A DNA stretch of 64,000 nt from positions 13,203 through 77,202 of the forward strand of contig JBDHAC010000001.1 of NCBI GenBank assembly GCA_039588275.1, read 5' to 3'. The notes under the pieces are model-generated. The model ran no database searches and was not told the origin of the DNA. It saw only the letters and a list, made by a program, of their open reading frames with translations. The stretch is from Gemmatimonadota bacterium. Its GTDB lineage: Bacteria; Gemmatimonadota; Gemmatimonadetes; Palauibacterales; Palauibacteraceae. Made by a program: the position numbers and the translations under genes. How positions within the stretch are numbered: the stretch's first letter is position 1; each line of letters begins with the position of its first letter. Shown piece by piece: positions 1 to 64,000 of the stretch.

Positions 1-1015
1 CGCGGCGCAACCGCGGCAGGGGGCAACGCGTCCCCGCTTGCCACGTCGGCGAGACGTCACCCTCCGCTCCATTTGCCCAGAGGTGCACCGAATGTGGGCG
101 CGGATCGTCCGGGTGCGGATCGGGGGCCTGCGGATCGTTCGGAAGCTTGGCCTCCGCGTCGATGAACCGCTCGAGCCGTCGGTTGACGTAGCCGTGCAGA
201 TCGGCCTCGTACAGGTCGTTGTTCGCCGGTATGATCGTCGGGTGAACGCCGAAGATGCTGAACGCGCCGGCCGGTACCCATTTCTCATCGCTCTGCCGCA
301 GCGTCTCGACGCGTAGCATGGTCCACGTACGATCCACCGCCAAACCGATGGGCGCCGGAAAGCCCGGCGGCGTCAGGCCCGTGTTCGCCAGGTAAGGCTC
401 GTAGCTCCGGTTCCGGCTCGCGCCCGTGATCAACGTGCTCCCCCACGCCGCGCGAGCAGGTTCCAGGTTAGCCGGGTGGAACGCGCTGTCGAGGGCGGTC
501 GCGATGCGCTCCGCGAAGAACGCCAACACGTTCTTGTCGAACCCTGCCAAGGAGGAGCCGACCTCGTTGAACGCGGCCGCGTCGAAGTAGTGCGAGGGCG
601 CGGCGTGCGTGTGCGTGGCGGCAAGCAAGAGCTCGTGGAACTCGAGCTTCGCCCCCTCCGCGAGCTTGACCGATTTGAGATGCAGCCCGGGCGAGATCGC
701 CTGTAGATCGGCGACCGCGAGCGCGAGGCGTTGCCCGTGGGCGTCCACGAGCGCGAGAACACGGACGTACAACCGCTGCCGGAAGCCACGAGCCTCTCGG
801 CCCTCCGGCCCGAAGCCCTGCAGGCCCAGCCCGGGTGGCGGGGTGATATCGACCCGCGCGAATCCCGCCTGCAGTACACCGGATTGCGCAGGAACGTGGC
901 GGACTCCAACGTCGGCGACGAACGCCTGTGCCGCCGCCCTCTCACCCCCGAAGGTCACGACCGCGAGCGCGCACGCAAGGAGGCTCGCGCCAAGCCGTCG
1001 CCGACTCCACTCCAC
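1..1015 (-). CDS. Neutral/alkaline ceramidase-like hydrolase, N-terminal part (gene continues beyond window start)
   Basis: Absent from the ORF track because it runs off the edge. My manual reverse translation from GTG 1015 is stop-free down to position 2. It reads VEWSRRRLGASLLACALAVVTF (signal-like), then GFGPEGREARGFRQRLYVRVLAL, LLLAATHTHAAPSHYF, FSIFGVHPT and ANGAEGDVSP. These resemble ceramidase N-domain blocks as I recall them. The listed ORFs 38..316 and 430..945 are wrong frames of this gene. Confidence 0.6.
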   Translation of the reverse strand, partial: MEWSRRRLGASLLACALAVVTFGGERAAAQAFVADVGVRHVPAQSGVLQAGFARVDITPPPGLGLQGFGPEGREARGFRQRLYVRVLALVDAHGQRLALAVADLQAISPGLHLKSVKLAEGAKLEFHELLLAATHTHAAPSHYFDAAAFNEVGSSLAGFDKNVLAFFAERIATALDSAFHPANLEPARAAWGSTLITGASRNRSYEPYLANTGLTPPGFPAPIGLAVDRTWTMLRVETLRQSDEKWVPAGAFSIFGVHPTIIPANNDLYEADLHGYVNRRLERFIDAEAKLPNDPQAPDPHPDDPRPHSVHLWANGAEGDVSPTWQAGTRCPLPRLRR

Positions 1016-1017
1016 CG

Positions 1018-1877
1018 TCATTGTAGGGCGACCGACAGGGTGATGGAGAGAATGCGCCACTTCACCTCCTGGTTCTGGTCGATGGCGCGGAGGGAGGTTC
1101 GTCGAGTCTCCGAGTCGATGTTCTGCTGGAAGCGGAACGGTTCGATGACCAGGGTCACGCTCGGAATGTTGAACATGTGCTCGACGGCCTCGCTCGCCGC
1201 GATCACGAACGTAGGTGCGACGGCGACGTGGGTGGGACCATGGTCATCGAAATAGGACAGCTCACCCACGGATCGCTCCTGGCCAAGGCTATAGCCACCC
1301 ACCACGTCCAGGTAGAAAGAGGATTCCACACCCATCGCGGTGATCGGGACGCGAAAGCTCCCGGCCGCCTCCAGGTAGGTCCCGTCCACTTCATCATAGT
1401 CGTGCCAGACGGAGATTCGCGGGGCGAAGAAGTCGATGCCTCGCCACTCGACGCTGCCGAACACCTCGTGCGTGTCGCTATCGCGTCCACGCCCGCCGGC
1501 AGACGGGTCACCGCGGAAGCGGTAGGCGACCCAGCCGGCACCCAGCACGAAGTCGTGTAACTCAAACAGGTATTGGACGGAGAGGTTGTATTCGGTCCGG
1601 CCACCCTCATCGAAGCCGGCATCGGTCAACTGATCCGGCCCCGCCTCTCCGAACTCTATGCTCTCCCAGAACTCCCCGGTCAGATAGCCGGACCCCAGCT
1701 TCACGGCGGCATACACCCCGGGCTGGAGGACCCAGCCACTCGCCCGCGTCAGACCACGCCAGTGATACTGGGATGCGAACGTCAGGTCGGTGCCGGCCGC
1801 GAACTGAGCGGCAAGCGGCCGTGCGCCTGATGCGGCGATCGCCGCCACGAGCATGCACGCGATGTTCCGCAACGCCA
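1018..1877 (-). CDS. Outer-membrane beta-barrel protein (TorF/Gcw_chp-like)
   Basis: 3' part of ORF 1018..2064. GTG 1877 (or ATG 1854) gives the signal peptide ..MLVAAIAASGARPLAAQ. The sequence has an alternating strand pattern and is aromatic/Gly rich. The block SQYHWRGLT..GWVLQPGVY resembles TorF-type barrels (recollection). Its stop lies 2 nt before the ceramidase-like start. Confidence 0.6.
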
Positions 1878-2098
1878 CTTCGGCGACTACTCCTTGGTTG
1901 CTTCCGGAGTGGGAGAGAGCCGCTCCGCGGTTCCACCATGAAAGCAAGCGCTCACTCTCGAATCTCGTCCGCAAAGGGTCGTGACCACAACACCGAAACT
2001 CGGAAATCGCGATCTTCGTCCGTTTCGCGCAGGCGGTAAGGCCACGCCCCCACGCGCACCCCACCCCTCAGGTGCATCCAGGATGCACCGAGTGACCG

Positions 2099-2137
2099 GA
2101 ATCTTACATTGGCGGCGAGCTCGCCCATGTAAGATTC
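2099..2137. promoter_or_regulatory. 39-bp near-perfect palindrome (candidate operator or stem-loop) in the divergent intergenic region
   Basis: The sequence is GAATCTTACAT-tGGCGGCGAGCTCGCCc-ATGTAAGATTC. It has perfect 11-bp AT-rich inverted arms around an internal 12-bp palindrome GGCGAGCTCGCC. It lies ~135 nt upstream of ATG 2271 and ~220 nt upstream of the divergent barrel gene. A second small inverted repeat, GGTGCAT-ccagg-ATGCACC, sits at 2071-2089. Confidence 0.5.
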
Positions 2138-2270
2138 TGCGTATTCGTGGCATCTGTATATGGGAGGAGGGCCCAATCAGTAGATCCTCCGGCTGCCGGG
2201 CCCGGCCGGTCTTGTCCAGACCGCGACGGCATACAGGTATGTCCCCCACCAGACATCCAGGCTGAGGCCA

Positions 2271-3803
2271 ATGCCCGCTCCACCTTACATCATCCACACC
2301 GGCAAGGACGGGAAGCTGGTCGACATGGGCTCCGGCGATGTGCAGGACATCGTACAGGCGCTGGCCGCCAGCGGGACCGGCGTGCTTCATTTCCACGGCG
2401 GGCTGGTCAACCGGAACAAGGGGATCGCGCTCGCCGAGCGGCTCGATCCCGTCTATCGCCAGGCTCAGGCCGAGCCGGTGTTCTTCGTGTGGGAGTCCGG
2501 CTTCCTCGAGACCGTGACCCACAACCTGCACGAGATCGAGACGGAGAAGATCTTCCGGATCCTGCTGAAGAGGGTCCTGAAACACGTGGTGGGCAAGCTC
2601 ACCGCGGACGCCGGGCAAAAAGCCGCCGGTCAACTCCCCTACCCGAAAGATCCCGAGCTCGCGATCGAGCTCGACAAGCTGGAGGAGGGGACCGAGCCGT
2701 ATGTGGACCTGGAGGTTCCCGGCGACGTCGACGACACGACGGACCAGGAGCGTGAGAAGCTCGAGACCGAGCTGCGGCGCGACAACGACTTTCAGGCGGA
2801 GGCGCGCGCGATCGCGCGAGAGGCCTTGCCCGCGGTAGCCGAGGAGCTCGACGGCTCGAAGGGAGTCGTGGCCACGGGTAGAAAATCGGCGAAATCCCTC
2901 ATGTCGCGGGATGTCGTCGAGGAGCTCGAGGCCGACACCGAACAAGGCCAGAAAGGGCTGCTCACGACCGCCAAGCTCATCGCTCGGGCCGGCAAGATAC
3001 TCCTGAGGGTGATCCGGCGGCTGCGTACGGGCCGCGGGCACGGGGTCTACGTGACGACCGTCGAGGAGATCCTGCGCGAGCTGTACATCGCGAACATCGG
3101 CGGCGGCATCTGGCACATGATGAAGAAGGAAACCGCCGACACGTTCAGCGTCGGGGTGGACCGCGGCGGCCGCGTGTTCGTCGACGAGCTGGGAACCGCG
3201 CTCGCACAGGCGCAGCCCTCGTGGCCCGCGATCGACCTCGTCGGGCACAGCACGGGCGCCGTATACATCCTCAATCTCCTGAAGCACGTCGAGACATGCC
3301 GCGCCCATCACCTGTTCCCGGAAGACTTCTCGTTCCGAAGCGTCGTCTTTCTCGCACCGGCTTGCGACTTCGACGCGTTCGAAGAGGCGCTGGACGACCT
3401 TCGCCATCTGTTTGACGGTTTCCGGCTGTTCGCCATGCGCGATGAGCTGGAGAAGAAGGACAATCTCGTTCCCGGGCTCTATCCACGTTCCCTGCTCTAT
3501 TTCGTCTCGGGAGTGGTGGAGCGTGAGCCCGACGGGAGCACGTCGTTCGATCGCCCGATCCTCGGGATGGAGCGATACTTCCTCGATGCGGAGGTGTACG
3601 ATCAGATCGAGGTCGAGAAAGCTCGCCAGTTCCTCGCCGCGTCCGACCGTCACGCCGTCTGGTCGATAGCGGCCGATGGCGCCGATGGACTCCGGTCGAA
3701 TTCGAACAGGCACGGGGGCTTCGACGACACGGACCCGCAGGATCCCGCCAGGCACACCACGATGCTGAGCGTACAACACATGATCCGCCACGGGCCCGCA
3801 TGA
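2271..3803 (+). CDS. Alpha/beta hydrolase (DUF900-like esterase/lipase fold) with a ~200-aa charged helical insertion
   Basis: ORF of 510 aa. Motifs are VLHFHGGLV (HGG oxyanion-type), FFVWESG (compare the FSWPS block of DUF900), the nucleophile elbow DLVGHSTGAVY (Ser ~327 by my count, nt ~3249), VVFLAPACDFDAF (compare the APDxD block) and a late RHGGFDD His. About 240 aa of E/K/D/R-rich sequence separate the WESG block from the GHSTG elbow, roughly 200 aa more than I recall for DUF900. Confidence 0.75.
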   Translation: MPAPPYIIHTGKDGKLVDMGSGDVQDIVQALAASGTGVLHFHGGLVNRNKGIALAERLDPVYRQAQAEPVFFVWESGFLETVTHNLHEIETEKIFRILLKRVLKHVVGKLTADAGQKAAGQLPYPKDPELAIELDKLEEGTEPYVDLEVPGDVDDTTDQEREKLETELRRDNDFQAEARAIAREALPAVAEELDGSKGVVATGRKSAKSLMSRDVVEELEADTEQGQKGLLTTAKLIARAGKILLRVIRRLRTGRGHGVYVTTVEEILRELYIANIGGGIWHMMKKETADTFSVGVDRGGRVFVDELGTALAQAQPSWPAIDLVGHSTGAVYILNLLKHVETCRAHHLFPEDFSFRSVVFLAPACDFDAFEEALDDLRHLFDGFRLFAMRDELEKKDNLVPGLYPRSLLYFVSGVVEREPDGSTSFDRPILGMERYFLDAEVYDQIEVEKARQFLAASDRHAVWSIAADGADGLRSNSNRHGGFDDTDPQDPARHTTMLSVQHMIRHGPA

Positions 3804-4900
3804 ATCCGCTTCACTACGCCGTGGTCGTGGGAATCAACCACTACCCCGAGCTCGATCCGCTCGTATCGGCGGTCGGGGACGCGCAGAGATTCGCCGCCTG
3901 GCTGGAGAGCGAAGACGGCGGCGGCGTGCCGGCCGACAACATGAGACTCCTCACGGTGAGCAACGCCCAGATCCCGGCCGGCGTCGCGAGAGCGGACGCG
4001 ACGCCGAAGAAGACCGAGATCCATAACGCGCTGTACGAGCTGGCTCAAACCTGCAAGGCGCACGTCGATGAGCACCCCGCGGATTGGGAAAAGACGCGTC
4101 TGTACGTGTACGTGTCGGGGCACGGCCTGGCCCCGGTCTCGACCGAGGCCGCGCTCCTCATGGCGGATGCCGGACCCGACTGGTACGGAGAGAACTTCCC
4201 GTGCGCGAGCTTCGTGGGTTGGTACCAGGAGGCTCAGTACTTCAAGGAGCTGGTGTTCTTCGCCGACTGCTGTCGCTACTGGGTCGAGGAAGCACCGCTC
4301 GCCACGCCGCCCTGGACCAAGGTGCGCGGCAACAGCGGAAGGGTGATCCGGGTCACCGGCTACGCGACGTTCTTCGGCGATCCCGCCTACGAGCCCCCCG
4401 CCGAGGAGCTCGAGCCCGCCGACGAGCGGCGCAGCTATTTCACGAAGGCCCTGCTCGAGGGGTTGGAGGGCAAGGCGGCGGACGAGGGCTCGCGCGAGAT
4501 CGACTCCAACACGCTGGCGACGTATGTCCGAGCTCGGGTCATGGAGCTGACCCGCGGCAAGCGTTCGCCTCAGGAGCCGCAGATGGCCGCCGACCCGGCA
4601 ACTCCCATCCTGTTCGGGAAGTTGAGCGAGCCGGAGGCCGAGGAGGCGAAGAACGTGACCGTGACGATCCAGATCGTCACCCCATACGATGGTGACGTCG
4701 CGGTGCTGGACGGTTACTTCCAGCCCGTGGAGACGCGGGTCGCCTCGCCCGACCCCTGGGTCATCGAGCTTCCCGGCCCCCGAATGTATCAGGTGCATCC
4801 GCTCGAGCCCGATGGCACGGTCGATCCGGAGGCGCACAATCCTTTCACCGATGAGGGCCGCTTCAGCGTGGTTGGAGAGGACCGAAGTGTTGAGCTCTAG
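3800..4900 (+). CDS. Caspase-fold cysteine peptidase (Peptidase C14-like) with a C-terminal beta-sandwich-like tail
   Basis: ORF of 366 aa; its ATG overlaps the upstream stop (ATGA at 3800-3803). Motifs are YAVVVGINHYP..L..AVGDAQRFAAWL, YVYVSGHG (His ~108) and LVFFADCCRYW (Cys ~157/158), which together form the canonical caspase/metacaspase His-Cys dyad context. The last ~90 aa (NVTVTIQIVTPYDGDVAVLDGYF..) look beta-rich. Confidence 0.8.
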   Translation: MNPLHYAVVVGINHYPELDPLVSAVGDAQRFAAWLESEDGGGVPADNMRLLTVSNAQIPAGVARADATPKKTEIHNALYELAQTCKAHVDEHPADWEKTRLYVYVSGHGLAPVSTEAALLMADAGPDWYGENFPCASFVGWYQEAQYFKELVFFADCCRYWVEEAPLATPPWTKVRGNSGRVIRVTGYATFFGDPAYEPPAEELEPADERRSYFTKALLEGLEGKAADEGSREIDSNTLATYVRARVMELTRGKRSPQEPQMAADPATPILFGKLSEPEAEEAKNVTVTIQIVTPYDGDVAVLDGYFQPVETRVASPDPWVIELPGPRMYQVHPLEPDGTVDPEAHNPFTDEGRFSVVGEDRSVEL

Positions 4901-6488
4901 CGCTCGTGCGCGAGTCGAGCTCGCGACCCCCCAGGGGCCGCTCGAGCTGAAGCTGTACGATCACACGCATACGCTGGTTGCCAGCGGATTCGGCCAGATC
5001 GAGCGCTCGCTACGACCGGGCCTGTACCGGCTCGAGGTCCACGCGGGGTCGAGGACCGAGAAGCACTTCATCACCGTCGGACCGAGCGGGTTGGTCGACA
5101 GGGAGATCACGATCGACATGCCCTCCGCCGCGCCGATCGGCGGAACGAGCACCGTGCACGAGTTCCACGGCTACCCGGCCTCGCAATTGAGCCGCCAACC
5201 TCAGGGTGCCTTCGGATACGGGGGTCGGCTGGTGGTTTTCGTCCGGAACATGGGCGAGAACCCACAGGGCCCCGTGGATGTCGACTCCGTGTCGGTCTTC
5301 GACGCTCGAAACGCACCGCTGGGGACCGGGCTCGCGGACTTCCATCACAGCCCGGGCGAGGGATGGGCCGGCTTGAGCGTGGATGTCCAGCCCGGCGGGT
5401 ACATACTGCGCCAGACCCGGCCGCGTCGGGGACCGGGTGAGTACTCGGAGAAGACCGTCGACCAGTCGATCTGGGTGGCACAGGACTGGATAACCCTCGT
5501 CTTCGTGCCATTCCGTGACAAAGTCGGCTACCCCCAGCCCGAGTTCGCATCCGTGCACATGGCCAGGCACGAGCTCGGGTTCGATCCCTATGACCAGGAG
5601 ATGCAAGCCGCCAACGTGGCTCTGGAGATCGCCTTGTCGGGCCTGCGGGGCGGTCGCGCGAACGTGCCCCGTGATCTCGAGCAGCTCATGCTGCGGGGCA
5701 AGTTCGGGAACCCGATGCTCGGCATCGTGGGCGCGCTCGGCCTCCTGCATGCGGACAAGACCAACTGGCGGCTGTTCGACATCGTACGCCGGAACCTCAA
5801 GCGGCTCGTCCCGGAGCACCCCGACGTCCAGGCGCTGCACGTGATGGGCAAGCAGAAGCGGGAGGACGAGCGCGAATCACGCGTCCCGGCCGCGACGTGG
5901 CCGCCGATGCTGTACGCCTGCTACCGCGGGCTGATCGACCGCGATTCGGACGAAACACGCCGCCTCATCCCCGAGGGCTCGATCGCCGATCACGCCGCCT
6001 CCCGACTGCTGGCGCAGGGTCCCTGGACGCGGTGGCGCGCGATTCACGGCCCCGCCGAGGAAGCTCGGGACGAGCAATTGGACAAACGCATCAAGTCGGC
6101 GGTGGATCAGCTGCGGTCGATCGCGGCGCAAGAGGGTGAGACCGAGCTGGTGGCGCAATTGCGACATTCGTGGAATGAAGGCGTCGCCAAGCTGGATGTC
6201 AGCGTCGGCGATCGGCCACGCTCGACCCCGGCGACCGGCATCTCCGTGACCAAGGCGGCCGTCGAATCCATGACCCCGGGCACGACGGCGCCCGAGGCGG
6301 CCCCTCACGCCGAAACGCTGCGGGTCGCGAGCTACCTGGAGGGCCTCGCGGAGCAGGCGTCCAAATACAACCTGCCGATTCCCGAAGGGGCCTTCGACGT
6401 ACGCGAGATCAGTGACCAGGTCGGCTTGCCTCGAGCCACGGTGAAGCGGGCGCTCCGTGACCTCGTGGACGAGGGCCTCGAGTTCTGA
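4887..6488 (+). CDS. Hypothetical 533-aa protein: two PG-Y beta-sandwich-like modules, a helical core and a C-terminal winged-helix/HTH-like motif
   Basis: 3' part of ORF 4689..6488. GTG 4887 is preceded by GGAGAGG at 4874-4880 and overlaps the caspase gene by 14 nt. LRPGLYRLEVHAG and VQPGGYILRQT resemble carboxypeptidase-regulatory-like beta sandwiches. The C-terminus ISDQVGLPRATVKRALRDLVDEG is HTH-like. I saw no Walker A motif. Confidence 0.65.
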   Translation: MLSSSARARVELATPQGPLELKLYDHTHTLVASGFGQIERSLRPGLYRLEVHAGSRTEKHFITVGPSGLVDREITIDMPSAAPIGGTSTVHEFHGYPASQLSRQPQGAFGYGGRLVVFVRNMGENPQGPVDVDSVSVFDARNAPLGTGLADFHHSPGEGWAGLSVDVQPGGYILRQTRPRRGPGEYSEKTVDQSIWVAQDWITLVFVPFRDKVGYPQPEFASVHMARHELGFDPYDQEMQAANVALEIALSGLRGGRANVPRDLEQLMLRGKFGNPMLGIVGALGLLHADKTNWRLFDIVRRNLKRLVPEHPDVQALHVMGKQKREDERESRVPAATWPPMLYACYRGLIDRDSDETRRLIPEGSIADHAASRLLAQGPWTRWRAIHGPAEEARDEQLDKRIKSAVDQLRSIAAQEGETELVAQLRHSWNEGVAKLDVSVGDRPRSTPATGISVTKAAVESMTPGTTAPEAAPHAETLRVASYLEGLAEQASKYNLPIPEGAFDVREISDQVGLPRATVKRALRDLVDEGLEF

Positions 6489-6490
6489 GC

Positions 6491-7327
6491 GTGGGGGCTT
6501 CCGCACGCCCGAGCTCGGCCCGGTCGCACCTGATGCAGCTCGTGGTCGTGGCGATCGGTCCGACCTTGACCGCGTGTTCGGCCAACCCGCAGGTGAAGAT
6601 CGCCTCGACCGAGTTCACGGCGGCCCTGGGCGAGCTGAGGACGGCGAGCCGGGACTTCCGGAGCGTCTACACGGCAGAGATCCAAAAGACACGGGACGAC
6701 CTCCAGAACGCCATCGTGGCCCGGGCGCTCCGCTTGCGTGTGGAGCAGATCTCCGAGGATCTGGATGAGCGGGACTCGGAGTTCGCCTCTCGCGGCCTCA
6801 TCTCGCTCGCCGAAGAGCTGGCGCAGACCGAAGAGGAGTACAGGAAGCTCACCGAGCTGGTAGCCAGCGTCACCCTGAGGCGCGAAGACCGTCCGGAGGG
6901 CGGCGTGGAGCGGGCCCTCGAGGCGCAGGCGGCAGCGGCGCGGACGACCGCCGAACAGCTACGGGGACTGAACCCGGCGGCCGCCGAGGAGCTCGAGAAC
7001 CGCGCCCGGGAGCTGGAGGAGAGAAGGAACCTCGACTTTCTCGAGGACGCCAGGATCGGCGCCTACATCGATGCGCTCCTCGAGCTGGGCGCCGCCGCCT
7101 CCGAGGCCGGCGCCAACCTCCGGCAGCTCGACGCGCTCATCCGCGTGCTGCAGGAGACGCACTCGGTCATCCACGCGTGGATCATGACGGACGTCAGCGT
7201 CTCCGGCGAACAGCTCGCGGATCTGTTCGAGGAGCATGCGGAGGCGCTCGGCCTGACCCTCGGCGCCGACCCCGATGACCCGTCAAGCCCCAGCGGCGAC
7301 GGCGGTGCGGAAGGCGGCCCCCGATGA
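6491..7327 (+). CDS. Coiled-coil lipoprotein, unknown function
   Basis: ORF of 278 aa with GTG 2 nt after the upstream stop. The signal has a lipobox (..VVVAIGPTLTAC|S). The remainder is long E/A/R/L-rich helical sequence with a Pro/Gly/Asp-rich C-terminal tail. Confidence 0.65.
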   Translation: MGASARPSSARSHLMQLVVVAIGPTLTACSANPQVKIASTEFTAALGELRTASRDFRSVYTAEIQKTRDDLQNAIVARALRLRVEQISEDLDERDSEFASRGLISLAEELAQTEEEYRKLTELVASVTLRREDRPEGGVERALEAQAAAARTTAEQLRGLNPAAAEELENRARELEERRNLDFLEDARIGAYIDALLELGAAASEAGANLRQLDALIRVLQETHSVIHAWIMTDVSVSGEQLADLFEEHAEALGLTLGADPDDPSSPSGDGGAEGGPR

Positions 7328-8007
7328 GACGCGCCGGGTGGCGGATTCTCCCGGTGGCGTTCGTGGCGGTCGCCGCCACGGCCTGCGCTTCGACGGCGAC
7401 GCGAGAGCTCACGGTCATGGAGCTCCAGCTGCTCGACACGCTCCAGGCCCGCATCGATACGAACGGCGACGCGCTGGATGGCGTCCTCTCGGACCTGTTG
7501 GAGATCTCGCGCGAAGCCCTCGCGGACCAGCACGCGCTGACCGCCAGCATCGCCAGGGCACAGCTGCTCGAATCGATGAGATCGCCTTGGCTGGTGCAGC
7601 GCGAAGAGGGGACGCTGGCGATCACCCAGCGCGAGGTCGCGCTCTATCACCTGTATTCGCTCCACGAGGCCCAGCGCGAGCTGCTATCGGCCAAGGTGGA
7701 GGAGCGACGCGCGGCGTTGGACGAGGTCGAGGCGGCTCACGCCCGGCTCCGATCGCTCGTCCGCGAGTTGATAAAGGCCGAGAAGGTCATTCTGGCGCAC
7801 CTCGAGCAACCCCGCGGGGCGCAGATCCGGTCTCTCCTCACCGGCCTGCTCGGCGAGGCCACGGCCTTTCGCGAAGCGCTCGCCGAATCCGACGACCCGA
7901 GGCTTCAGGAGCTGAGCGAGCGGGTAAAGAGCGCGCAGGAGCGGGTTGAGCGCGTGCAGACGTTGGTCGAACGGGCGCTTGAAGCCGCACGGTCGGGAGG
8001 GAGTTAG
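7324..8007 (+). CDS. Coiled-coil lipoprotein, unknown function
   Basis: ORF of 227 aa with an ATGA overlap on the upstream gene (7324-7327). Signal plus lipobox is MRRAGWRILPVAFVAVAATAC|A, followed by helical E/L/A/R-rich sequence. Confidence 0.65.
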   Translation: MRRAGWRILPVAFVAVAATACASTATRELTVMELQLLDTLQARIDTNGDALDGVLSDLLEISREALADQHALTASIARAQLLESMRSPWLVQREEGTLAITQREVALYHLYSLHEAQRELLSAKVEERRAALDEVEAAHARLRSLVRELIKAEKVILAHLEQPRGAQIRSLLTGLLGEATAFREALAESDDPRLQELSERVKSAQERVERVQTLVERALEAARSGGS

Positions 8008-8012
8008 AAACG

Positions 8013-8513
8013 GTGAGCCTGGAAGACTCGATCGCCAAGCTGAGGGACGTCGGATCGGACGCCAGGGGGCTGTTCGATGTCCTCAAGGACCTCGCTGACC
8101 AGGGTCGGAAGGCCCGTCAGACCGAGAAGGACAAGATCACCCGCCTCGTGAAGAAGCTGGACACGACGACCCGCACCGCCGCACGCGAGCGTCGCGCGGC
8201 CGAGATCGAGAAGCTCACGGAGCTCATCGATGCGGGGGAAACCGTCCTCTCGATCACCGGTCTGTCGTCGTCCACGCGGAACGCGGTGAAGGCGGATTTG
8301 ACTCGCCGGCGTGCCCGCCGCACGCGGCTCCGAAACCTGGACGCGACGGACTTCGGCGGGATCCTGAAAGCGGACGAAGTCAGACAGCTGGAGGACCTCG
8401 TGAAAGCGGCGAGGAAAGAGGTCGAGCAGAAGAAGCTGGCCGCCGCCTTCCTCGGGTCGGTGTTCAAGATCGGCGACCTGGCGCTCACGATGGCGGGCAA
8501 GCTCGCGATCTGA
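8013..8513 (+). CDS. Small helical protein with a hydrophobic/amphipathic C-terminal helix, unknown function
   Basis: ORF of 166 aa. GTG 8013 lies 5 nt after the upstream stop, with GGGAGGGAG ~8 nt upstream. GC3 is high in this frame. The body is K/R/E-rich and the C-terminus is ..KKLAAAFLGSVFKIGDLALTMAGKLAI. Confidence 0.6.
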   Translation: MSLEDSIAKLRDVGSDARGLFDVLKDLADQGRKARQTEKDKITRLVKKLDTTTRTAARERRAAEIEKLTELIDAGETVLSITGLSSSTRNAVKADLTRRRARRTRLRNLDATDFGGILKADEVRQLEDLVKAARKEVEQKKLAAAFLGSVFKIGDLALTMAGKLAI

Positions 8514-8567
8514 CCGCCTGCCTCGTTCCCGCTCGTCGCTCGGCTTCACGGGAAGCCCCAGCCGGGT

Positions 8568-8918
8568 CTACTCCTCGGGGTCGGGCTTCTTTCGCGTCCG
8601 CTTGAGCTCCGAGCGGCGCCGCTTCTCCTCCCGCCGCCGCCGCCTCTCACCCGGCGGGACCCCGGTGGGAATCCGCGGGACTTCGGGGCGAACGAGCTCG
8701 TCGAGCGCGGCCCGCAGTCGAACGAGTGCAGCCCTCCGGTTCCGGTGCTGGCTGCGTGACTCGCGGGCGGTGACCGAGATGCCGGTGGGCAGGTGCGTCA
8801 GCCGCACGCCCGAATCCGTGGTGTTCTGGTGCTGGCCACCCGGACCACCGGACCGGAAGGTCTCCACCCGGCACTCGGCCAGGAGCGCTTCATCCCCGGC
8901 GGGAGGCTCATAGCTCAC
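8568..8918 (-). CDS. arfB: Peptidyl-tRNA hydrolase ArfB (alternative ribosome-rescue factor, RF-1 domain)
   Basis: ORF of 116 aa with a GGQ motif ([22 protein letters not shown]), [12 protein letters not shown] and a strongly basic C-terminal tail. This is the typical ArfB/YaeJ layout. Confidence 0.85.
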
Positions 8919-8950
8919 GATCAGGCACCGTCGTCGGACTCACGCACGAA

Positions 8951-9460
8951 CTACTTCGGTTTCTTGAGCGCGGCGCCGCCCCAATATCCCCACACGCCGT
9001 AAGAGACCTCATCGGGCGGCCGGACGCCGGACTGCTTGAGCGCCTGAGCGATCTGCCCCCGGTGATGGGCCTCGTGGGTCATCAGGTAAGCGAGCCAGGT
9101 AGCGGGCGACCGCTTCCACCCCTTGAGCGGCTCATCCTCTTCCACAGCCGCCCGCACGACCGCCGCCACCTTCTCGCCCGAGGCCGCCAGGGCAGCCTTC
9201 AGCCGGGCGCGATCCGGCACCTCGGAACCCGTGAAGCGGGGGAGATCAGCGGCCTCTTTCCGGTGCCGCTCGAGTCTGGAACAACGGACCTCGTGCATAT
9301 GCGCGAAGATGCGAGCGACGTTTCGCCCCTTGGAGGGCACCCCGGTCTTCAGGAGGGTCACGGCCTCGAGTCCGACTTCCGGCAACCAGTCGAGGATGAA
9401 CAGGTTGATCTCGTTGTGGATGCCCCAGGCCTCCAGGAGGTCATCCAGCACGGAGGTCAT
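8951..9460 (-). CDS. DinB-family (DinB_2-like) metal-dependent protein
   Basis: ORF of 169 aa. It has a four-helix DinB-type pattern with conserved His positions (FAHMHEV ... THEAHHRGQI). Confidence 0.7.
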   Translation of the reverse strand: MTSVLDDLLEAWGIHNEINLFILDWLPEVGLEAVTLLKTGVPSKGRNVARIFAHMHEVRCSRLERHRKEAADLPRFTGSEVPDRARLKAALAASGEKVAAVVRAAVEEDEPLKGWKRSPATWLAYLMTHEAHHRGQIAQALKQSGVRPPDEVSYGVWGYWGGAALKKPK

Positions 9461-9494
9461 GCTCGAGAGCTAATCCCGTCGACGGGAAGGAGGG

Positions 9495-11039
9495 TCAGGC
9501 TTCCTGTCGGGTCGGCTCGCCCGCCGCCTCGGCGGTGACTCGGGCGCCGCTCAACATGAGAGAGCCGGACGCCCGGATCGGCGAGGCGGCCTCGTCCAGC
9601 GCGCGCACGGCCGGGGCTGGCGCGACCCTGGGGCGCGGTCGCCGGGACCCCATGAGGATCTTGATCGTGATCGGAATCAGCACGGCCGTGGCCAGAAAGC
9701 CGGGTATGACAATGAAGTAGAGCATGAAGCCCGAGAACCCGACCAGCATGGTGCCGAACGAGAACGTATCACGCGTCCCGACCAGGTAGTGCACCGCGCG
9801 CAGGAAGCGCGTGAGGGGCCGCGGTCTCTTCGCCTCTTGATACCCGTACCGGATGGTGCGCGCGCTCCCCGAATTACCCTGCTTCGACAGGTACAACGTG
9901 ATGTTGAGCAGCCCCAGCGTGCTCGCGACCGTCGCGGCGACGCCGTTCCAGAAGAAGAAATCAGGCATCCCGGCGCGGTACACCGCTATCGTCGCACCCG
10001 CCAGGAACGCTACGTACGAGATGCTGTCGCAGACGGTGTCGATGTACTCTCCGCGCTTGCTGCTCATGAACTTGAGCCGGGCGACCTCGCCGTCTACGCC
10101 GTCCAGGATCGAGGCGAAGTGGAACAGGACGCCGCTCAACGCGAGCATGGGGTACGTCGCCCCCGTGATCGCGACCGCCGCGAGCAGGCCGACGATCAGG
10201 GTCGCGAGGCTCACCTGATTGGGCGTCATCGACGTCTTGACGACTTGGGCGGAGATCCTCGCCGAGATCGGCCGGTTCAGGCGGCTCGCGATGGGTCCGT
10301 CCTTCTCCGTCCGCAGCCCCGCGAGCAGCTTGCTCTGGGCCACCCGGGCATCCTCGGGCTCGTCGATGTCGTGCCAGAACAGGTCGCCCCCGTCTATCGC
10401 CCTCGCCCGCCCGACGGCCGCTAGTTTCTGCACGCCGTCCGACAGCGTCTCGCCGCCTTCGGCGCATGCCTCGCGAAGCGCCCCGAAGATCTCCGGAGAG
10501 GCCAGGAAGAGCCCCGTGTCGAGCCCATCGAACGGATCGAGCGACTTCCCGATCTCGACGATCCGGTCGCCGTTCAGCCGAACCTTGGTCGCCTCGGCCA
10601 GATCATGCTCCCCGTTGACGTACCGGTCGACGAGTAAATCGACGCCCTGCAGCGACCGCGCGTCGCGAGTGAGCACATCGATCGACTCGGATTCGAACAG
10701 GTGGTCGCCCATGGCGAGGATGAACGGACGATCGAGCAACGGCTCCGCCGTCAGCACGGACAGGCCGTTGGGCCGCTCCCAATCGGCGTTGTAGAGCCAG
10801 TGAACGGTGATGTTCAGCCTGTCGACGGCGTCGATCGCCGCTCGCACTTCGTCCGCCTCGTGCCCCAGGACGACGTAGGCATCGGTGATGCCGGCCGCCT
10901 CGAGCGTAAACAGGGCGCGCGCCAGCAACGGCACGCCCAGGAGCGGATACAGCGGTTTGGGCTGATCGTGGTTCAGTCGGCGGCCGCGGCCGGCCGCGAG
11001 AACGAGCGCTTGCGAGATCCCGCGCGTCTGATCGCTCAT
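9495..11039 (-). CDS. Bifunctional sugar/alcohol-phosphate nucleotidyltransferase + CDP-alcohol phosphatidyltransferase (IPCT/DIPPS-like architecture)
   Basis: ORF of 514 aa. The N-terminus has LVLAAGRGRRL...PKPL (NTP-transferase G-x-G-x-R-L loop). The C-terminal half is multi-TM with DGVDGEVARLKFMSSKRGEYIDTVCD, matching the CDP-OH-P signature D-G-x2-A-R-x8-G-x3-D-x3-D. The start overlaps the RND stop (ATGA). Confidence 0.8.
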   Translation of the reverse strand: MSDQTRGISQALVLAAGRGRRLNHDQPKPLYPLLGVPLLARALFTLEAAGITDAYVVLGHEADEVRAAIDAVDRLNITVHWLYNADWERPNGLSVLTAEPLLDRPFILAMGDHLFESESIDVLTRDARSLQGVDLLVDRYVNGEHDLAEATKVRLNGDRIVEIGKSLDPFDGLDTGLFLASPEIFGALREACAEGGETLSDGVQKLAAVGRARAIDGGDLFWHDIDEPEDARVAQSKLLAGLRTEKDGPIASRLNRPISARISAQVVKTSMTPNQVSLATLIVGLLAAVAITGATYPMLALSGVLFHFASILDGVDGEVARLKFMSSKRGEYIDTVCDSISYVAFLAGATIAVYRAGMPDFFFWNGVAATVASTLGLLNITLYLSKQGNSGSARTIRYGYQEAKRPRPLTRFLRAVHYLVGTRDTFSFGTMLVGFSGFMLYFIVIPGFLATAVLIPITIKILMGSRRPRPRVAPAPAVRALDEAASPIRASGSLMLSGARVTAEAAGEPTRQEA

Positions 11040-13552
11040 ACGATATCGCGCGAAGGAGTGGGAGGGCGCTCGACGTCGCCCGCCGCCGTGACCTCGGGTC
11101 CCGCCGCCGTGGCTTCGGGTTCCGTCGGGGTCGCGGGCGAGGCGGCGACCGCCGCAGCGGTAGCGCGATCCTCGAGGACCTGCAACGCCGCGGGGAAGAG
11201 CACCACGGCGCTGATCAGCGTGGTCGCGAGCCCCACGATCGCGAGCTTGCCGATCGAGACCAGACCGGGGTGGCTGGCGGTAAGCAGGCCGGAATAGCCC
11301 ACCATCGTCGTGAGCGTAGCCATAGTCACCGCCAACCCGGTCCTCCTCAGAACCAGGGGCAGCGATCTCGGGCCCTCGCCCAGATATCGGTGATACACGT
11401 GCACCCCGCTATCGACTCCAATGCCCACGATACTGGGCAAAACCACGAGGTTGAAAATGTTGAGCTGCAATCCGAACACCGCCATCGCCCCACCCATCCC
11501 GAGGAGCCCGATGACGAGGGGCGAGACCACCAGCGCCCCCCGTCTCAGGCTCCGAAACTGAAGCGTCACAATCAAAAGCACAACGAGGAGCGACAATCCC
11601 ACCGCCAATCGTCCCTCGCGAGTGATCATGGTCAGCATCTCGGCCATGATGATGTTCGAGCTCGCCGCATGCAGAGTCTTGCCCGAACCGATGGTGACCT
11701 CACCGATATCGCTGCTGAAGGCGATCGAGTTCCGGCCGTCCCGGAGCGGCACGCTCGGGTAGATGAGGACGAAGTCACCGATCTCGCCGTTCTTCTTCAG
11801 GAGCCGGCGCCGGTCGCTGGGCGGCACGTCCTCGATCGTGAACGGCTCCTCGACGCTCAGGTAGCTCCGCAGCTCGTTCAGCCTTCGCTCGTCCTCCCCG
11901 GACACGTTGTCCGCTTCGGCGTCGACGAGAACGCGCAGGTCCCGGATCTTCTCCAATCGCCGGGGCTGGTCATCGGGGACCGCAGCGAGGACGGAGCCGA
12001 TCCGCTCGAACGTGGGGGAGAGCGTGTCTCGATCCCGGAGGACACGAACGGAATCCATGACCTCGCGCATCTCCGCGCGAGAGTCGGTCAGGATGATCGC
12101 CGGCGACTCGGATCGATCGAAGACTCCCTCGATCCTCTCGGCGACAGCCTCCCGCTCGGGGGTGACCGAGCGGAGATTCGTGAAATCGTACTGGAACGTC
12201 ACCCGTGTGATCCCGTACGCGGCGAGCAGGATCAACAGCGCTCCGACCGCCAGGGTGCCCGGGGCGAACGCCAGCCTGGACCGCACGTGAGCTCTCTCCG
12301 CCCGCTCCGGGCGAGGCGGGATTCGCAGCAGCCCGAGATTGTCGAGGAACAGCGTCAACGCGGGCAGCACCACGACCATGCCGATGAACGCGAACAGCAT
12401 CCCCGTGCCCGCAATGAATCCGAGCTCGGAAAAGCCGCGAAAGTCCATGAGCATGAGGGAATAGAACGCCGCGGCGGTCGTGAGCGCGGTCGTCCCCAAC
12501 GCCGCGCCGGTCTTGCACACCATGTCGTGCAGCGCCTCGACGCTCGGGCGCCCTTCCTGCCTGGCCTCCCGGAAGCGGGCGAACGAGTGGATCCCGTAGT
12601 CGATCCCGAGCCCGAACAGGATGACGAACAGGAAGCCGGTGATCGTGTTGAGCTGTCCGATCACCAGGAAGGTGAGACCGAAAGTCCACATCAGCGACCC
12701 GGCCAGTGAGATCGCGATCATGAACGCGGCCGGGATGCTGCGGAAGTAGATGGCGATGACCAGGAAGACGGCCGTGACGCCGTAGACCGCCGTGCCGAGG
12801 ATGTCCCGCCTGACCCCCTCGTACTCGTCGATGCTGTTCTGGATATTGCCGCCGTACAGGATCTCGAGGGTCGCGTCGTATCGCTCGGGCCCCGCCTCGT
12901 CGATGATGCGCCCGACTTCCTCCCGCATGGCTCGATTGTACGCGAGGTTGGTGCGGCCGGCGGCGGGGTATACCAGCATCACGAGGACGGTGCTGTCCTC
13001 GTTCATGTAATACTCGCGCGGCAGGTTCTCGCGGTATCGCTCCTCCCATTCTTCCAGCTCGGAGGTCCCCGTCTCCTCCTCTTCCTCGGCATCCCCGAAC
13101 AGGTCGTCCACGACGAACGGGTTGATCTCCTGCCGCTCCGCCTCGATCGCGTCCTCGATCGCGGTATGGAGGGAGTCCAGCTGCAGGGTGTCCAGGTACA
13201 GGAGGGCGTTCTTCTCGTAGAACGCGACGTCACGCTCCAGATCGACGTCCAGCACGTAGGAGCTGGCGAGCAGCTCGGGCTCCACGGCTTTCGCGAAGCG
13301 GACGGCGGAGGGGAAATCGCGCGTGTCGAGCACGATTCGCATGTTGCCGGTGCCCCCTACCTCTTCCCTGACGCGGTCGAGCGCCCGGACGCTCTCGTAG
13401 TGGTCGGGCAAAAGCTCGGCCAGGTCGCTCTGGAGCCCCAGCTTCGAGGTGAGGTACCCGCCGACGATCGTGGCCAGGGCGGCGACGATCAGTATGGGCT
13501 TGTGATGCCGGTGGATCAGCTCACAGCCGTCCCGGAAGCGTAGGATGCGCAT
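11036..13552 (-). CDS. MMPL/RND-superfamily transporter (HpnN-like lipid exporter type)
   Basis: ORF of 838 aa. It has two blocks of ~6 TM helices, each preceded by a large soluble loop, which is a typical MMPL topology. Confidence 0.8.
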   Translation of the reverse strand: MRILRFRDGCELIHRHHKPILIVAALATIVGGYLTSKLGLQSDLAELLPDHYESVRALDRVREEVGGTGNMRIVLDTRDFPSAVRFAKAVEPELLASSYVLDVDLERDVAFYEKNALLYLDTLQLDSLHTAIEDAIEAERQEINPFVVDDLFGDAEEEEETGTSELEEWEERYRENLPREYYMNEDSTVLVMLVYPAAGRTNLAYNRAMREEVGRIIDEAGPERYDATLEILYGGNIQNSIDEYEGVRRDILGTAVYGVTAVFLVIAIYFRSIPAAFMIAISLAGSLMWTFGLTFLVIGQLNTITGFLFVILFGLGIDYGIHSFARFREARQEGRPSVEALHDMVCKTGAALGTTALTTAAAFYSLMLMDFRGFSELGFIAGTGMLFAFIGMVVVLPALTLFLDNLGLLRIPPRPERAERAHVRSRLAFAPGTLAVGALLILLAAYGITRVTFQYDFTNLRSVTPEREAVAERIEGVFDRSESPAIILTDSRAEMREVMDSVRVLRDRDTLSPTFERIGSVLAAVPDDQPRRLEKIRDLRVLVDAEADNVSGEDERRLNELRSYLSVEEPFTIEDVPPSDRRRLLKKNGEIGDFVLIYPSVPLRDGRNSIAFSSDIGEVTIGSGKTLHAASSNIIMAEMLTMITREGRLAVGLSLLVVLLIVTLQFRSLRRGALVVSPLVIGLLGMGGAMAVFGLQLNIFNLVVLPSIVGIGVDSGVHVYHRYLGEGPRSLPLVLRRTGLAVTMATLTTMVGYSGLLTASHPGLVSIGKLAIVGLATTLISAVVLFPAALQVLEDRATAAAVAASPATPTEPEATAAGPEVTAAGDVERPPTPSRDIV

Positions 13553-13565
13553 GGGCCGGCGGCTG

Positions 13566-14222
13566 CTAGGAATCTTCCTTCAGCCGGTCGACCAACTTCG
13601 CGTACATGGCTTCGTACGAGCCGCGCGAGATCTCCTTGTTGAACGAGTCGCGGTACGTGCGCACAGTGCTGGAGCCATCCACGACGACGTCGTAGGCCTT
13701 CCACTCGCCCCCGACCTCGTGCATCTCATACACGACCTCGGCCGACTTGCCATCCTTGTAGGCGAGTGTCAGCACCGTGACGCCATCATCCGAAGCCTCC
13801 GGAGGACGGTACGTTACGCTGTCCGCCCGATAGACTCCCAGCTTCTTCACCGACGAGTTTCGGATCAGCTGTCGGAACACATCGACGAAATCGGTCTTCT
13901 CCTGCTCGCTACGCGCTTCCCAGTGCCGGCTCAGGGCCCGCTGGGAAAGCTCCTGGAAGTCGATCAGATCGTTGATGACGTCCTTGAGCTGCTCTTTCGT
14001 CGGAGCGTCCACGGAATCGCCGGCGGCGTCCAGAATGCGGGTAACCGCCTGGTTCCTGGACCGCACGACGTCGACCGGCGAACCCGGGGCGGACTGTGCG
14101 TGGAGCTGGGGGGCGCCGCCCCCGAACAACACGAGCCATACGCCCATCCCCATCGCTGCCCGCCGCCCGAGACCCCTCGCCCTTGTTCCTTTCGCACACA
14201 CACTACGCTTACGTCCCATCAT
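13566..14222 (-). CDS. MlaC/Ttg2D-family periplasmic lipid-binding protein
   Basis: ORF 13566..14231; the start is ATG 14222/14219 or TTG 14231. A signal peptide is followed by INDLIDFQELSQRALSRHWEARSEQEKTDFVDVFRQLI..W..YDVVVDGSS.V..YR..F, which is the MlaC/toluene-tolerance pattern. Confidence 0.7.
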   Translation of the reverse strand: MMGRKRSVCAKGTRARGLGRRAAMGMGVWLVLFGGGAPQLHAQSAPGSPVDVVRSRNQAVTRILDAAGDSVDAPTKEQLKDVINDLIDFQELSQRALSRHWEARSEQEKTDFVDVFRQLIRNSSVKKLGVYRADSVTYRPPEASDDGVTVLTLAYKDGKSAEVVYEMHEVGGEWKAYDVVVDGSSTVRTYRDSFNKEISRGSYEAMYAKLVDRLKEDS

Positions 14223-14227
14223 CGCTC

Positions 14228-15616
14228 TCAATTCGGGTACAGGTCGCGGCCGACCGCGCGGCTCAGGTCGGCCAGCGCCGTGTTGAAGTCAAAGATGCTC
14301 TGGAGGTGCTCCCTCTCCATCTCGATCTTCGCCTGGAAGGCATCCACCAGATCCTGAATCTCGCCGATGCCCAGGTCGAACGTCTGCGACTCGGCGCGGA
14401 ACCAGTTGTCGGCCGCGGTCAACGCGCGCTCGCTGTCCTCGACGTTCGCCGCAGCCCGAACGAGCCCCAGGTACGCCTCGCGCACGTCGAGCTGGATCTT
14501 TTCGGCCAGCGGGCTCAACTGCGCGCTCAACTTCGCGGCCTCGTGCTCGGCGATCCGCACCCGATCCCGGGTCTGGAACAGGTTCACGTTCCAATCGAAG
14601 CCCAGTACGACGCCGGGCCGGAAGAAATTCGTCGGGTTGTAGACGAACGGGTTCCTCGGGTCGAAGCGGCCCGGCGCGTGATTCCACTCCACGGCACCCG
14701 CGAGAAACAGCTGCGGGTAATACTCGCTGCGTGTCGCGCGCGCGAGCGACGACTGCGCCGCGATACCTGCCCTCAGCTGCGCCAGCTCCGGTCGACCCTC
14801 CCGAGCCATGTGGAGATACCCGGCGAGGCTGTCGAGGTTGACGGCAAGGCGTGTCAGCTCCGGCGTCTCGGCGCGGATCGGAACCCCGTCCTGGATCCCT
14901 GCGGCGGCGCGCAGCGCGGCCCGGGCCATCTCCAACCCGTCGACGGCTTCCCTCCGTCCCTTTTGAGCCCGAAACCGGTAGATCTCGAACTCGAACAGGT
15001 CGTTCTGGCTGACGGAGCCGTCCTCGTACCGTTCCTGCAGCTGCACATCCGCTTCCTCTATCTCCCTCAGGACCTCGTCCGCCACGTCCACCAGCTGCTC
15101 CCCCAGCACCATCGCCCAGTACGCCTTGCGAACCTGAAGCCGGACCTCGTCGCTGGTGGCTTCGACGCCGGCGGCGGAAGCCTCTACGCCCGCCTCGGCC
15201 GCACCGACGAGCCGGTCGATCCGCCCGAACGTGTACAGCGGCTGTACCAGCTCGAGGCTGGTCTGCGTGAACCACCCCAGGTTGTTGATCGCGTCGACGC
15301 TGTCCGGAGAGACCAGCACGCCGAACTCGGTGATTTCCCCGCGAGCATCCGGTATCGGTCCCCACACGTTGCTGAGCCTGAGCTCCGGCACCCAGCGGGA
15401 ATGACGCGCCCGTGTCCGCCTCGCTTCGGCCAATTGGAGATCGACCCGGGCGCTGCTGACGAAGGGGTGGTTGTCGAGGGCGAGCGCCTCCGCCCGGGAA
15501 AGGCTCAAGACGAGCGTGTCGGCCGACTGGGCTGGCTGAACCACCTGGGCCACACCGGGCCCCACGGGCCCCGCGCATGCCAGGGTGCAGACGATCGTGA
15601 GCCGGCGGGCGATCAC
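14228..15616 (-). CDS. TolC-family outer-membrane efflux protein
   Basis: ORF of 462 aa with GTG directly after the upstream stop. It has a signal peptide and a duplicated helical/beta repeat with typical OEP-family sequence (LSLSRAEALALDNHP..., ...IGEIQDLVDAFQAKI...). Confidence 0.8.
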   Translation of the reverse strand: MIARRLTIVCTLACAGPVGPGVAQVVQPAQSADTLVLSLSRAEALALDNHPFVSSARVDLQLAEARRTRARHSRWVPELRLSNVWGPIPDARGEITEFGVLVSPDSVDAINNLGWFTQTSLELVQPLYTFGRIDRLVGAAEAGVEASAAGVEATSDEVRLQVRKAYWAMVLGEQLVDVADEVLREIEEADVQLQERYEDGSVSQNDLFEFEIYRFRAQKGRREAVDGLEMARAALRAAAGIQDGVPIRAETPELTRLAVNLDSLAGYLHMAREGRPELAQLRAGIAAQSSLARATRSEYYPQLFLAGAVEWNHAPGRFDPRNPFVYNPTNFFRPGVVLGFDWNVNLFQTRDRVRIAEHEAAKLSAQLSPLAEKIQLDVREAYLGLVRAAANVEDSERALTAADNWFRAESQTFDLGIGEIQDLVDAFQAKIEMEREHLQSIFDFNTALADLSRAVGRDLYPN

Positions 15617-16960
15617 CTATCTGCGCCTCAACGGTCTCATGCGCTCCACGACCCCGCCGGTGACGCCGGCGGGTGCGCGCTTCAACGCCTTGAAGTCGTC
15701 GTAGTCGGCGTATGCGTACGACTCCATGTCGTTCGCGTCCGACAGCACGCCGATACCGGCGGGCTTGGAGCCCGGGTTGCCGCCGAATGTTCTGCGATAC
15801 GCATCCCGGAGATCGAACACGTACGTGCGCCACTCTCCGAGGCCTTCACTCCCCGATCCAACGACGACCTGCCAGGGTCTGCCGATCCCCTCCCGTCGCG
15901 TCGCGGCTCCCACGGGAAGCGTGGCGCTCCACACGTACTTCACGGATTCCGGAATGCGGCCGAAGGCCACCTTCTTGATGGTGACGTACACTCCGGCCGC
16001 GCTGTCGACCCTCTCGTCATCCCGCTCGTCGGCCCCCTCGGGGATCCGATTGACCCGCAGTCGGAAGGAGATGTAGGGGTAATCGTCCAGGTTCCAGGCT
16101 TCCTCGAGGCCTATGATGACCGATTCGCCTTCATCGGTGGCTTCGAGGTATCGGTTGCCGCCCTCCTCGCGGATCCTATACGGCGGCTCGTCGTCGTCCT
16201 CCCTCTGGTCCCAACCGACCGGGAACCGTCCGAGAGGTGACGACTCGAAATCGTCCAGGATCAGCTCGTCGTGGTTGCCGAGCTTGGCGATCATGTAGGG
16301 GAACGAATAGTCGTCGATCAGGTCGTCGACCCGGTCTCGATACTCTCTCAGCAGCTCGTCACCATCGTATTCGATGTCGACGATCTTGCACGCCTCACCC
16401 CCGGTCTTCGCGAGCCGCAGCGTGAGCTCACGTGTTCTCCCGTTGGGGGTCTCGAGCGAGTACTCGATGGCAGACGGGTCATTCCCGTCTCCGGTGGGTG
16501 TCAGGGTGGGAACGGTCCCCCGCATCTCGTCCTCGAGAAAGGAAACGAGGCCATCCCGTAACGAGATGCGCAGCGCTGCCAGAAACCGGGTGCGCTCCGC
16601 GGAGCGCATGCCGTCCCAATCGTCGCGGAAGATCTCTTGCGCGATCACGCCGACCGCCACGGTTCGATCGATCATCTCGACGGAACGGTCGGCGAACTCG
16701 TCGGACGAGAGCTGACCGCGGCCGGCCAGGAGGCTACGCCACTCTCCGACGAGGGACCGGGCCATGCCCGGAGCGGAGTCGCACGCGTCCCAGGGGGGTT
16801 GAGCCGACAGGTCCTGCCCGAAGGCCAGACCCAACAGCAGGCCCCCGAAGAGGCTCCCGACGCCGCTCCAGCGCCTCCGAGGGCGCAACCGGGCGTCGAG
16901 CCGGCTTTTCTCTCGTATCAACCCCAAGCCATCGTCCCGGGAGGGACGCGATAAGCCCAT
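15617..16960 (-). CDS. Fusion protein: MlaC-like lipid-binding domain + DUF3047 domain
   Basis: 3' part of ORF 15617..17080. ATG 16960 has GGAGG 5 nt upstream. The N-terminal half has an MlaC-like pattern (..IAQEIFRDDWDGMRSAERTRFLAAL..KIVDIEYDGDELL..YR). The C-terminal half has DUF3047-like blocks (DSAAGVYVT, VKYVWSATLPVG, VLSDANDMESYAYADYDDF), as I recall that family. Confidence 0.65.
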   Translation of the reverse strand: MGLSRPSRDDGLGLIREKSRLDARLRPRRRWSGVGSLFGGLLLGLAFGQDLSAQPPWDACDSAPGMARSLVGEWRSLLAGRGQLSSDEFADRSVEMIDRTVAVGVIAQEIFRDDWDGMRSAERTRFLAALRISLRDGLVSFLEDEMRGTVPTLTPTGDGNDPSAIEYSLETPNGRTRELTLRLAKTGGEACKIVDIEYDGDELLREYRDRVDDLIDDYSFPYMIAKLGNHDELILDDFESSPLGRFPVGWDQREDDDEPPYRIREEGGNRYLEATDEGESVIIGLEEAWNLDDYPYISFRLRVNRIPEGADERDDERVDSAAGVYVTIKKVAFGRIPESVKYVWSATLPVGAATRREGIGRPWQVVVGSGSEGLGEWRTYVFDLRDAYRRTFGGNPGSKPAGIGVLSDANDMESYAYADYDDFKALKRAPAGVTGGVVERMRPLRRR

Positions 16961-17131
16961 ATGGTCCTCCGTCCGCCAAATCCGCGTGTCGCTGTGGAAA
17001 ACGGACCCCCGCTCGCCTCTCGGGTTCCATCCAACTCGGTCGGGCGCAAAAACATCCGAGCCATCCGTTCGGTTCCGCAAGCCACGCGCCAGCCACCCGA
17101 AGACGCACGAGCCACGCTCTCGGTCACCGCC

Positions 17132-18670
17132 TCAGCCCGAGTCCGACGTCGGGTGTCTGGCTGATCGGAAGGCCGCCCGGACGCGATCCAGCTGTTCACG
17201 GTCCTCCGGCTCCAGTCCAAGAACGTACAGCGCCCCTAGATATGTGACCGCCAGCGCGGGGATTCCGAGCACGATACCGAGCGCCGGGACGCCGGCGGTG
17301 AGCCGTTGCAGCGCCAACACCACGCCGAGCGCCGGTACCAGCGCGACGAGCGGCTTGAGAATCGACGGGGCCACGGTCGTCAGGCCGAAGAGACGCCGGT
17401 TGAGGTAGATCCTGGCCGCGTTCACGACGGTGACCGTTAAGATGGTCGCCACTGCCGCGCCTTCCAGGCCCATCGCCCCGATCAGCCAGACGTTGGCGGC
17501 AACCGCGAGGATGAACATTCCGACTCCCAGGACCACGTTGACGAACGGACGCAGAAAGACGAACGGGAGATCGCTCACGCCCAGACTGCCGTTTATCGCA
17601 TCTCCGATCGAAAGGAGCACGAGCACCGTGGCGCCGGTCGCGAAGCCCGCGCCCATGAGACCGAGCAGGTCATCGCCCCACAGGGCGTAGAGCGCCACCA
17701 CGGCCGTCATGGCCGTGAAGATCCAGCGCGACACGAGGGCGATCTGCTGTGCCGCCCGGGCGCGCTCGCCGGCTCCGAGGCTCGCGGACACGACGGGGGC
17801 CAGAATCCGGTCGAATCCCAGGCGGATCTTCTTGGTGACCGTCGTGAACTGTCGCGCCATCCCGTACACCCCGACAGCCGAGGCAGGCATGAAGTACGAC
17901 ACGAGGAAGATGTCCACCCGGTCGGTGATGAACGCGAGAACCTCGTATCCTGCCGTGGGCGCGCTGAATGCGATCATCTCGCGCATCTCGCTCCGCCGGG
18001 GCCGGACCTCTACGCACTTTCGTACCGAGTAGATGCGCGTGAAGAAGAAGGCGGACAGCAGCGCCGCCGCGGCGAGCGACGCGACATACCCGATCGCGAG
18101 ACCGTGCTCGCGCGCCCCCGCCAGGTAGGCGAGCACGATGACGACCGTGAGCGTGATGGGCTCGGCCAGGCTGCGCGCGTAGAGGTCGAAGCGCATCTGT
18201 CGCGTGAAGCGGATCGCGGCCAGAAGGATCTCGGAGAGGACGATGAGAGGGATCGCGGCCGACAGGATGCGCAGAGTGGTGCCCGCGGTCTCCAGGTTGA
18301 ACAATCCTGCCAGCGAATGGGCGCCTGCGGCGAGCGCCAGGGCGAGGATCACGGCCGCGGCGAACGTGACGGCCACGGCCGTGGTGACGGCCCGGTACGC
18401 GACGCCGGTCCGAGCGATCTCGTCGCTCATGAACTTGTAGACCGAGCGCCTCATCCCGAACGTCGCCAGCGCCGCCGCCGTCTCGACGACCGAGATCCCG
18501 AACGTGAACGCGCCGAACCTGGCCTCGCCGTACAGGAGGCCGGCGAGGAAGATGAACGGAACCCGGCTGCCGAGCCGCGCGATGTAGCCCACGTAGTTGA
18601 CGCCGGCACCGCGCGCCAGGTCGCGCGCGTCTGTCTCCGGGGTGGTCTGCGATGAGGATAGATCGGTCAT
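17132..18670 (-). CDS. MOP-superfamily oligosaccharide/polysaccharide flippase (Wzx-like)
   Basis: ORF 17132..18712; I prefer ATG 18670 (MTDLSSS..). It is a ~12-14 TM hydrophobic protein with the typical polysaccharide-biosynthesis-protein pattern. Confidence 0.7.
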   Translation of the reverse strand: MTDLSSSQTTPETDARDLARGAGVNYVGYIARLGSRVPFIFLAGLLYGEARFGAFTFGISVVETAAALATFGMRRSVYKFMSDEIARTGVAYRAVTTAVAVTFAAAVILALALAAGAHSLAGLFNLETAGTTLRILSAAIPLIVLSEILLAAIRFTRQMRFDLYARSLAEPITLTVVIVLAYLAGAREHGLAIGYVASLAAAALLSAFFFTRIYSVRKCVEVRPRRSEMREMIAFSAPTAGYEVLAFITDRVDIFLVSYFMPASAVGVYGMARQFTTVTKKIRLGFDRILAPVVSASLGAGERARAAQQIALVSRWIFTAMTAVVALYALWGDDLLGLMGAGFATGATVLVLLSIGDAINGSLGVSDLPFVFLRPFVNVVLGVGMFILAVAANVWLIGAMGLEGAAVATILTVTVVNAARIYLNRRLFGLTTVAPSILKPLVALVPALGVVLALQRLTAGVPALGIVLGIPALAVTYLGALYVLGLEPEDREQLDRVRAAFRSARHPTSDSG

Positions 18671-18853
18671 TTCGCGGCCCGCATACTGGCGCGGGAGGGC
18701 CCGGAGAGGCAAATCAATGTTCGACCCAAGCCCGGGCTCCTCCGGCCAAGCCGGATCATGCGACCTGTTTCGGAGATCTCAATGCATCCGGCCCTGAGCC
18801 GACTTCGCAGAAAATTCACCCCGGCCGGACCGTCCGCCGCGTCCGAACCGGGC

Positions 18854-19753
18854 ATGGAGTACGTGAAGTACCTCGCGTTCTCCACTTTCACGCCGTCCTT
18901 CCCCCAGATCATCCAGATCCAGACCAAGTACGGGTGCAACGCCCGCTGCGTCTTCTGCCCGATGGGGCGAGAGCAGAACCAGATCCAGGGACTGATGGAT
19001 GATGTCACTTTCCAGCGGATCGTGGATGAAGCGGTCGAGAACCGGGTGAAGGTGTTGAGCCCCTACCTGCAGAACGATCCGCTCGTAGACCGCCGGATCC
19101 ACGAACGCGTCGCCTACATTCGCGAACGACGCGGCCGCAAGCGCCTGCCGCGGACGAAGCTGATCACGAACGGGGCCCTGCTGACCGAAGACAGGGCCTA
19201 TAATCTGATTCGTTCCGGTCTCGAGCACATCGTTTTCAGCGTGCACGGAATCGACCCGCAGGTCTACGAGGACCTCATGCAGGGCCCTCGGTTCTCGCGA
19301 ACGCTCGAGAACATCGAGACGTTCGTGCGCGTTCGAGATGAGCTGAAATCGAGGACGCCCAAGACCCAGGTATGGGCGGTTCTCACCGAGGATGTGGAAC
19401 GGCAGCTGGACGACGTCGGTAAGTTCTGGAAGGAGCGCGGCATCTCCTTCAAGGCACGCCCACTCGACAATCGGGCACATCCGGAGATCACGGAGAACAC
19501 CGACCTGGTCGAGGCCGACGACGGGTGGCGGTATGCGACGTGGTGTACCATCCCCTTCTGGAGGGCCTGGATCCTCTGGAACGGAGACGTGGTCCTGTGC
19601 TGCGTCGACTGGGAGCGCAAGCACGTCTTCGGAAACATCCACGAGAATTCGATCCGCGAGATCTGGAACAGCGACGCCTACGAGAAGTACCGCGAGCGGA
19701 TGCGGAAGAACGACTTCGCGGGGACTCTGTGTGAAAACTGTCAGGGAGTTTGA
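18854..19753 (+). CDS. Radical SAM enzyme with a C-terminal SPASM/twitch-type Cys cluster
   Basis: ORF 18758..19753; the start is uncertain (18758, 18782 or 18854). It has the CxxxCxxC motif YGCNARCVFCP and a C-terminal Cys-rich region WCTIP..VVLCCVDW..GTLCENC. Confidence 0.75.
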   Translation: MEYVKYLAFSTFTPSFPQIIQIQTKYGCNARCVFCPMGREQNQIQGLMDDVTFQRIVDEAVENRVKVLSPYLQNDPLVDRRIHERVAYIRERRGRKRLPRTKLITNGALLTEDRAYNLIRSGLEHIVFSVHGIDPQVYEDLMQGPRFSRTLENIETFVRVRDELKSRTPKTQVWAVLTEDVERQLDDVGKFWKERGISFKARPLDNRAHPEITENTDLVEADDGWRYATWCTIPFWRAWILWNGDVVLCCVDWERKHVFGNIHENSIREIWNSDAYEKYRERMRKNDFAGTLCENCQGV

Positions 19754-20990
19754 CGAGGCGCCGCCGCGGTATGGTCACCCCGAACTTGCCGCTCATGAGC
19801 GGCGCGACGAGCTCGGGCGGCTGGCCGGCCTGAGGGTCGCGTACCTCTCCGATCAACAGTATCCGAACGAGAAAGCCGACGCGGAGCAGGTCGTGAACAC
19901 CGTCTCCGCGCTCGCCGCGGAGGGGCTGGATATCCGCCTGATTATTCCGCGAGGCTGGCGAACCCTCGGCGTCCCCAAGCGGCGTCGCGTCGAGAAGCTG
20001 AGGGGGTTCTACGGTCTCGCAGAGAGCCTGCGCACGACGGAGCTCATCACTCTGCCTTCGCTTCCTCTTCGCCCCGAGAAGCAAACGCACGGAATCCTGG
20101 CGCCGCTCTGGGCCAGGCTCGGAGGATATCAGCTCGTCTACACGCGGAATCCGCTGCCCGCATACGTGGCTACCCTCCTGGGCTTGCCGGTGGTCTTCGA
20201 GACGTATCGCATCCACCGGTCCACGAGCCCGGTAGGGAGGTGGTTGGGCCGGTGGTCACGATCGCGGCGGCTGCTGGGAATCATCACCCACTCCAGCATC
20301 TCCAGTGACGGCCTGGTGGGTTGCGGCGTCGAGCCGAACAAGATCCGTGCGATACACAACGGCTTCAATCCGGCGCTCTTCGAGGACGCGCTGTCTCGAG
20401 CCGAAGCCCGGCGACGGCTGGGGCTGCCGGTCGATGGCAAGATCGCCTGCTACGCCGGCCGGATGGACAGAAGGAAGGGCATCGGATCGTTACTCGAGCT
20501 CGCGCAGAGGACGCCCGAGATCACGTACTGGCTCATCGGCAAGTCGCAGCAGGACCGCGAGGGGTGGGTCGCCCGCTGGGTCGCCGAGCAGGGCGTGACG
20601 AACGTCCGGCGGATCCCCTGGATGACGGAGGAGAGCCTGGTCGAGTACCTGTGGGCGGCGGACGCGCTGTTGATCCCGCCGACCGCGCAACCGTTGCACA
20701 GGTACGGGAAGACCGTGCTGCCGATGAAGCTGTTCAAGTACCTCGCCGCGGGCCGCCCGATCCTGGCTCCCGAGCTGCCGGACACCGAGGATGTCCTGAA
20801 CGACCGCAACGCGGTCCTCGTGGCGCCGGACGAGCTGGAGGCAGCCGCCGACGCCGTCCGCAGGATCGTTGACGATGCTGCCTTGTCCACCTCTCTGGCC
20901 ACTCAGGCAAGGACCGACGCTCGGGACCTGACCTGGGAGGCCCGGGCACGCAGGATCATCGCGTTCATAGAGGAGCGCCTATCGGCATGA
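19731..20990 (+). CDS. Glycosyltransferase family 4 (GT-B, group 1)
   Basis: 3' part of ORF 19392..20990. GTG 19731 is the only canonical in-frame start near the upstream stop, giving a 23-nt overlap. It has the pattern RVAYLSDQQYP...KGIGSLLELA...LIPP....GKTVLPMKLFKYLAAGRPILAP. Confidence 0.75.
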   Translation: MKTVREFDEAPPRYGHPELAAHERRDELGRLAGLRVAYLSDQQYPNEKADAEQVVNTVSALAAEGLDIRLIIPRGWRTLGVPKRRRVEKLRGFYGLAESLRTTELITLPSLPLRPEKQTHGILAPLWARLGGYQLVYTRNPLPAYVATLLGLPVVFETYRIHRSTSPVGRWLGRWSRSRRLLGIITHSSISSDGLVGCGVEPNKIRAIHNGFNPALFEDALSRAEARRRLGLPVDGKIACYAGRMDRRKGIGSLLELAQRTPEITYWLIGKSQQDREGWVARWVAEQGVTNVRRIPWMTEESLVEYLWAADALLIPPTAQPLHRYGKTVLPMKLFKYLAAGRPILAPELPDTEDVLNDRNAVLVAPDELEAAADAVRRIVDDAALSTSLATQARTDARDLTWEARARRIIAFIEERLSA

Positions 20991-22030
20991 GGGCGCCCCG
21001 GCTTCTTCCGTGGCCCGACCCACGCCGGAAGGAGAACCCTTACCAGAAGGTCGTCTACGCCGGTCTGACGGCGAACGGTATCCGGATTCGTCGGACGCCG
21101 CCTCTCTTTTCGCTGATTCCATTCGCGCCGAGCTCCGACTGGTTGCACCTGAACTGGCCGGAGACCCTGTTCGCCGCTCGTGACTCCGCCGGGCGAGAAA
21201 GGAAGCTCGCTCGCTTCGTCCACACCGTGCGCCGGGTGAAGCGACGGGGGACGAAGATCCTGTGGACCATGCACAACGAGTTCCCGCATGAGGAGGTCGA
21301 CGCGGACCTCCACCGGGGCGCCAACGCGCGGCTGTGCGAGCTGAGCGACCTGATTCACGTCCATTTCCCGCAGGCCGCCGAACATCTGGCGCTGGAATAC
21401 CGAGCGGATCCCGATGCGATCCACGTGATGCCGCACCCGCACTACGGAGATTACTACGGAGAGCCGATCCCGAAACGCAGGGCGAGAGCCGAGATCGGGA
21501 TCGACGAGGACGTCCGCGTGGTCCTCATCTTCGGCTACCTGCGGCGGTACAAGGGGATCGAGTCGGCGGTCGAGAGCCTCCTGGGAGCGCGGAATGATCG
21601 ACTTCGCCTTCTGATAGCCGGGAAGCCGGAGGATGACGCGCTCGTGAACGTCCTGAGGTCGGCGCGCGAGGAGGACAGGAGGCTCATCCTGAGACTCTCG
21701 CGGATACCCGACAGCGAGGTGGCGCCGCTGTTCGCCGCGGCCGACGCGTTCCTGCTCCCGAGTCGGCGCTCCTTCACCTCGGGCTCTCTGATGCTCGCGC
21801 TGACCTACGGCTTGCCGGTGATCGCCGTCCCACGGAACCACGCGTCGACGTTCCTCGGCACGTCATTCTTCCAGCCCTGGGAGCCGCCGACGACCGACAA
21901 CCTGACCGCGTTGTTGGAGGCTCTGGACGACTGGCTGGCCGGCGTCCGAGTCGAAGAGCTGGAGCGAGTCAGGGCGGAGTTCGACGCCGAGCGTCTATCG
22001 GAGGGTTTGAGCGACAGATTGAGACGATGA
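20987..22030 (+). CDS. Glycosyltransferase (group 1/GT4-like)
   Basis: ORF of 347 aa with an ATGA overlap on the upstream GT. It has the pattern VVLIFGYLRRYKGIE...LLIAGKPED...ADAFLLPSRRSFTSGSLMLALTYGLPVIAVP. Confidence 0.7.
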   Translation: MRAPRLLPWPDPRRKENPYQKVVYAGLTANGIRIRRTPPLFSLIPFAPSSDWLHLNWPETLFAARDSAGRERKLARFVHTVRRVKRRGTKILWTMHNEFPHEEVDADLHRGANARLCELSDLIHVHFPQAAEHLALEYRADPDAIHVMPHPHYGDYYGEPIPKRRARAEIGIDEDVRVVLIFGYLRRYKGIESAVESLLGARNDRLRLLIAGKPEDDALVNVLRSAREEDRRLILRLSRIPDSEVAPLFAAADAFLLPSRRSFTSGSLMLALTYGLPVIAVPRNHASTFLGTSFFQPWEPPTTDNLTALLEALDDWLAGVRVEELERVRAEFDAERLSEGLSDRLRR

Positions 22031-22232
22031 GCCACCGAGGTGTGTGGCCCCGCGCTCGTCTTCGGAGCGCGACTGGCCCCACCTCCGTCGGTTCGAGGCG
22101 TTCGGCGAGCATCCTTTTCGCGCTTCATCGCATCAAACGAATGGGTCGAATCCGCGAAGCGGAACCGGCCGAACTGCGATCATGATCGAAAAACGATCCG
22201 GCCCAGCGCCGTTCACCGCAAAAGGATTCCCG

Positions 22233-24053
22233 ATGAAGAACGGACGAAGATCCGCGTATATCGGTCTCGCCCTGACATGGCTCGTCAGTGGTCTCGCCCT
22301 CGCCCAGACGGTCGGGTCCGCGCGCTCGGCCACGATCTCCGATGTGGGATATCAGGTCACGTTCGACGAGACCACCGCCCCCTTCAGACAGATCTCGGTG
22401 ACCATGTCCTTCCGGGCGGCCGGCTCGGGACCCGTCATCCTGTCGCTACCGGCCTGGACGCCAGGCTCTTACGAGCTCGACAACTATGCTCGGAACATCG
22501 TGAGCTTCGAGGCCCGCTCGGGCGATACCGCACTACGCTGGGACAAGGTGGATTGGGACACGTGGCGCGTGTTCCCGGCAGGCTCGGGGGAGGTGACCGT
22601 CGGGTTCGACTACCGCGCGGACGCCCTGGACACCGGGAGCGCATGGACGGCGCCCGACTTCGCCTTCTTCAACGGCACCAACCTGTTCCTCTACCCGGAG
22701 GGCCAGGGGTACGCGTTCTCCGCACGGGTGACGTTCCAAACCGAGCCGGACTGGCAGGTGGCTACCGGGATGACGCCGGGTGCGGGCGAGCACGAGTACG
22801 TGGCGGCGGATTTTCACGAGCTGGTCGACATGCCGACGTTCATCGGCCACTTCGACATGGACGGCGCGGCGATCGACGGCGTCCAGCACCGGCTTGCCAC
22901 CTATCCGGCGGGAGCCGTGACGGGTGAGCATCGCGAAGGGATCTGGGATCAGCTGCGCGGGATGATGCCGCCCATGGCCGCCGTGTTCGATGAGACGCCG
23001 TTCGAGGCGTACACGACGCTGATGGTGTTCCCGCAGGAGTTCGGCGGCGCCTCGGCGCTCGAGCACCGCAACTCGCACCTCGGCATCTACACGCCCCAGC
23101 TCGTGGGCAGCCCCATACTCGCCTCCGTGGTGGCGCACGAGATCTTCCACGCCTGGAACGTGAAGCGGCTGCGCCCCGCCCCGCTGGTGCCGTACGACTA
23201 CGGTCATGCGCAACCGACGACGCTGCTGTGGGTGAGCGAGGGCATCACCAGCTACTATGACGATCTGTCTCTGGTCCGCGGCGGCGTGTTCGGGCCCGAG
23301 TATTTCTATCAGTCGACCGGCGGTGACATCGCCACGACCGAGTCGGCGGGGGCCGTCGCGCTCGAGGATGCGTCTCTCACGACCTGGATCGGCTCCCGGG
23401 ACGGCACGGGGGGCATCTACTACCCGAAGGGCGCCGTGGCGGGCTTTCTCCTGGACATCTTGATCCGCGATGCCACGGACAACGAAGCCTCGCTCGACGA
23501 CGTGATGCGGGAGCTGTACTGGGGCACCTACAAGGAGACCTTCACGGGCTTCAGCGAAGCCGCCTGGTGGGATGCGGTCAGTCGCGCCGCGGGAGGCGCG
23601 TCGTTCGACGATTTCTACGCCCGCTACGTGGACGGCCGCGAGCCCTACCCGTGGGACGAGGTGCTGCCGCTCGCCGGGTTGAGCCTCCAGCAGGTGACCA
23701 CGGTTCGACCGCTGGTAGGCATCTTCGCCGAGTACGACAGCCTCGGCGTACGGGTCGCTGGTCTCTCGCCCGGCGGAGCGGCGGCGGACGGCGGCATCCG
23801 GGAGGGCGACTACCTGCTAAGGGCGGGTCCCGTCGAGCTCGGCACGCCCCAGGACTTCGACGAGTTTCGGGCCCACTTCTCGGACATCCCCGAGGGCACG
23901 GCGTACGAGGTCGTCGTGCGGCGAGGTGAGGAGGAGGTCGCGCTCGAGCTGGATCTGCGGCTCTCCGAGGACGTGCAATACACCCTGGACGAGGATCCGA
24001 ACGCCTCACCCAAGGCGGTTCGAATCAGGGAGAGCCTGCTGACGGGGACCTGA
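22233..24053 (+). CDS. M61 glycyl-aminopeptidase-family metallopeptidase with a C-terminal PDZ domain
   Basis: 3' part of ORF 22044..24053. ATG 22233 gives the signal MKNGRRSAYIGLALTWLVSGLALAQ. The zinc motif is HEIFHAWN (HExxH). PDZ-like sequence is VRVAGLSPGGAAADGGIREGDYLL. Confidence 0.8.
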   Translation: MKNGRRSAYIGLALTWLVSGLALAQTVGSARSATISDVGYQVTFDETTAPFRQISVTMSFRAAGSGPVILSLPAWTPGSYELDNYARNIVSFEARSGDTALRWDKVDWDTWRVFPAGSGEVTVGFDYRADALDTGSAWTAPDFAFFNGTNLFLYPEGQGYAFSARVTFQTEPDWQVATGMTPGAGEHEYVAADFHELVDMPTFIGHFDMDGAAIDGVQHRLATYPAGAVTGEHREGIWDQLRGMMPPMAAVFDETPFEAYTTLMVFPQEFGGASALEHRNSHLGIYTPQLVGSPILASVVAHEIFHAWNVKRLRPAPLVPYDYGHAQPTTLLWVSEGITSYYDDLSLVRGGVFGPEYFYQSTGGDIATTESAGAVALEDASLTTWIGSRDGTGGIYYPKGAVAGFLLDILIRDATDNEASLDDVMRELYWGTYKETFTGFSEAAWWDAVSRAAGGASFDDFYARYVDGREPYPWDEVLPLAGLSLQQVTTVRPLVGIFAEYDSLGVRVAGLSPGGAAADGGIREGDYLLRAGPVELGTPQDFDEFRAHFSDIPEGTAYEVVVRRGEEEVALELDLRLSEDVQYTLDEDPNASPKAVRIRESLLTGT

Positions 24054-24215
24054 CCGCTCCGCCGCCGGGCACCTCACGGTGCCGGGCCGACACCGCAGGG
24101 CCACCGCGGGTGAGCCATACGCTCTCCCGAGTCTTGTACCCGTGCGATCCGCGTCCGATAGTCAGGCATCCGCCCGAACGACATCCGACCGAAGGACCGA
24201 GTCCGAGGAGGACCC

Positions 24216-27170
24216 ATGCGTGCCTCGATCTTCGCGCGCGGCGTCTGGCGTCGTCACCGCCGCGACCGTCTCATCACCGGAGCCGCGATCGCCGCGACCC
24301 TCACCGCATCCGGTTTCGGCGCCGCCTGGAGTCAGGAGAGGCCCACGATCGCGCCCGAGGACTACGGGCGCTGGGAGAACCTGGGGCGTGCCGCCCTCTC
24401 ACCCGACGGTGCCTGGCTGGCGTACGGGGTCGAAATGGTGGACGAGCAGGCCGAGCTTCGCATCCGGTCTCTCGAACGGGACTCGATGCGCTCCGTGCCG
24501 TGGGGACGGAATCCCGCGTTCGCTCCTGACGGCCGTTGGTTGGCATGGGCGGTCGGTGTCTCGCCCGACGAGGAGGAGCGGCTCCAGAAGGCTGAAGAGC
24601 CTGTCCGACTCGGGGTCGGGCTGCTCGATCTGGCGAGCGGCGAAGAGCGGAGCTTCGAGGAGGTGCGAGGCTTCGGGTTCGACTCGAGCGCTCGGTTTCT
24701 CGCGCTCCACGGGTATGCGCCCGAGGAGCCGAAGGGCAAAGGTGCCGACCTGAGGGTGGTGGATCTCGCCGAAGGCACGACCACCACGTTCGGGAACGTG
24801 GCTGAATTCGCCTGGAGCGACTCCGCATCCCTGCTCGCGCTCGCGGTGTCCACAGGCGGCGAAGAGGGGAACGGCGTCCAGGTCTACGATGCCGACAGCG
24901 GCCGGATCCGGTCGCTCGGGACCTCGGGCTCGGCCTACAGACAGCTCGCCTGGCGCGAGGGCGGGGCCGATCTCGCCGTCCTCCGGTCTCGCGAGCCTGC
25001 GTCCGAAGAGGATGCGACCGCCCACGACGCGCTCGCCTGGCGCGGACTCGATGGCGAGGAGCCGAGCGAGTTCGCCCTGACCGCCGGGGCGGCGGGTCTC
25101 GCGGACTCCCTCGAGGTGGTGCGGCATGCCGCCCCGCGTTGGTCCGATGACGGTCGCCTGATCGCGATCGGTCTGCGCCCCGCCGAGCCCGAGGAGGAGC
25201 CTGAAGACGACGAGGGGACCGAGGAGGACGCAGGGGAGCGAACGGACACCGAGGGAGAGAGCCCCGAGGATGCGGAGGGCGACGCCCCGCAGGACAGCAC
25301 GGCTGCCGAGGACGACGAGCCCGAGCTCCCCGGCCTCCAGATCTGGCACAGCTCCGACCGCCGCATCTTTGCCCGCCAGCAAGCCAGCCAGGACTCCGAC
25401 GAGCGTCGCACCCTGCTCTCGGTGTGGCACCTGGACGAGGCCCGTGTCGTCCAGATAGGCACCGATCAGAGGGCGAGCGCGCAGCTACTCGAGGGATGGA
25501 CGCGGGCGATCGAGCAGACGCAGGAGCCCTACGCCTGGGGCGAGATGTTCGGCCGCCCGTACAGCGACACCTGGGTGGTGGACGTCGGCACGGGTGAGCG
25601 CGAGCAGGTGCTCGAGCGCGTACGCTACAACTGGACGAGCGCTGGCGGGCGCTGGTTGGTCGCCTTCGACGGATCCAATTACACGAGTCTCGACTTGCAG
25701 ACCGGGGCGCGGTACGACCTCACCTCCGAGCTCCCGACCGTCTTCGCCGACACGGCGTATGACACGCCCACCGACGTCCTTCCCCCGCACGGCTTCGGTC
25801 CCGGTGGTTGGCTTGAGAATGACGAGGCGGTCTTCCTGTACGACGAGCACGACATCTGGCGCGTCTCTCCCGACGGCTCCGGGGCGACGCGCCTAACCCG
25901 TGGCCTCGAGGAAGACATCACCCACCGAATCGTGCGCGAATTCGATCCGAGCCGCGGCGAATTCCGGACGCTTGGCGATGACGACGACGAGCCGGGCTTC
26001 GATCCAGCACAACCGATCTACCTCTCCCTGTACGGGGAGAGGACCGAGAAACGCGGATATGCGCGGCTCGTGCCGGCGACGGACGACGCCGTCGGGGGCC
26101 AGGGCGACGAGTCCAGTATCGAGCGCCTCGTCTACGAGGACAAACGGATCAGCGGCCTCACGAAGGCGGACAGCGCCGACGTGTACATGTTCAACGTTCA
26201 GGCGTTCGACGACCCGCCCGACCTGTTCGTGGCCGGACCGGATCTGTCCGATGCCCGGCAGGTCACCGACATCAACCCCTTCATCAGCGAGTACGCGTGG
26301 GGCCGCGCCGAGCTGGTGGATTTCGTCAGCGAAGGCGGACGGGATCTCCAGGCGGTGCTTCTGTATCCGGCGAGCTACAGCCCCGGCGAGCGCGTCCCCA
26401 TGATCGTGTACACCTACGAGATGCTCTCGCCCCAGATACACTTCTTCAGTGCCCCGAACGAACGACGCTACTACAACTTCACCGCCTGGACGCAGCAGGG
26501 GTATGCGGTGCTCCTGCCCGACATCGTGTACCGCGCCCGGGACCCGGGCATCAGCGCGCTCGAATCCGTGCGGGCAGCCGTCGCCAGGATCGTCGAGCTG
26601 GGAGTGGCCGACGCCGACCGGGTGGGGCTGATCGGGCACTCGTGGGGCGGCTACCAGGCAACCTTCCTTCCGACCCGCACGGACATCTTCGCGGCCTCCG
26701 TCGCGGGGGCCCCGCTCACCGACTTCGTGAGCTTCATGGGGGCGATACACTGGAACCCGGGCGTCCCCGAAGTCGACCACTGGGAGACGGGGCAGGCGCG
26801 GATGGAGGTGCCGTTCTGGGACGATCCCGAAGCGCACCGTCGAAACTCACCGATCCACATGGTCCACGAGATGGAGACGCCGCTCCTGATGGCGTTCGGT
26901 AACGAGGACGGCGTGGTCGATTGGGATCAGGGGACGGAGTTCTACAACTTCGCCCGTCGCGCCGGAAAGCAGATGGTCCTGCTCGTATACGAAGGCGAGG
27001 ACCACGGCTTCCGCCAGGAGGCGAACCAGGTGGACTACCACCGCCGGATCCTGGAGTGGTTCGGCCACTATCTGAAGGGCGAGCCTGCCCCGGACTGGAT
27101 CACGGAGGGGATCCCCCTGGACGAGCTGGAGGACGAAGCGCGCCGGGTGGCGACGAAGCAGGGGGGGTAG
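24216..27170 (+). CDS. S9-family serine peptidase (prolyl oligopeptidase/DPP-like) with an N-terminal PD40-type propeller and an acidic insert
   Basis: ORF of 984 aa. It has repeated SPDG.WLA motifs and the nucleophile GLIGHSWGGYQA. Late Asp/His blocks are FGNEDGVVDW and EGEDHGF. An acidic low-complexity insert lies at nt ~25179-25335. Confidence 0.85.
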   Translation: MRASIFARGVWRRHRRDRLITGAAIAATLTASGFGAAWSQERPTIAPEDYGRWENLGRAALSPDGAWLAYGVEMVDEQAELRIRSLERDSMRSVPWGRNPAFAPDGRWLAWAVGVSPDEEERLQKAEEPVRLGVGLLDLASGEERSFEEVRGFGFDSSARFLALHGYAPEEPKGKGADLRVVDLAEGTTTTFGNVAEFAWSDSASLLALAVSTGGEEGNGVQVYDADSGRIRSLGTSGSAYRQLAWREGGADLAVLRSREPASEEDATAHDALAWRGLDGEEPSEFALTAGAAGLADSLEVVRHAAPRWSDDGRLIAIGLRPAEPEEEPEDDEGTEEDAGERTDTEGESPEDAEGDAPQDSTAAEDDEPELPGLQIWHSSDRRIFARQQASQDSDERRTLLSVWHLDEARVVQIGTDQRASAQLLEGWTRAIEQTQEPYAWGEMFGRPYSDTWVVDVGTGEREQVLERVRYNWTSAGGRWLVAFDGSNYTSLDLQTGARYDLTSELPTVFADTAYDTPTDVLPPHGFGPGGWLENDEAVFLYDEHDIWRVSPDGSGATRLTRGLEEDITHRIVREFDPSRGEFRTLGDDDDEPGFDPAQPIYLSLYGERTEKRGYARLVPATDDAVGGQGDESSIERLVYEDKRISGLTKADSADVYMFNVQAFDDPPDLFVAGPDLSDARQVTDINPFISEYAWGRAELVDFVSEGGRDLQAVLLYPASYSPGERVPMIVYTYEMLSPQIHFFSAPNERRYYNFTAWTQQGYAVLLPDIVYRARDPGISALESVRAAVARIVELGVADADRVGLIGHSWGGYQATFLPTRTDIFAASVAGAPLTDFVSFMGAIHWNPGVPEVDHWETGQARMEVPFWDDPEAHRRNSPIHMVHEMETPLLMAFGNEDGVVDWDQGTEFYNFARRAGKQMVLLVYEGEDHGFRQEANQVDYHRRILEWFGHYLKGEPAPDWITEGIPLDELEDEARRVATKQGG

Positions 27171-28012
27171 CCGAGGGCTCCCGCGAGCTCAAGACGCCCC
27201 GACGCCCTAGCGGCCCGGGTCGACGCACGCCCGTCCTCGTGCGTGATGGAGCCATCGAGACTCACGAGCGCTTGGACGTCTGCACGACCGGCCTGGAGAG
27301 CCGCGACGACCGCTCCGGAGCTGTGCCCCAGCAACGCGAGCTTGGCGGGGTGGACGAACTCCAGTTGCCGGGCGACGCCGATCGCGAACTCCAGGTCTTG
27401 TGCCTGAAGCGCGAGGGCGTCAGCGGAGAATGGCATGCGTAGATTCTCGGGGTCGTGTCCGACCTGCGGAACGACGGCCACGGCGTACCCGTGACTCGCC
27501 AGGTACTCCCACAGCACGGTGCTCTCCTGCTGGAAGTCGTTCCGCCCCAACATGTGAACCACGAGCGGAAAACGCCCCGGCGACGGGCTGGCATCGAGAC
27601 GGGCTCGAGTTGGAGCGGCGAGCAGCGCCTGAAAGCGCTCCTCCGAGATGGGGGAAAACTGTCGGCGCGCGACATCCAGATCCCGGTCGCGCAGAAGCTC
27701 GTTGTACGCTTCCAGCTCCGCCGAGGGGGCCTCCACGTCGAGGTAGTGACCGAACCGGAGGGTCTCGGATCGCGGCCTCGCCACACCGTCGCGAAGAGTG
27801 GGATACCAGACGAACAATCGAAGTGGACGCCCGGTGAATGCCGTCCCGAACGTGCGGTCCTCGTCGACCGCGAAGGTGACCTGAAAGCCTGCGCCGTAGG
27901 GACCCGCAGAGAGCGCTCCCCAGAGAGGGGAGCCAGTGGACTGCGCCGCCGCTGGGGTCGCCGAGATCAGGATCGTGAGGGCGGTTGCGCTACAGAGGCT
28001 GGTCGTACGCAT
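27068..28012 (-). CDS. Secreted alpha/beta hydrolase (PAF-acetylhydrolase/dienelactone-hydrolase-like), probably 3'-truncated
   Basis: 3' part of ORF 27068..28150. ATG 28012 has GAAGGAG upstream. It has a signal peptide, the nucleophile LLGHSSGA, and an Asp ~22 aa later (SLDGS). No credible catalytic His region follows. The last ~45 codons are low-complexity and run 103 nt antisense into the S9 gene. Confidence 0.55.
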   Translation of the reverse strand: MRTTSLCSATALTILISATPAAAQSTGSPLWGALSAGPYGAGFQVTFAVDEDRTFGTAFTGRPLRLFVWYPTLRDGVARPRSETLRFGHYLDVEAPSAELEAYNELLRDRDLDVARRQFSPISEERFQALLAAPTRARLDASPSPGRFPLVVHMLGRNDFQQESTVLWEYLASHGYAVAVVPQVGHDPENLRMPFSADALALQAQDLEFAIGVARQLEFVHPAKLALLGHSSGAVVAALQAGRADVQALVSLDGSITHEDGRASTRAARASGRLELAGALGYPPCFVATRRASSSSSSRGIPSVIQSGAGSPFR

Positions 28013-28131
28013 CGGCGTTGGCTCCTTCGATTCCCAGGCGCGGTGAGAACGCCTGGCGACCCCTTGTCGGGAGGACTCGAATCTCGGATGGACGAAACGC
28101 CCGGAAGGTTGTGCCAACGAGGGATCGTCGC

Positions 28132-28656
28132 CTAGCGCCGAACCGTGCAATTCCCTCCCTGGCTCAACACCACCTGGCCGCTTGCGCTCACGATCTCGGC
28201 GACCACATCGGGATTCGCGGAGGTCTGAATGAAGTCGGGCGCGATGGCGGTGGCACCCGCGGCGATGTCGTCCGGGTCACTGTCAAAGTCGAACTCGACC
28301 TCATCCCCGACTGTCGCCTGGAGCCCGGACACGGCGGTATTGCCGCCGGACCGGACCCGCGCCTGGTACTGCCCGGAGGCGAGGTTCTTACCGTCCACGG
28401 AGATCTTGGACCGGACATCGCCGGTGCGGACCTCGCAGCGTAACCGGAGCTCGCCGGCTCGTGAGCTGCTCGAGTCGTCCGAGCTGTTCGAGCTACTGGA
28501 TCCATCGGATCCGCTCGATCTCGCGCCCGAGATGTCATCCGAAGCGAGCCCGCTGTTCGGGCCGGTCAGAGAGTTGCCGGAGTCGGCGCCGCACGCCGCG
28601 AGCGCGACTGCTAACCCAACCACCATTACCGTTCCGAGAATCTTCTGCCTGATCAT
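28132..28656 (-). CDS. Small lipoprotein with a Ser/Asp-rich linker, unknown function
   Basis: ORF of 174 aa. The lipobox is MVVGLAVALAAC|G. A Ser/Asp low-complexity stretch is followed by a beta-rich ~100-aa domain carrying two Cys. Confidence 0.6.
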   Translation of the reverse strand: MIRQKILGTVMVVGLAVALAACGADSGNSLTGPNSGLASDDISGARSSGSDGSSSSNSSDDSSSSRAGELRLRCEVRTGDVRSKISVDGKNLASGQYQARVRSGGNTAVSGLQATVGDEVEFDFDSDPDDIAAGATAIAPDFIQTSANPDVVAEIVSASGQVVLSQGGNCTVRR

Positions 28657-28903
28657 CCCTGCCTCCGTCGTCCAGCGTTTCGTTCTCCGCGCGGGAACCG
28701 GCTCCCGAGCGGGTGACGGCGCGATCAGGCATGGCCTGTTCCCCTTCGCGCGTGTCTGCTAATGCGTTGTCATGTCGTGATATAGCGCGAACGACGGCGT
28801 CGTGAGCCGCTGGGTCGGATCGAGACAGGTGATACCACGGCGTGGAGGGTGTGTAGCGATACGCTACACCCTGGCGGGCCTGGCGGGGATGGGCCCGGAT
28901 GCA

Positions 28904-28932
28904 GAAGGGGCCGGCGTGCGGCCGGCCCCTTC
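28904..28932 (-). terminator. GC-rich hairpin downstream of the S9 peptidase gene (terminator-like, no clear U-tract)
   Basis: The hairpin is GAAGGGGCCGG-(7 nt)-CCGGCCCCTTC, a perfect 11-bp stem, ~37 nt beyond the stop at 28969. Confidence 0.4.
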
Positions 28933-28968
28933 GCCTACGAGAAGCGGTGAAAGCTCCTCAGGACATGC

Positions 28969-31041
28969 TTACTGCTGGCTCGCTTCCTCCGCGGCCTCTT
29001 CGGTGATCTCGAGTCCGGTCACGTCCACGGTCAGCTTCTCGATTTGCGCCTCGATGGCCGGGTCCACATCCGGATTGATGCGCCCGCCGAGGCACTCGCC
29101 GAAGAAGGTCTCCATCGATCGATAGAGCGCCATGCGGTTGTCCGAGTTCGCGAACCCGTGCCCCTCGTTCTCGGCGAGCAGGTATTGCACGGGGATCCCG
29201 CGGTCCCTGAGCGCGATCGCCATCTGATCGGACTCACGCTGCGTCACGCGCGGATCGTTCGCCCCCTGCACGATGAGGAGCGGGTCCTCGATCTGATCCA
29301 CGAAGTTGAGTGGCGAGCGGGCCTGCAGGTGCTCGATGTCGTCCACGTTCGCCGGATCGCCGACGTGGCGGTAGAACGTCCCCTCGAGGAACGGCCGCCA
29401 GTACGGCGGGAACGAGCTGATCAGCGTGACCAGCGACGAGGGACCCACGTAATCGACGCCGCACGCGAACACTTCGGGCGTGAACGTCAGCCCGACCAGG
29501 GTCGCGTACCCGCCATAGGACCCGCCGTAGATACCGATCCGGTCCGGATCCGCGATCCCCTCGTCGATCGCCCACTGCACTCCGTCCACGAGGTCGTCGT
29601 GCATGGCGCCGGCCCACTCTTTCACGGCGGCGTTGAGGAAGTCCTTCCCGTATCCCGTCGAGCCGCGGTAATTGACCTGCAAGACCGCGTATCCGCGGTT
29701 GGACAGGAGCTGTGCCTCGGAGTCGTAGCCCCACGTGTCGCGCGCCCACGGGCCGCCGTGGACGACCAGGACCATGGGGAGGTTCCTCGGCTCGACCCCG
29801 CGTGGCGTGGTGAGATAGCCGTGCACCGTCAGCCCGTCGCGGGCCTCGAACGAGATCGGCTGCATGTCGGTGAGCCCCGCCCCTTCGAGCCACGGCCGCG
29901 GCCGGAAGAGGAACTCCGACTCGTCCGTGTCACGGTCGTAGATGTACGTGGCGCCGGGATCGGTCGGGTCGTTGAAGGCCACCACCAGCTTTCGCTCGTC
30001 CAGCGTGAGCGATGTGGGGCTAGGCGATCCCTCGTGCAGCTCGCGGATGCGCGCCAGGTCCTCGGCCCACTCCTGAGTCTTCGGATAGAGGCGGACGGTA
30101 TCGGCCACATAGACTGTGACGATCAGCTCGTCCGTGACGTCGCTGAAGACCGCCGACCCGAAGTCCACCTCGCCCAGCGGATCGCTCTCGATCTCCTCGA
30201 GCTCGGCGGACTCGAGATCCATGAGCACGAGCCGGCTCAGATCGACATCGCCGTGGTCGCTGTTCAGGTAAAGGCGTTGGTTGTCCTTGTGGAACCGGAG
30301 CGGCGAGACGTTCTCGTCCGCCGGGTAACTGGCCGCGAGCTCCCAATCATCGGCCTCGGTGGCGCGCGCGAAGATGTCGGTTCCGCCCTGCATGTTCTGC
30401 CCGAGGGCCACGCGGACCTTCTGCTCGTGGTCCAGGATGTAGCCGACGTGACGGCCCGGATTCTCGGACACGAGCGTCAGCTCACCCGTCTCCAGGTCGA
30501 GCCAGTGGGGGTCGAACAGCTGCGGGTTTCGGTTGTTGAGGCCGACCAGGATCCGGTCCGGCGTCTCGTCCGGGACCGCGTAGATCACGGCCCGGACGCC
30601 TTCGAAGGGCGTGAGATCGCGCGCCTCGGGGGTGGAAGTGCCATCCACGGGCACGGCGTAGACGTGGTAGTTCTCGTTCCCTCCCTTGTCCTGCACGTAC
30701 AGAATCTTCTCGGCGTCGATCGCCCAGAAGTAACCGGTGACAGGCCGAACCGTGTCGGCCGTCATCTGGAACTCTTCGCCGGACTCCAGGTTGCGGACGA
30801 AGACGTTCAGCTTGTCCTCGTATGCCTTCAGATACGAGAGCCACTCGCCATCCGGCGAGATCTGGGCTCCGGCGATCTCCGGGTTGTCGAAGAAGTGCTC
30901 CACCGGGATCACGGCAGGCATGCCCTCGCCACTGGCGTAATCCGCGGTAGTCTGCGATGTGTCGGAGCAGGCGGCGGATGCCACGCCTGCGGCCACGATC
31001 GCGGCCAACGCGAGTCGGTGTCGGTCCATCTTTCGCTCCAT
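28969..31041 (-). CDS. S9-family serine peptidase (prolyl oligopeptidase family) lipoprotein
   Basis: 3' part of ORF 28969..31554. The start is ATG 31041 or 31029 (MERKMDRHRLALAAIVAAGVASAAC|S). It has a propeller half, then GIYGGSYGGYAT (nucleophile), VQGANDPRV (Asp) and ENEGHGF (His). Confidence 0.85.
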   Translation of the reverse strand: MERKMDRHRLALAAIVAAGVASAACSDTSQTTADYASGEGMPAVIPVEHFFDNPEIAGAQISPDGEWLSYLKAYEDKLNVFVRNLESGEEFQMTADTVRPVTGYFWAIDAEKILYVQDKGGNENYHVYAVPVDGTSTPEARDLTPFEGVRAVIYAVPDETPDRILVGLNNRNPQLFDPHWLDLETGELTLVSENPGRHVGYILDHEQKVRVALGQNMQGGTDIFARATEADDWELAASYPADENVSPLRFHKDNQRLYLNSDHGDVDLSRLVLMDLESAELEEIESDPLGEVDFGSAVFSDVTDELIVTVYVADTVRLYPKTQEWAEDLARIRELHEGSPSPTSLTLDERKLVVAFNDPTDPGATYIYDRDTDESEFLFRPRPWLEGAGLTDMQPISFEARDGLTVHGYLTTPRGVEPRNLPMVLVVHGGPWARDTWGYDSEAQLLSNRGYAVLQVNYRGSTGYGKDFLNAAVKEWAGAMHDDLVDGVQWAIDEGIADPDRIGIYGGSYGGYATLVGLTFTPEVFACGVDYVGPSSLVTLISSFPPYWRPFLEGTFYRHVGDPANVDDIEHLQARSPLNFVDQIEDPLLIVQGANDPRVTQRESDQMAIALRDRGIPVQYLLAENEGHGFANSDNRMALYRSMETFFGECLGGRINPDVDPAIEAQIEKLTVDVTGLEITEEAAEEASQQ

Positions 31042-31291
31042 GTCGATGGGGGTAAGGCACCGTCCTGGTACGGGGAACGGGCTCCGGGTGTCCTGCGCGC
31101 CCCAGGCTCCGTCTAGTTGTACGGGTGAAGTGCGCAGAAAGTTGTCCGATCGCCGTCCGAGATGCCACTCGGCGGCGCCGGCTCGCTTAGATTGGGGGTC
31201 TGTCGGAGTCAACGCGGGCAGATCCCAGCGGTGTGGTGCGGCGCGGTGCGGTGTGGTTTGGACGAAGGTGTGGGATGGAGGGAGGTGTGGG

Positions 31292-32008
31292 ATGAGGGGC
31301 CGAACCGCGGGGGTTTTCGCGCTGCTGGGGCTGATCGGCGTCACGGCAGCTTGCGCGACGGCGGGCGCGTCGGGATCGGGCGCCGGCGTCGGTGTCGTGA
31401 GACCGACCGCCGGAGCCCGCGGAACCGATTCGTCGCCGGGGCCTGCGCCGCCGGAATCCGGTGAGTCCGGCCGGGCGGCGCGCACCACTCCGCTGGAGGG
31501 TGGCTGCGGGCTCGCGCCCCTCGATCTCCGCCCCAAGTACGTTCTGCCATTCACGGTCGGTTCCCGCTACGAGCTGGTGCAGGGCAACTGCGGGCCGCAC
31601 AGTCACGATGGCCGCTTCAACTTCAGCTTCGACTTCCGCATGCCGATGCGCACGCCGATCATTGCGGCGCGCGACGGCGTGGTGAGCGCGATCCGTCAAA
31701 ACAGACCGGATGGCACCGACCGCGTCGGGGACGAGAACTACGTCATCATCGATCACGGCGATGGGGAGTACTCCCGGTACATCCACCTGACGAGGGATGG
31801 CGCCCTGGTGTCGAGGGGCGAGCGCGTGGCGCGAGGGGATACGATCGCGCTCTCCGGCGATTCCGGGAGGAGCGCCTTCCCCCACCTGCACTTCGACGTC
31901 ATCGACGGGTGCGCGAACGGGATCTGCTGGACGATCCCCGCCGCGTTCCTGAACTCCGATCCGCCGATTCCGACTCGCCGCGGCTCTTACACGGCACACT
32001 CCTTCTGA
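31292..32008 (+). CDS. M23-family (LytM-type) metallopeptidase lipoprotein
   Basis: 3' part of ORF 30959..32008. ATG 31292 has GGAGGGAGG upstream. The lipobox is LLGLIGVTAAC|A. Motifs are HDGRFNFSFDF, YVIIDHGDGEYSRYIHL and GDSGRSAFPHLHFDV (HxxxD / HxH). Confidence 0.8.
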   Translation: MRGRTAGVFALLGLIGVTAACATAGASGSGAGVGVVRPTAGARGTDSSPGPAPPESGESGRAARTTPLEGGCGLAPLDLRPKYVLPFTVGSRYELVQGNCGPHSHDGRFNFSFDFRMPMRTPIIAARDGVVSAIRQNRPDGTDRVGDENYVIIDHGDGEYSRYIHLTRDGALVSRGERVARGDTIALSGDSGRSAFPHLHFDVIDGCANGICWTIPAAFLNSDPPIPTRRGSYTAHSF

Positions 32009-32053
32009 GCGGGATGGATGCGCCGTTGAAACCTCACGGAGCGGTCGGACGTA

Positions 32054-32077
32054 TATTAACCAACCGGTTAGTTAATA
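32054..32077. promoter_or_regulatory. 24-bp AT-rich palindrome, likely the TetR operator
   Basis: TATTAACCAACCGGTTAGTTAATA is a reverse-complement palindrome apart from one symmetric mismatch pair. It sits 23 nt upstream of the TetR-family start and stands out as an AT-rich island in GC-rich DNA. Confidence 0.6.
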
Positions 32078-32099
32078 CGCTAAGATCGCGGAAACCCCT

Positions 32100-32765
32100 A
32101 TGAAGACAGTCGCACCCAGAGAACGAAGAGAACGGGACCCGGAGCTCACGAGGGAAGCCCTGAAGGGAGCCGCGCGCGAGGCCTTCGCGCGTGAGGGGTT
32201 CGAAGGGGCCCGGACACGTGAGATCGCGGCACGCGCGGGGGCGAACAAAGCGCTGATCAGCTACCACTTCGGGGGAAAACAGGGTCTGTTCACGGCGGTC
32301 TTGCTGGAGGACGTCATCGCCGCCAAGGAAAACTTCAGGCAGGCGATGGATTCGGCCGGTTCCCCAAGCGCGAAACTCGGCTCCTTCATGCGCGCGATGG
32401 CCGACGTAGCGAGGGAGAGACCCACCTTCCTGCCCCTGCTCGCGCAGGAGCTGATGAGCGCAGGGCGTCACCTCGAGCCTCACGTGGAGGAAGAGTTCTT
32501 CGGGTTCTTCCACCTGGTACGTGACACGCTCCGCGAAGGCATCGAGGCGGGCGAGTTCCGCCCCGTGGATCCACACGCGACCCATATCAGCCTCATCGGA
32601 GGCCTGGTGTGGTTCGGGCTCACGGAGCCGTTGCGCGAGCGGACGGCCGCGGAAGGGCGCCCCCCCGCACCCAGCGCCACCTGGCCGGGCTATGTGGAGC
32701 ACATGCGGCAACTCGTTCTCAGAGGCCTGGCCCCCGCCAGCGAGCGACCCGGCGCGGCAGGGTGA
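32100..32765 (+). CDS. TetR/AcrR-family transcriptional regulator
   Basis: ORF of 221 aa. The N-terminal HTH is TREIAARAGANKALISYHFGGKQGLF, and the ligand domain is helical. Confidence 0.85.
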   Translation: MKTVAPRERRERDPELTREALKGAAREAFAREGFEGARTREIAARAGANKALISYHFGGKQGLFTAVLLEDVIAAKENFRQAMDSAGSPSAKLGSFMRAMADVARERPTFLPLLAQELMSAGRHLEPHVEEEFFGFFHLVRDTLREGIEAGEFRPVDPHATHISLIGGLVWFGLTEPLRERTAAEGRPPAPSATWPGYVEHMRQLVLRGLAPASERPGAAG

Positions 32766-32811
32766 AGCGGGAGACGGATGTCAGACACGAAGGAGGAAAC
32801 CGTCTCAGACC

Positions 32812-32994
32812 AACCCGTTCCCATCGCTGTTCGTGGTCGTCGGCGGCCGAGGCATGGCGAGAATCGGTGGGAAGGAGCTCGAGCTCCAGTAGAGGCAGGC
32901 CGTGCTCATCCCGGCCGAAGTGGCGCACGAGTTCTGGAACCCCTTCGACTCGCCGTTCGAGGGGGTGCTGTTGATGTTCGGCGAGGGAGCGTAA
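32812..32994 (+). pseudogene. Cupin-domain gene relic (in-frame stop, N-terminal part degraded)
   Basis: One frame reads NPFPSLFVVVGGRGMARIGGKELELQ*RQAVLIPAEVAHEFWNPFDSPFEGVLLMFGEGA*. Cupin motif 2 (x5-P-x-x-x2-H-x3-N) is present after a TAG at 32890-32892. Upstream, MSDTKEETV.. is in another frame, and I found no intact motif 1. Confidence 0.45.
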
Positions 32995-33484
32995 CCGTGG
33001 GCCTGAGGGCGAGTGTGCCAGGCTGCGCACCCGCCCTTCTGGCTCACTCGTCCCGCCTCGGTCCTTTCCATTTGCCCCACACCGACCACTCGCCGCCGCC
33101 GGCTCCGCCCGCCATCCAGATCGGGGCAGGCGCCATCTGACCCCGATCCGGACCCGAAGCTGAGACACTTTGGCTCGTAGGCGATTCGTCGGTCAGGGTC
33201 CAGGCCCTCACTCAAGCACGTAACCACCATCCAGAAAACACATTACGGGTTCCGGAAGCCGGATCGGGACAGATCCGGATTGGTCGCGTTCTTGCCATCA
33301 AAGGGACGCCGGCTTTTCCACGGCGCAAGCGACCTACGTGCTGCCGGCACCAAGCACCCAGCGGAAGAACTTCCCGTGAGGCCGCCGGGTATGATTGGAT
33401 GACCCTGGACGGCTCGACGACGGTTGGGGCCGAGGGTGAATCGACCGCCCTGTCCGTCGCGGGAGCGAAAGAATAGGAGGGCGT

Positions 33485-34165
33485 ATGAGCACCCAGGATG
33501 GGTCCATTCGCCGTTCAGCGAACGACCGGTTCAAGGAGCGATCTTCCTCGGTCGTTGCGGCCGCACTCGTGCTGGCGGTGGTCGCGCACGCGGCCGCATT
33601 CGAGTTCTTTCCCACGCTCAGCGCCGCCGACTTCACCACGACGGCAACCGGCATCTCGGTCATTGACCTGCCGCCCGAGACGGAGATCCCACCGCCTCCG
33701 GAGAGAATCGCGCGGCCCGCGACGCCACGCGTCGGTGCGGTCGAGATGGACGAGGATTTGACCATCGCCCCGACCACGTTCGAGAGCAATCCGGCCGCCA
33801 CCCTTGGGCCGCCCCCGCCGAATGCGGGCGGCGACCCTTCGCAGAGACCGACGTTCATCCCTTACGATGTCGCGCCTCGGCTGATCAACCGGCGAGAGGT
33901 GGTCGACGCGCTAGCGCGGCATTACCCCAGGAACCTGCGCCAGGCGGGGATCGCGGGTCGGGTCGTCCTGTGGATCTTCATCGATCAGCAGGGTGCGGTC
34001 GTGAGGTCGCACGTAGAGGAATCGAGTGGTTCGACGGCGCTGGATGCGGCGGCCCAGCGAGTCGCCGAGGTGATGCGATTCTCGCCGGCCAAGAACCGCG
34101 ATAAGGTGACGGCTGTTTGGATCGCCCAGCCGATCAATTTCGAGGTGATCAACACGATCCGGTGA
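33485..34165 (+). CDS. TonB-family energy transducer
   Basis: ORF of 226 aa with AGGAGG upstream. It has an N-terminal TM helix (VVAAALVLAVVAHAAAF), a Pro-rich spacer (PPETEIPPPPERIARPATP) and a C-terminal TonB domain (..AGIAGRVVLWIFIDQQGAV..SSGSTALDAAA...MRFSPA). Confidence 0.8.
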   Translation: MSTQDGSIRRSANDRFKERSSSVVAAALVLAVVAHAAAFEFFPTLSAADFTTTATGISVIDLPPETEIPPPPERIARPATPRVGAVEMDEDLTIAPTTFESNPAATLGPPPPNAGGDPSQRPTFIPYDVAPRLINRREVVDALARHYPRNLRQAGIAGRVVLWIFIDQQGAVVRSHVEESSGSTALDAAAQRVAEVMRFSPAKNRDKVTAVWIAQPINFEVINTIR

Positions 34166-34210
34166 GGAAACCGCGGGCCATCACCGCCTGAACAGTCTAG
34201 AATACCACCA

Positions 34211-34238
34211 GGCCCGGCCACGCACGCGTGGCCGGGCC
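34211..34238. terminator. Bidirectional intrinsic-terminator-like hairpin between convergent genes
   Basis: The hairpin is GGCCCGGCCAC-gcacgc-GTGGCCGGGCC, a perfect 11-bp stem, followed by ATTTAT. It lies 46 nt after the TonB stop and 2 nt after the stop of the SGNH gene on the other strand. Confidence 0.6.
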
Positions 34239-34240
34239 AT

Positions 34241-35082
34241 TTATCGTGGGCTCATCCGTGGCCGCGGGCTCCTCGCCGGCAGTGCGAAGCGTGAGTTCGC
34301 CTCGACCGCCGCCTCCTGCAGCGTATTCGCGACCTCCGGTGAGAGCGCCACCGGACCCGACGGGGTCGGAACCTCCGGGGGCAGATCGCGGGGGTCCCGG
34401 TTCGCCAGTTGCTCGTACATTACGAGGGCCGCCAGGTAGCTGCCGAGCAAGCTCGGGTGGAAGTCGTCCGATCCGTACAGGGCCAGGTCCGCGTCCCGCG
34501 CCCACGCCGAGCGCCACGCCTCACCGGCCGGGAACAGCAGTCCGCCGACGGATTGCGCAGCGGTTCTGTAGGAGTCCGACACGCTGTCGAAGTCGAAGAA
34601 GCGCGATCGGCTCGGCCATACCATGTAGAGCGCGGTTCGCGCGCCCGCGCGCCCGATCTCTTCCGCGAACCGGTCGCTGTACTCGAGCAGCGATGGCCGT
34701 CCCTCGGTGGCCGAGGGACCCTGCTGCAAGACGACCACATCCCACCCTCCGAGGGCGATCCGGGCTCTGGCGGTTCCTTCGACCCAATGGTCCTGCAGCC
34801 CGTAGTTCGGGAAGGCAACGACCTCCAGGTGCAGCGGGCCGACGTCCGCCATCTCGAGCGATCGCTGCAGGATCGCCGGCATGTCGTTCCAGTACGTGAG
34901 GCTGTTGCCCACGAACAGCACGCCGAACTCGCCGGGCTGGGGACCCGGCGGAGGGTCTTGGGGAGGGCCCGAAGGCGTCGAGGCGCAGCCCGGGATCGCC
35001 AGCAGCGGAAGCAGAAACGCCGCGCGAGAGCCGAATCGTGCGCGTCGTTTGAAGCGTGCGCGTCGTTTCTGTGAATCAGACA
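34241..35082 (-). CDS. SGNH/GDSL-like hydrolase lipoprotein
   Basis: Only the 3' 280 codons of ORF 34241..36265 are coding. GTG 35082 has GGAGG 5 nt upstream. The lipobox is FLLPLLAIPGC|A. Block I is VLFVGNSLTYWN and the late block is GSDDFHPS (D-x-x-H). Confidence 0.7.
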
Positions 35083-35148
35083 CCGGTGCCTCCGGGTCAC
35101 GGCGTCCAAGAGTGACGAAGAAGATAGCCACCCGGGCGCCCGGCTCGC

Positions 35149-36486
35149 TCACTCGACGACGGGACGCTCCGGATCGATCCTCGTCCAGCAGACGGCAGAC
35201 ACCAGCAGGAGCGCGCTGGCGAGAATGAAGGGAGCCGCCCACGATCCGGTCCGGGCGACCAGGATGCCGAATACGAGCGGTGAAAGAGCGCCCGCCAGAT
35301 TGCCGCAGGAGTTCATCAAAGCGGACACCGTGCCGGGGAAGCGGGAGCCGACGTCGATCGTGACGGCCCACGATACACCGACGGTCAATTCGAGGGCTCC
35401 GGCGGCCAGGACCAGAAGGATCAGGGCGGTCCACGCGTCGGCAGCCAGGGCGCCACCTGCCATGAAGACGACGGCGGCCGCGAACCCGGTGATCGCGACC
35501 GAGCGTCGACCGAACCGAAGGCCGCGTAGCCGCACCAGCCGGTCGGAGAGCCAACCGCCGAGGCTGTTGGTGATGGCCCCCGCCCATAGCGGCAGACTCC
35601 CGTACAGGCCGGACTCCACGATCCCGAATCCCCTCGTCTCCACCAGGTAGGTCGGAAACCAGCTGAAGTAGATCCAGCCGGTGTAGACGGCTCCGCCGTA
35701 CATCAAGCAGATGAGCTGCATGTTTCGGTTGCGGAGCAGCCGCCGCCACGGGACGCGATCGACACCCTCTTTGCCGCCGCCATCCGGTTGCGGGAAGCCA
35801 TCTTGCGATGCCTCGCGGCGGGGCCGCGTGACATGCGCTGCGCTCCTGATCGCGGCCAGCTCCAGCGCGTTGACGCCGGGATGATCCTCGGGCCGATCGC
35901 GGTAGTACCGATACCAGACGGCCGCCCAGACCAAGCCGATCAGACCGAAGGCGACGAAGACGACGCGCCAGCTCGCGGCGTGCGCGATCCATACCACCAG
36001 GGGGAGCGTGATCGCTCCCCCGACGCGGGCGCCGGTGTGGGTGATCCCCTGGGCGAAGCCCCGTTCCGATGGCGGGAACCACTTCGACATGGCTCGAGTC
36101 GCGGCCGGAAAACCGCCGGCTTCGCCGGACCCGAACAGGAAACGGATCACGAGCAGCGACCCCGCGTTCCAGGCGGCGGCGGTGGCCATGGTGAACATCG
36201 ACCAGAAGCACACGATCGCGGTCAGCACGCGCCTCGGTCCGAATCGGTCGGCGAGCCATCCCCACGGGAGCTGGAAGAGGGCGTAGGCGAGCGAGAACGC
36301 CGTGAACGCGGCACCCAGGCCGATCTCGCCGAGTCCGAGCTCGTCCCGGATGAGTGGGGCCGCGCCCGCGATGGCCACGCGGTCCATGTACGAGTTGGCG
36401 TAATGGAAGATGAGCAGCCCGAGGACCACTCGCCTGGCTCGGGTGGGCTTCACGGGCGCGAGAGGGTGTTCGATGCAGGACCTCAC
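35149..36486 (-). CDS. MFS transporter (anion:cation symporter/ACS-like)
   Basis: ORF of 445 aa with 12 predicted TM helices. It has the MFS signature GWLADRFGPRRV and FGSGEAGGFPA. The start lies 1 nt after the upstream stop. Confidence 0.8.
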   Translation of the reverse strand: MRSCIEHPLAPVKPTRARRVVLGLLIFHYANSYMDRVAIAGAAPLIRDELGLGEIGLGAAFTAFSLAYALFQLPWGWLADRFGPRRVLTAIVCFWSMFTMATAAAWNAGSLLVIRFLFGSGEAGGFPAATRAMSKWFPPSERGFAQGITHTGARVGGAITLPLVVWIAHAASWRVVFVAFGLIGLVWAAVWYRYYRDRPEDHPGVNALELAAIRSAAHVTRPRREASQDGFPQPDGGGKEGVDRVPWRRLLRNRNMQLICLMYGGAVYTGWIYFSWFPTYLVETRGFGIVESGLYGSLPLWAGAITNSLGGWLSDRLVRLRGLRFGRRSVAITGFAAAVVFMAGGALAADAWTALILLVLAAGALELTVGVSWAVTIDVGSRFPGTVSALMNSCGNLAGALSPLVFGILVARTGSWAAPFILASALLLVSAVCWTRIDPERPVVE

Positions 36487-36487
36487 A

Positions 36488-38113
36488 TTAGCTCGTCTGC
36501 CGCCCGTGCAGGTGGAGGATCTTGCTGGAGCGCGTCACGTGTGGCGCGCCGCGCTCGACCCGCACGTTGACCGCGGTTCGGAGGTGCTCCTCCATGAGCC
36601 GGTTGACGGGGGCGCCCGCCCCGAGCCCCGTCAAGAAGACCTCCAGGAGCTCGGGCTCCGATATGGGTCCCACTCGGGGGTGAACACGAATGATCAACCC
36701 TGGGTCGCCGCGCGAGTCCTCATCCTCCACCAGTTGGTAGTCGGTTGGGTCGCCTCCGAATCGACCGGGAAGCACCACCTCGAGCAAGCGGACGACATCG
36801 GTGTCCTGGAACGTCACTCCACCGGCTGTGAGCTTCTCGAAGCTACGCACCCTTTGGAGCCGGGTGCGCCACCCGAGGCCATCCAGTGGGCACGGGCACG
36901 GCGCATCGACGAAGTCCGCTCGATCGCCCATACAGAAGTTGACCATCAGGTAGGGCGCCGCCTCGTGCAATGTCGTCAACAGGAGGGCGTTCTCGGGCAT
37001 GCCGAGCTCGGAACCGCGCACCCCGGCCTGAATGACGGCATGAAGGTCGCGCACTACGTGCATGTGGTCGGCTTCCGCGGTCTCCCCGCACCCGTACGCG
37101 ACGGGTCCCGTCTCGATCGACCCGTACCGGGCGCGTGCGGTGACGCCCGAGCTGCCGATCGTCCGTAGTCGAGCGGCGGTGATCGGCTCGCCGCCCAGCG
37201 TGGCTCGCATTCCCTTCAGGTCGATCCCGGCTTCGAGCGCCGCGGAAGCGAGGCGCACGACAGAGCTCGGCGGGCCGAGGAGGTGCGGCGTCTCCCCTTC
37301 GGCCAGAAGCCGCCGTGCCCAGCGCGCGACCGGCAACGGCTCCTCGGGAGTAGCCACCACGGCCCGGGGCATGCCCCGGGCCCCCAGCCTCGCCCCCCAG
37401 CGCATGGCACGCTCGCTCCATCGAAAGACGGGATCGAGGTTCCGAAGCGAGGGATCCACCTGCGTGAACCAGGCAGCCGGTCCGGATCCGAAGCAGGAGA
37501 ACTTGAGCAGGCGGAATCTGGACCCGGCTCCCGGCGTCTCCCATGTGGCGTTCCTCCAGCCCCATCCCCCATGCGCATCGAGATAGACCGCACACGCGAC
37601 TGCACAAGCGCGCACGTACGCGAGATCGATCAGGAACGGAGCCGACGCGCTGCGACTTCCACCGCTCCGTGCTGCAACGTGGAACGCGGCGAGCGGGTTG
37701 CGAAACGAATCGGTAGCCGGCTCGATGCGGAGCGAGCCCCGAACCACCGGCTTCCGCCCCTTGAACTCCTCCACCGTCAGGTAGATGCCCTCATGGAAGA
37801 GTAGGCGTAGAGCACCTTCGAGCCCGTCGCGCGCTACGAGCGCACGTAGATCCTCGTGCGCGACTCCCGCGTGCTCGAAGAGGCGGGAGAGAACGCTTCC
37901 GGGTCGCTCGAACACGACCCTGCGGAGGAGGGACACGAAACGGCTCTCGCGCTCACGGAGACGGATCGCCTGGATCGAGCGTGCCTCTTGGAGCGTGAAG
38001 CGGTGGCGCACGAAGCCAGGAACCCCTGCGAGAAACCGAGCCCCCGCGACGAGCCCACGAGGGTTCGCGAGGGGAGTCTTCAACCCTCCGCCGCCTGCAG
38101 CTTGATCGACCAT
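36488..38113 (-). CDS. PaaK/CapK/F390-synthetase-like adenylate-forming enzyme, divergent (paralogue 1)
   Basis: ORF of 541 aa. Blocks align by eye with phenylacetate-CoA-ligase-type enzymes: AARSGGSRSASAPF (in place of the SSGTTG P-loop), TLGGEPIT, RYGSIETGPVAYGC, HMHVVRDLHAVIQ, LLLTTLHEAAPYLMVNFCMGD, CPCP, SFEKLTAGGVTF and DYQLVEDE..GLIIRVHP. It is a close paralogue of 52096..53709. Confidence 0.6.
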   Translation of the reverse strand: MVDQAAGGGGLKTPLANPRGLVAGARFLAGVPGFVRHRFTLQEARSIQAIRLRERESRFVSLLRRVVFERPGSVLSRLFEHAGVAHEDLRALVARDGLEGALRLLFHEGIYLTVEEFKGRKPVVRGSLRIEPATDSFRNPLAAFHVAARSGGSRSASAPFLIDLAYVRACAVACAVYLDAHGGWGWRNATWETPGAGSRFRLLKFSCFGSGPAAWFTQVDPSLRNLDPVFRWSERAMRWGARLGARGMPRAVVATPEEPLPVARWARRLLAEGETPHLLGPPSSVVRLASAALEAGIDLKGMRATLGGEPITAARLRTIGSSGVTARARYGSIETGPVAYGCGETAEADHMHVVRDLHAVIQAGVRGSELGMPENALLLTTLHEAAPYLMVNFCMGDRADFVDAPCPCPLDGLGWRTRLQRVRSFEKLTAGGVTFQDTDVVRLLEVVLPGRFGGDPTDYQLVEDEDSRGDPGLIIRVHPRVGPISEPELLEVFLTGLGAGAPVNRLMEEHLRTAVNVRVERGAPHVTRSSKILHLHGRQTS

Positions 38114-38168
38114 GGTGATGGTCTAACGGTGCAGATGCGAGACCGTCAAACTGCGGGTGGCGAGCGGA

Positions 38169-39077
38169 TCAAGGATTGACGGAACGAAGCTCACTCCTGA
38201 CCGCCTGCAGGTCCAGCTGCATGATCCACACGTCGAAGCTCCCCGACCTGGTGCTGGTGAACGCGATCTGTGTCCCATCCGGCGACCAGCGGGGCGTATC
38301 GTCGTAAGCCGGGTGAGAGGTGATCCGAATCGGCGCCCCACCCTCCGCCGACATGATCCACAGGTCGACGTTGTCGTCATGGCGCGAGGCGAACGCGAGC
38401 AGCGATCCGTCCGGTGACAGGTCCATGTACCGGTACGCGTGTGTGCTGTCGGACGCGACCTCGCGCCTCTCCTCGCCGTCGGCCGACACCGCCACGATCG
38501 TCGACTCCGCCGACTCCTGTTCGCGCAGCCACATGTAGATCTCGTCACCGTCGGGCGACCAGCACCCCAGTACCGGCCGCTTTCCCTCCCCGTTGAAGAC
38601 GATCCGTGCCTCACCCGTGCGTATGTCCAGCGTCCAAAGGTGGGACCCCTCTTTGAACGCGACGCGAGTGCCATCCGGGGACCATATGGGGTTACCGCCC
38701 CGGAAGATGGGGATCGATGCCGGAACGATCCGGATCGGCTGTCCCCCGTCGGCGGCCACGAGCTTGACGGCGTTGCCGAACTCCGCATCGAAGACGATGT
38801 AACGTCCGTCGGGCGACCAGTCGGGGTGCTCGCCGATGAAGGTCGTGAGCTGCCGGCCCTCACCCCCCGCGGCGGGGACCAGCCACAACCCGGTCATTCC
38901 AGTGTCGCCCTGCCGGACGTACGTGGAATGCACGACGATGGTCCCATCGGGGGACCACGACGGAAACCCCTGTTGAGCCGGGTTGTCAGTAAGCTGTCTG
39001 ACGGGATGTGGCTCCTGGGCGAGGAGGGAGCCGGCGCCGAGGGACGCGAGGACGATCGCGCACCAGACGGCTCGCAT
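38169..39077 (-). CDS. TolB-like periplasmic beta-propeller protein (PD40/WD40-like repeats)
   Basis: 3' part of ORF 38169..39125. ATG 39077 has GAGGAG upstream. It has a signal peptide and repeated P.WSPDG..IAF/VVF motifs. Confidence 0.8.
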   Translation of the reverse strand: MRAVWCAIVLASLGAGSLLAQEPHPVRQLTDNPAQQGFPSWSPDGTIVVHSTYVRQGDTGMTGLWLVPAAGGEGRQLTTFIGEHPDWSPDGRYIVFDAEFGNAVKLVAADGGQPIRIVPASIPIFRGGNPIWSPDGTRVAFKEGSHLWTLDIRTGEARIVFNGEGKRPVLGCWSPDGDEIYMWLREQESAESTIVAVSADGEERREVASDSTHAYRYMDLSPDGSLLAFASRHDDNVDLWIMSAEGGAPIRITSHPAYDDTPRWSPDGTQIAFTSTRSGSFDVWIMQLDLQAVRSELRSVNP

Positions 39078-39085
39078 GGTGCTCC

Positions 39086-39982
39086 TCAGGTGCCGTACTG
39101 CACCCTTCGCTCGAGGACGGCCCAACGCGCGTCGACCTCCGCCTGGATTCGCGAGATGTCCTCATCCGACAGGTGCCGGAAGCGCCCTTGGCGGCGGATG
39201 TAGGGCTCGACGGGCTCGCCCGGGTGGTCCACCGTGAACCGCCAGCGGCTCCCGTCCTCGACCTCCATGAGCGGGAAGATCCGGGCGCGCACCGCGTGGC
39301 GTGCCAGGTCGATGGTCTCATCGCTCTCGGTCTTCCAGCCCGGGGGACAGGGCGCGAGGATGTGTATGAACCGTGTGCCCCGGATCTCCTTCGCCTTCTT
39401 CATCTTCTCCATCAAGTCCACCGGATGCGCCACCGACGTAGTGGCGGCGTACGGAATCCGGTGCGCGGCCATGATCGAGAGGATGTCCTTCTTCGGCTGC
39501 GACTTCGGGTGCTCGCGCGGCGAGGTCGTGGTCCAGGCGCCCCAGGGCGTGCCCGAGGAGCGCTGGACACCGGTGTTCATGTACGCTTCGTTGTCGTAGC
39601 AGCAGTGAATGATGTCTTCGTTCCGCTCCGCGGCCCCCGAGAGAGCCTGAATCCCGATATCCAGCGTGCCGCCGTCCCCGGCCCAGGCCATGACCGTGGT
39701 GTGGCGGTTGCCCCGCATCTCGAGCGCGGCCTTGACGCCGGAGGCCGTCGCCGCGGCGGTCTCGAACGCCGTGTGGTACAGCGGGACCTTGAGCGAGCTC
39801 TGAGGCCACGGACCGGCGATGATGCTCCAGCAGCACGCCGGGAGGATGACCATGGTGTCATCTCCCAGCGCCTTGAGCGCCAGCTTCATGGCGATGGGGG
39901 CTGCACACCCGGCGCAGGCGAGATGCCCAGAGGCCAGATGCTCTTCCTGCGGGATCGAGTCCTTGATCATGACCTGGCTCAT
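39086..39982 (-). CDS. 2-oxoacid:ferredoxin oxidoreductase, beta (TPP-binding) subunit
   Basis: 3' part of ORF 39086..40429. ATG 39982 overlaps the alpha stop (ATGA). Motifs are GHLACAGCAAP, GDGGTLDIGIQALSGA and CYDNEAYMNTGVQ. Confidence 0.85.
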   Translation of the reverse strand: MSQVMIKDSIPQEEHLASGHLACAGCAAPIAMKLALKALGDDTMVILPACCWSIIAGPWPQSSLKVPLYHTAFETAAATASGVKAALEMRGNRHTTVMAWAGDGGTLDIGIQALSGAAERNEDIIHCCYDNEAYMNTGVQRSSGTPWGAWTTTSPREHPKSQPKKDILSIMAAHRIPYAATTSVAHPVDLMEKMKKAKEIRGTRFIHILAPCPPGWKTESDETIDLARHAVRARIFPLMEVEDGSRWRFTVDHPGEPVEPYIRRQGRFRHLSDEDISRIQAEVDARWAVLERRVQYGT

Positions 39983-41139
39983 GGCGCGACTCCTACCCAC
40001 AGGTCCTGCCGCTCGGGCCGCTCGGCCGCCCTCGTGCCGTCGATAATCTCTTCGATCACCGGGGGCGTGACGTCTCGTCCACCGAGTCCGACCACGTAGC
40101 CAAACAGGGTGGGCCGGTCGTCGGGCGGGACGTCGTACAGCGCCGAGCGAATCTCCTCGGCGAAGATGCCGCCGTGCCCGGGCGAGACGTTGCGGTCGAG
40201 AACGGCCACCCGCGGTACACCCGCCAGCACGGCCCTGAGGCGCTCGGTGGGGAGCGGCCTGAACATCTTCGCCTTCACCAGCCCGACCGTCTCGCCGGCG
40301 GCGCGCCGCGCGTCGATGACTTCGCGCGCGGTGGAGGTGATCGTGCTCGAGGTGACGAGGATCAAGTCGGCTCCCTCGGTCCTGTATTCCTCGAGGGCCG
40401 TGTATCTCCGTCCGGTGAGCTGTTCCCACTCGGCCTCGATGTCGGCCAGCACCCCCTGCGCACGCTCCATCGCCTCCTGCTGCTGGAGCCGCATCTCCAT
40501 GTACGCGTCCGGCTTGACCAACGCCCCGAACGCGTGCGGGTCCTCGCCGTCCAGCTTGTAGCGGGCTTCTCGGCGTGGCAGAAAACCGTCAACGAGCTCC
40601 TGGTCCGGGATGTCGACCGGCGCCGCCGTGTGCGACAGGAAGAACGCATCCAGCACCACCATCACCGGCAGGTCCACCGTCTCGGCGAGCTTGAAGCCCA
40701 TGATGGTCGTGTCGAGCACCTCCTGGTTGGTCTCGCAGTAGAACTGGATCCAGCCCGTGTCTCGTTGCGAGAGGCTGTCGTTCTGATCGGTCCAGATGTT
40801 CCACCCCGGCCCCATGGCCCTATTCACGTCGGCCAACACAACCGGATGCCGGCCGAGGGCGGCCCAGTGCAGGAGCTCGTGCATGAGCGCCAACCCCTGC
40901 GACGACGTCGCCGTGAACGTTCGCGCACCGGCCGCGGAGGCGCCGATGCAGGCGGCCATCGCCGAGTGTTCCGATTCGACGTGGATGTAACGGGCATCGA
41001 GGCTGCCGTCGGCGCACATTTCCGACAGCCGCTCGACGATCTGCGTCTGCGGCGTGATCGGATACGCCGAGATGACCTCGGCTCGAGCCAGCTTCACGCC
41101 CCAGGAAACGGCGTGGTTCCCTTCGATGACCTTCTTCAC
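39979..41139 (-). CDS. 2-oxoacid:ferredoxin oxidoreductase, alpha subunit
   Basis: ORF of 386 aa. It has the pattern MKKVIEGNHAVSWGVKLARAEVISAYPITPQT...ESEHSAMAACIGASAAGARTFTATSSQGL. Confidence 0.85.
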   Translation of the reverse strand: MKKVIEGNHAVSWGVKLARAEVISAYPITPQTQIVERLSEMCADGSLDARYIHVESEHSAMAACIGASAAGARTFTATSSQGLALMHELLHWAALGRHPVVLADVNRAMGPGWNIWTDQNDSLSQRDTGWIQFYCETNQEVLDTTIMGFKLAETVDLPVMVVLDAFFLSHTAAPVDIPDQELVDGFLPRREARYKLDGEDPHAFGALVKPDAYMEMRLQQQEAMERAQGVLADIEAEWEQLTGRRYTALEEYRTEGADLILVTSSTITSTAREVIDARRAAGETVGLVKAKMFRPLPTERLRAVLAGVPRVAVLDRNVSPGHGGIFAEEIRSALYDVPPDDRPTLFGYVVGLGGRDVTPPVIEEIIDGTRAAERPERQDLWVGVAP

Positions 41140-41164
41140 AGGTCCTCCGTCACGACCCGTTCGG

Positions 41165-42922
41165 TCACAGGCCCTCCCGAGTCATCACCATCGCGCCACG
41201 TGGGCACTCGGCCGCGCACACCCCGCACCCTTTGCAATAATCCATGTCGATGACGAAGCCCCACCCGTCCTCGCTTCGCGAGACGGCCATGTCCGGGCAG
41301 AAGATCAAGCAGAGCTCGCACTGGTTGCAGACGCCGCAGTTCATGCAGCGGAGGGCCTCCTCCCCCGCTTCGTCGCGGGTCAGGCCCTGGTTGACCTCGT
41401 CGAAGCCGGCCAGAGTCTGGACGTCACCCAGGTGATGGTCGGGGTGGCGATCGGCGTGCTGGAAGTGGTCGGGATTCATGTCCTCGAACTCGACCACCCG
41501 GTTCACGGGCGAGGTGCGGCGCAGCGGATCGTCGTCGCGCCACCGTGTCATGCTGATGTTGCCCTCGGGCCCGAAGCAGTAACGCTCCGGATCGACCGCC
41601 GGGACCGGATCGCCGGCCGTGCTGCGCAAGAACCGGTCGATCCCGAGGGCTGCCCGCTTCCCGTCGCCCAGCGCGTGCGCCACGGTGCGCTCGGAGTCCG
41701 TCACGTCGCCCCCCGCAAACACGACGGGCGTGTTGGTCGCCCCGAGCTCGTCGACCACGATCTGCCATCGATCCTGGTGCACATCGGGGGGCAGGAAGCC
41801 CAGATCCGTGATCTCGCCGATCGCCGTCAGGATCGTGTCCGCGATGACGGTGAACTGGCCCTCCTCCGTGGGGACCGGTCGACGCCGGCCCGAATCGTCG
41901 GGCTCACCCAGGACCATCCGAATGCACTCGACCCCGCGCAGGCGGCCATTCCCCTCCGCGACCGCGTTCGGCGCCGCCAGAAACTCGAAGTCGATGCCCT
42001 CTCGCTCCGCCTCGAGGATCTCCTCGTCGATCGCGGGCATCTCAGCACGCGTGCGGCGATATAAAACCAGAACCTCGGCCCCCAGCCTGCGCGCCGTCCG
42101 GGCGCAGTCGATCGCCGTGTTCCCGCCCCCTACCACCACCACCCGGCCTCCGACGTCCGGCCGGCCCCCGGCGTTGACCTGCTTCAGGAAATGCAGACCC
42201 GAGCGGACGCCATCCGAGTCCTCGCCTTCCATTCCCGTCGATCGGCCCTGGTGGGCCCCGGAGGCCACGAAGACCGCGTCGTACCGCGCCAGCTCCCCCC
42301 ACGGCACGTCGGGGCCGACCCGCACCCCGCACCGGATCTCGACACCTTCGGCTCGAATCCGCTCGATCTGGGCGTCGAGGATGTCTCGCGGGAGACGGTA
42401 TTCGGGGATTCCGAGCCGGAGCATGCCACCCGCTTCAGAGGCGGCCTCGTACACGGTCGCCCGGTATCCCAGCCGTGCCAGGTGATAGCCGCACGCCAGC
42501 CCGGCCGGCCCCGAGCCGACGATCCCGATGCTCTCCGGTCGCAGCGCCGTGACGGGCGTCGGCATGTCCCGTTCGAGGATTCGATCGCCGAGCATCCGCT
42601 CGACCGCGTGGATCGACACCGGCTCGTCGAAGAAACGCCGATTGCAGTGGGTCTCGCACGGGTGGTCGCACACGCGGCCGGTGACGGCTGGCATGGGATT
42701 CTCGCGCAGCAAGAGATCCATAGCCTCGTCGTCACGACCCTCCCGCAGGAGGTTCATGTACCCCTCGATGTCGATGCCCACCGGGCAGCCGGCGTTGCAC
42801 GGCGCTACGCGGTCTTGATAGACGGGTCGGATGTACTTCCAGGAGCCGGTCCGATTGACGCGGGTGGTCGTGTTGCTGATCGCCACCGGCGGGATGCCGC
42901 CGTGCCTCCCCGCCTCAGCCAT
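41165..42922 (-). CDS. GltD-like NAD(P)H-dependent FAD oxidoreductase fused to a PorD-type 2x[4Fe-4S] ferredoxin (OFOR delta subunit)
   Basis: ORF 41165..42934; I prefer ATG 42922 (GAGGTGG upstream). N-terminal Fe-S motifs are CNAGCPVGIDI and CDHPCETHC. Two Rossmann motifs are IVGSGPAGLACG and VVVGGGNTAIDCA. The C-terminus has CMNCGVCNQCELCLIFCP and CKGCGVCAAECP. Confidence 0.8.
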   Translation of the reverse strand: MAEAGRHGGIPPVAISNTTTRVNRTGSWKYIRPVYQDRVAPCNAGCPVGIDIEGYMNLLREGRDDEAMDLLLRENPMPAVTGRVCDHPCETHCNRRFFDEPVSIHAVERMLGDRILERDMPTPVTALRPESIGIVGSGPAGLACGYHLARLGYRATVYEAASEAGGMLRLGIPEYRLPRDILDAQIERIRAEGVEIRCGVRVGPDVPWGELARYDAVFVASGAHQGRSTGMEGEDSDGVRSGLHFLKQVNAGGRPDVGGRVVVVGGGNTAIDCARTARRLGAEVLVLYRRTRAEMPAIDEEILEAEREGIDFEFLAAPNAVAEGNGRLRGVECIRMVLGEPDDSGRRRPVPTEEGQFTVIADTILTAIGEITDLGFLPPDVHQDRWQIVVDELGATNTPVVFAGGDVTDSERTVAHALGDGKRAALGIDRFLRSTAGDPVPAVDPERYCFGPEGNISMTRWRDDDPLRRTSPVNRVVEFEDMNPDHFQHADRHPDHHLGDVQTLAGFDEVNQGLTRDEAGEEALRCMNCGVCNQCELCLIFCPDMAVSRSEDGWGFVIDMDYCKGCGVCAAECPRGAMVMTREGL

Positions 42923-43493
42923 GCACCACCTCACGCTCGCTCGCGAACTGGACCCCCGCCGCGGCCTCGCGCGCGGCCTGGACGTTCTCGTCGATGTGGG
43001 TCGGCACCGCTTCGCGGATCGCGTCGCAGACCGTCTCCAGGCTCGCCAGCCCGAACGCCGTCGCGAACGCGCCGAGGATCGCCGTGTTGACGATCGGTTG
43101 GGTTCGCGAGCCGAGCCCGTGTCGGGTCGCGATCGCGCTCGCGTCCACCGTCACCACGCGGAAGCGGTCGAGCAGCTCCGTGTACGCCTCGGGCCCCTGG
43201 TCGGAGTTGATGAGGATCATCCCGCCAGGCCTCAGACCGGCGGTCACGTCCACGGCACCGATCAGCGTGGGATCGAGGACGATCAGATCATCGGGCTCAG
43301 TGACCTCGCAGCGTAGCCGAACGGGCTGGTCGTCGAACCGGACGAAGGCGGTGACGGGCGCACCGCGCCGCTCCACCCCGAAGGCGGGAAAAGACTGGAC
43401 GCAGTGGCCCTCACGAAACAGGGCTTCGGCCAGGAGCTTGGAGGCGATGACCGCCCCCTGACCTCCTCGCCCGTGAACGCGCAGCTCCTGCAT
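42915..43493 (-). CDS. 2-oxoacid:ferredoxin oxidoreductase, gamma subunit
   Basis: 3' part of ORF 42915..43565, starting at ATG 43493. It has the pattern MQELRVHGRGGQGAVIASKLLAEA...FGVERRGAPV. Confidence 0.8.
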   Translation of the reverse strand: MQELRVHGRGGQGAVIASKLLAEALFREGHCVQSFPAFGVERRGAPVTAFVRFDDQPVRLRCEVTEPDDLIVLDPTLIGAVDVTAGLRPGGMILINSDQGPEAYTELLDRFRVVTVDASAIATRHGLGSRTQPIVNTAILGAFATAFGLASLETVCDAIREAVPTHIDENVQAAREAAAGVQFASEREVVHG

Positions 43494-44012
43494 GACTGGC
43501 TCCCCGACAGGTCCCCGAGGAGGTATTCCAGCGGCACGGCCGCCGGGAGCTCCCACCGCGGACACACGAGCAGACTGGGCACAGGATCTGCACTTCCGAG
43601 GATCAAGAAGGGTGCCAGTTTCCCGCCCCGAGCGGGGGCTGACCCGGGTTCAACTCCAGCGACTGGACCCCCATGGATGCTCCACGCGTGGACCAGCCAG
43701 ATCGCGCGTCGACACCGAAAGGATGGCAGGACAAGTGGCCCCCCTGCGCGGAAGCCCAAGCTGACGGGGTTCCCTGCGAGGAAGTAGACGGGGACTGCGA
43801 GGATTGCGACAAGGCATACCCCGAGATCGCCGAACCGGGAGGGGCCTCGGAGCCCGATCCTCAGCCGGGACGCTAGCGCTCCCGGGTCATCCTCGTCGGC
43901 CGCCATCCCGCCCCAACGGGGCGAAAGCGGGCCACGAATGCCGGGTCAGTGTGTCACCCTATGGGGCAAGAAGTCCCGCTCCCACACGTTCCACGTCAAG
44001 AGGTCCCACACC

Positions 44013-44495
44013 ATGAAACCTCTGAAGCAGGCGGCCGAGGATTTCCTTTCCATCGACCGCATCGCCGTGGCCGGAGTGTCGCGCTCCTCGGCCCAGGCCG
44101 CGAACGGCATCTACCGGAAGCTCCGTGCGGAAGGCTATCACGTTTGTCCCATCAACCCGAACGCGGACGAGGTCGAGGGAGATCGGTGCTACCCGGATCT
44201 GGCCTCGGTGCCGGAGACGGTAGACGGGGTGATCATCGCGACCCACCCTACCGTCACCCCCGAGCTCGTCCACGAATGCGTCCACCTGGGGATCCGGCAC
44301 GTCTGGATGCACCGCTCGTTCGGTGACGGCAGCGTCTCCGAGGAGGGAATCCGGCTCTGCGAGGAGCACGGAATCGAGCTGATCGCGGGCGCTTGCCCCC
44401 TGATGTTCTGCCGGGGCGCGGATGTGGGACACCGGTGCATACGATGGGTGCTCGGAGTCACGGGCAAGCTGCCGACCCCGGAGCGGGGCAGCTAG
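44013..44495 (+). CDS. CoA-binding domain protein (YccU/CoA_binding_2-like)
   Basis: 3' part of ORF 43938..44495, starting at ATG 44013. It has the pattern IAVAGVSRSS...YRKLRAEGYHVCPINPNADEVEGDRCYPDL..VP..VDGVII. Confidence 0.7.
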   Translation: MKPLKQAAEDFLSIDRIAVAGVSRSSAQAANGIYRKLRAEGYHVCPINPNADEVEGDRCYPDLASVPETVDGVIIATHPTVTPELVHECVHLGIRHVWMHRSFGDGSVSEEGIRLCEEHGIELIAGACPLMFCRGADVGHRCIRWVLGVTGKLPTPERGS

Positions 44496-45270
44496 CCACC
44501 GGCAAGCTGCCGATCCCGGAGCGGGGCGGCTAGCCACGAGCGTCACCAGTAGAGAGGGGCGAAAGATAGGTTTCTGGGAGGATCCCGATCAGGTCGCGCG
44601 GTTCGCCGATCGCGAGCCGGATCGGAGACTCGTCGAGCTCCTGAACAGCCACTCGGACCCCGCCCGCGTACGCGTCCTCGACATCGGGTGTGCGGCGGGT
44701 CGCAACACGCTTCTCCTGGCCGCCGCCGGATTCGACCTTCACGCGGTCGATTCGTCGCGCGCGATGATCGAGCGAACCCGGGCGCGCGTCGCGGAGCTGC
44801 TCGGTCGCGACGAGGCGCAGCGGCGAATCCGTGTCGCACCGATGGACGACCTGGACTTCGAGAGCGGGTACTTCGACCTGGTCGTCGCGCTGGGCGTGTA
44901 TCACAACGCCCGCTCTCCCGAGGAGTGGAACCGGGCGCTGTCCGAAACATCTCGCGTGCTCAAGCCGGGTGGGCGGCTCCTGGTGGCCAATTTCGCGAAA
45001 CGCATCCGCCCCGAGGGAGCCCAGCTAGCCGAGGTGCCCGGTATGCCACACGTGTACGAGGGGTTACCCTCAGGTCGCGTGTACCTCCTCGATGCGGTGG
45101 GATTGGACGCGGCGATGGCCGGCCATGGGCTGGAGCCGGAGAGTCCCACCCGGACGGTGCAGGTCGTGAAGAACGGGGGGGTGCGCGTGACGATCAACGG
45201 GCTCTACCGAAAGAGCGCCCGGAGCAGCGCTCCACGCGCGCCGGCGAACGTGGAACCACAGGACGGATAG
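44422..45270 (+). CDS. Class I SAM-dependent methyltransferase (start uncertain)
   Basis: ORF of 282 aa. The SAM motif is VLDIGCAAGRN, with ..FDLVVALGVYHN and ..LKPGGRLLV downstream. The only canonical in-frame start before the SAM motif is ATG 44422, which lies 74 nt inside the upstream gene. Confidence 0.7.
   Translation: MWDTGAYDGCSESRASCRPRSGAASHRQAADPGAGRLATSVTSREGRKIGFWEDPDQVARFADREPDRRLVELLNSHSDPARVRVLDIGCAAGRNTLLLAAAGFDLHAVDSSRAMIERTRARVAELLGRDEAQRRIRVAPMDDLDFESGYFDLVVALGVYHNARSPEEWNRALSETSRVLKPGGRLLVANFAKRIRPEGAQLAEVPGMPHVYEGLPSGRVYLLDAVGLDAAMAGHGLEPESPTRTVQVVKNGGVRVTINGLYRKSARSSAPRAPANVEPQDG
44463..44537. repeat. Tandem duplication, 2 x 37 bp (1-nt spacer, 2 mismatches), each unit with an internal hairpin
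   Basis: The two units are GGCAAGCTGCCGA[C/T]CCCGGAGCGGGGC[A/G]GCTAGCCAC at 44463-44499 and 44501-44537. Each unit contains CCCCG-gag-CGGGG. The stop of the CoA-binding gene (TAG 44493-95) lies in unit 1. Confidence 0.9.
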
Positions 45271-46313
45271 TGACGACGAGCCACACGACACGTGCCATCC
45301 TCATCGATCGCCTCGGACCGCCCGAGATCCTGGCCGAACGCGAGGTTCCACTATCCGATCCCGGGCCCGGCGAGGTTCACCTCCGGGTCGAAGCGACGGG
45401 CGTCAACTTCGCCGATCTGATGATGCGGACCGGGCTTTACGGCACGGTTCCCCCGCGCCCCTTCAGCCCCGGGTTCGAGGTCGCGGGCGTCGTGGCGCGG
45501 ACCGGCCCGGCCGTGGAGGCGTGGGGCGAAGGCGACCGCGCGGTCGCGCTGCTGCGCTATGGGGGTTACGCCCGAGACGTCGTGGTCCCCGAGCGACAGC
45601 TGTTCCCATACCCGGACGCCCTCACCCCGGTCGAGGCGGCCGCCGTGCCCGTCAACTTCCTCACCGCGTGGGTGTGTCTGTTCGAGACGGGGCACGCCCG
45701 CCGCGGCGACACAGCGCTCGTCCTCGGGGCCGGGGGCGGGGTCGGCACCGCGGCCGTGCAGCTGGGGACGCGACGCGGGCTCGGGGTGATCGGGACAGCG
45801 GGGCACCCGCGCAAGCGAGCGTTCGTCACGGAGGAGCTGGGTGCCGAGGCGTGCTTCGATTCGCTCGGGGACTGGGAGAAAGATGTGCGGGCGGCGGTGG
45901 GCGAGCGGGGCATCGACATCGCCCTCGACCCGGTGGGTGGCCCGGCGACCGCCGCCTGCCGCCGCCTGCTCGCGCCGCTCGGGAGGCTCGTGTTCTATGG
46001 GCTCAGCAACGCCCTGCCGCGACGCAAGAGAAGCTGGCCGCGGGCCCTGAGGGCCTTCCTCGGTACGCGGCGCTTTCACCCGGCCTCGCTGGCCGAGCCC
46101 AACGTGGGCGTGTTCGGCGTTCACCTCCTCCACCTGGGGCGAAAGGAGGAACTGCTCGGTCCGGCGCTGGAGGAGATCTTTCGGGGCATCACTGCGGGCG
46201 AATGGCGACCGATCGTCGACCGCGTGTTCCCGCTGGATCAGGCGGGCGCCGCCGAGGCCCACTCTCACATCCACGCCCGCGGCAACCTGGGGAAGGTCCT
46301 GCTGGCGCCCTAA
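45270..46313 (+). CDS. Zinc-independent MDR-family NADPH:quinone oxidoreductase-like enzyme
   Basis: 3' part of ORF 44688..46313. GTG 45270 overlaps the upstream TAG by 1 nt. It has the pattern GEVHLRVEATGVNFADLMMRTGLY...PGFEVAGVV...LVLGAGGGVGTAAVQL...GKVLL. Confidence 0.8.
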   Translation: MTTSHTTRAILIDRLGPPEILAEREVPLSDPGPGEVHLRVEATGVNFADLMMRTGLYGTVPPRPFSPGFEVAGVVARTGPAVEAWGEGDRAVALLRYGGYARDVVVPERQLFPYPDALTPVEAAAVPVNFLTAWVCLFETGHARRGDTALVLGAGGGVGTAAVQLGTRRGLGVIGTAGHPRKRAFVTEELGAEACFDSLGDWEKDVRAAVGERGIDIALDPVGGPATAACRRLLAPLGRLVFYGLSNALPRRKRSWPRALRAFLGTRRFHPASLAEPNVGVFGVHLLHLGRKEELLGPALEEIFRGITAGEWRPIVDRVFPLDQAGAAEAHSHIHARGNLGKVLLAP

Positions 46314-46455
46314 CCCACCGTGTCGAGAGGTCGATTCGGCCTTGGCCGGGGCTTGTGCACGCCGCGCTCGATGTCGGCGCGCGCGAAGATGCCCGCCACA
46401 GGCCCACCCGGTGGTGCGAGGTGTTCGGGCATGGGTGATAATGTGGCCCGGCCCA

Positions 46456-46576
46456 TCTTCCGACGAGGACGCCGGGTCTTCCGACGATGTCGCCGGGTCT
46501 TCCGACGATGTCGCCGGGTCTTCCGACGATGTCGCCGGGTCTTCCGACGATGTCGCCGGGTCTTCCGACGATGTCG
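46456..46576. repeat. 21-bp tandem minisatellite, ~5.8 copies (1 degenerate + 4 perfect + 1 partial)
   Basis: The unit is TCTTCCGACGATGTCGCCGGG. The first copy at 46456-46476 has 2 mismatches, 46477-46560 holds 4 perfect copies, and 46561-46576 is a 16-nt partial copy. The unit length equals 7 codons, and each unit carries an ATG in frame with the downstream MFS ORF ((MSPGLPT)n). Confidence 0.95.
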
Positions 46577-46678
46577 AAGATCGTCCGGCCGGATCGAAAC
46601 GGAGCGCATTCACTGAGCACCGGAGGAGTGACGCCCCGACCGGACAGCATCGAACCGGATGACCCGCGCCGACGGCGT

Positions 46679-47845
46679 ATGGTAAGCGGCGTCGCCGTCG
46701 CCGCCGTCATCGCGGTGAGCCACGGTGCGATCGACGCGTACGCGGCCTTCCTGCACCCGCTGCTCCCCAGGATCATGGACAAGCTGGGGCTGTCGATCAC
46801 GCTGGCGGCCGCGCTCTCGATGAGCCTGTTCATCGCCGTCTCGGTGCTGCAGCCGCCGCTGGGCTACCTGGCCGACCGGTACGGCCGCCGTCCATACACC
46901 GCCGCGGGTCCGATCCTGGCCGGCGTCTTCTTCTCCTTGATCGGGCTCGCCCCGACGTTCGTCGTGTTGGTCGTGTTCCTCGTGCTCGGTGGGCTCGGAG
47001 CCTCGACCTTCCACCCACCCGCCGCCTCGCTCGCTGCGCGCGCAGGCGAGGGGCGCGGGAGCGGCATGCGCTTCTCGGTCTTTTCGTTCGGGGGCGCGAT
47101 CGGGTTCGCGATCGGTCCGCTGGCAGCGGTGTGGCTGGTGGCCCGGTTCGGCTTCGAGGGGTTGTGGGTGGCGATGGTGCCGGGCGTCCTTCTGGGCCTC
47201 GTGTTGTGGCGCATGCTCCCGGACGATCGAGAGACACGGGCAGGGCCACCCCCTCCGCACCCCCTCCAGGTCCTCCGTGCATTGAAGGGTCCGCTCGGAC
47301 TCCTGTTCGGGATCAGCGCCGCCGGAGCGTTCGTGCAGCGCGTGTTTCTCACATTGACACCGATCATCGGCGCCCAGGCCGGGCGGACGGAGGCGACCGG
47401 AGCGGTCGTCTTGAGCCTGTACCTGGGCGCTCAGGCGCTGGGGACGCTTGCCGGGGGCGCGCTCGCAGACCGCGTGGATCGCCGCCACATCCTCCTGGCG
47501 GCTACGTCGATCGGCGTGCCGCTGCACATCCTGGCCGTAATCGCTCCACCCGCGGGCCCGCTCGCGATCGCCGCGGCGTTGTGCGCCGGATTCCTGAACA
47601 TGGGCATGCTTCCGGCGGTGGTCGTCATGGCGCAGGAGATCATGCCCGAGGGGACGGCGGTGAGCTCGGGAATCGTGATGGGTCTCGCCTGGGTCCCCGG
47701 CTCGCTCGGCGTACTGGGCGCCGGAGCCCTGGCCGATCAGATCGGTCCCGTCGGTGCCGCCGCGTGGTCGATGCCGATCCTGCTGGTCGGAACGCTCCTG
47801 GCGCTACACCCCGCGCTCAAAGCCTTCAGTCGCGCGGCACACTAG
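46679..47845 (+). CDS. MFS transporter (start uncertain: any in-frame ATG from 46487 to 46679)
   Basis: ORF 46487..47845. The hydrophobic core starts at ..MVSGVAVAAVIAVSHG. The MFS motif is GYLADRYGRRP, with 12 TM-like segments. Confidence 0.75.
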   Translation: MVSGVAVAAVIAVSHGAIDAYAAFLHPLLPRIMDKLGLSITLAAALSMSLFIAVSVLQPPLGYLADRYGRRPYTAAGPILAGVFFSLIGLAPTFVVLVVFLVLGGLGASTFHPPAASLAARAGEGRGSGMRFSVFSFGGAIGFAIGPLAAVWLVARFGFEGLWVAMVPGVLLGLVLWRMLPDDRETRAGPPPPHPLQVLRALKGPLGLLFGISAAGAFVQRVFLTLTPIIGAQAGRTEATGAVVLSLYLGAQALGTLAGGALADRVDRRHILLAATSIGVPLHILAVIAPPAGPLAIAAALCAGFLNMGMLPAVVVMAQEIMPEGTAVSSGIVMGLAWVPGSLGVLGAGALADQIGPVGAAAWSMPILLVGTLLALHPALKAFSRAAH

Positions 47846-47851
47846 GTCGTC

Positions 47852-48937
47852 TCAGGCGCTGACGCCCGCCAAGCGCTCGAGCACCATGTCCCCCATCACA
47901 TCGGTCGGGATGCCGCTCCGCGCGTCCGCGGACGGCACGTCACCGCTCGCGAGCAGATCCGCGATCGCGGTTTCCACGCGTCCCGCGGCCGCGGTCTCAC
48001 CCAAATAATCGAGCATCATCGCCACGGCGGAGATGGCTCCCAGGGGGCATGCCACGTTCTTCCCCGCATACTTGGGGGCGGAGCCGTGGATCGGCTCGAA
48101 CATCGAGGTCTGCCCGGGATGGATGTTGCCCGAAGCCGCGATCCCCATCCCACCCTGAAGCATGGCCCCCAGATCGGTGATGATGTCGCCGAACATGTTG
48201 GTGGTGACGATGACATCGAACCACTCCGGGTTCTTCACCATCCACATGCAGCACGCGTCGACGTACGCATGGTCGGTGTCCACGTCGGGGTACTCGCCGG
48301 CCACGTGGGCAAACGAGCGGGTCCACACGTCGTGCGGACGGACCGCGTTCGCCTTGTCGACCAGGGTGACGAGGGGCTTTTGACCGTCATCGCGAGCGGC
48401 CGCACGCTTGCGGGCGAGCTCGAACGCATACCGGGAGGCGCGCTCGCACCCCTTCCACGTGTAGATCCCATTCACGAGCGCGATCTCGTCCGGCGTGTCC
48501 TTTCGCAGGTGCCCGCCGATCTGCGAGTACAGCCCTTCCGTGTTCTCCCGCACCACGACGAAATCGACGTCGTCCGGCCCCTTTCCCTTGAGCGGGCACA
48601 GGTGCTCGGAATACAGCTTGATGGGTCTCAGGTTGATGTACAGATCGAGCCCGAACCGGAGACCCAGAATCACGGAGCGCTCGATCAATCCCGGCTCGAC
48701 GTCCGGGTGCCCGATGGCCCCCAGCAGCACCGCATCGAGCGTCGCCCACTCTTCGATCACCTCGTCGGGGACGAGCTCGCCCGTCGTCAGGTAGTGCTCG
48801 CTGCTGTACGGGTAGTCGACGAGCTCATAGCGGACATCCTCGAGCCCGGCGACCTCCTCCAGCACCTTCAACCCTTCGGCCGTCACCTCCGGGCCGATTC
48901 CGTCCCCGCCCAGCACACCGATCTTGTATGTGGTCAT
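47852..48937 (-). CDS. Isocitrate/isopropylmalate dehydrogenase-family enzyme (3-isopropylmalate or tartrate/D-malate dehydrogenase-like)
   Basis: 3' part of ORF 47852..48961. ATG 48937 has GAGGAG upstream. It has the pattern YKIGVLGGDGIGPEV...LLGAIG.P...INLRP...VVVRENTEGLYS...NMFGDIITDLGA..GG.G.A.S.N. Confidence 0.8.
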   Translation of the reverse strand: MTTYKIGVLGGDGIGPEVTAEGLKVLEEVAGLEDVRYELVDYPYSSEHYLTTGELVPDEVIEEWATLDAVLLGAIGHPDVEPGLIERSVILGLRFGLDLYINLRPIKLYSEHLCPLKGKGPDDVDFVVVRENTEGLYSQIGGHLRKDTPDEIALVNGIYTWKGCERASRYAFELARKRAAARDDGQKPLVTLVDKANAVRPHDVWTRSFAHVAGEYPDVDTDHAYVDACCMWMVKNPEWFDVIVTTNMFGDIITDLGAMLQGGMGIAASGNIHPGQTSMFEPIHGSAPKYAGKNVACPLGAISAVAMMLDYLGETAAAGRVETAIADLLASGDVPSADARSGIPTDVMGDMVLERLAGVSA

Positions 48938-49131
48938 GGGTCTCTCTCCTCGTCTGGACACGGACAGTCTCGACGGCGAAGGTCGCGCAGTGCAATAGGC
49001 GACCCGGACCGGGTCGAAAGCGACTCCGGCTCGTACTCCTTCGTGGATCGTGGCCGATCTCGTTCGAAGGCGCTCGGAGGGTGTGTGGCGCGCGGTCGCG
49101 TTGCCCGCGACCGCGCGCTGCCACTCTGATC

Positions 49132-50553
49132 TCAGGGTCGGGTCGGCTCGACCTCGATCACCGTGCCGAACTGTGCCAGCTGATCGGCGATCACTGTTTT
49201 GTCACCCGTCACCACCAGCAGCATGTCCTCGCTGCGGAGATAATCCGCCGCGATTCTCTGCACTTCCTGCGGCGTGACGGAGTAGATCCGGCTCACGTAC
49301 CCGGTGAGGAACTCCTCCGGGAGACCATGCAGGTTCAGGAACGAAAGCTGCGACACGATCCCCTGCCGGCTCGAGTTCTGGAGCACGAAGATCCCCGCCA
49401 TGTAGTTCTGGATCCCGCCCAGCTCGTCGTCGTCGGGAGGCTCGGTCTGCAGCCGGTCGATCTCCTTGAAGATCTCCTCGAGCGCCGGACCCGTGACGTC
49501 GGTGGTAACGTCGGCGATCTGCACCCAGTACGCGTCGCGGTATCGGGTCGAGACCTGGCTGAACGGCGAGTACGTATAGCCCTTGTCCTCGCGAATGTTG
49601 CTGGTGATGCGCGAGCCGAACGCGCCGCCCAGGAGCGTGTTGGCCACCTGGAGCGACACGAAGTCCGCGTCCGAGGGATCGACCACCGGTAGACCGAGAT
49701 ACATTGTCGACTGCGGCGCACCTGGCCGGTTGATGAGCACGATCTCGCGCCCGGTGCGTGGCTCCGCCCGCTTCTCATCCGCCGGTGTTCCGGCCGCCCA
49801 GTCGCCGAAGGCCTCGCGCACCGCGTCCTCGATCGCGTCGGCGTCGAACCGCCCGCTCACGTACAGGTGCGAGCGAGCCGCCCCGTAGTTGGCGGCCCAG
49901 AAGTCCCGGACCTGCTCGATCGTGTAACTCTCGATCATGGCCTGGGTGGGGTAGATCCGACCGTACGCGTGGTCGCCGTACATCCGCCGCCGGAACTCCG
50001 CCAGCGAGACGGATCGCGGGCGCTGTAGGCTGACGGAGACCCGCCGGACCCGGTCGGTCTTGATCCGCTCCAGCTCCGACTCCGGCAGTGTGGAGTTCCG
50101 CGCCACATCCGCCACCAGCCGAACCAGATCGGGGCCGAAGTCGGAGAGGACGTCGCCACCGATCGTGGTCTGGTCGAGACCCACGCCGATGTTGAGCTCA
50201 CCGCCCATCGCGGCCGCTTCTTGCGCGAGCTCCTCGGCGGTCCGCGTGGCCGTGCCCTCCTGCATCAAGTCACCCGTGATGTCGGCCAGCCACACCTCGT
50301 CAGCCGCCTCGTCGATGTTGCCGGAGCGGATGATCAGCTGCATGTACACCTTGGGCGTGGCCCCATACGGGACCAGCGTGACCTGAAGGCCGTTGTCGAG
50401 CGAGTACGTGTCCCCCTGGGGGAGATTGAAGTCGCGCGGCTCGCCTCCGGGTGGCGGGGTCTGCTGCGCGACGCCGGGTCCGGCGATCCCCATCGCGACC
50501 AACAGGAGGAGGGACCCGCGGGTGGACCTCCCGCTCTTCGTGTGCGCTCTCAT
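49132..50553 (-). CDS. M16-family peptidase, non-catalytic-type subunit (no HxxEH)
   Basis: ORF of 473 aa with a signal peptide. It has the insulinase-fold pattern but I saw no HxxEH motif. The start overlaps the upstream stop (ATGA). Confidence 0.75.
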   Translation of the reverse strand: MRAHTKSGRSTRGSLLLLVAMGIAGPGVAQQTPPPGGEPRDFNLPQGDTYSLDNGLQVTLVPYGATPKVYMQLIIRSGNIDEAADEVWLADITGDLMQEGTATRTAEELAQEAAAMGGELNIGVGLDQTTIGGDVLSDFGPDLVRLVADVARNSTLPESELERIKTDRVRRVSVSLQRPRSVSLAEFRRRMYGDHAYGRIYPTQAMIESYTIEQVRDFWAANYGAARSHLYVSGRFDADAIEDAVREAFGDWAAGTPADEKRAEPRTGREIVLINRPGAPQSTMYLGLPVVDPSDADFVSLQVANTLLGGAFGSRITSNIREDKGYTYSPFSQVSTRYRDAYWVQIADVTTDVTGPALEEIFKEIDRLQTEPPDDDELGGIQNYMAGIFVLQNSSRQGIVSQLSFLNLHGLPEEFLTGYVSRIYSVTPQEVQRIAADYLRSEDMLLVVTGDKTVIADQLAQFGTVIEVEPTRP

Positions 50554-51968
50554 CGGTCACCTCCCGTCGCCGCAGAGGCTGCACCCGGCTCGACGAACAG
50601 GAGCGTCCGATTCCCGGGGCGCAGGTACTCATCCGCCGTCCGCTGCAGGAGTTCCGGCGTTACCGCGGCGAACCGGTCCTCGAGTTGGTTGATCCGGCCC
50701 GGATCATCATCGAACAAAGCGAACGATGCGAGCAGATCGGCGCGGCCGAACCCGAAGAACCCGTCGACCGCGTCGTAGAACAGCGAACGAAGCTTGACCT
50801 TCGCTCTCTCCACGGTCTCGAGGTCGATGGGCTCGGTCCGGACCCGATCGATGACCGCATCGGCCACGGCCAGGATCTGTTCGGGCGTCTTGTCCGAGTC
50901 GTGGATGAGCGACACCGTCCACAGCATCGGTCCGTCGTAGTTGAACATGTTTCCGAGCAGGTTGATACCGCCGCTGACGGTCCCCGCGAGCCCTTCCCGT
51001 TGCACCAGCGCCTGGTGCAGCCAGGAATCGTCTCCCTGCAGGAGGACCTGGTCGAGGACCCCCATCGCCCAGTACTCGGGGGAGTTCCTCTCGGGCATGT
51101 GATAGCCGAGCGCCAGCGCGGGGCGATTGGCGAGCGGATCCTGCTTCGTGTGGTGCTTCTCCTCTTCCTGGCGCGGCTCCGAGATGTCGGGCATCTCGAT
51201 GGGTGGGCCGGCCGGAATGCCGCCGAAGTACTGCTCCACCCACTCCAGGGCCTGCTCGGGCTCGAAGTCGCCCACGATCGCAAGCGCCGCGTTGTTGGGG
51301 GCGTAGAACTGGTCGAAGAAGGACTGCACGTCCTCGAGCGTGGCGGCGTCCAGATCGTCCAGCTCGCCGTAGAAGTTGTGCGCGTTGTACCAGTTCTCGT
51401 TCGCCACCTGCGGGAGATCCAGCCACGGAAACCCGCCGTACGGCTGGTTCAGGACATTCACGCGCACCTCGTTCTTCACCACGCCCTGCTGGTTCGTGAG
51501 GTTGTCCTGGGTGATGTCGAGTCCGCGCATCCGGTCTGCCTCGGCCCACAGGATCGTCTCGAGCTTGTGGGCCGGAACGATCTGGAAGTAGTTGGTGAAG
51601 TCGAACCGGGTCGATCCGTTCAGCACGCCTCCGTTCTCCTGGATGAGTCGCACCAACTCCATCTTCCCGAGGTTCTCGGATCCCTGGAACATCATGTGCT
51701 CGAACAGGTGAGCGAATCCCGTCCTGTCACGGGGCTCGATCCGGAAGCCGATGTGATAGTAGACCGCCACCGCCACCGTCGGAGCGGTGTGATCGGGGGA
51801 GAGGACGACCCGGAGGCCGTTGTCCAGCGTCGTATACTCGATGGGGACCCGGAACTCGCCGGTCTCCCCGGCTCCTCCCACCGCCGCGTCGTCCCTCGCG
51901 CATGCGAACAGCCCGGGAACCAGGAACGCCATGACGAGGGCGAGCCGTCCGGCTCTTTGCCGCATCAT
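50550..51968 (-). CDS. M16-family zinc peptidase (pitrilysin/PqqL-like), catalytic subunit
   Basis: ORF of 472 aa with a signal peptide. The inverted zinc motif is HLFEHMMFQGS (HxxEH), followed by a downstream ..NGSTRFDFTNY block. Confidence 0.85.
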   Translation of the reverse strand: MMRQRAGRLALVMAFLVPGLFACARDDAAVGGAGETGEFRVPIEYTTLDNGLRVVLSPDHTAPTVAVAVYYHIGFRIEPRDRTGFAHLFEHMMFQGSENLGKMELVRLIQENGGVLNGSTRFDFTNYFQIVPAHKLETILWAEADRMRGLDITQDNLTNQQGVVKNEVRVNVLNQPYGGFPWLDLPQVANENWYNAHNFYGELDDLDAATLEDVQSFFDQFYAPNNAALAIVGDFEPEQALEWVEQYFGGIPAGPPIEMPDISEPRQEEEKHHTKQDPLANRPALALGYHMPERNSPEYWAMGVLDQVLLQGDDSWLHQALVQREGLAGTVSGGINLLGNMFNYDGPMLWTVSLIHDSDKTPEQILAVADAVIDRVRTEPIDLETVERAKVKLRSLFYDAVDGFFGFGRADLLASFALFDDDPGRINQLEDRFAAVTPELLQRTADEYLRPGNRTLLFVEPGAASAATGGDR

Positions 51969-52095
51969 ACATCTCCTTGCCGCAGGGATTGTCCGGAGAC
52001 AGCGGTGAGACCGCCGCCGCGTGTGAATCTAGCGGTCGTTCGCTGTCGTGGCTGTGGCAACCGCCCCTTTGATGCTCGGGGGGCGAGGACCGTTG

Positions 52096-53709
52096 TCAGT
52101 CACCGCGAGGGCGCACGTGCAGGTGCATGATCTTGCTGGAGCGGGTGATGAGTGGGGCGCTGCGCTCGACCCGGACATCCACCGAGCTCCGCAGGTGCCG
52201 CTCCATCATGCGGTGCACCGGAGATCCGATTCCGAGACCCGAGATGAGCGCCTCCGCTACCTCTCCGCCGGGTACCGGTCCCACGTGCGGGTGGATGCGG
52301 AGCACCAGCAGCGAGTCGCCGCGCTCGGACTCCTCCTCGACGAGTTGGTAGTCGGTCGGGCTACCCCCGAAGCGCTCGGGCAGCGTCTCCTCGAGTAGCT
52401 TTGTGATCGCCGTGTCGTCGAAGGTGACACCGCCCGCCGTCAGTTTCTCGAAGCTCCGCACGTGGCTGATGCGCGGCTGCCACCCGAGGCTCTCCAACGG
52501 GCAGCCGCAGGACTCCCGATCGACATTCGCCTGATCGCCCATCGAGAAATTGAGCATCTGAAACGGGGCAGCCGGGTGAAGCGCGGTGAGGAGTATGGCG
52601 TTCTCCGGCAGTCCTGTCTCGGCACCGTACCGCCCGGCCTGGATGATGGCGTGGAGGTCCCGAACCAGGTGCATGTGATCCGCGAACTCCGGGTTTCGGC
52701 ACGCGTACGCGATGGGACCTGCCTCGATCGTCCCGTACCGCGGAAGCGGTTCGATTCCCGCCGACCGGATCGTCGCCACGCGCGCCTCGGTGATGGGCTC
52801 TCCCGCCAGCGTCGCATGCGACCCCGTCAGATCGATCCCGGCCTCACGCGCGGCCGTCGCGAGGCGTACAACCGAGCTGGAGAACGAGAACCAGTGAGGC
52901 TCGGCACCCGCGTCCAGCACCGAACGCGCCCAGCGCGCGAGCGGGAGCGGGTCTTCCGGGCTGGCGAACACGGGCCTCGGCACCCGCACGCCGGCCAGGG
53001 ACCCTCCCCACCGAAGCGCGCGATCGCTCCACCGGAACACCGGATCCAGCCCGTCCGACGGGTGCACCTGCGTGAACCACGCGGCCGGCCGGTCGCCGAA
53101 CGAGGAGTACTTGAGCAAACGAAAGCGCGAGCCGGCTCCCGGGGTCTCCCAGGTCGCCTTGACCCAGCGACTACCTCCGTGTGCGTCCAGGTACAGGGCG
53201 CACGCGACGGCACAGGCGCGGATGTACGCGAGATCCATGAGAAACGGAGCGGCGCGGCTGCGACTCCCCCCGCTCCTGGCGGCGACGTGGAAGGCAGCGA
53301 GCGGGTTCCGGAGCGACGCGGGCTCGATATCGAGCCGGAGCGACCCGCGCACCAGGGGTGTGCGCCCCTTGAACTCATCGCTCGTCATATACACGCCCGC
53401 TTCGAACAGGCGCTGAAGCGCTCCCTCGAGACCCTCCCGCAGCATCAGTTCGCGCAGGTCATGGAACGACACGCCCGCGTGCTCGAAGAGCTTCGCCAGG
53501 ACACTGGATGGCCGGTCGAAGACGGCCTGCTCGACGAAGTGGAGGAACCTGGACTCCCGTTCCCTCAGTCGGGCGGCGTGGATCGTACGGGCTTCCTCGA
53601 GCGTGAACTGGCGTCGCAAGAACTCCGGAACGCGAATCAGGAAGCGGGCACCGATGAGGAGCCCGCGGGGGTTAGCGAGGGGTCTGCGGTCGAGTGGCGT
53701 GCCTTCCAT
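52096..53709 (-). CDS. PaaK/CapK/F390-synthetase-like adenylate-forming enzyme, divergent (paralogue 2)
   Basis: ORF of 537 aa, collinear with 36488..38113 along its whole length. Shared strings include PLANPRGL, RLRERESRF, PLAAFHVAARSGGSRS, TWETPGAGSRFRLLK, DPVFRWS, GEPIT, DHMH.VRDLHA.IQAG, VRSFEKLTAGGVTF, PTDYQLVE and VRVER.AP..TRSSKI.HLH. Confidence 0.6.
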   Translation of the reverse strand: MEGTPLDRRPLANPRGLLIGARFLIRVPEFLRRQFTLEEARTIHAARLRERESRFLHFVEQAVFDRPSSVLAKLFEHAGVSFHDLRELMLREGLEGALQRLFEAGVYMTSDEFKGRTPLVRGSLRLDIEPASLRNPLAAFHVAARSGGSRSRAAPFLMDLAYIRACAVACALYLDAHGGSRWVKATWETPGAGSRFRLLKYSSFGDRPAAWFTQVHPSDGLDPVFRWSDRALRWGGSLAGVRVPRPVFASPEDPLPLARWARSVLDAGAEPHWFSFSSSVVRLATAAREAGIDLTGSHATLAGEPITEARVATIRSAGIEPLPRYGTIEAGPIAYACRNPEFADHMHLVRDLHAIIQAGRYGAETGLPENAILLTALHPAAPFQMLNFSMGDQANVDRESCGCPLESLGWQPRISHVRSFEKLTAGGVTFDDTAITKLLEETLPERFGGSPTDYQLVEEESERGDSLLVLRIHPHVGPVPGGEVAEALISGLGIGSPVHRMMERHLRSSVDVRVERSAPLITRSSKIMHLHVRPRGD

Positions 53710-53795
53710 GCGGGGTCAGCCACGCAGGACCGAGGCCAAGAGCGCGCTCGGTAGTCCCGCGGCGCCCCGAGGACTGCTCCGTCGCCGAGCTCGGC

Positions 53796-54479
53796 TCAGC
53801 GGTCTCCCCGGGCGGCCCGCTCGGACAGGTCGCTCGCGAGTTGGTCTACCCGCCTGCGGCTCCGGTTCGCGAGCCACGTCCATACGGCTCGTCCGGCGCC
53901 GAAACCGGCCGCCGCTCCCGTGCCGATGATTGCCGCGATGGGTAATGCCGCGATCCCGATCGACCCGCCGACGCCGATCCCGAGAAGCACTCCCCACAAG
54001 GTGGGGATGGCGTGCAGCATCGGACGCAGCCGGTCCTCGTAACGTTCGTGAACCGTGATCGTCGTATCGGTCGACGCGGCGATCGAGACCTGGGTCGTCA
54101 GCAATCGGTCCGCGGACGTCCAGCGGACGGTATCGAGCGCCTCGGTTACCGTTCCCGGCTTCCCCACCGCGTCCTCCACGTGCCGGACCAGCTCGCTCAG
54201 CTCCTCGCGAGAGATCTCCGCCGTCACCGCACGGATCGCCTTTTGGGACGGGGAAGGACCGGTCAGCGCCGTACCCTTGGCGACCCCACGCGAGTGCAGC
54301 TCCGCGACGGCTCGTGCCAGCGACTCGGGCCGGATCCCGACCTCCGCCGCGACATCCTCCAGATCGCGAAGCGTGAGCCCCCGGGCCTCGGCCGGCACCC
54401 CGCTCCGCGCCTCGATCTCGGCCGCGCGCTGAAGGACCAGCGAGACTTCCTGTTCGGAGAATCGGTGCTCGGTCTCCAT
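53796..54479 (-). CDS. Hypothetical membrane protein (soluble N-terminal domain + Gly-rich TM hairpin)
   Basis: ORF of 227 aa. The N-terminus is helical (FSEQEVSLVLQRAAEIE..LTLRDLEDVAAEVGIRPESLARAVAEL). The C-terminus has LWGVLLGIGVGGSIGIAALPIAAIIGTGAAAGFGAG followed by a basic tail. Confidence 0.55.
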   Translation of the reverse strand: METEHRFSEQEVSLVLQRAAEIEARSGVPAEARGLTLRDLEDVAAEVGIRPESLARAVAELHSRGVAKGTALTGPSPSQKAIRAVTAEISREELSELVRHVEDAVGKPGTVTEALDTVRWTSADRLLTTQVSIAASTDTTITVHERYEDRLRPMLHAIPTLWGVLLGIGVGGSIGIAALPIAAIIGTGAAAGFGAGRAVWTWLANRSRRRVDQLASDLSERAARGDR

Positions 54480-54690
54480 GTGCTCTTACAGGCTCACCAG
54501 ACGAGAGGTCGACCGCGGTCTGACAGTGCCCCCGCAAGCTATCCCGGCATCTTCACCCGCCCAACCCCGCCGGGTGCCTTGACTTCCCGATCTGCTCGGG
54601 CCCTAGTGGCCCTGGTGTGAGGTCCGCCACGTCACAGGAAGGGTGTGCGACGACGTCGCGGCTCCATGAATCGAAAGGGTCGGTCGATCG

Positions 54691-55731
54691 ATGAGATACA
54701 GGCTGCTGGGTCGAAGCGGGCTGCGAGTGTCGGAGCTCGCCCTCGGCACCATGACGTTCGGCACCGAGTGGGGATTCGGCGTCGACAAGAAGGAGAGCCG
54801 TCGGATGTTCGACGCGTTCGCCGAGGCTGGCGGCAACTTCCTCGACACGGCGAACGTGTACACGGAGGGGACCAGCGAGGAGTACCTCGGCGACTTCATC
54901 GCTGCGGACCGTGAACACTGGGTCGTGGCGACCAAGTATACGATGTCCACTCGTGCGGGAGACCCGAGCTTCAGCGGAAACCACCGCAAGAACCTGGTGC
55001 AGGCGGTCGAGGCGAGCCTGCGGCGCCTCAACACCGACCGCATCGATCTCTACTGGGTGCACGCGTGGGACCAGCTGACGCCGGTCGACGAGGTGATGCG
55101 GGGGCTGGATGATCTCGTTCGTCAAGGGAAAGTCGTGTACGTCGGGGTCTCGGATACACCGGCGTGGGAGGTGTCGAGGGCAAACATGCTGGCCGATCTG
55201 AGAGGCTGGGCGCCGTTCGTGGCGCTGCAGCTCCGCTACAGCCTCATCGACCGCACAGCCGAGCGCGATCTGCTCCCCATGGCACGCACGCTGGACCTGG
55301 CGGTCACGCCGTGGAGCGTGCTCGGGGCCGGCGTGCTGAGCGGCAAGTACAACCGCAAGACGAAGCCGGAGGTGGGGAGAGCGAAGGAGGGAGCCGCGAC
55401 CATTCCGCGCAACCTGGAGATCGCCGCGGAGGTGATCGCGGTCGCGGAGGACCTGGGGTGTGCGCCGACGCAGGTCGCCATCTCCTGGGCGCAGCAGCAA
55501 CCCGGCGTGATCGTTCCCCTCGTGGGTGCTCGCAACCTCGAACAGTTGGAAGAGAATCTGGGCGCGCTCGACGTGACCCTCGGCGATGAGCAGCTGGCCC
55601 GCCTGAACGAGGCCAGCGCGATCGAGCTCGGCTTCCCGCACGACTTCATCGGTCGCAACGCCGGGGCACTCGACTACATCTATGGCGGCGCGCTCGACCA
55701 GATCGATGTGCACCGTGGAGAGCTCGCATAG
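54691..55731 (+). CDS. Aldo/keto reductase
   Basis: ORF of 346 aa. It has the pattern MRYRLLGRSGLRVSELALGTMTFG...FLDTANVY..G.SEE.LG...DLYWVHAWD. Confidence 0.85.
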   Translation: MRYRLLGRSGLRVSELALGTMTFGTEWGFGVDKKESRRMFDAFAEAGGNFLDTANVYTEGTSEEYLGDFIAADREHWVVATKYTMSTRAGDPSFSGNHRKNLVQAVEASLRRLNTDRIDLYWVHAWDQLTPVDEVMRGLDDLVRQGKVVYVGVSDTPAWEVSRANMLADLRGWAPFVALQLRYSLIDRTAERDLLPMARTLDLAVTPWSVLGAGVLSGKYNRKTKPEVGRAKEGAATIPRNLEIAAEVIAVAEDLGCAPTQVAISWAQQQPGVIVPLVGARNLEQLEENLGALDVTLGDEQLARLNEASAIELGFPHDFIGRNAGALDYIYGGALDQIDVHRGELA

Positions 55732-55862
55732 CGACAGCCCGGATGGCGCTCTTGCAGGGCCACACAGCTCCCCATCGCGGCCGGCGGACCCGCGAGGGGT
55801 GCGGGGGCCCCGGCGCGCGCGTCTGCGGGTAAACCTTCCGCGCCCTTCCGGCCACTAACCAC

Positions 55863-56429
55863 GTGGATATGGAAAGCGCGACCGATCGTGCCTCCGGGCA
55901 CGACGCCACGGAAACGGACCTCCTGGTAGAGCGGGCCAAGCGGCGCGACCACGTCGCCTTCGAAGCTCTCTACCGGGCGCACTATCGACGTGTGTACGCG
56001 CTGACGCTGCGCATGACGTGCGACGTCTCCCGTGCCGAGGAGCTCACGCAGGAGGTGTTCGTCCGCGCTTGGGAGGCACTGCCCGGCTTTCGCGCCGAAA
56101 GCAACCTCGGAACGTGGCTCCACACCGTGGCGGTCCGGACCTGCTTGAACGCGAGCCGAGCGACGCGGCGCCGAGAGGCGCGATTCCACAACTCGCGTGA
56201 CATCGATGGCTACGCCTTCGGGGCCAAGCGGGCCATGCCCGAGACCAACGTGGATCTCGAGAGGGCGCTTGCCGGACTACCGCCTCGCACGCGCGAGGTG
56301 GCCGTCCTGTTCGATATCTACGGCTATCGACACCAGGAAATCGCCCGGATGCTCGGGATCGCGGAGGGGACGTCCAAGGCGCAGCTGCACAAGGCGCACC
56401 GGTTGATGCGAGAAACACTGGGTGGATGA
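55863..56429 (+). CDS. ECF-type RNA polymerase sigma-70 factor
   Basis: ORF of 188 aa (GTG 55863 or ATG 55869). Region 2 is FEALYRAHYRRVYALTLRMT.D...AEELTQEVFVRAW. Region 4 is REVAVLFDIYGYRHQEIARMLGIAEGTSKAQLHKA. Confidence 0.85.
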   Translation: MDMESATDRASGHDATETDLLVERAKRRDHVAFEALYRAHYRRVYALTLRMTCDVSRAEELTQEVFVRAWEALPGFRAESNLGTWLHTVAVRTCLNASRATRRREARFHNSRDIDGYAFGAKRAMPETNVDLERALAGLPPRTREVAVLFDIYGYRHQEIARMLGIAEGTSKAQLHKAHRLMRETLGG

Positions 56430-56474
56430 CGGTGCCGCCGACGAACGGATTCGATCGATGACGGGGGATTCGAG

Positions 56475-56981
56475 ATGATGGGTATCGACAACGATCGCGA
56501 GCTGTCGGAACAGCTCGGGCGGCTCCCCAGGGAAGCGGAGCCCGAACGTGACTTGTGGCCCGGCGTGGCCGCCGGGCTGCGGGGCGATCCGAGCCTCGGC
56601 TTCCGCTCACGCCCCCGCCTGTGGACCCCCTTGGTCCAGGCGGCGGCGGCGGCGGTGGTGCTGTTCGCGACCGGGCTGGCCAGCGGTCTCGCGATCGGGG
56701 CGACGCGCGCGGGCGGAGAGCCGGGTTCGGTAAGCACCGCGATGGAACTGGCCGCCGCAGTCCAGCGAACGGGAACCGAATACGTGGCGGCGCTGGCCGC
56801 ATTCAACGCGATCGTGGATTCGCTTTCCGTGGACGCACGAGTACAGGGACGCGACGCGGCGCTGGCGGCGCTGTACGGGGCGGCGCAGGAGGTGGCCCTG
56901 CTGGAGGTCGCTTCCAGAGATCAAGTGGAGTTGCCGGTCGGGTCCGAGGATCCGGAAGAGCTCCCAACGGTGAGGTTCTGA
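56475..56981 (+). CDS. Putative anti-sigma factor (single-pass membrane protein)
   Basis: ORF of 168 aa immediately downstream of the ECF sigma gene. One TM helix is present (LVQAAAAAVVLFATGLASGLAIG). I saw no ZAS HxxxCxxC motif, so the assignment rests on position and topology. Confidence 0.5.
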   Translation: MMGIDNDRELSEQLGRLPREAEPERDLWPGVAAGLRGDPSLGFRSRPRLWTPLVQAAAAAVVLFATGLASGLAIGATRAGGEPGSVSTAMELAAAVQRTGTEYVAALAAFNAIVDSLSVDARVQGRDAALAALYGAAQEVALLEVASRDQVELPVGSEDPEELPTVRF

Positions 56982-57997
56982 TGGGTGAGATACGAAGCCG
57001 CGATGCCTGGAGGTATGCGCTCGCGGTCGTGATCGTCCTGTGGATGTCGGCCCTCGCCGCACCCTCGGTGGCGCGAGCCCAGGAGTGCTCACACGGGCAC
57101 CCGCCCTTCGGCTCTCTGGGAATCGGTGAGTTTCGCTGCGTGGGTGGGTCCTGCTCGATCAACGCGGCGGGCGGCGATCCATACGTCCACACGTTCTCCA
57201 CCGAGCCCCGGGTCCGCGACATCGATCCGAGCGGACCCGCGGCGGGCCTACTGGTGGAGGACGACGTGATCGAGGCCGTAGACGGGGTGCTCGTCACCAC
57301 GGCGGAGGGGGGACGACGCCTCGGAAGCCTGCAGCCGGGCGAGCGCGTCCGCCTGACCATACGCCGTCAGGGGCGGGAAATGGAGGTGGACCTGATTCCC
57401 GAGAGGAGCTGCGACCTGCCCGCTCTCGAGGTGTCGGTGGATTCGCGGTATGCGTTCGGGCGTGCCTCGACCGCCTACCGGGGTTTCTTGTTCGCAGACA
57501 GCGCGCGGGGGTTCGGGGCCCGGCTCACGTATGCCCCCGACTCCACCCTCGCGCTCAGGGGCAGGCTCAGCCTCACGGGCGACTCGACGTCCAGACTCGT
57601 CTACAGTTACGGCGTTGGCGCCCAGGACCGGGCGCCGTTCTCGACCCTGTTCCGTGGCTGGCAGCTCGAGGCGCGACCATCGGTCGAGCTGGGGGTCGAG
57701 CTCACATGTGGCGAGTGCGGCTGGCAACAGCTCGGATCCACGTGGTCGTTCCACACGCAGGAGTTCCCCGTGGTCCGATCCGTCGAGCGGGACGGGCCGG
57801 CCGATGAGGCGGGGTTGGGAATCGGTGACGTCATCCTCACCGTAGGGGGTGCGGCGATTACCTCGAAAGACGCGGCTCGCCTCCTAGGTGCTCTCGAGGC
57901 GGGGGAACCGGTACAGTTGGAGGTCCGGCGCGGAGACACGATCGTCGCCGTTCGGTTGACGCCGCGCGCCGCGGGTGAGCGGCGTCAGCGCATGTAG
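56981..57997 (+). CDS. Secreted protein with two PDZ-like domains, no protease domain seen
   Basis: 3' part of ORF 56555..57997. ATG 56981 overlaps the upstream TGA by 1 nt. It has a signal peptide, and the PDZ-like stretches are GLLVEDDVIEAVDGVLV and GLGIGDVILTVGGAAI. Confidence 0.65.
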   Translation: MGEIRSRDAWRYALAVVIVLWMSALAAPSVARAQECSHGHPPFGSLGIGEFRCVGGSCSINAAGGDPYVHTFSTEPRVRDIDPSGPAAGLLVEDDVIEAVDGVLVTTAEGGRRLGSLQPGERVRLTIRRQGREMEVDLIPERSCDLPALEVSVDSRYAFGRASTAYRGFLFADSARGFGARLTYAPDSTLALRGRLSLTGDSTSRLVYSYGVGAQDRAPFSTLFRGWQLEARPSVELGVELTCGECGWQQLGSTWSFHTQEFPVVRSVERDGPADEAGLGIGDVILTVGGAAITSKDAARLLGALEAGEPVQLEVRRGDTIVAVRLTPRAAGERRQRM

Positions 57998-58114
57998 CCC
58001 AACGGCACGAGAGGTCAACGCAGAAACTCGAAGGGTCCCGCCTTTCAAGCGAAGCCCTTCCGCGCTTTCCGTTTGCCAGAGCGTCGGCACGAAGATTTCG
58101 AAGGCGGTCTGTAT

Positions 58115-58636
58115 TCAGACGCAGTCTTCTGTCTCGGTCTGCTCGACGAACTCGAGCTCTGCGACGGGGCGCGGCACCGTGACCGCCGTCGCGGGAGCCG
58201 TGAAAGCCTGGATCGTGATGCAGCCGGCGCCTGGCGAGGTCTCCACCACGACCACCCGGAGACGATCTCGCGTGCGCGTGACGTCTTTTATCCGAATGGC
58301 GTAGCCCCCGGTGGGCTTCCGCCCCATCGTCGCCGCGATGACGACGTGGCTGTCGAAGTCCACGGATGGAGCGTCGGGTGTCGGAGCGATGTTGGCGTGG
58401 AGCTCTGCCCAAAAGTCGGTCCATTGCTCCGGCTCGTCGATCAGGAGCCGCCGCCGATCCGGGATCCCGCTCATGAAGCTGCGCACCTCCTCGACGGGGT
58501 CGAAAGCGACGGGCTCGCCCTCCGCCCGGACCTCCTGCGGCTCCTCGGGCTGCTCGACTCCGTTCGCGCTCACGCAGCCGCCCCCTCCCAGACAGACGAC
58601 CAGCAAACAAAGAACCGGTCCACGCATCCTCTGCAT
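58115..58636 (-). CDS. PrcB-family (protease complex subunit PrcB C-terminal domain-like) lipoprotein
   Basis: 3' part of ORF 58115..58747. ATG 58636 has GGGAGGT upstream. The lipobox is LCLLVVCLGGGGC|V. The block VVIAATMGRKPTGGYAIRIKDV..VVVVETSPG resembles PrcB_C (recollection). Confidence 0.6.
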   Translation of the reverse strand: MQRMRGPVLCLLVVCLGGGGCVSANGVEQPEEPQEVRAEGEPVAFDPVEEVRSFMSGIPDRRRLLIDEPEQWTDFWAELHANIAPTPDAPSVDFDSHVVIAATMGRKPTGGYAIRIKDVTRTRDRLRVVVVETSPGAGCITIQAFTAPATAVTVPRPVAELEFVEQTETEDCV

Positions 58637-58852
58637 TGTGACCTCCCAGAGACCTCCCAAGGTACCGCGCATGCTACCCTCGTTCCGGCTGCAGGAGCCG
58701 CGGCGTGCCCCGATACATCGGTTCCACCAATACATCGGCTCCGCCAAGCGTGCAGGGGGAGGCCGCCCTTGCCACCTCCCCCTGACTGTCGCGAGCCGCC
58801 GGTCGCCCGGCGCTCGTCCGTACGGTTGCGGCGGTCGTGCTACAGGCAGCCG

Positions 58853-60274
58853 CTAGTTGACCGTCTTGTCCACGTTTATGCGGCCTTTGCCGTAATACGG
58901 ATCGTTGCCCTTCTTGCCGAGGTCGTCGGCACCTTGCTGAATCTTCGTCTTGACCCGTCCGGGACGGCGGCCGACGTCCTCGACCACGAGCGCGGCGAGG
59001 CCGGAGACGTGAGGAGCGGCCTGCGATGTGCCGGCGACGCCCAGAATGAAGATACCGGTCTGGCAGTCCGGGATGAGGAGGCTGGACGTGGAGCACGCGC
59101 TCCAGACCAAGCTCCACGGGAAGGAAGCGCCGGTTCCGCCAGGCGCGGCCACGTTGATGGCGGAGTTCCCGAAGTTGGTGTAGGAAGCCGGCGCGTCCAC
59201 ATTCGTCCACGGACCGTTCACGCTGGCGGCGGCCGTCGGCCCCGTCGCCGATACGCAGATGACAGCCGGCGTGTCGCAGTAGGTCGCGTACTCGTTGCCG
59301 TTGTGGTCCAGATCGGCGGCGTCGTTGCCGGCCGAGACAACGATCGTCATGCCCTGGTTCTTGGCGTAGTTGAAGGTGCGGTTGATGAAGCCGACGAGCC
59401 CTTTGCTCCCCGCCTTGGTGAACGCTCCGCCGAGGCTCATGTTGGCCACATCGGCCCCGTTGTCCGCCGCGTGCAGTATGCCCGCGATGACGGCGCCGAA
59501 CGGGCAGGTGCCCAACACGCTACAGACCTTGACGCCCATGAGCGTCGTCTGCGTCGTGACCCCCGCGAGGATGTCGGAGTTGCTGGAAGCGATCATCGCG
59601 ACGTGTGTACCGTGGAAGTGAAGATCCGTCACGGGGTGCCGAGCCGGGAAGAAGAGGCCCACCAGGAAGTCGTCGAACGGCACGAAGGACACCGAGCGCG
59701 ACAGATCCACGTGGCTGGCCAAGTCCGGGTACAGATAGTCGATGCCGGTGTCCAGGATGGCGATCGTGACGCCCGGGGAGCCCAGACGCCCCCTCGCCCA
59801 CGCCATGTCGGCCTCGATGGCGCGCATGTTCCACTGCCTTGCGTAGCGGGAGGCGGTGGTCGGATCGTCCGGGCTGGCGATCGCGTCGGCGGACTCGATC
59901 GTGCTCTCATCGAACAGCGGATCCAGCTCGAAGATGGCATCCTGCTGGATGGCCTTCACGCTCTTGAGCGCGCCGAGCTCTGCCGCCGTCTCGGGCGTCA
60001 TCCCCCCCACCCAGGCGATGCCGATGTCGTGCTGAAACAACACGGTTCCACCGAGAGCCTCAACCTGCTCAGCGAAGTCGACCGCCCTGCCCTTCAGCTC
60101 CACGAGGTACTGATCGCTGACGTCGAGCCCGTCGCTCGACTGTACCGAGAACGACGGGGCCGGAACGTCCGCCGGAGCGTCTACCGGACCGGTTGGGATC
60201 TTGTCGCCCTGGCAGGCCGCCGACACCAGCCCGACGGAAACGCCCAGGAACGCAAGAAGTCGTCTCAAGCGCAT
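58853..60274 (-). CDS. S8-family subtilisin-like serine peptidase lipoprotein
   Basis: 3' part of ORF 58853..60499. ATG 60274 has GAGGAGG upstream. The lipobox is VGLVSAAC|Q. The catalytic triad contexts are AILDTGID (Asp), HFHGTHVA (His) and GTSQAAPHVSG (Ser). Confidence 0.85.
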   Translation of the reverse strand: MRLRRLLAFLGVSVGLVSAACQGDKIPTGPVDAPADVPAPSFSVQSSDGLDVSDQYLVELKGRAVDFAEQVEALGGTVLFQHDIGIAWVGGMTPETAAELGALKSVKAIQQDAIFELDPLFDESTIESADAIASPDDPTTASRYARQWNMRAIEADMAWARGRLGSPGVTIAILDTGIDYLYPDLASHVDLSRSVSFVPFDDFLVGLFFPARHPVTDLHFHGTHVAMIASSNSDILAGVTTQTTLMGVKVCSVLGTCPFGAVIAGILHAADNGADVANMSLGGAFTKAGSKGLVGFINRTFNYAKNQGMTIVVSAGNDAADLDHNGNEYATYCDTPAVICVSATGPTAAASVNGPWTNVDAPASYTNFGNSAINVAAPGGTGASFPWSLVWSACSTSSLLIPDCQTGIFILGVAGTSQAAPHVSGLAALVVEDVGRRPGRVKTKIQQGADDLGKKGNDPYYGKGRINVDKTVN

Positions 60275-60365
60275 ACTACCTCCTCGATGCTTGGGTGATA
60301 GCGGGGCATACCGCGCCCGCGCTCTGAAACTCCTTGATATGGTGCTCAGGACTGCTGGACATTCG

Positions 60366-60397
60366 CAGCGGTGGTTGACGGAACAGCGGTGGTTGAC
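60366..60397. promoter_or_regulatory. Perfect 14-bp direct repeat x2 (period 18) upstream of the S8 peptidase gene
   Basis: CAGCGGTGGTTGAC-ggaa-CAGCGGTGGTTGAC lies 92-123 nt upstream of ATG 60274, in the divergent intergenic region with the PPIase gene. Confidence 0.4.
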
Positions 60398-60644
60398 TAA
60401 CGGCCTCTTCGTCCAGATAACCGGCCAGTCGTACCCCCTGTGACAAGAGTACCCTTGGCGGGGAGTCCCCACGGCGCAAGAATGGCGCAGACACAACAAA
60501 CGGTGTGGTTACACCTCAACAGACTCCCGGCGGAAATGCAGGACGGAAGGCTCGTCCCTCCAGTGCGCGTTCGTGAACGTGGGTCTCGCCCGATGGAGCA
60601 TGACTGCGGTGAGTGCCATGGCGGTTGTCCGTGGCGATGGAAGA

Positions 60645-61427
60645 GTGAACGCTAGAGCCTTGGCCCACAGCGTACAGAATATCAATTCATCCCGGTCGCT
60701 TCGGGTCCGATCCCGCACCGTCCTGCTCCTCAGCACGTGCATCACTTCATGTGCACCGGGCGTCGACGACGACAGGGCGGCAGGAAACGGGCGATCCGCG
60801 GGGATCGCGTCGGCTGATTCGCTCCTACTCCGGCCGGAGAATCCAGTCTGGCGGGAGGCCGCTCCCGACTCTTTCAACGTCGCGTTCCAGACCAGCCGGG
60901 GTCTTTTCCTGGTCGAGGTGCGACGGAGCTGGGCGCCCGTAGGGGCGGACCGCTTCTACAACCTCGTGCGACACGGCTTCTTCGACGATTCGCGCTTCTA
61001 TCGGGTGGTGGAAGGCTTCATCGTGCAGTTCGGCTTGCCCGGCGACCCCGAGGTCACGGCAGTCTGGCTGGAGCGAACCATCGAGGACGACCCCGCTCGG
61101 GAGAGCAACCTGAAGGGTCGAATCGCGTACGCGATGACCGGACCCGACACCCGCGCGACGCAGGTCTACATCAACCTCATCGACAACGTTCGTCTGGATA
61201 CGGCGGGGTTCGCCCCGTTTGGTCAGGTCATCAAGGGGATGGAGGTCGTGGACGCTCTGTACGCCGGCTACGGCGAGAACGCCGGTGGAGGGATGAGACG
61301 CGGCGAGCAGGGCCGGATCATCGCGGAGGGGAACGCCCATCTGGACCGAGATTTTCCGCTGCTCGACCGAATTGTCTCGGCTCGGATCGTCCCTTTCCCC
61401 TGGCCGATCTTCTGGACGATTCGATAA
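60645..61427 (+). CDS. Cyclophilin-type peptidyl-prolyl cis-trans isomerase, probable lipoprotein (start uncertain)
   Basis: 3' part of ORF 60573..61427. Candidate starts are ATG 60618, GTG 60645 and TTG 60660. The signal-like sequence is RSRTVLLLSTCITSC. The core is FQTSRGLFLVEV...PV.ADRFYNLVRHGFFDDSRFYRVVEGFIVQFG...YAM.....T.ATQ.YINL. Confidence 0.8.
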   Translation: MNARALAHSVQNINSSRSLRVRSRTVLLLSTCITSCAPGVDDDRAAGNGRSAGIASADSLLLRPENPVWREAAPDSFNVAFQTSRGLFLVEVRRSWAPVGADRFYNLVRHGFFDDSRFYRVVEGFIVQFGLPGDPEVTAVWLERTIEDDPARESNLKGRIAYAMTGPDTRATQVYINLIDNVRLDTAGFAPFGQVIKGMEVVDALYAGYGENAGGGMRRGEQGRIIAEGNAHLDRDFPLLDRIVSARIVPFPWPIFWTIR

Positions 61428-61450
61428 TGACCGAGAGTTCTCCCGATCAT
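61391..61450 (-). pseudogene. Possible 5' relic of a Ser/Thr protein kinase gene (first ~18 codons only)
   Basis: The minus-strand reading from ATG 61450 is MIGRTLGHYRIVQKIGQG-KGTI.... This matches the stereotyped kinase N-terminus (..LGHYRI..KIG.GGMG) up to the Gly loop, then decays where it overlaps the PPIase 3' end. Confidence 0.3.
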
Positions 61451-61734
61451 TTCAATGCCCCACCGGAGTTGGCCACCCAGCCTCGACCAGCAGCATTGCG
61501 GCACCTGGTGACGAGTTTTACCGTGAAATCCTAGCTCTACGGTGATCTTGACCGTAGCCGCCAGGGGCCCCCGATGTGCGAGGGATCGACTGTGGCGGCA
61601 AAGAAATATCGTTCTGGTTCTTGCGCCGATTGGCCCAGCCTACCGCTGCGACCCCTCAGGATCTCTCCATGCCGTTCACCACTAGCTCCTGGCGATAACC
61701 AGGGACGGGCACCACCCGCCCAGGGAGGTCTGCT

Positions 61735-62952
61735 ATGTCAGGAAGAGCAGCCGCGTGGCTCGGGCTGCTGCTGACGGCAGGCACAGTCGGAGGCCTAGCA
61801 CAAGCACCTGAGGACGGCCCTCCGACCCGTCGCTTCGACCGCCAGGCAGCACCACTTACGTCATCCGCCCTATCGAGCTCGATCGCCGCCGGATCCGCAG
61901 CTTCGTTACTTCGGCCCGGCGACCCGACGATCGTGATCGCCACTGGCTTCGTCGCCCCCTGCAGGATGGCGGCAGGTCCCCAGGGAGACCTGTTCGTCAC
62001 CGACCAGGGCACCATCTACGGCGTCACGCTGGACGGCACGGTGAGCGTGTTTGTTACGGTCCCAGACGCCCGCGGTAACGACTTCGATGCGTTCGGCCAC
62101 TTGCTGGTGCCATCCCCAGCCAACGGGACCGTGTACCGTGTGTCACCCACCGGTGAGGTGACCCCTTTCCTGACCGTGTTCAATCCGCGCCGAGCCAGGA
62201 CAGGACCGGACGGAAGCATCTGGATCGCAACCATCGACTCGCTTCACCACTTCGACGCCGTGGGCCGCTATCTGGAGAGCTTTGACGTAATGAGTCAGGG
62301 CGGCGCGGCGTTCGGGCTCAGGTTCTCGCCCTCGGGTGAGCTCTACTTCACGAGCTGGGCTGGGTATTGGAAGCTCGAGAATGGCGCCGTCGTACCCGTG
62401 CTGACCGGCCTCACGCCGCGGCAGGGGGCGCCCAACTTCGACGAGCTCGGCAACAGCTACCGGATTTTCGAGGCCGTTGGGGTGGGCGATACCGACCGCG
62501 TGATCCTGGCCGACTCCGATTTCGCGACGGTGGACGACACACTCGTCAGTCAGATCCAGGCTCCGTGCTCCGCCGCATTCGCACGTGACGCTGCGGGCGA
62601 TATGACGAACCGGTTCTTCGTGGGCCAGAGAGACGGCACCCTCGTCGAAGTGAACTCCGCTGCGATCGCTGCACCGGGCTGGCCGACGGTCGGTCTGGAG
62701 ATCGATCGGCTGGACGAGGATGATTGCGCGGGCACGGTCGTGGGCATGACCGGTCTCATCACGGCGGACCAGAGCCACTTCTTGGATGTGATCGGCAACA
62801 ACAACGGTTCCTATGATGTAGGTGATTTTCGGGCCTATCTGATCGCAACCGGCATCACGGAGAGTTCCTCAGCGACCGGTCCGCGCGACATGCCTCCGCT
62901 CGCGAGCCAGCCGGGGCCTGCCGGGCCCGGGGAAAGGAGGGTACGACGATGA
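61735..62952 (+). CDS. Secreted beta-propeller-like protein (SMP-30/NHL-like) with a C-terminal dockerin/EF-hand-like Ca-binding motif
   Basis: ORF of 405 aa with GGGAGG 6 nt upstream. It has a signal peptide and repeated G.LFVTD / G.IWIAT / GELYFTS strand motifs. The C-terminus is LDVIGNNNGSYDVGDFRAYL. Confidence 0.6.
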   Translation: MSGRAAAWLGLLLTAGTVGGLAQAPEDGPPTRRFDRQAAPLTSSALSSSIAAGSAASLLRPGDPTIVIATGFVAPCRMAAGPQGDLFVTDQGTIYGVTLDGTVSVFVTVPDARGNDFDAFGHLLVPSPANGTVYRVSPTGEVTPFLTVFNPRRARTGPDGSIWIATIDSLHHFDAVGRYLESFDVMSQGGAAFGLRFSPSGELYFTSWAGYWKLENGAVVPVLTGLTPRQGAPNFDELGNSYRIFEAVGVGDTDRVILADSDFATVDDTLVSQIQAPCSAAFARDAAGDMTNRFFVGQRDGTLVEVNSAAIAAPGWPTVGLEIDRLDEDDCAGTVVGMTGLITADQSHFLDVIGNNNGSYDVGDFRAYLIATGITESSSATGPRDMPPLASQPGPAGPGERRVRR

Positions 62953-63368
62953 CGCGGTGCCGACGGCGAACGCTGGTCGCGATAGCCGCCGCGCTGACCC
63001 TCGCCATCGCGTGTGGTGACGATGGCCCCGGCGGACCCACGGGCCCGATCTCCGGAACCCTGGCCCTCAACCTGACGACGCCGAACGCGGACGATGCCGC
63101 CCTCGTGCTCCGGCTCACCGGACCCGGCATCACACAGGTGTCGGCCTCGGATCCAAGCACCTACCTGTATTCGAGTCAGGACGGGGCCACCCTCACGGCC
63201 GTGATCGTGGGAGACTTGCAGAACGGGTCTGTGCTCAGGTTTCGGGTGCCCGACGTGAACGCGGTGTCCTCACATAGCGGTACCGTGCTCGAGGTGGCTG
63301 ACGAAGCCAACGCGCTGCGCGGATCCCTCGCAGGCTATGGACTCTCGGTAACGGCGGGTTCCGAGTAG
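62949..63368 (+). CDS. Small lipoprotein, unknown function
   Basis: ORF of 139 aa with an ATGA overlap on the upstream gene and AGGAGGG upstream. The lipobox is AAALTLAIAC|G, and the remainder is beta-rich. Confidence 0.6.
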   Translation: MTRCRRRTLVAIAAALTLAIACGDDGPGGPTGPISGTLALNLTTPNADDAALVLRLTGPGITQVSASDPSTYLYSSQDGATLTAVIVGDLQNGSVLRFRVPDVNAVSSHSGTVLEVADEANALRGSLAGYGLSVTAGSE

Positions 63369-63574
63369 GCACATGCCCGGCGGGCGACCACGAGTGGAAG
63401 ATCCTCGTCGCCCGCCCGCCGGATTCACCGAGCCCAAGTGCGGCCAGCGCTCAGCGCGCCGAGACACCGCACTCGACGCACGGGCGCGCACGCGCCAGAC
63501 TCCATCCTGCGCAGACCGAAGGCGGCCGTCACCGACGGCCGCCCCCATACGCAACATCGGTGAGAAGAGAGTCG

Positions 63575-64000
63575 ATGCCTCGTCGCCGGATGCGTCTCCC
63601 ACGCCCGCTCGCCGATGCGATTCGGGGCGCTCCGGGGCCGCGGACCAGCGGCCGGTTCCCGGCCAGGTTCTGCGCGCGGCCCGCCGTGTGGAACCTCTTC
63701 ATCGTCGTGCTCACGAGTTGCCGGGCCGGTGACTCCCCCGTGGACCGCCCCTCCGCCGGCGCCTCGGTCGCGCGGGACAGCGCGGGCGTCGCGATCGTCG
63801 AAAGCCGTGGACCGAGGTGGACAGCGGCCACCGCCTGGGTGATCGGCGCGGATCCGGTCCTCGACATCGGGGCGGCAGACGGATCCGCGGAATTCCAGTT
63901 TGACGGGATAGAAGGGTTACTGAGGCTCGAGGACGGCGGGCTCGTGGTGGCCGATGCAGGATCGGGCGAGCTGCGCTTCTACGATCCTGCGGGTCGCTTC
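63575..64000 (+). CDS. Lipoprotein, probable 6-bladed beta-propeller family, N-terminal part (continues beyond window end)
   Basis: Absent from the ORF track because it runs off the edge. My manual translation from ATG 63575 (alternatives 63590 or GTG 63686) reads MPRRRMRLPRPL...AVWNLFIVVLTSC|RAGDSP...VAIVESRGPRW...VLDIGAADGSAEFQFDGIEGLLRLEDGGLVVADAGSGELRFYDPAGRF. It is stop-free to 64000 (142 codons). Confidence 0.6.
   Translation, partial: MPRRRMRLPRPLADAIRGAPGPRTSGRFPARFCARPAVWNLFIVVLTSCRAGDSPVDRPSAGASVARDSAGVAIVESRGPRWTAATAWVIGADPVLDIGAADGSAEFQFDGIEGLLRLEDGGLVVADAGSGELRFYDPAGRF

Follow-up and report, generated by a model that had tools for sequence, protein, structure and literature searches.

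A conserved three-gene cassette of an alpha/beta hydrolase, a caspase-like protease and a putative sensor protein in a Gemmatimonadota bacterium

Caspases paired with alpha/beta hydrolases have been described before. The pairing was reported to be obligate in VMAP/GAP1 systems (Kaur et al. 2020, PMC7159879), and in Lysobacter capsici LcCaspase cuts LcHydrolase, a protein of about 295 aa, after Arg at two R|G sites, which frees a middle fragment of 44 aa and renders the hydrolase toxic (Evans et al. 2025, 10.1101/2025.11.14.688446). An earlier note on the DNA analysed here had regarded such a pairing as undescribed, which does not hold in view of these publications. By comparison with them, the genes termed A, B and C below most likely specify a module of the type first shown experimentally in 2025. 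As in both described cases, adjacent genes for a protease, B, and a hydrolase, A, stay together. With zymogen pairs of this kind being known, the novelty of the locus is its conserved third protein, C; a dedicated protein in this role, which a STAND, WD40 or VMAP sensor would otherwise fill, appears to be undescribed. It seems to us somewhat more probable than even odds that A-B-C is a conflict module of protease and effector which serves abortive infection or regulated cell death.

The window, that is the whole stretch of 64,000 nucleotides analysed, contains six co-directional ORFs, A to F, on the forward strand between positions 2271 and 8513, as the earlier note had indicated. For each of them GC3 was 0.85-0.89 and GC2 0.40-0.48, as is typical of genes in this 66% GC genome, and overlapping alternative ORFs do not show this signature. 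The 4-nt overlaps at 3800-3803 and 7324-7327 agree with the ORF coordinates, and two other proposed junctions depend on the start codons chosen. The genes B and C overlap by 14 nt if C starts with GTG 4887, but by 11 nt if TTG 4890 is used; the latter is favoured by the N-terminus MSSS of the family and by a JGI call of 532 aa. A Shine-Dalgarno-like sequence, GGAGAGGA, is located at 4874-4881 ahead of the C start. A gap of 2 nt between C and D is obtained only with GTG 6491 as the start of D, while the public call, ATG 6533, leaves 44 nt. Terminator-like sites on the + strand within 2271-8513 were not above chance. Matches to NTPase, nuclease, cyclase, TIR or gasdermin components, noted before as absent, were not obtained with any of the six proteins. 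The flanking genes predicted earlier could also be verified, a ceramidase gene upstream and arfB, with an RF-1 domain, downstream.

Synteny across phyla had been named as the key test for a conserved six-gene unit. It holds strongly for A, B and C, but D-E-F are not included, since either trio occurs without the other. Of the 88 loci fetched, which represent about 12 phyla, 77 have A-B-C in colinear order, and most of the exceptions are contig ends or pseudogenes. In three loci the genes are rearranged to B-C-A but remain together, and the start-stop overlap of B and C, 14-26 nt, recurs across phyla. Among 131 immediate neighbours from 45 loci no recurrent family was detected, so that the cassette has no fourth partner. 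Neither A nor C was matched by PADLOC or NCBIfam, consistent with the former view that no named system is represented.

The distribution of the cassette is very patchy; a scan of 185,579 species genomes gave 357 matching stretches. Groups with complex morphology (Streptomyces, Chloroflexota, Myxococcota and Planctomycetota) are enriched among the carriers, and 19 of 22 Streptomyces species have the cassette at a conserved syntenic site. It was detected in one of 2.9 million viral contigs and in none of 50,697 phage genomes. Residence in defence islands, as envisaged before, is not general; the genes directly beside the cassette in 45 diverse loci are for the most part unrelated and of housekeeping type, and the link with such islands is weak. 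The stable chromosomal site, these carriers and neighbours, the near-absence from viral sequence and the envelope-lipid genes flanking the window (ceramidase, CDP-alcohol phosphatidyltransferase, MMPL and MlaC proteins) would also fit a physiological role, in which C reads an internal signal and B accordingly matures A, for the regulated turnover of lipids or of the envelope or for the developmental death of cells in filamentous or aggregating bacteria. We consider this unlikely, as the patchy spread is joined by other traits typical of conflict systems. The cassette resides on a 45-kb Chondrinema plasmid and on a Mesorhizobium plasmid, AbiEii and IS5 are found nearby in a plasmid setting, and tyrosine integrases adjoin it as part of a mobile element in another locus. 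NACHT-FGE-sulfatase proteins are found on both sides in two loci, a CHAT protein in one of the loci with permuted order (L034), and Abi or Schlafen-like genes in some. In addition, C is fast-diverging and shows domain swaps, among them fusions to nucleases and PLD.

Gene A (2271..3803, +) encodes an alpha/beta hydrolase of 510 aa, predicted to be a latent effector, with homologues in at least 1155 clusters. Pfam matches to Abhydrolase_6/DUF900 were weak and below threshold, and Foldseek comparisons to lipases were not significant (E about 0.4); A resembles LcHydrolase in being lipase- or peptidase-like by remote similarity. The AF2 model (pLDDT 93.5) shows an alpha/beta core. The HGG, GHSxG and His set, reported as intact, is invariant or nearly so in 87 orthologues (HGG42-44, H326-S327-x-G329, E394 and H481), and D391 is conserved in 94% of them. 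The nucleophile elbow G-H-S327-T-G (3243..3257, +) contains the invariant H326, S327 and G329.

Residues 78-313 of A (2502..3209, +) form a helical insert or cap between the N-terminal strands and the nucleophile strand. This part had been described as a charged insertion of about 200 aa, but it is no loose linker. It is a conserved, confidently folded domain of 235 aa, all-helical with pLDDT mostly >90, in which R250, H257, G258, Y260, T262, E265, E266 and K285 are invariant. Its tight packing and invariant polar residues would also suit a functional cap instead of an inhibitor. LcHydrolase also has extra sequence between these strands, and, judged from the published description, its excised fragment apparently has the same topological position as the insert, though the 44-aa piece of that protein contrasts with the much longer conserved domain of A. 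A-type cores fused to papain-like peptidases, found in four loci, do not carry the insert. The basic-small motifs of the insert coincide exactly with dips in pLDDT, and three regions may be sites of proteolysis. Of the 87 orthologues, 83 have K/R at site 1, G115-x-[K/R]117-[A/G/S]118 (2613..2624, +), and 76 have a small amino acid at the next position; pLDDT dips locally in block 111-120. Site 2, [S/A]196-[K/R]197-G198 (2856..2867, +), lies in the sole poorly modelled loop of A (pLDDT about 50 at residues 191-200); K/R is present in 96% and G in 89% of a 75-sequence alignment, but the motif is less regular in the broader set of 87. Site 3, G226-x-[K/R]228-[G/A]229-[L/I/V]230 (2946..2960, +), has K/R in 82 and G/A in 86 of 87 orthologues, and pLDDT falls to 75 in block 221-230. 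Judged by conservation and the model, these [K/R]-[G/A/S] motifs are candidate cut sites, and like R|G in LcHydrolase they are conserved motifs of the basic-then-glycine type.

The assignment of gene B (3800..4900, +) to the caspase fold was substantiated. Its product of 366 aa matches Peptidase_C14 (E=2.9e-9, 37.4 bits with a Pfam cut-off of 21.4) and 'caspase' in PADLOC (4e-10). The His/Cys dyad is conserved as proposed, with G107-H108-G109 kept in at least 95% of sequences; however, in D156-C157-C158-R159 the better conserved cysteine is C158 (at least 95%) and not C157 (80-95%), which had been named before. In contrast to the known caspase/hydrolase modules, B carries no fused sensor domain of the WD40, STAND or VMAP type. 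Its C-terminus, about residues 285-366 (4652..4897, +), is a beta-sandwich with a 'PGxxY' motif that aligned in hhalign with the first sandwich of C (probability 89%, E=2.2e-6). This similarity suggests that the sandwich shared by the B C-terminus and the C N-terminus may serve as a docking adaptor.

The product of gene C (4887..6488, +), 532 or 533 aa, belongs to no known family and is predicted to be a sensor or scaffold. The layout proposed for it, two beta-sandwiches, a helical domain and a wHTH, was recovered by Pfam and AF2 (pLDDT 85.7). Apart from the HTH no Pfam family was matched, and among PDB folds only generic Ig- or prealbumin-like sandwiches were found. The family comprises 2676 representatives at 50% identity. 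The twin sandwiches, residues 8-71 and 113-227 (4908..5567, +), are homologous to each other (probability 94%, E=1.9e-7 in hhalign). In the helical domain, residues 237-434 (5595..6188, +), P-M-L-G (276-279), P-D (312-313) and P-P (339-340) are invariant, and H311 and M341 are each at least 90% conserved. A disordered linker, residues 439-471, with pLDDT <50 and no conserved sequence, leads to the wHTH at 475-528 (together 6201..6470, +); residues 505-531 match HTH_IclR with 23.4 bits (cut-off 22), and the motif 'GLPxxxVxRAL' is kept across the family. Some C homologues are fused at their C-terminus to Trypsin_2+Endonuclease_NS, Trypsin_2+PLDc_2 or Ig-like domains. The fusions with Endonuclease_NS or PLD indicate that C is a platform for protease-effector pairs.

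If A-B-C is a protease-triggered effector module, it would operate in the cytoplasm, as N-terminal signal sequences were not seen in the three proteins. C would hold B in a complex by the adaptor present once in B and twice in C. A trigger sensed by the helical domain and/or the wHTH of C would switch B on, probably by clustering. B, assumed to have basic P1 specificity, would then cut A in the flexible cap loops, with K/R117 and K/R228 as the most regular sites, and part of the cap would be excised or loosened to unmask the Ser327-His481-acid active site. Activated A, presumably of the esterase/lipase type, would damage the cell. The module reading is based on the linkage of the three genes, on mobile copies, on the intact dyad of B and catalytic set of A, on the B/C sandwich homology, on the fusions of C, and on locus L006, where B-C is found without A and followed by an astacin-like gene. 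Zymogen logic is suggested by the motifs at pLDDT dips, by the cores without insert and by LcHydrolase, and a conflict function by NACHT-FGE-sulfatase, CHAT, AbiEii, IS5 and integrase neighbours in some loci. Conservation of the A insert, the irregular site 2, the lack of significant lipase matches, housekeeping-type neighbours, Streptomyces synteny, envelope-lipid flanks and the near-absence from viruses speak against it. The idea of the earlier note, a caspase-fold protease coupled to a lipase-type hydrolase that is seemingly regulated via its insert, is nevertheless supported, and its proteolytic trigger has a direct experimental precedent in LcCaspase/LcHydrolase (10.1101/2025.11.14.688446).

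Alternatively, B may cut C, either in the linker or in a basic loop of sandwich 2, and free the wHTH to alter transcription, with A acting in parallel or downstream. The conserved wHTH behind a flexible linker, the overlap of the B and C genes, the B-C pair of L006 and the protease-to-transcription-factor relays of CalpL-CalpT-CalpS and Csx30 would fit. An imperfect inverted repeat, 33-nt arms with 76% complementarity and an 11-nt perfect core (GAATCTTACAT/ATGTAAGATTC), is also present in the A promoter region of the window (2082..2154, no strand assigned) and is a possible operator of uncertain relevance. It has no counterpart upstream of A in ten other loci, however, the linker is not conserved in sequence, A is retained with intact catalytic residues and basic-small loop motifs in nearly all loci, and the frequent effector-type fusions fit a platform better than a released factor. 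Cleavage of C as the main event is therefore rather improbable.

As a protease-effector module, A-B-C can also be compared to more distant systems. It differs from LcCaspase/LcHydrolase in having the separate, conserved C, with a beta-sandwich in common with B. In bacterial gasdermin systems, too, a cysteine protease, caspase-like or CHAT, is encoded beside a latent death effector released by cleavage, but A-B-C has no gasdermin-like protein and its effector would be an enzyme instead of a pore former. CalpL-CalpT-CalpS and Craspase-Csx30 resemble B-C in that the partner encoded with the protease has a DNA-binding or regulatory part beyond a flexible linker. In contrast to them, CRISPR, SAVED or cOA-sensing parts are missing, B is a C14 protease and not a Lon or TPR-CHAT protease, and C shows no similarity to sigma or anti-sigma factors. 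Trypsin-like protease and pro-nuclease pairs (Tuck et al. 2025, PMC12799240; MBL modules, Evans 2025) are reminiscent of the fused C homologues, but C of the window is unfused and the effector pair is encoded separately by A and B. Caspase-centred multi-gene conflict systems without NTPase are similar in composition; however, Pfam revealed neither TPR nor TPR-S in any of the three proteins of A-B-C, and a CATASP-like small protein was not evident.

The genes D, E and F are, on the sequence comparisons made, outside the conserved cassette and restricted to a lineage. D (6491..7327, +; 278 aa with the GTG 6491 start, 264 aa with ATG 6533) and E (7324..8007, +) had been called lipoproteins, and their lipobox cysteines, Cys29 in D and Cys21 in E, the latter after a variable signal peptide, are indeed invariant. 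The hydrophobic C-terminus ascribed to F (166 aa, 8013..8513, +) was seen as well, its last 30 residues being invariant. Among 5.8 billion clusters D has only five homologues, with identities of 64% or more, and a metagenome scan revealed no relatives of E. In 88 other A-B-C loci, including relatives with C 48-57% identical, D, E and F were not found. In two related contigs, L099 and L100, D-E-F are present without A-B-C, co-directional and tightly packed beside a TPR-S+trypsin protease and a 313-aa alpha/beta hydrolase. A single machine of all six genes for envelope attack or defence, with D/E/F as an integral part such as an envelope sensor or the target of A/B, is very unlikely despite the tight packing, the lack of a terminator between C and D and the repeated association with a protease-hydrolase pair, because of this distribution, because A, B and C lack the signal peptides of the exported D and E, and because a variable locus bordered by D-E-F explains L099 and L100 equally well. 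D-E-F may rather be a lineage-specific envelope trio, co-transcribed here with A-B-C, which would either assist interchangeable protease-hydrolase pairs as their 'constant' accessory or be a mere neighbour in a variable locus. L099 represents the same chromosomal site as the window, and L100 ends before the flank. In L099, TIR and TPR-S proteins, reminiscent of the caspase-centred systems mentioned above, are encoded beside D-E-F.

The best-supported reading of the first three genes of the block, A, B and C, is that of a three-gene protease-effector module, and on balance this reading is considered probable. Six co-directional open reading frames are present on the + strand, at the positions which the earlier note had given from the sequence alone: gene A, an alpha/beta hydrolase (2271-3803, 510 aa), gene B, a predicted caspase-like protease (3800-4900, 366 aa), gene C, a predicted sensor or scaffold (4887-6488, 533 aa), genes D (6491-7327, 278 aa) and E (7324-8007, 227 aa) for two lipoproteins, and gene F (8013-8513, 166 aa) for a small protein with a hydrophobic tail. 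Their codon-position GC corresponds to the pattern of real genes in this DNA (GC3 0.85-0.89, GC2 0.40-0.48), a pattern not displayed by alternative reading frames overlapping them. The 4-nt overlaps between A and B and between D and E, and the gap of 5 nt between E and F, are as the coordinates give. The two remaining junctions depend on the start codons chosen. The proposed 14-nt overlap of B and C holds with GTG 4887, but TTG 4890 is the more likely start of C, because the family N-terminus reads MSSS and the JGI call has 532 aa. A Shine-Dalgarno-like element, GGAGAGGA, is located ahead of C at 4874-4881, and a start-stop overlap of B and C, 14-26 nt in length, recurs across phyla. A gap of 2 nt between C and D is obtained only with a GTG start of D; the public gene call begins at ATG 6533. 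Terminator-like sites above chance level were not detected on the + strand within the A-F block.

Relatives of the three genes are widespread. For the C family, 2676 representatives at 50% identity were counted with E up to 0.001; with the stricter limit of 1e-30 the number is 1505. The A family, at 90% identity, amounts to no fewer than 1155 clusters. When an alignment of A was used as the query against one genome per species, 357 matching stretches were found in species-representative genomes of about a dozen phyla; a genome scan with the single B sequence gave no matches. Carriers are Actinomycetota (many Streptomyces), Planctomycetota (Brocadia), Chloroflexota, Verrucomicrobiota, Gemmatimonadota, Bacteroidota including Chlorobium, Myxococcota, Acidobacteriota, Abditibacteriota, and Pseudomonadota (Pseudomonas, Hahella, Thiocystis, and rhizobial plasmids), and PGAP names the three products 'alpha/beta hydrolase', 'caspase family protein', and 'hypothetical protein', respectively. 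Of the six-gene synteny expected earlier, only the first half is conserved: by profile searches A-B-C are colinear in 77 of 88 loci, while D, E, and F were not detected at any of the 88. The latter are also absent from relatives with a C protein 48-57% identical. Genes A and B are adjacent in 83/88 loci. The order B-C-A was seen three times among the 88, A and B alone six times (mostly at contig ends or with pseudogenes), A alone four times, and B-C without A once, in a locus (L006) with an astacin-like gene next to it. Two actinomycete MAGs (L022:7980-9473 and L039:1359-2894) encode orphan A homologues that lack both B and C, in both cases just upstream of a GyrB/ParE-like gene. Culturable carriers of the cassette include Pseudomonas laurylsulfatiphila, Hahella sp. 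NBU794, Chondrinema litorale (on a plasmid), and Streptomyces.

The HGG/GHSTG/His set of A, described in the earlier note as intact, is conserved across 87 orthologues, with HGG42-44, H326-S327-x-G329, E394, and H481 invariant or nearly so and D391 kept in 94%. Matches to Abhydrolase_6 (19.7 bits, threshold 26.3) and DUF900 (15.4 bits, threshold 20.5) are below threshold, and no alpha/beta-hydrolase match above threshold was obtained when the insert was deleted; some A homologues carry a precomputed PF05990 match. According to the AlphaFold model (pLDDT 93.5), the alpha/beta core would be split by an all-helical domain of residues 78-313. What had been taken for a charged insertion appears instead to be a conserved helical domain with invariant polar residues, and no loose linker. 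Foldseek placed pancreatic lipase-related protein 2, phospholipase A1, and monoglyceride lipases at the top, all non-significant (E of at least 0.38). A profile search against PDB sequences yielded only 1vkh, a putative serine hydrolase (E=0.0014), and a single-sequence search against PDB chains nothing meaningful.

Three minima of model confidence lie within the insert, each at a conserved motif of a basic followed by a small residue, and these are candidate cut sites. The first putative site is G-x-[K/R]117-[A/G/S], basic in 95%. The second, [K/R]197-G198, is basic in 96% and has Gly in 89% of the nearest 75 sequences, and is irregular in a broader set. The third, G-x-[K/R]228-[G/A]-[L/I/V], is basic in 94% and followed by a small residue in 99%. 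A-type cores without the insert also exist, so that the insert is optional. They form the C-terminal part of proteins of 676-994 aa on rhizobial and cyanobacterial megaplasmids (L092:4504-6534, L095:5483-7528, L096:5462-7531, and L097:5819-8803), lack the 235-aa helical insert, and are fused to papain-like peptidases. The L092 protein has a papain-like C1 peptidase at its N-terminus, and its gene has caspase, trypsin-like, and 'YEATS-associated' genes in its vicinity. Judged from their sequences, these fusions are a second, independent coupling of the A-type hydrolase core to a cysteine protease.

B is predicted to be a C14 caspase-like protease. It matches Pfam Peptidase_C14 (PF00656) over residues 6-261 with 37.4 bits (cut-off 21.4) and the PADLOC 'caspase' model at 4e-10; a single-sequence search against PDB chains was without meaningful match. 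The GHG and DCC contexts of the His-Cys dyad proposed earlier are conserved in 75 orthologues, with G107-H108-G109 kept in at least 95%. Within D156-C157-C158-R159, however, C158 (at least 95%) is better conserved than C157 (80-95%), the residue first assigned, and is therefore the likelier nucleophile. The architecture of B is limited to the caspase domain and a beta-sandwich.

In the model of C (pLDDT 85.7), residues 8-71 and 113-227 each form a beta-sandwich, residues 237-434 form a helical domain, and a disordered linker (439-471) leads to a wHTH at the C-terminus; the model and domain searches are consistent with the earlier description of two sandwiches, a helical core, and a terminal wHTH. 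Foldseek hits among solved structures were confined to sandwiches of generic type (Ig-, prealbumin- or CnaB-like), none of them extending over the whole protein, and neither single-sequence nor profile searches against PDB chains gave a meaningful match. By hhalign, the C-terminal ~100 residues of B are homologous to the first sandwich of C (probability 89%, E=2.2e-6), and homology is likewise seen between the two sandwiches of C (probability 94%). Sandwiches shared in this way would be expected if they served as a homotypic adaptor that docks an effector protease on its partner. Homologues of C exist with C-terminal extensions consisting of Trypsin_2+Endonuclease_NS, Trypsin_2+PLDc_2, or Ig-like domains (ASH / HYDIN-type), and these effector or Ig-like additions suggest that C is a platform. 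An H-P-D motif (residues 311-313) raised the possibility of a J-domain, which was rejected as no DnaJ match was obtained at E up to 1. Among the long members of the C family are a 1449-aa protein with Trypsin_2 and a PLD-like domain (L094:10411-14760) and a 1346-aa protein with Trypsin_2 and Endonuclease_NS (P0175). On a Mesorhizobium plasmid, the gene for an extended C-family protein is followed by another gene for a trypsin-like peptidase.

The pairing of a caspase with a hydrolase, regarded as undescribed in the earlier note, has precedents from 2020 and 2025. In VMAP/GAP1 conflict systems, caspase domains always occur with an alpha/beta-hydrolase gene (Kaur et al. 2020, PMC7159879). In Lysobacter capsici, LcCaspase cleaves the ~33-kDa LcHydrolase after Arg73 and Arg117 (R|G), the cleaved hydrolase, whose substrate is unknown, kills E. 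coli, and proteases of the LcCaspase family are fused to WD40 or STAND sensors (Evans et al. 2025, bioRxiv 10.1101/2025.11.14.688446). The A-B-C cassette shares with these modules the conserved adjacency of caspase and alpha/beta-hydrolase genes (A-B, 83/88 loci). Its predicted logic is the same as that of the Lysobacter pair, and the extra sequence of the hydrolase is apparently inserted at the same topological position. In contrast, A is much larger than LcHydrolase and contains a conserved helical domain, B is not fused to a STAND, WD40 or VMAP sensor, and a conserved third protein, C, which has no whole-protein match among solved structures, belongs to the cassette. No description of the three-gene form was found in the searchable literature, and PADLOC and NCBIfam contain no models for A or C. 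A MoxR/VMAP-type system on a Rhizobium phaseoli plasmid (L091:3212-7741) includes a 1509-aa protein with a caspase-like C-terminus devoid of the catalytic Cys (DAAR replacing DxCx). As a source of a Kaur/Evans-type hydrolase this locus was dismissed, its caspase being degenerate and the next gene encoding a Cys/His-rich protein of 275 aa and no hydrolase.

As noted earlier, NTPase, nuclease, cyclase, TIR, and gasdermin matches are lacking in A-F (Pfam, PADLOC, NCBIfam), and repeat domains were likewise not detected with these models. The gasdermin, type III-E Craspase, CBASS, and Avs caspase/CHAT systems therefore differ by their gasdermin, CRISPR-Cas, cyclase, and STAND components, which are missing here. 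EACC1-associated caspase systems differ in that B remains below the cut-off of the NCBIfam model 'caspase, EACC1-associated type' (NF047832; 46.3 bits versus 140) and that an EACC1 protein is missing, none being recognized among A, C, D, E, and F by Pfam or NCBIfam models. F as a candidate for EACC1 was rejected for lack of support from either database.

D, E, and F are, by sequence comparison, a separate, lineage-restricted unit outside the conserved cassette. Of the description of D and E as coiled-coil lipoproteins, the lipoprotein part is supported: the lipobox Cys is invariant (L-[TPAGS]-A-C29 in D, [AG]-[TG]-A-C21 in E), the signal region preceding it is variable, and the mature N-termini are conserved. 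The hydrophobic stretch ending F was borne out, its C-terminus being invariant. Only five homologues of D, all at least 64% identical, are present among 5.8 billion clusters; a metagenome scan yielded no relatives of E, and no paralogy between D and E was found. Two related contigs, L099 (1-6861) and L100 (162-4841), contain relatives of 6491-8513 of the window without A-B-C. The view of six genes as one unit was therefore abandoned, since A-B-C recur without D-E-F and D-E-F without A-B-C. In L099, D-E-F occupy the same chromosomal site, with an arfB / DinB / NTP_transf_3+CDP-OH_P_transf flank syntenic to window 8568-11039. On both contigs, the genes after F encode an alpha/beta hydrolase of 313 aa (HG..., SHSMG) and a protease of TPR-S+Trypsin_2 architecture; L099 has, upstream, genes for a TIR protein and for a MAP3K_TRAF_bd+TPR-S protein. 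Between A and the short protease-associated hydrolase of L099, alignment was limited to the nucleophile elbow (probability 1.4%). The protease-hydrolase set next to D-E-F at this site is thus of the caspase type in one case and of the trypsin type in the other, as if protease-hydrolase modules had been exchanged beside a trio that stayed constant.

A more far-reaching reading, which appears unlikely, is that A-B-C represent an unrecognised NTPase-free sensor class for prokaryotic caspases, with C-licensed cleavage of A and with D-E-F as a constant component. C would recruit the protease B via the homotypic beta-sandwich adaptor and license multi-site cleavage of A, a capped lipase-type enzyme. 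In this lineage, D-E-F, as an envelope trio, would combine interchangeably with caspase- or trypsin-type protease-hydrolase pairs, so that a signal from the envelope might reach a death protease in the cytoplasm. Under the favoured reading, a three-gene protease-effector module, the earlier interpretation is retained in its logic of a hydrolase triggered by a protease, but not in its six-gene unit or the novelty of the pairing. In bacterial immunity, protease-gated death effectors are coming to be seen as a major theme, one that has parallels in the caspase pathways of animals. Since the cassette is without the NTPase or repeat sensors usual for such proteases, it could reveal a new bacterial caspase switch. 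Its proteins have no solved structure or curated family, apart from the match of B to Pfam Peptidase_C14, and the system is compact, with three genes and concrete candidate cut sites and catalytic residues open to mutation.

The cassette is mobile and self-contained. One copy is carried by a 45-kb plasmid, with IS5 and AbiEii nearby, another adjoins IS21 on a Mesorhizobium plasmid, and on an IMG/VR contig the cassette comes directly after two tyrosine integrases and is followed by DUF932, YqaJ, RDF, and RadC genes; it is almost absent from viral sequence. Genes of conflict type are its neighbours at some loci. In two Chloroflexota loci (L047, L065) A-B-C are enclosed on both sides by ~930-1010-aa NACHT+FGE-sulfatase proteins, a Planctomycetaceae locus (L034) has a 930-aa CHAT-domain protein just upstream, and in another (L004) a Schlafen-like gene lies beside the cassette. 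Among 131 immediate neighbours in 45 diverse loci, no Pfam family was recurrent (at most 4/131), PADLOC matches were scattered, and no recurrent sensor gene was present. Residence in defence islands, a point raised for checking in the earlier note, is therefore not general, and the flanks of Streptomyces copies are conserved in 19 of 22 species.

In the window itself, the ceramidase upstream and arfB downstream named in the earlier note are both present in the flanks. Within 1-2064, the neutral/alkaline ceramidase gene is cut by the window start, and a 348-aa protein without Pfam match is encoded at 1018-2064, divergent from A. The divergent promoter region between the latter gene and A contains an imperfect inverted repeat (2082-2154) with 33-nt arms, 76% complementary, and an 11-nt perfect core, GAATCTTACAT/ATGTAAGATTC. 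An operator role was rejected for lack of conservation, since the repeat was not seen ahead of A at 10 other loci. A search of the whole 64-kb window for tRNA genes and for Rfam families at gathering score was negative. On the - strand, a run of envelope-lipid genes extends from 8951 to 18712, specifying a DinB-family protein, NTP_transf_3+CDP-alcohol phosphatidyltransferase, MMPL, MlaC, OEP (TolC-like), DUF3047+MlaC, and a polysaccharide flippase. Genes for a radical SAM/SPASM protein and a glycosyltransferase are located at 18758-19753 and 20987-22030, respectively.

Follow-up and report, generated by a model that had tools for sequence, protein, structure and literature searches.

A paracaspase-like protein encoded in a conserved three-gene cassette found in many phyla

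Only recently has the gating of effectors by proteases been shown to form a major principle of bacterial immunity, and the parallels drawn with caspase/MALT1 signaling are debated. In Lysobacter capsici, the LcHydrolase zymogen has two conserved R|G sites at which the protease LcCaspase cuts it, and toxicity comes from the resulting N- and C-terminal fragments together (Evans et al., bioRxiv 10.1101/2025.11.14.688446). In the Canu system of Klebsiella aerogenes, the MALT1-like protein CanA, which bears an Ig-like tail, is recovered together with CanB on purification and activates a pro-nuclease; the combination of a caspase with such a tail is therefore already on record (Tuck et al., Science 2025, PMC12799240). 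For MALT1 itself, Asp365, Asp462 and Glu500 are given as the acidic S1 residues, and Ig3 is assigned an autoinhibitory role (PMC4357240). Finally, Kaur et al. (2020) note that, without exception, the caspase domains of conflict systems have an alpha/beta-hydrolase gene as a neighbor (PMC7159879).

Here, we describe a locus from a Gemmatimonadota bacterium that recalls each of these systems. The window, that is, the whole stretch of DNA analyzed, spans 64,000 nucleotides (GCA_039588275.1 JBDHAC010000001.1:13203-77202), and genes A, B and C lie on its plus strand. At its center of interest is gene B (nt 3800-4900; 366 aa), the middle gene of a conserved A-B-C cassette that is present in many phyla. 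Gene A, upstream, encodes a putative zymogen hydrolase that is probably the substrate of B and a more telling partner of B than is gene C, the overlapping downstream gene.

Distribution and context of the A-B-C cassette

The preliminary description of this locus presented B as a stand-alone caspase. Comparison of 24 loci that contain a relative of B (L002-L022 and L067, all at E <= 1e-14, plus L070 and L073) shows that it is no isolated case and places it within the conserved cassette. A C-like gene adjoins B in all 23 assessable loci and an A homolog in 18 of 22, the exceptions being L012, L019, L020 and L021. At L012, a 538-aa ORF upstream of B was considered as a gene and rejected (GC3 of 0.65 vs 0.87 in another frame, no family, hhalign to A of 0.2%). 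Cassette hosts include Brocadia, Anaerolineae, Thalassospiraceae, Opitutus, Verrucomicrobiales, Gaiellaceae, Streptomyces, Dyadobacter, Phaeobacter and a Mesorhizobium plasmid. The genes are tightly joined: the TGA stop of A overlaps the ATG start of B as ATGA, and the B and C genes overlap by 11-14 nt. Across 13 cassettes, the distance matrices of the three proteins are strongly correlated (r of 0.94 for A-B, 0.88 for B-C and 0.95 for A-C, values reached in 0 of 2000 permutations), a co-variation that may in part reflect shared host descent.

The cassette is an accessory, horizontally spread element, because B occurs in only one of 145 genomes of its order, the window's own; A and the downstream gene E are absent from two genomes of the same genus; synteny with a congener ends at about nt 8734; and a DDE transposase adjoins the cassette at L004, as does IS21 at L070. 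The 13-kb flank to the left of the window is composed of ordinary genes (ApaG, VanY, MarR, DoxX, NosD-like, LtrA, EEP, amidohydrolase and ceramidase) without an integrase, and the flanks of seven other loci are mostly housekeeping and vary by locus; a defense-island context is therefore unsupported, at our locus and at most of the seven others. PADLOC assigned B to its generic 'caspase' model alone (4.1e-10) and gave chance-level matches for the remaining genes, recognizing no system. A scan for regulatory signals returned no promoter-like sequence and four terminator-like sequences (2.4 expected), none at gene ends.

Gene B, its caspase domain and its tail

The caspase (paracaspase-like) domain of B comprises residues 1-273 (nt 3800..4618), as delimited by Pfam, conservation, fold and alignment with MALT1. 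Residues 6-261 score 37.4 bits with Peptidase_C14 (PF00656; gathering cut-off 21.4), and NF047832 (caspase, EACC1-associated) scores 46.3 bits, under its cut-off of 140, with no EACC1 gene near B. An alignment of 85 of the 88 homologs found (the short P0039, P0060 and P0088 were excluded) shows D27, G107, H108, G109, D156, C158 and R159 to be invariant, and C157 and E198 to be kept in at least 90% of sequences. Residues 1-273 superpose on MALT1 339..561, a caspase/hemoglobinase fold, and the MALT1 caspase domain is the top structural match to B, at 18% identity. In a profile comparison of the type that the preliminary description had proposed, the B family profile pairs SGHG with AGHG, DCCR with DMCR and AyE with AFE of MALT1 (E 0.006, weak but in register), and the B dyad thus falls on the MALT1 motifs. 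The claim that B is a peptidase of the caspase fold, that its dyad is intact and that it lacks sensor repeats is borne out. One coordinate needs correction: the histidine is His108 (nt 4121-4123, within YVYVSGHG), as originally placed, whereas the cysteine that had been put at about nt 4268 is Cys157, the first of the CC pair of FFADCCRYW (nt 4268-4273), and the invariant residue identified by alignment of homologs and the MALT1 register is Cys158 (nt 4271-4273).

Conservation and the MALT1 alignment also nominate acidic S1 residues, namely Asp27 (nt 3878-3880), Asp156 (nt 4265-4267) and Glu198 (nt 4391-4393). D156 is aligned with the D of DMCR and E198 with the E of AFE, which are the S1 residues Asp462 and Glu500 of MALT1. 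The invariant D27 stands at the beginning of helix 1 in the predicted structure and would occupy the position of MALT1 Asp365 if the alignment of 1..273 to 339..561 is ungapped at its start. The acidic S1 pocket that marks enzymes of the paracaspase/metacaspase branch (C14B, basic P1) such as MALT1 is found in B, with Asp27 as its presumptive further member, and from these sequence features we propose that B is a cysteine protease of the MALT1 type with specificity for Arg/Lys.

The C-terminal tail (residues 285-366 plus the stop codon, nt 4652..4900) is predicted by AF2 with high confidence to form seven strands (285-291, 299-303, 309-314, 320-325, 328-334, 354-357 and 362-365) and is conserved across the B family. 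Pfam returned nothing at E <0.1 for the isolated tail, for either of the two N-terminal modules of C or for the C helical domain. By hhalign, the tail matches C module 1 (Prob 89.4%, E 2.1e-6, 45 columns) but reaches only 14% with C module 2, and the two C modules match each other at 94.4%; five controls with caspase or helical domains stayed at or below 0.6%. A common ancestry of the B tail and the N-terminal module of the overlapping C gene is supported by these profile comparisons, such that the likeness previously suggested between the tail and both C modules stands for the first module and is not clear for the second. The tail had also been called Ig-like, and a beta-sandwich is indeed present; its fold, however, appears to be of the transthyretin/CarboxypepD_reg/CnaB-like type rather than a classical Ig, an assignment made for C module 1 and carried over to the tail by homology.

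Partner genes, proposed mechanism and alternatives

Gene A (nt 2271..3803) is recognized as a 510-aa alpha/beta-hydrolase by its motifs, weak Pfam matches and conservation. It bears an HGG oxyanion motif at residues 42-44, a GHSTG elbow of the GxSxG type with Ser327 (nt 3249-3251) and a catalytic His481 (nt 3711-3713), and it falls under the Pfam cut-offs of both Abhydrolase_6 (19.7 vs 26.3 bits) and DUF900 (15.4 vs 20.5). A Dyadobacter homolog passes DUF900 (23.8 vs 20.5), several homologs carry precomputed PF05990 annotations, and the ESM Atlas clusters nearest A are DUF900 hydrolases; a profile search of the PDB retrieved the serine hydrolase 1vkh only, weakly and at the elbow (E 0.0054). 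Invariant across 36 A homologs are H42, G43, G44, H326, S327, G329, E394 and H481. When alignment columns were screened for K/R in at least 80% of sequences and G in at least 80% at the next position, exactly two positions of A passed (0.94/0.92 and 0.97/0.92 in 36 sequences), both in its most variable stretch (about residues 111-235), and no such dipeptide was found in 85 B or 29 C sequences. These positions, K197-G198 (nt 2859-2864) and K228-G229 (nt 2952-2957), would be cleavage sites bounding a candidate excised segment (nt 2859..2957). The basic residue at both sites is mostly Lys (27/36); in LcHydrolase it is Arg and MALT1 is Arg-specific, an observation that speaks against the cut-site reading. 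The preliminary description had named A merely as an option for modeling.

Gene C combines a constant core with a variable end. The core (nt 4890..6044; 385 aa), defined by profiles and predicted structure, comprises two beta-sandwich modules (residues 3-76 and about 108-228), joined by the conserved linker PSAAP..GTST.HE.H, and a TPR-like helical domain (about residues 236-385). The TTG at nt 4890, which lies 11 nt within B and is preceded by ggagag (nt 4874-4879), is probably its start. At E <= 1e-3, no fewer than 2,675 cluster representatives contain the core, which no Pfam family describes, and we found no literature on the C family or on the homology of the B tail to C, within a coverage that stops short of the supplements of two key papers, which may hold similar loci. 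The variable part (nt 6045..6488) consists of helices, a disordered linker (residues 440-471, pLDDT <50) and a winged-helix-type HTH at about nt 6399-6479 (HTH_IclR, 23.4 bits vs a cut-off of 22). Among relatives, this C-terminus is exchanged for TM + ASH Ig, PLD-like, Trypsin_2 + Endonuclease_NS, RRM or HATPase_c/GAF domains, and 15 of 23 long C forms have no Pfam family anywhere in the protein at E <= 0.001.

A heteromeric B-C interaction through like domains had been postulated at the outset, with complex modeling as the means of checking it. The modeled B + C complex reached an ipSAE of 0.57 (runs of 0.59, 0.56 and 0.57), against 0.00 for the best of three controls, with at least 87% of contacts shared between runs and partner pLDDT of at least 83. 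The tool's verdict of 'weak support' is to be read against its calibration, in which 116 of 157 solved complexes and 2 of 215 mismatches passed the mark, only 18 of the 157 solved complexes, and both passing mismatches, doing so at <=0.60. Together with the adjacency in 23 of 23 loci and the gene overlap, the interaction is thereby weakly supported; a contact through the like domains is conjectural.

On balance, we lean slightly towards regarding A-B-C as an autonomous module of protease and effector that moves horizontally and belongs to the conflict/abortive-infection type, in which B cuts and activates A, and C serves as adaptor or sensor. The tail of B and its partner C would hold B assembled and in check, the constant core of C providing the adaptor or sensor framework and its exchangeable C-terminus, here a winged-helix DNA-binding domain, varying between systems. 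Upon a trigger, B would cut A after Lys197 and Lys228, removing a 31-residue inhibitory segment, and cleaved A would then act as a serine hydrolase harmful to the cell, with an ester or lipid as its best-guess substrate. The two conserved K/R-G sites of A, the proposed substrate of B, mirror the two Arg|Gly cuts that activate LcHydrolase; we infer the cleavage itself, the exact sites and the toxicity of the product, just as C is a putative sensor and the cassette a putative defense system. A bolder extension, which we hold only tentatively and judge doubtful, is that the C core, with its two transthyretin-like sandwiches and TPR-like domain, is a hitherto undescribed adaptor of universal use, which binds a MALT1-like caspase through a shared beta-sandwich by pairing of the tail with module 1 and couples the caspase/hydrolase-zymogen pair to interchangeable sensors or outputs (wHTH, RRM, ASH Ig, PLD, trypsin + endonuclease).

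Other readings assign the central role to a different gene. Were C the main substrate and output, B would cut the linker of C to free its variable C-terminal domain as effector or regulator, with A as an accessory. The tighter B-C than A-B pairing (23/23 vs 18/22 assessable loci), the effector-like nucleases among the C-terminal domains, the disorder of residues 440-471 and the weak pass of the complex model (0.57 vs 0.00) are all consistent with this. That linker is not conserved, however, conserved K/R-G dipeptides number zero in 29 C sequences, 15 of 23 long forms have no Pfam family at E <= 0.001 to which their extensions could be assigned, and other extensions look suited to binding (ASH Ig, RRM) more than to an effector role; the invariant catalytic set and the paired sites both reside in A, and we consider it unlikely that C is the principal target. 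Somewhat more unlikely still is that B acts as an effector-independent executioner or regulator that, once activated, degrades many host or phage proteins, as some bacterial caspases are described to do, A being a parallel component rather than a substrate. Four of 22 assessable loci do lack A, and an effector-less caspase-like protease is reported still to protect E. coli (bioRxiv 10.1101/2025.11.14.688446), but the adjacency of A in 18 of 22 loci, the ATGA overlap, the A-B co-variation (r 0.94) and the pair of conserved K/R-G dipeptides carried by A argue against such independence.

The genes downstream of C raise the further question of a housekeeping or envelope role, with A-C and the lipoprotein-like D-F forming a six-gene operon for lipid or envelope remodeling. 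D starts 2 nt after C, D-F are closely packed on the same strand, D and E begin with lipoprotein-like signal sequences, and the flanking genes are ordinary. Yet no counterpart of D, E or F turned up in the 69 loci searched, nor in L073 or L074, and these genes are ruled out as part of the system; at L073, whose B is 55% identical, the next gene after the cassette runs on the opposite strand; and A, B and C lack signal peptides as judged from sequence. The absence of the cassette from all 144 other genomes of the order also fits a housekeeping role poorly, and we regard this reading as very improbable. Activation of A by B continues to be our preferred account.

Comparison with described systems

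B has a Peptidase_C14 domain and a His-Cys dyad in common with typical bacterial orthocaspases and metacaspases that bear sensor repeats. The more distant caspase matches (L024-L037) were set aside as ordinary fused forms unrelated to the cassette. Of six distant matches that were checked, four are fusions (a WD40-caspase, a caspase-TPR and two caspase-FGE-sulfatases) and two are 652-aa proteins with long non-caspase extensions; unlike B, they have neither A nor C adjoining. The NTP-dependent ternary conflict systems (PMC7159879) follow the same rule of a caspase with a neighboring alpha/beta-hydrolase gene, but are built on MoxR/vWA/VMAP, STAND or GTPase components; no such family, and no NTPase or vWA gene, was found in A-F or the 13-kb left flank.

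The resemblance to MALT1 extends to the DxCR motif, the acidic S1 triad and a beta-sandwich placed directly C-terminal to the caspase domain. Over its whole length, B matches the MALT1 caspase-Ig3 region by Foldseek across 365 columns (E 4.5e-11), although the rmsd of 15.9 Å reflects a different relative orientation of caspase and tail. B also differs in its lack of a death domain and of Ig1/Ig2 and in its low identity (18%), and its tail looks transthyretin/CnaB-like by homology to C module 1. The pairing of a tailed caspase with a partner protein recalls CanA/CanB of Canu, likened here to B/C by description; there, an MBL nuclease lies downstream, whereas here an alpha/beta-hydrolase lies upstream and no MBL or nuclease family was detected in A-F by Pfam, PADLOC or NCBIfam.

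A close parallel is with LcHydrolase-LcCaspase. In both cases, a caspase-like cysteine protease gene stands beside an alpha/beta-hydrolase gene (at 18 of 22 loci here) whose hydrolase substrate is unassigned, and two conserved basic|Gly sites lie upstream of the catalytic core, with a small middle fragment predicted to be removed. The likeness is one of description, and there are differences: the three LcHydrolase fragments sum to ~33 kDa and A has 510 aa, and the sites are Arg-Gly at 73 and 117 there vs mostly Lys-Gly at 197 and 228 here. The proteases described by Evans et al. (2025) are, moreover, fused to WD40 or STAND sensors, in place of the beta-sandwich tail and separate C protein of our locus.

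We view the cassette as a fresh variant of known protease-gated effectors that presumably serves in defense; it closely resembles recently described phage-defense modules whose protease turns on an enzyme that kills the cell. To these it adds a compact, NTPase-free version, a large hydrolase family with two predicted Lys/Arg-Gly cut sites, and a very widespread third protein outside the family libraries whose N-terminal module is homologous to the caspase tail. If B and C pair by these modules, they would offer a simple model for the control of a paracaspase-type enzyme by an Ig-like appendage. Should C also prove to be the adaptor tentatively envisaged above, the cassette would represent a prokaryotic counterpart of Ig3-mediated MALT1 control and an NTPase-free wiring of protease-gated cell death, unlike the versions reported to date, which are linked to STAND, vWA or CRISPR.

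Distribution and conservation of the A-B-C cassette

The caspase-like protease gene B (3800-4900) lies in a series of six tightly packed genes, all on the + strand of the window. It is preceded by the hydrolase gene A (2271-3803), whose stop overlaps the start of B as ATGA, and followed by the partner gene C (4887/4890-6488), D (6491-7327, 278 aa, 2 nt after C), E (7324-8007, 227 aa, overlapping D by 4 nt) and F (8013-8513, 166 aa, 5 nt after E). Of the two candidate starts of C, the sequence points to TTG 4890, 11 nt within B and with a ggagag motif ahead, as the most likely, in agreement with the 532-aa length of the stored protein and with the C homologues, which begin with MSSS; B/C overlaps of ~14 nt recur in Brocadia and Chloroflexota (Anaerolineaceae) loci. 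The N-termini of D and E carry lipoprotein-like signals (..LTAC.., ..ATAC..), and both have a coiled-coil look.

B loci were scanned in one genome per species (98 stretches found, 80 kept, 68 loci) and searched with the six window proteins; completed by hhalign, a plasmid hit and a metagenome contig, the set holds 24 loci with a B relative (L002-L022 and L067 at E <= 1e-14, plus L070 and L073). A C-like gene adjoins B in 23/23 assessable loci (L015 stops inside B), and an A homologue does so in 18 of 22, with L006 and L014 starting too near B to judge. A homologues are absent at L012, L019 and L021, the first of these, in a Gaiellaceae MAG, holding B and C alone (L012:6388-10416), while at L020 a different hydrolase-like gene takes A's place (Hydrolase_4 below the Pfam cut-off; hhalign to A 3.9%). 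A 538-aa ORF abutting B upstream at L012 was rejected as a gene, being probably an antisense shadow (GC3 0.65 vs 0.87 in another frame). Over 13 cassettes (L018 dropped), the pairwise-distance matrices of A, B and C correlate with one another (r 0.94, 0.88, 0.95; reached by 0 of 2000 permutations), a correlation to which common host descent may contribute.

The cassette is an accessory element. Within the window's order B occurs in one of 145 genomes, the window's own, and in none of the 75 that are at least 90% complete; neither A nor E was found in two same-genus genomes (84% and 91% complete). From about nt 19750 down to about 8734 the window is syntenic with a congener (L071); synteny breaks at about 8560-8740, at the end of an ArfB-like gene (8568-8918), and everything left of about nt 8734, including the 13 kb between the window and the contig end, is without counterpart at that locus. 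The variable region spans at least 21 kb. Cassette hosts comprise Planctomycetota, Chloroflexota, Verrucomicrobiota, Actinomycetota, Bacteroidota, Pseudomonadota and one rhizobial plasmid. A DDE transposase adjoins the cassette in L004, and IS21 istA/istB lie 0.9 kb upstream of it in L070; no recognisable defence island was found in the flanks scanned in the window's own genome and at most of seven other loci.

Directly after A-B-C in Dyadobacter (L016:10767-13358) comes an 864-aa fusion protein with a Peptidase_C14 domain (63.4 bits), the second at this locus, and a subtilase S8 domain (71.8 bits), an arrangement that could form a protease cascade; a TraG-like fragment and DUF5677 and DUF4238 genes lie in the vicinity. 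Distant caspase homologues at L027:7857-11525 and L037:7827-10319 are fused to FGE-sulfatase domains; beside the former lie bAvd and a reverse transcriptase, an organisation matching that of diversity-generating retroelements, here with a target protein that bears a caspase domain.

Architecture of the protease B and its probable partner C

Pfam assigns B to Peptidase_C14 at 37.4 bits (cut-off 21.4). A word-indexed search with protein length restricted to 201-641 aa gave 88 relatives; for the first 59, E is <= 3.8e-50 and length 300-385 aa. Across the 85 aligned (short P0039, P0060 and P0088 omitted), D27, G107, H108, G109, D156, C158 and R159 never vary, conservation of C157 and E198 is 90% or more, and the beta-sandwich tail is conserved over its whole length. 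The AF2 model of B is confident (pLDDT 94.3, pTM 0.90), and its best Foldseek matches are human MALT1 caspase-Ig3 chains; because the top match, 4i1p_C (E 4.5e-11), superposes over 365 columns at an rmsd of 15.9 Å, the domain orientation differs between the two. The B family profile finds few and weak matches among PDB sequences (E about 0.006), yet these are in register, SGHG, DCCR and AyE of B aligning with AGHG, DMCR and AFE of MALT1. The preliminary description had placed an intact dyad at about nt 4121 (His) and 4268 (Cys); these coordinates are right, with His108 at 4121-4123 and the Cys pair at 4268-4273, and the dyad aligns with catalytic positions. According to a clan CD review (PMC4357240), the P1-Arg pocket of MALT1 is made of Asp365, Asp462 and Glu500. 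The latter two correspond to D156 and E198 of B, and D27, invariant and located where helix 1 begins, would take the Asp365 position if the N-terminal alignment is ungapped. On these grounds, B is predicted to cleave its substrates after Arg or Lys.

The model of C is good (pLDDT 86.8), with disorder only at residues 1-3 and 440-471. Two N-terminal beta sandwiches, module 1 (residues 3-76), resembling transthyretin-like, CarboxypepD_reg and CnaB sandwiches, and the larger module 2 (about 108-228), are separated by a conserved linker (about 77-105; window about 5118-5204) and followed by a helical domain (about 236-385), a post-core part of helices and the disordered linker (440-471), and a C-terminal winged-helix HTH (HTH_IclR, 23.4 bits vs cut-off 22). 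The linker motif PSAAP..GTST.HE.H..PA..LS, among the best conserved of C and modelled as a loop followed by helix 91-102, might serve B as a docking peptide. Profile-profile comparison matched the B tail to module 1 (Prob 89.4%, E 2.1e-6, 45 columns) and module 1 to module 2 (Prob 94.4%), with five controls vs caspase or helical domains at <=0.6%; the resemblance of the tail to both C modules proposed from the sequence is therefore real for module 1, whereas module 2 matches the tail at no more than Prob 14%. "Ig-like" should here be read broadly, as a seven-stranded sandwich. The original observation is confirmed; its reading as a stand-alone protease that would pair with C through like domains holds in part, for the dyad and the module 1 likeness, and should be widened to a conserved three-gene cassette.

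Modelling of B with C residues 1-390 gave an ipSAE of 0.57 (runs 0.59, 0.56, 0.57; best of three controls 0.00), for which the tool's verdict is "weak support": in calibration, 116/157 solved complexes and 2/215 mismatched pairs attained its mark, at 0.60 or under only 18 of the 157 and both passing mismatches. Contact agreement between runs was at least 87%, and partner pLDDT at least 83. Taken together with the adjacency of the two genes in all assessable loci, their overlap and the precedent of CanA-CanB, the model makes binding of C by B likely.

A full search of 1.84 billion representatives with a C alignment HMM found 2,675 relatives at E <= 1e-3 (1,501 thereof at E <= 1e-30), mostly matching the first 385-510 profile positions. 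Among 23 long forms scanned against Pfam, four carry ASH/HYDIN-type Ig domains and one each HATPase_c/GAF, RRM_1 and DUF11; 15 have nothing recognisable. In another (P0262, metagenomic, 1346 aa), the C core is joined to Trypsin_2 (690-843) and the DNA/RNA non-specific endonuclease Endonuclease_NS (1027-1312), so that the adaptor carries a nuclease and a second protease of its own. The copy on Mesorhizobium onobrychidis plasmid pOM4 (L070:6097-10915), 1449 aa and annotated PLD-like (phospholipase D-like), matches the C core over its first 368 residues with 100% probability; a trypsin-like peptidase gene comes next. An unchanging core combined with an exchangeable end typically marks adaptors that connect a module to varied sensors or outputs, and C is read as an adaptor for this reason.

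The hydrolase A and the proposed mechanism

A is a 510-aa alpha/beta-hydrolase, in which HGG (42-44), GHSxG with Ser327, E394 and His481 are invariant among 36 aligned homologues of at least 120. Pfam matches to the window's A all fall below cut-off; one relative passes DUF900. About 200 residues separate the HGG strand from the nucleophile strand, and residues about 111-235 are the most variable stretch. A has just two conserved basic-Gly dipeptides, K/R197-G198 (0.94/0.92) and K/R228-G229 (0.97/0.92), and both fall in this stretch.

Our preferred reading, of moderate confidence, is that the protease gates the hydrolase: B would cleave A at K197 and K228, and C would control this cutting. C might instead be a substrate of B, in keeping with its likely binding; conserved basic-Gly dipeptides are found in neither B nor C, and we consider this unlikely. 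Somewhat less probable still is that B is an effector-independent executioner: a few loci pair B and C with no A homologue, and most retain one. A housekeeping role for the cassette, as part of a six-gene operon, accords with the tight packing in the window and seems very improbable; D, E and F gave no family above cut-off in family searches and no match in 69 loci searched, nor in L073 or L074, and at L073 (B 55% identical) an opposite-strand gene follows the cassette.

The protease-gated reading has parallels. Kaur et al. (2020, PMC7159879) describe caspase domains of their conflict systems as always accompanied by a neighbouring alpha/beta-hydrolase gene. Evans et al. (bioRxiv 10.1101/2025.11.14.688446) report that the Lysobacter capsici LcCaspase cleaves its hydrolase at a pair of conserved R|G sites and that the N- and C-terminal LcHydrolase fragments are lethal to E. 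coli. The window cassette, which is devoid of any NTPase sensor, would by analogy share its caspase/partner architecture with Canu (the CanABC caspase-nuclease defence system, PMC12799240) and its hydrolase logic with LcHydrolase-LcCaspase.
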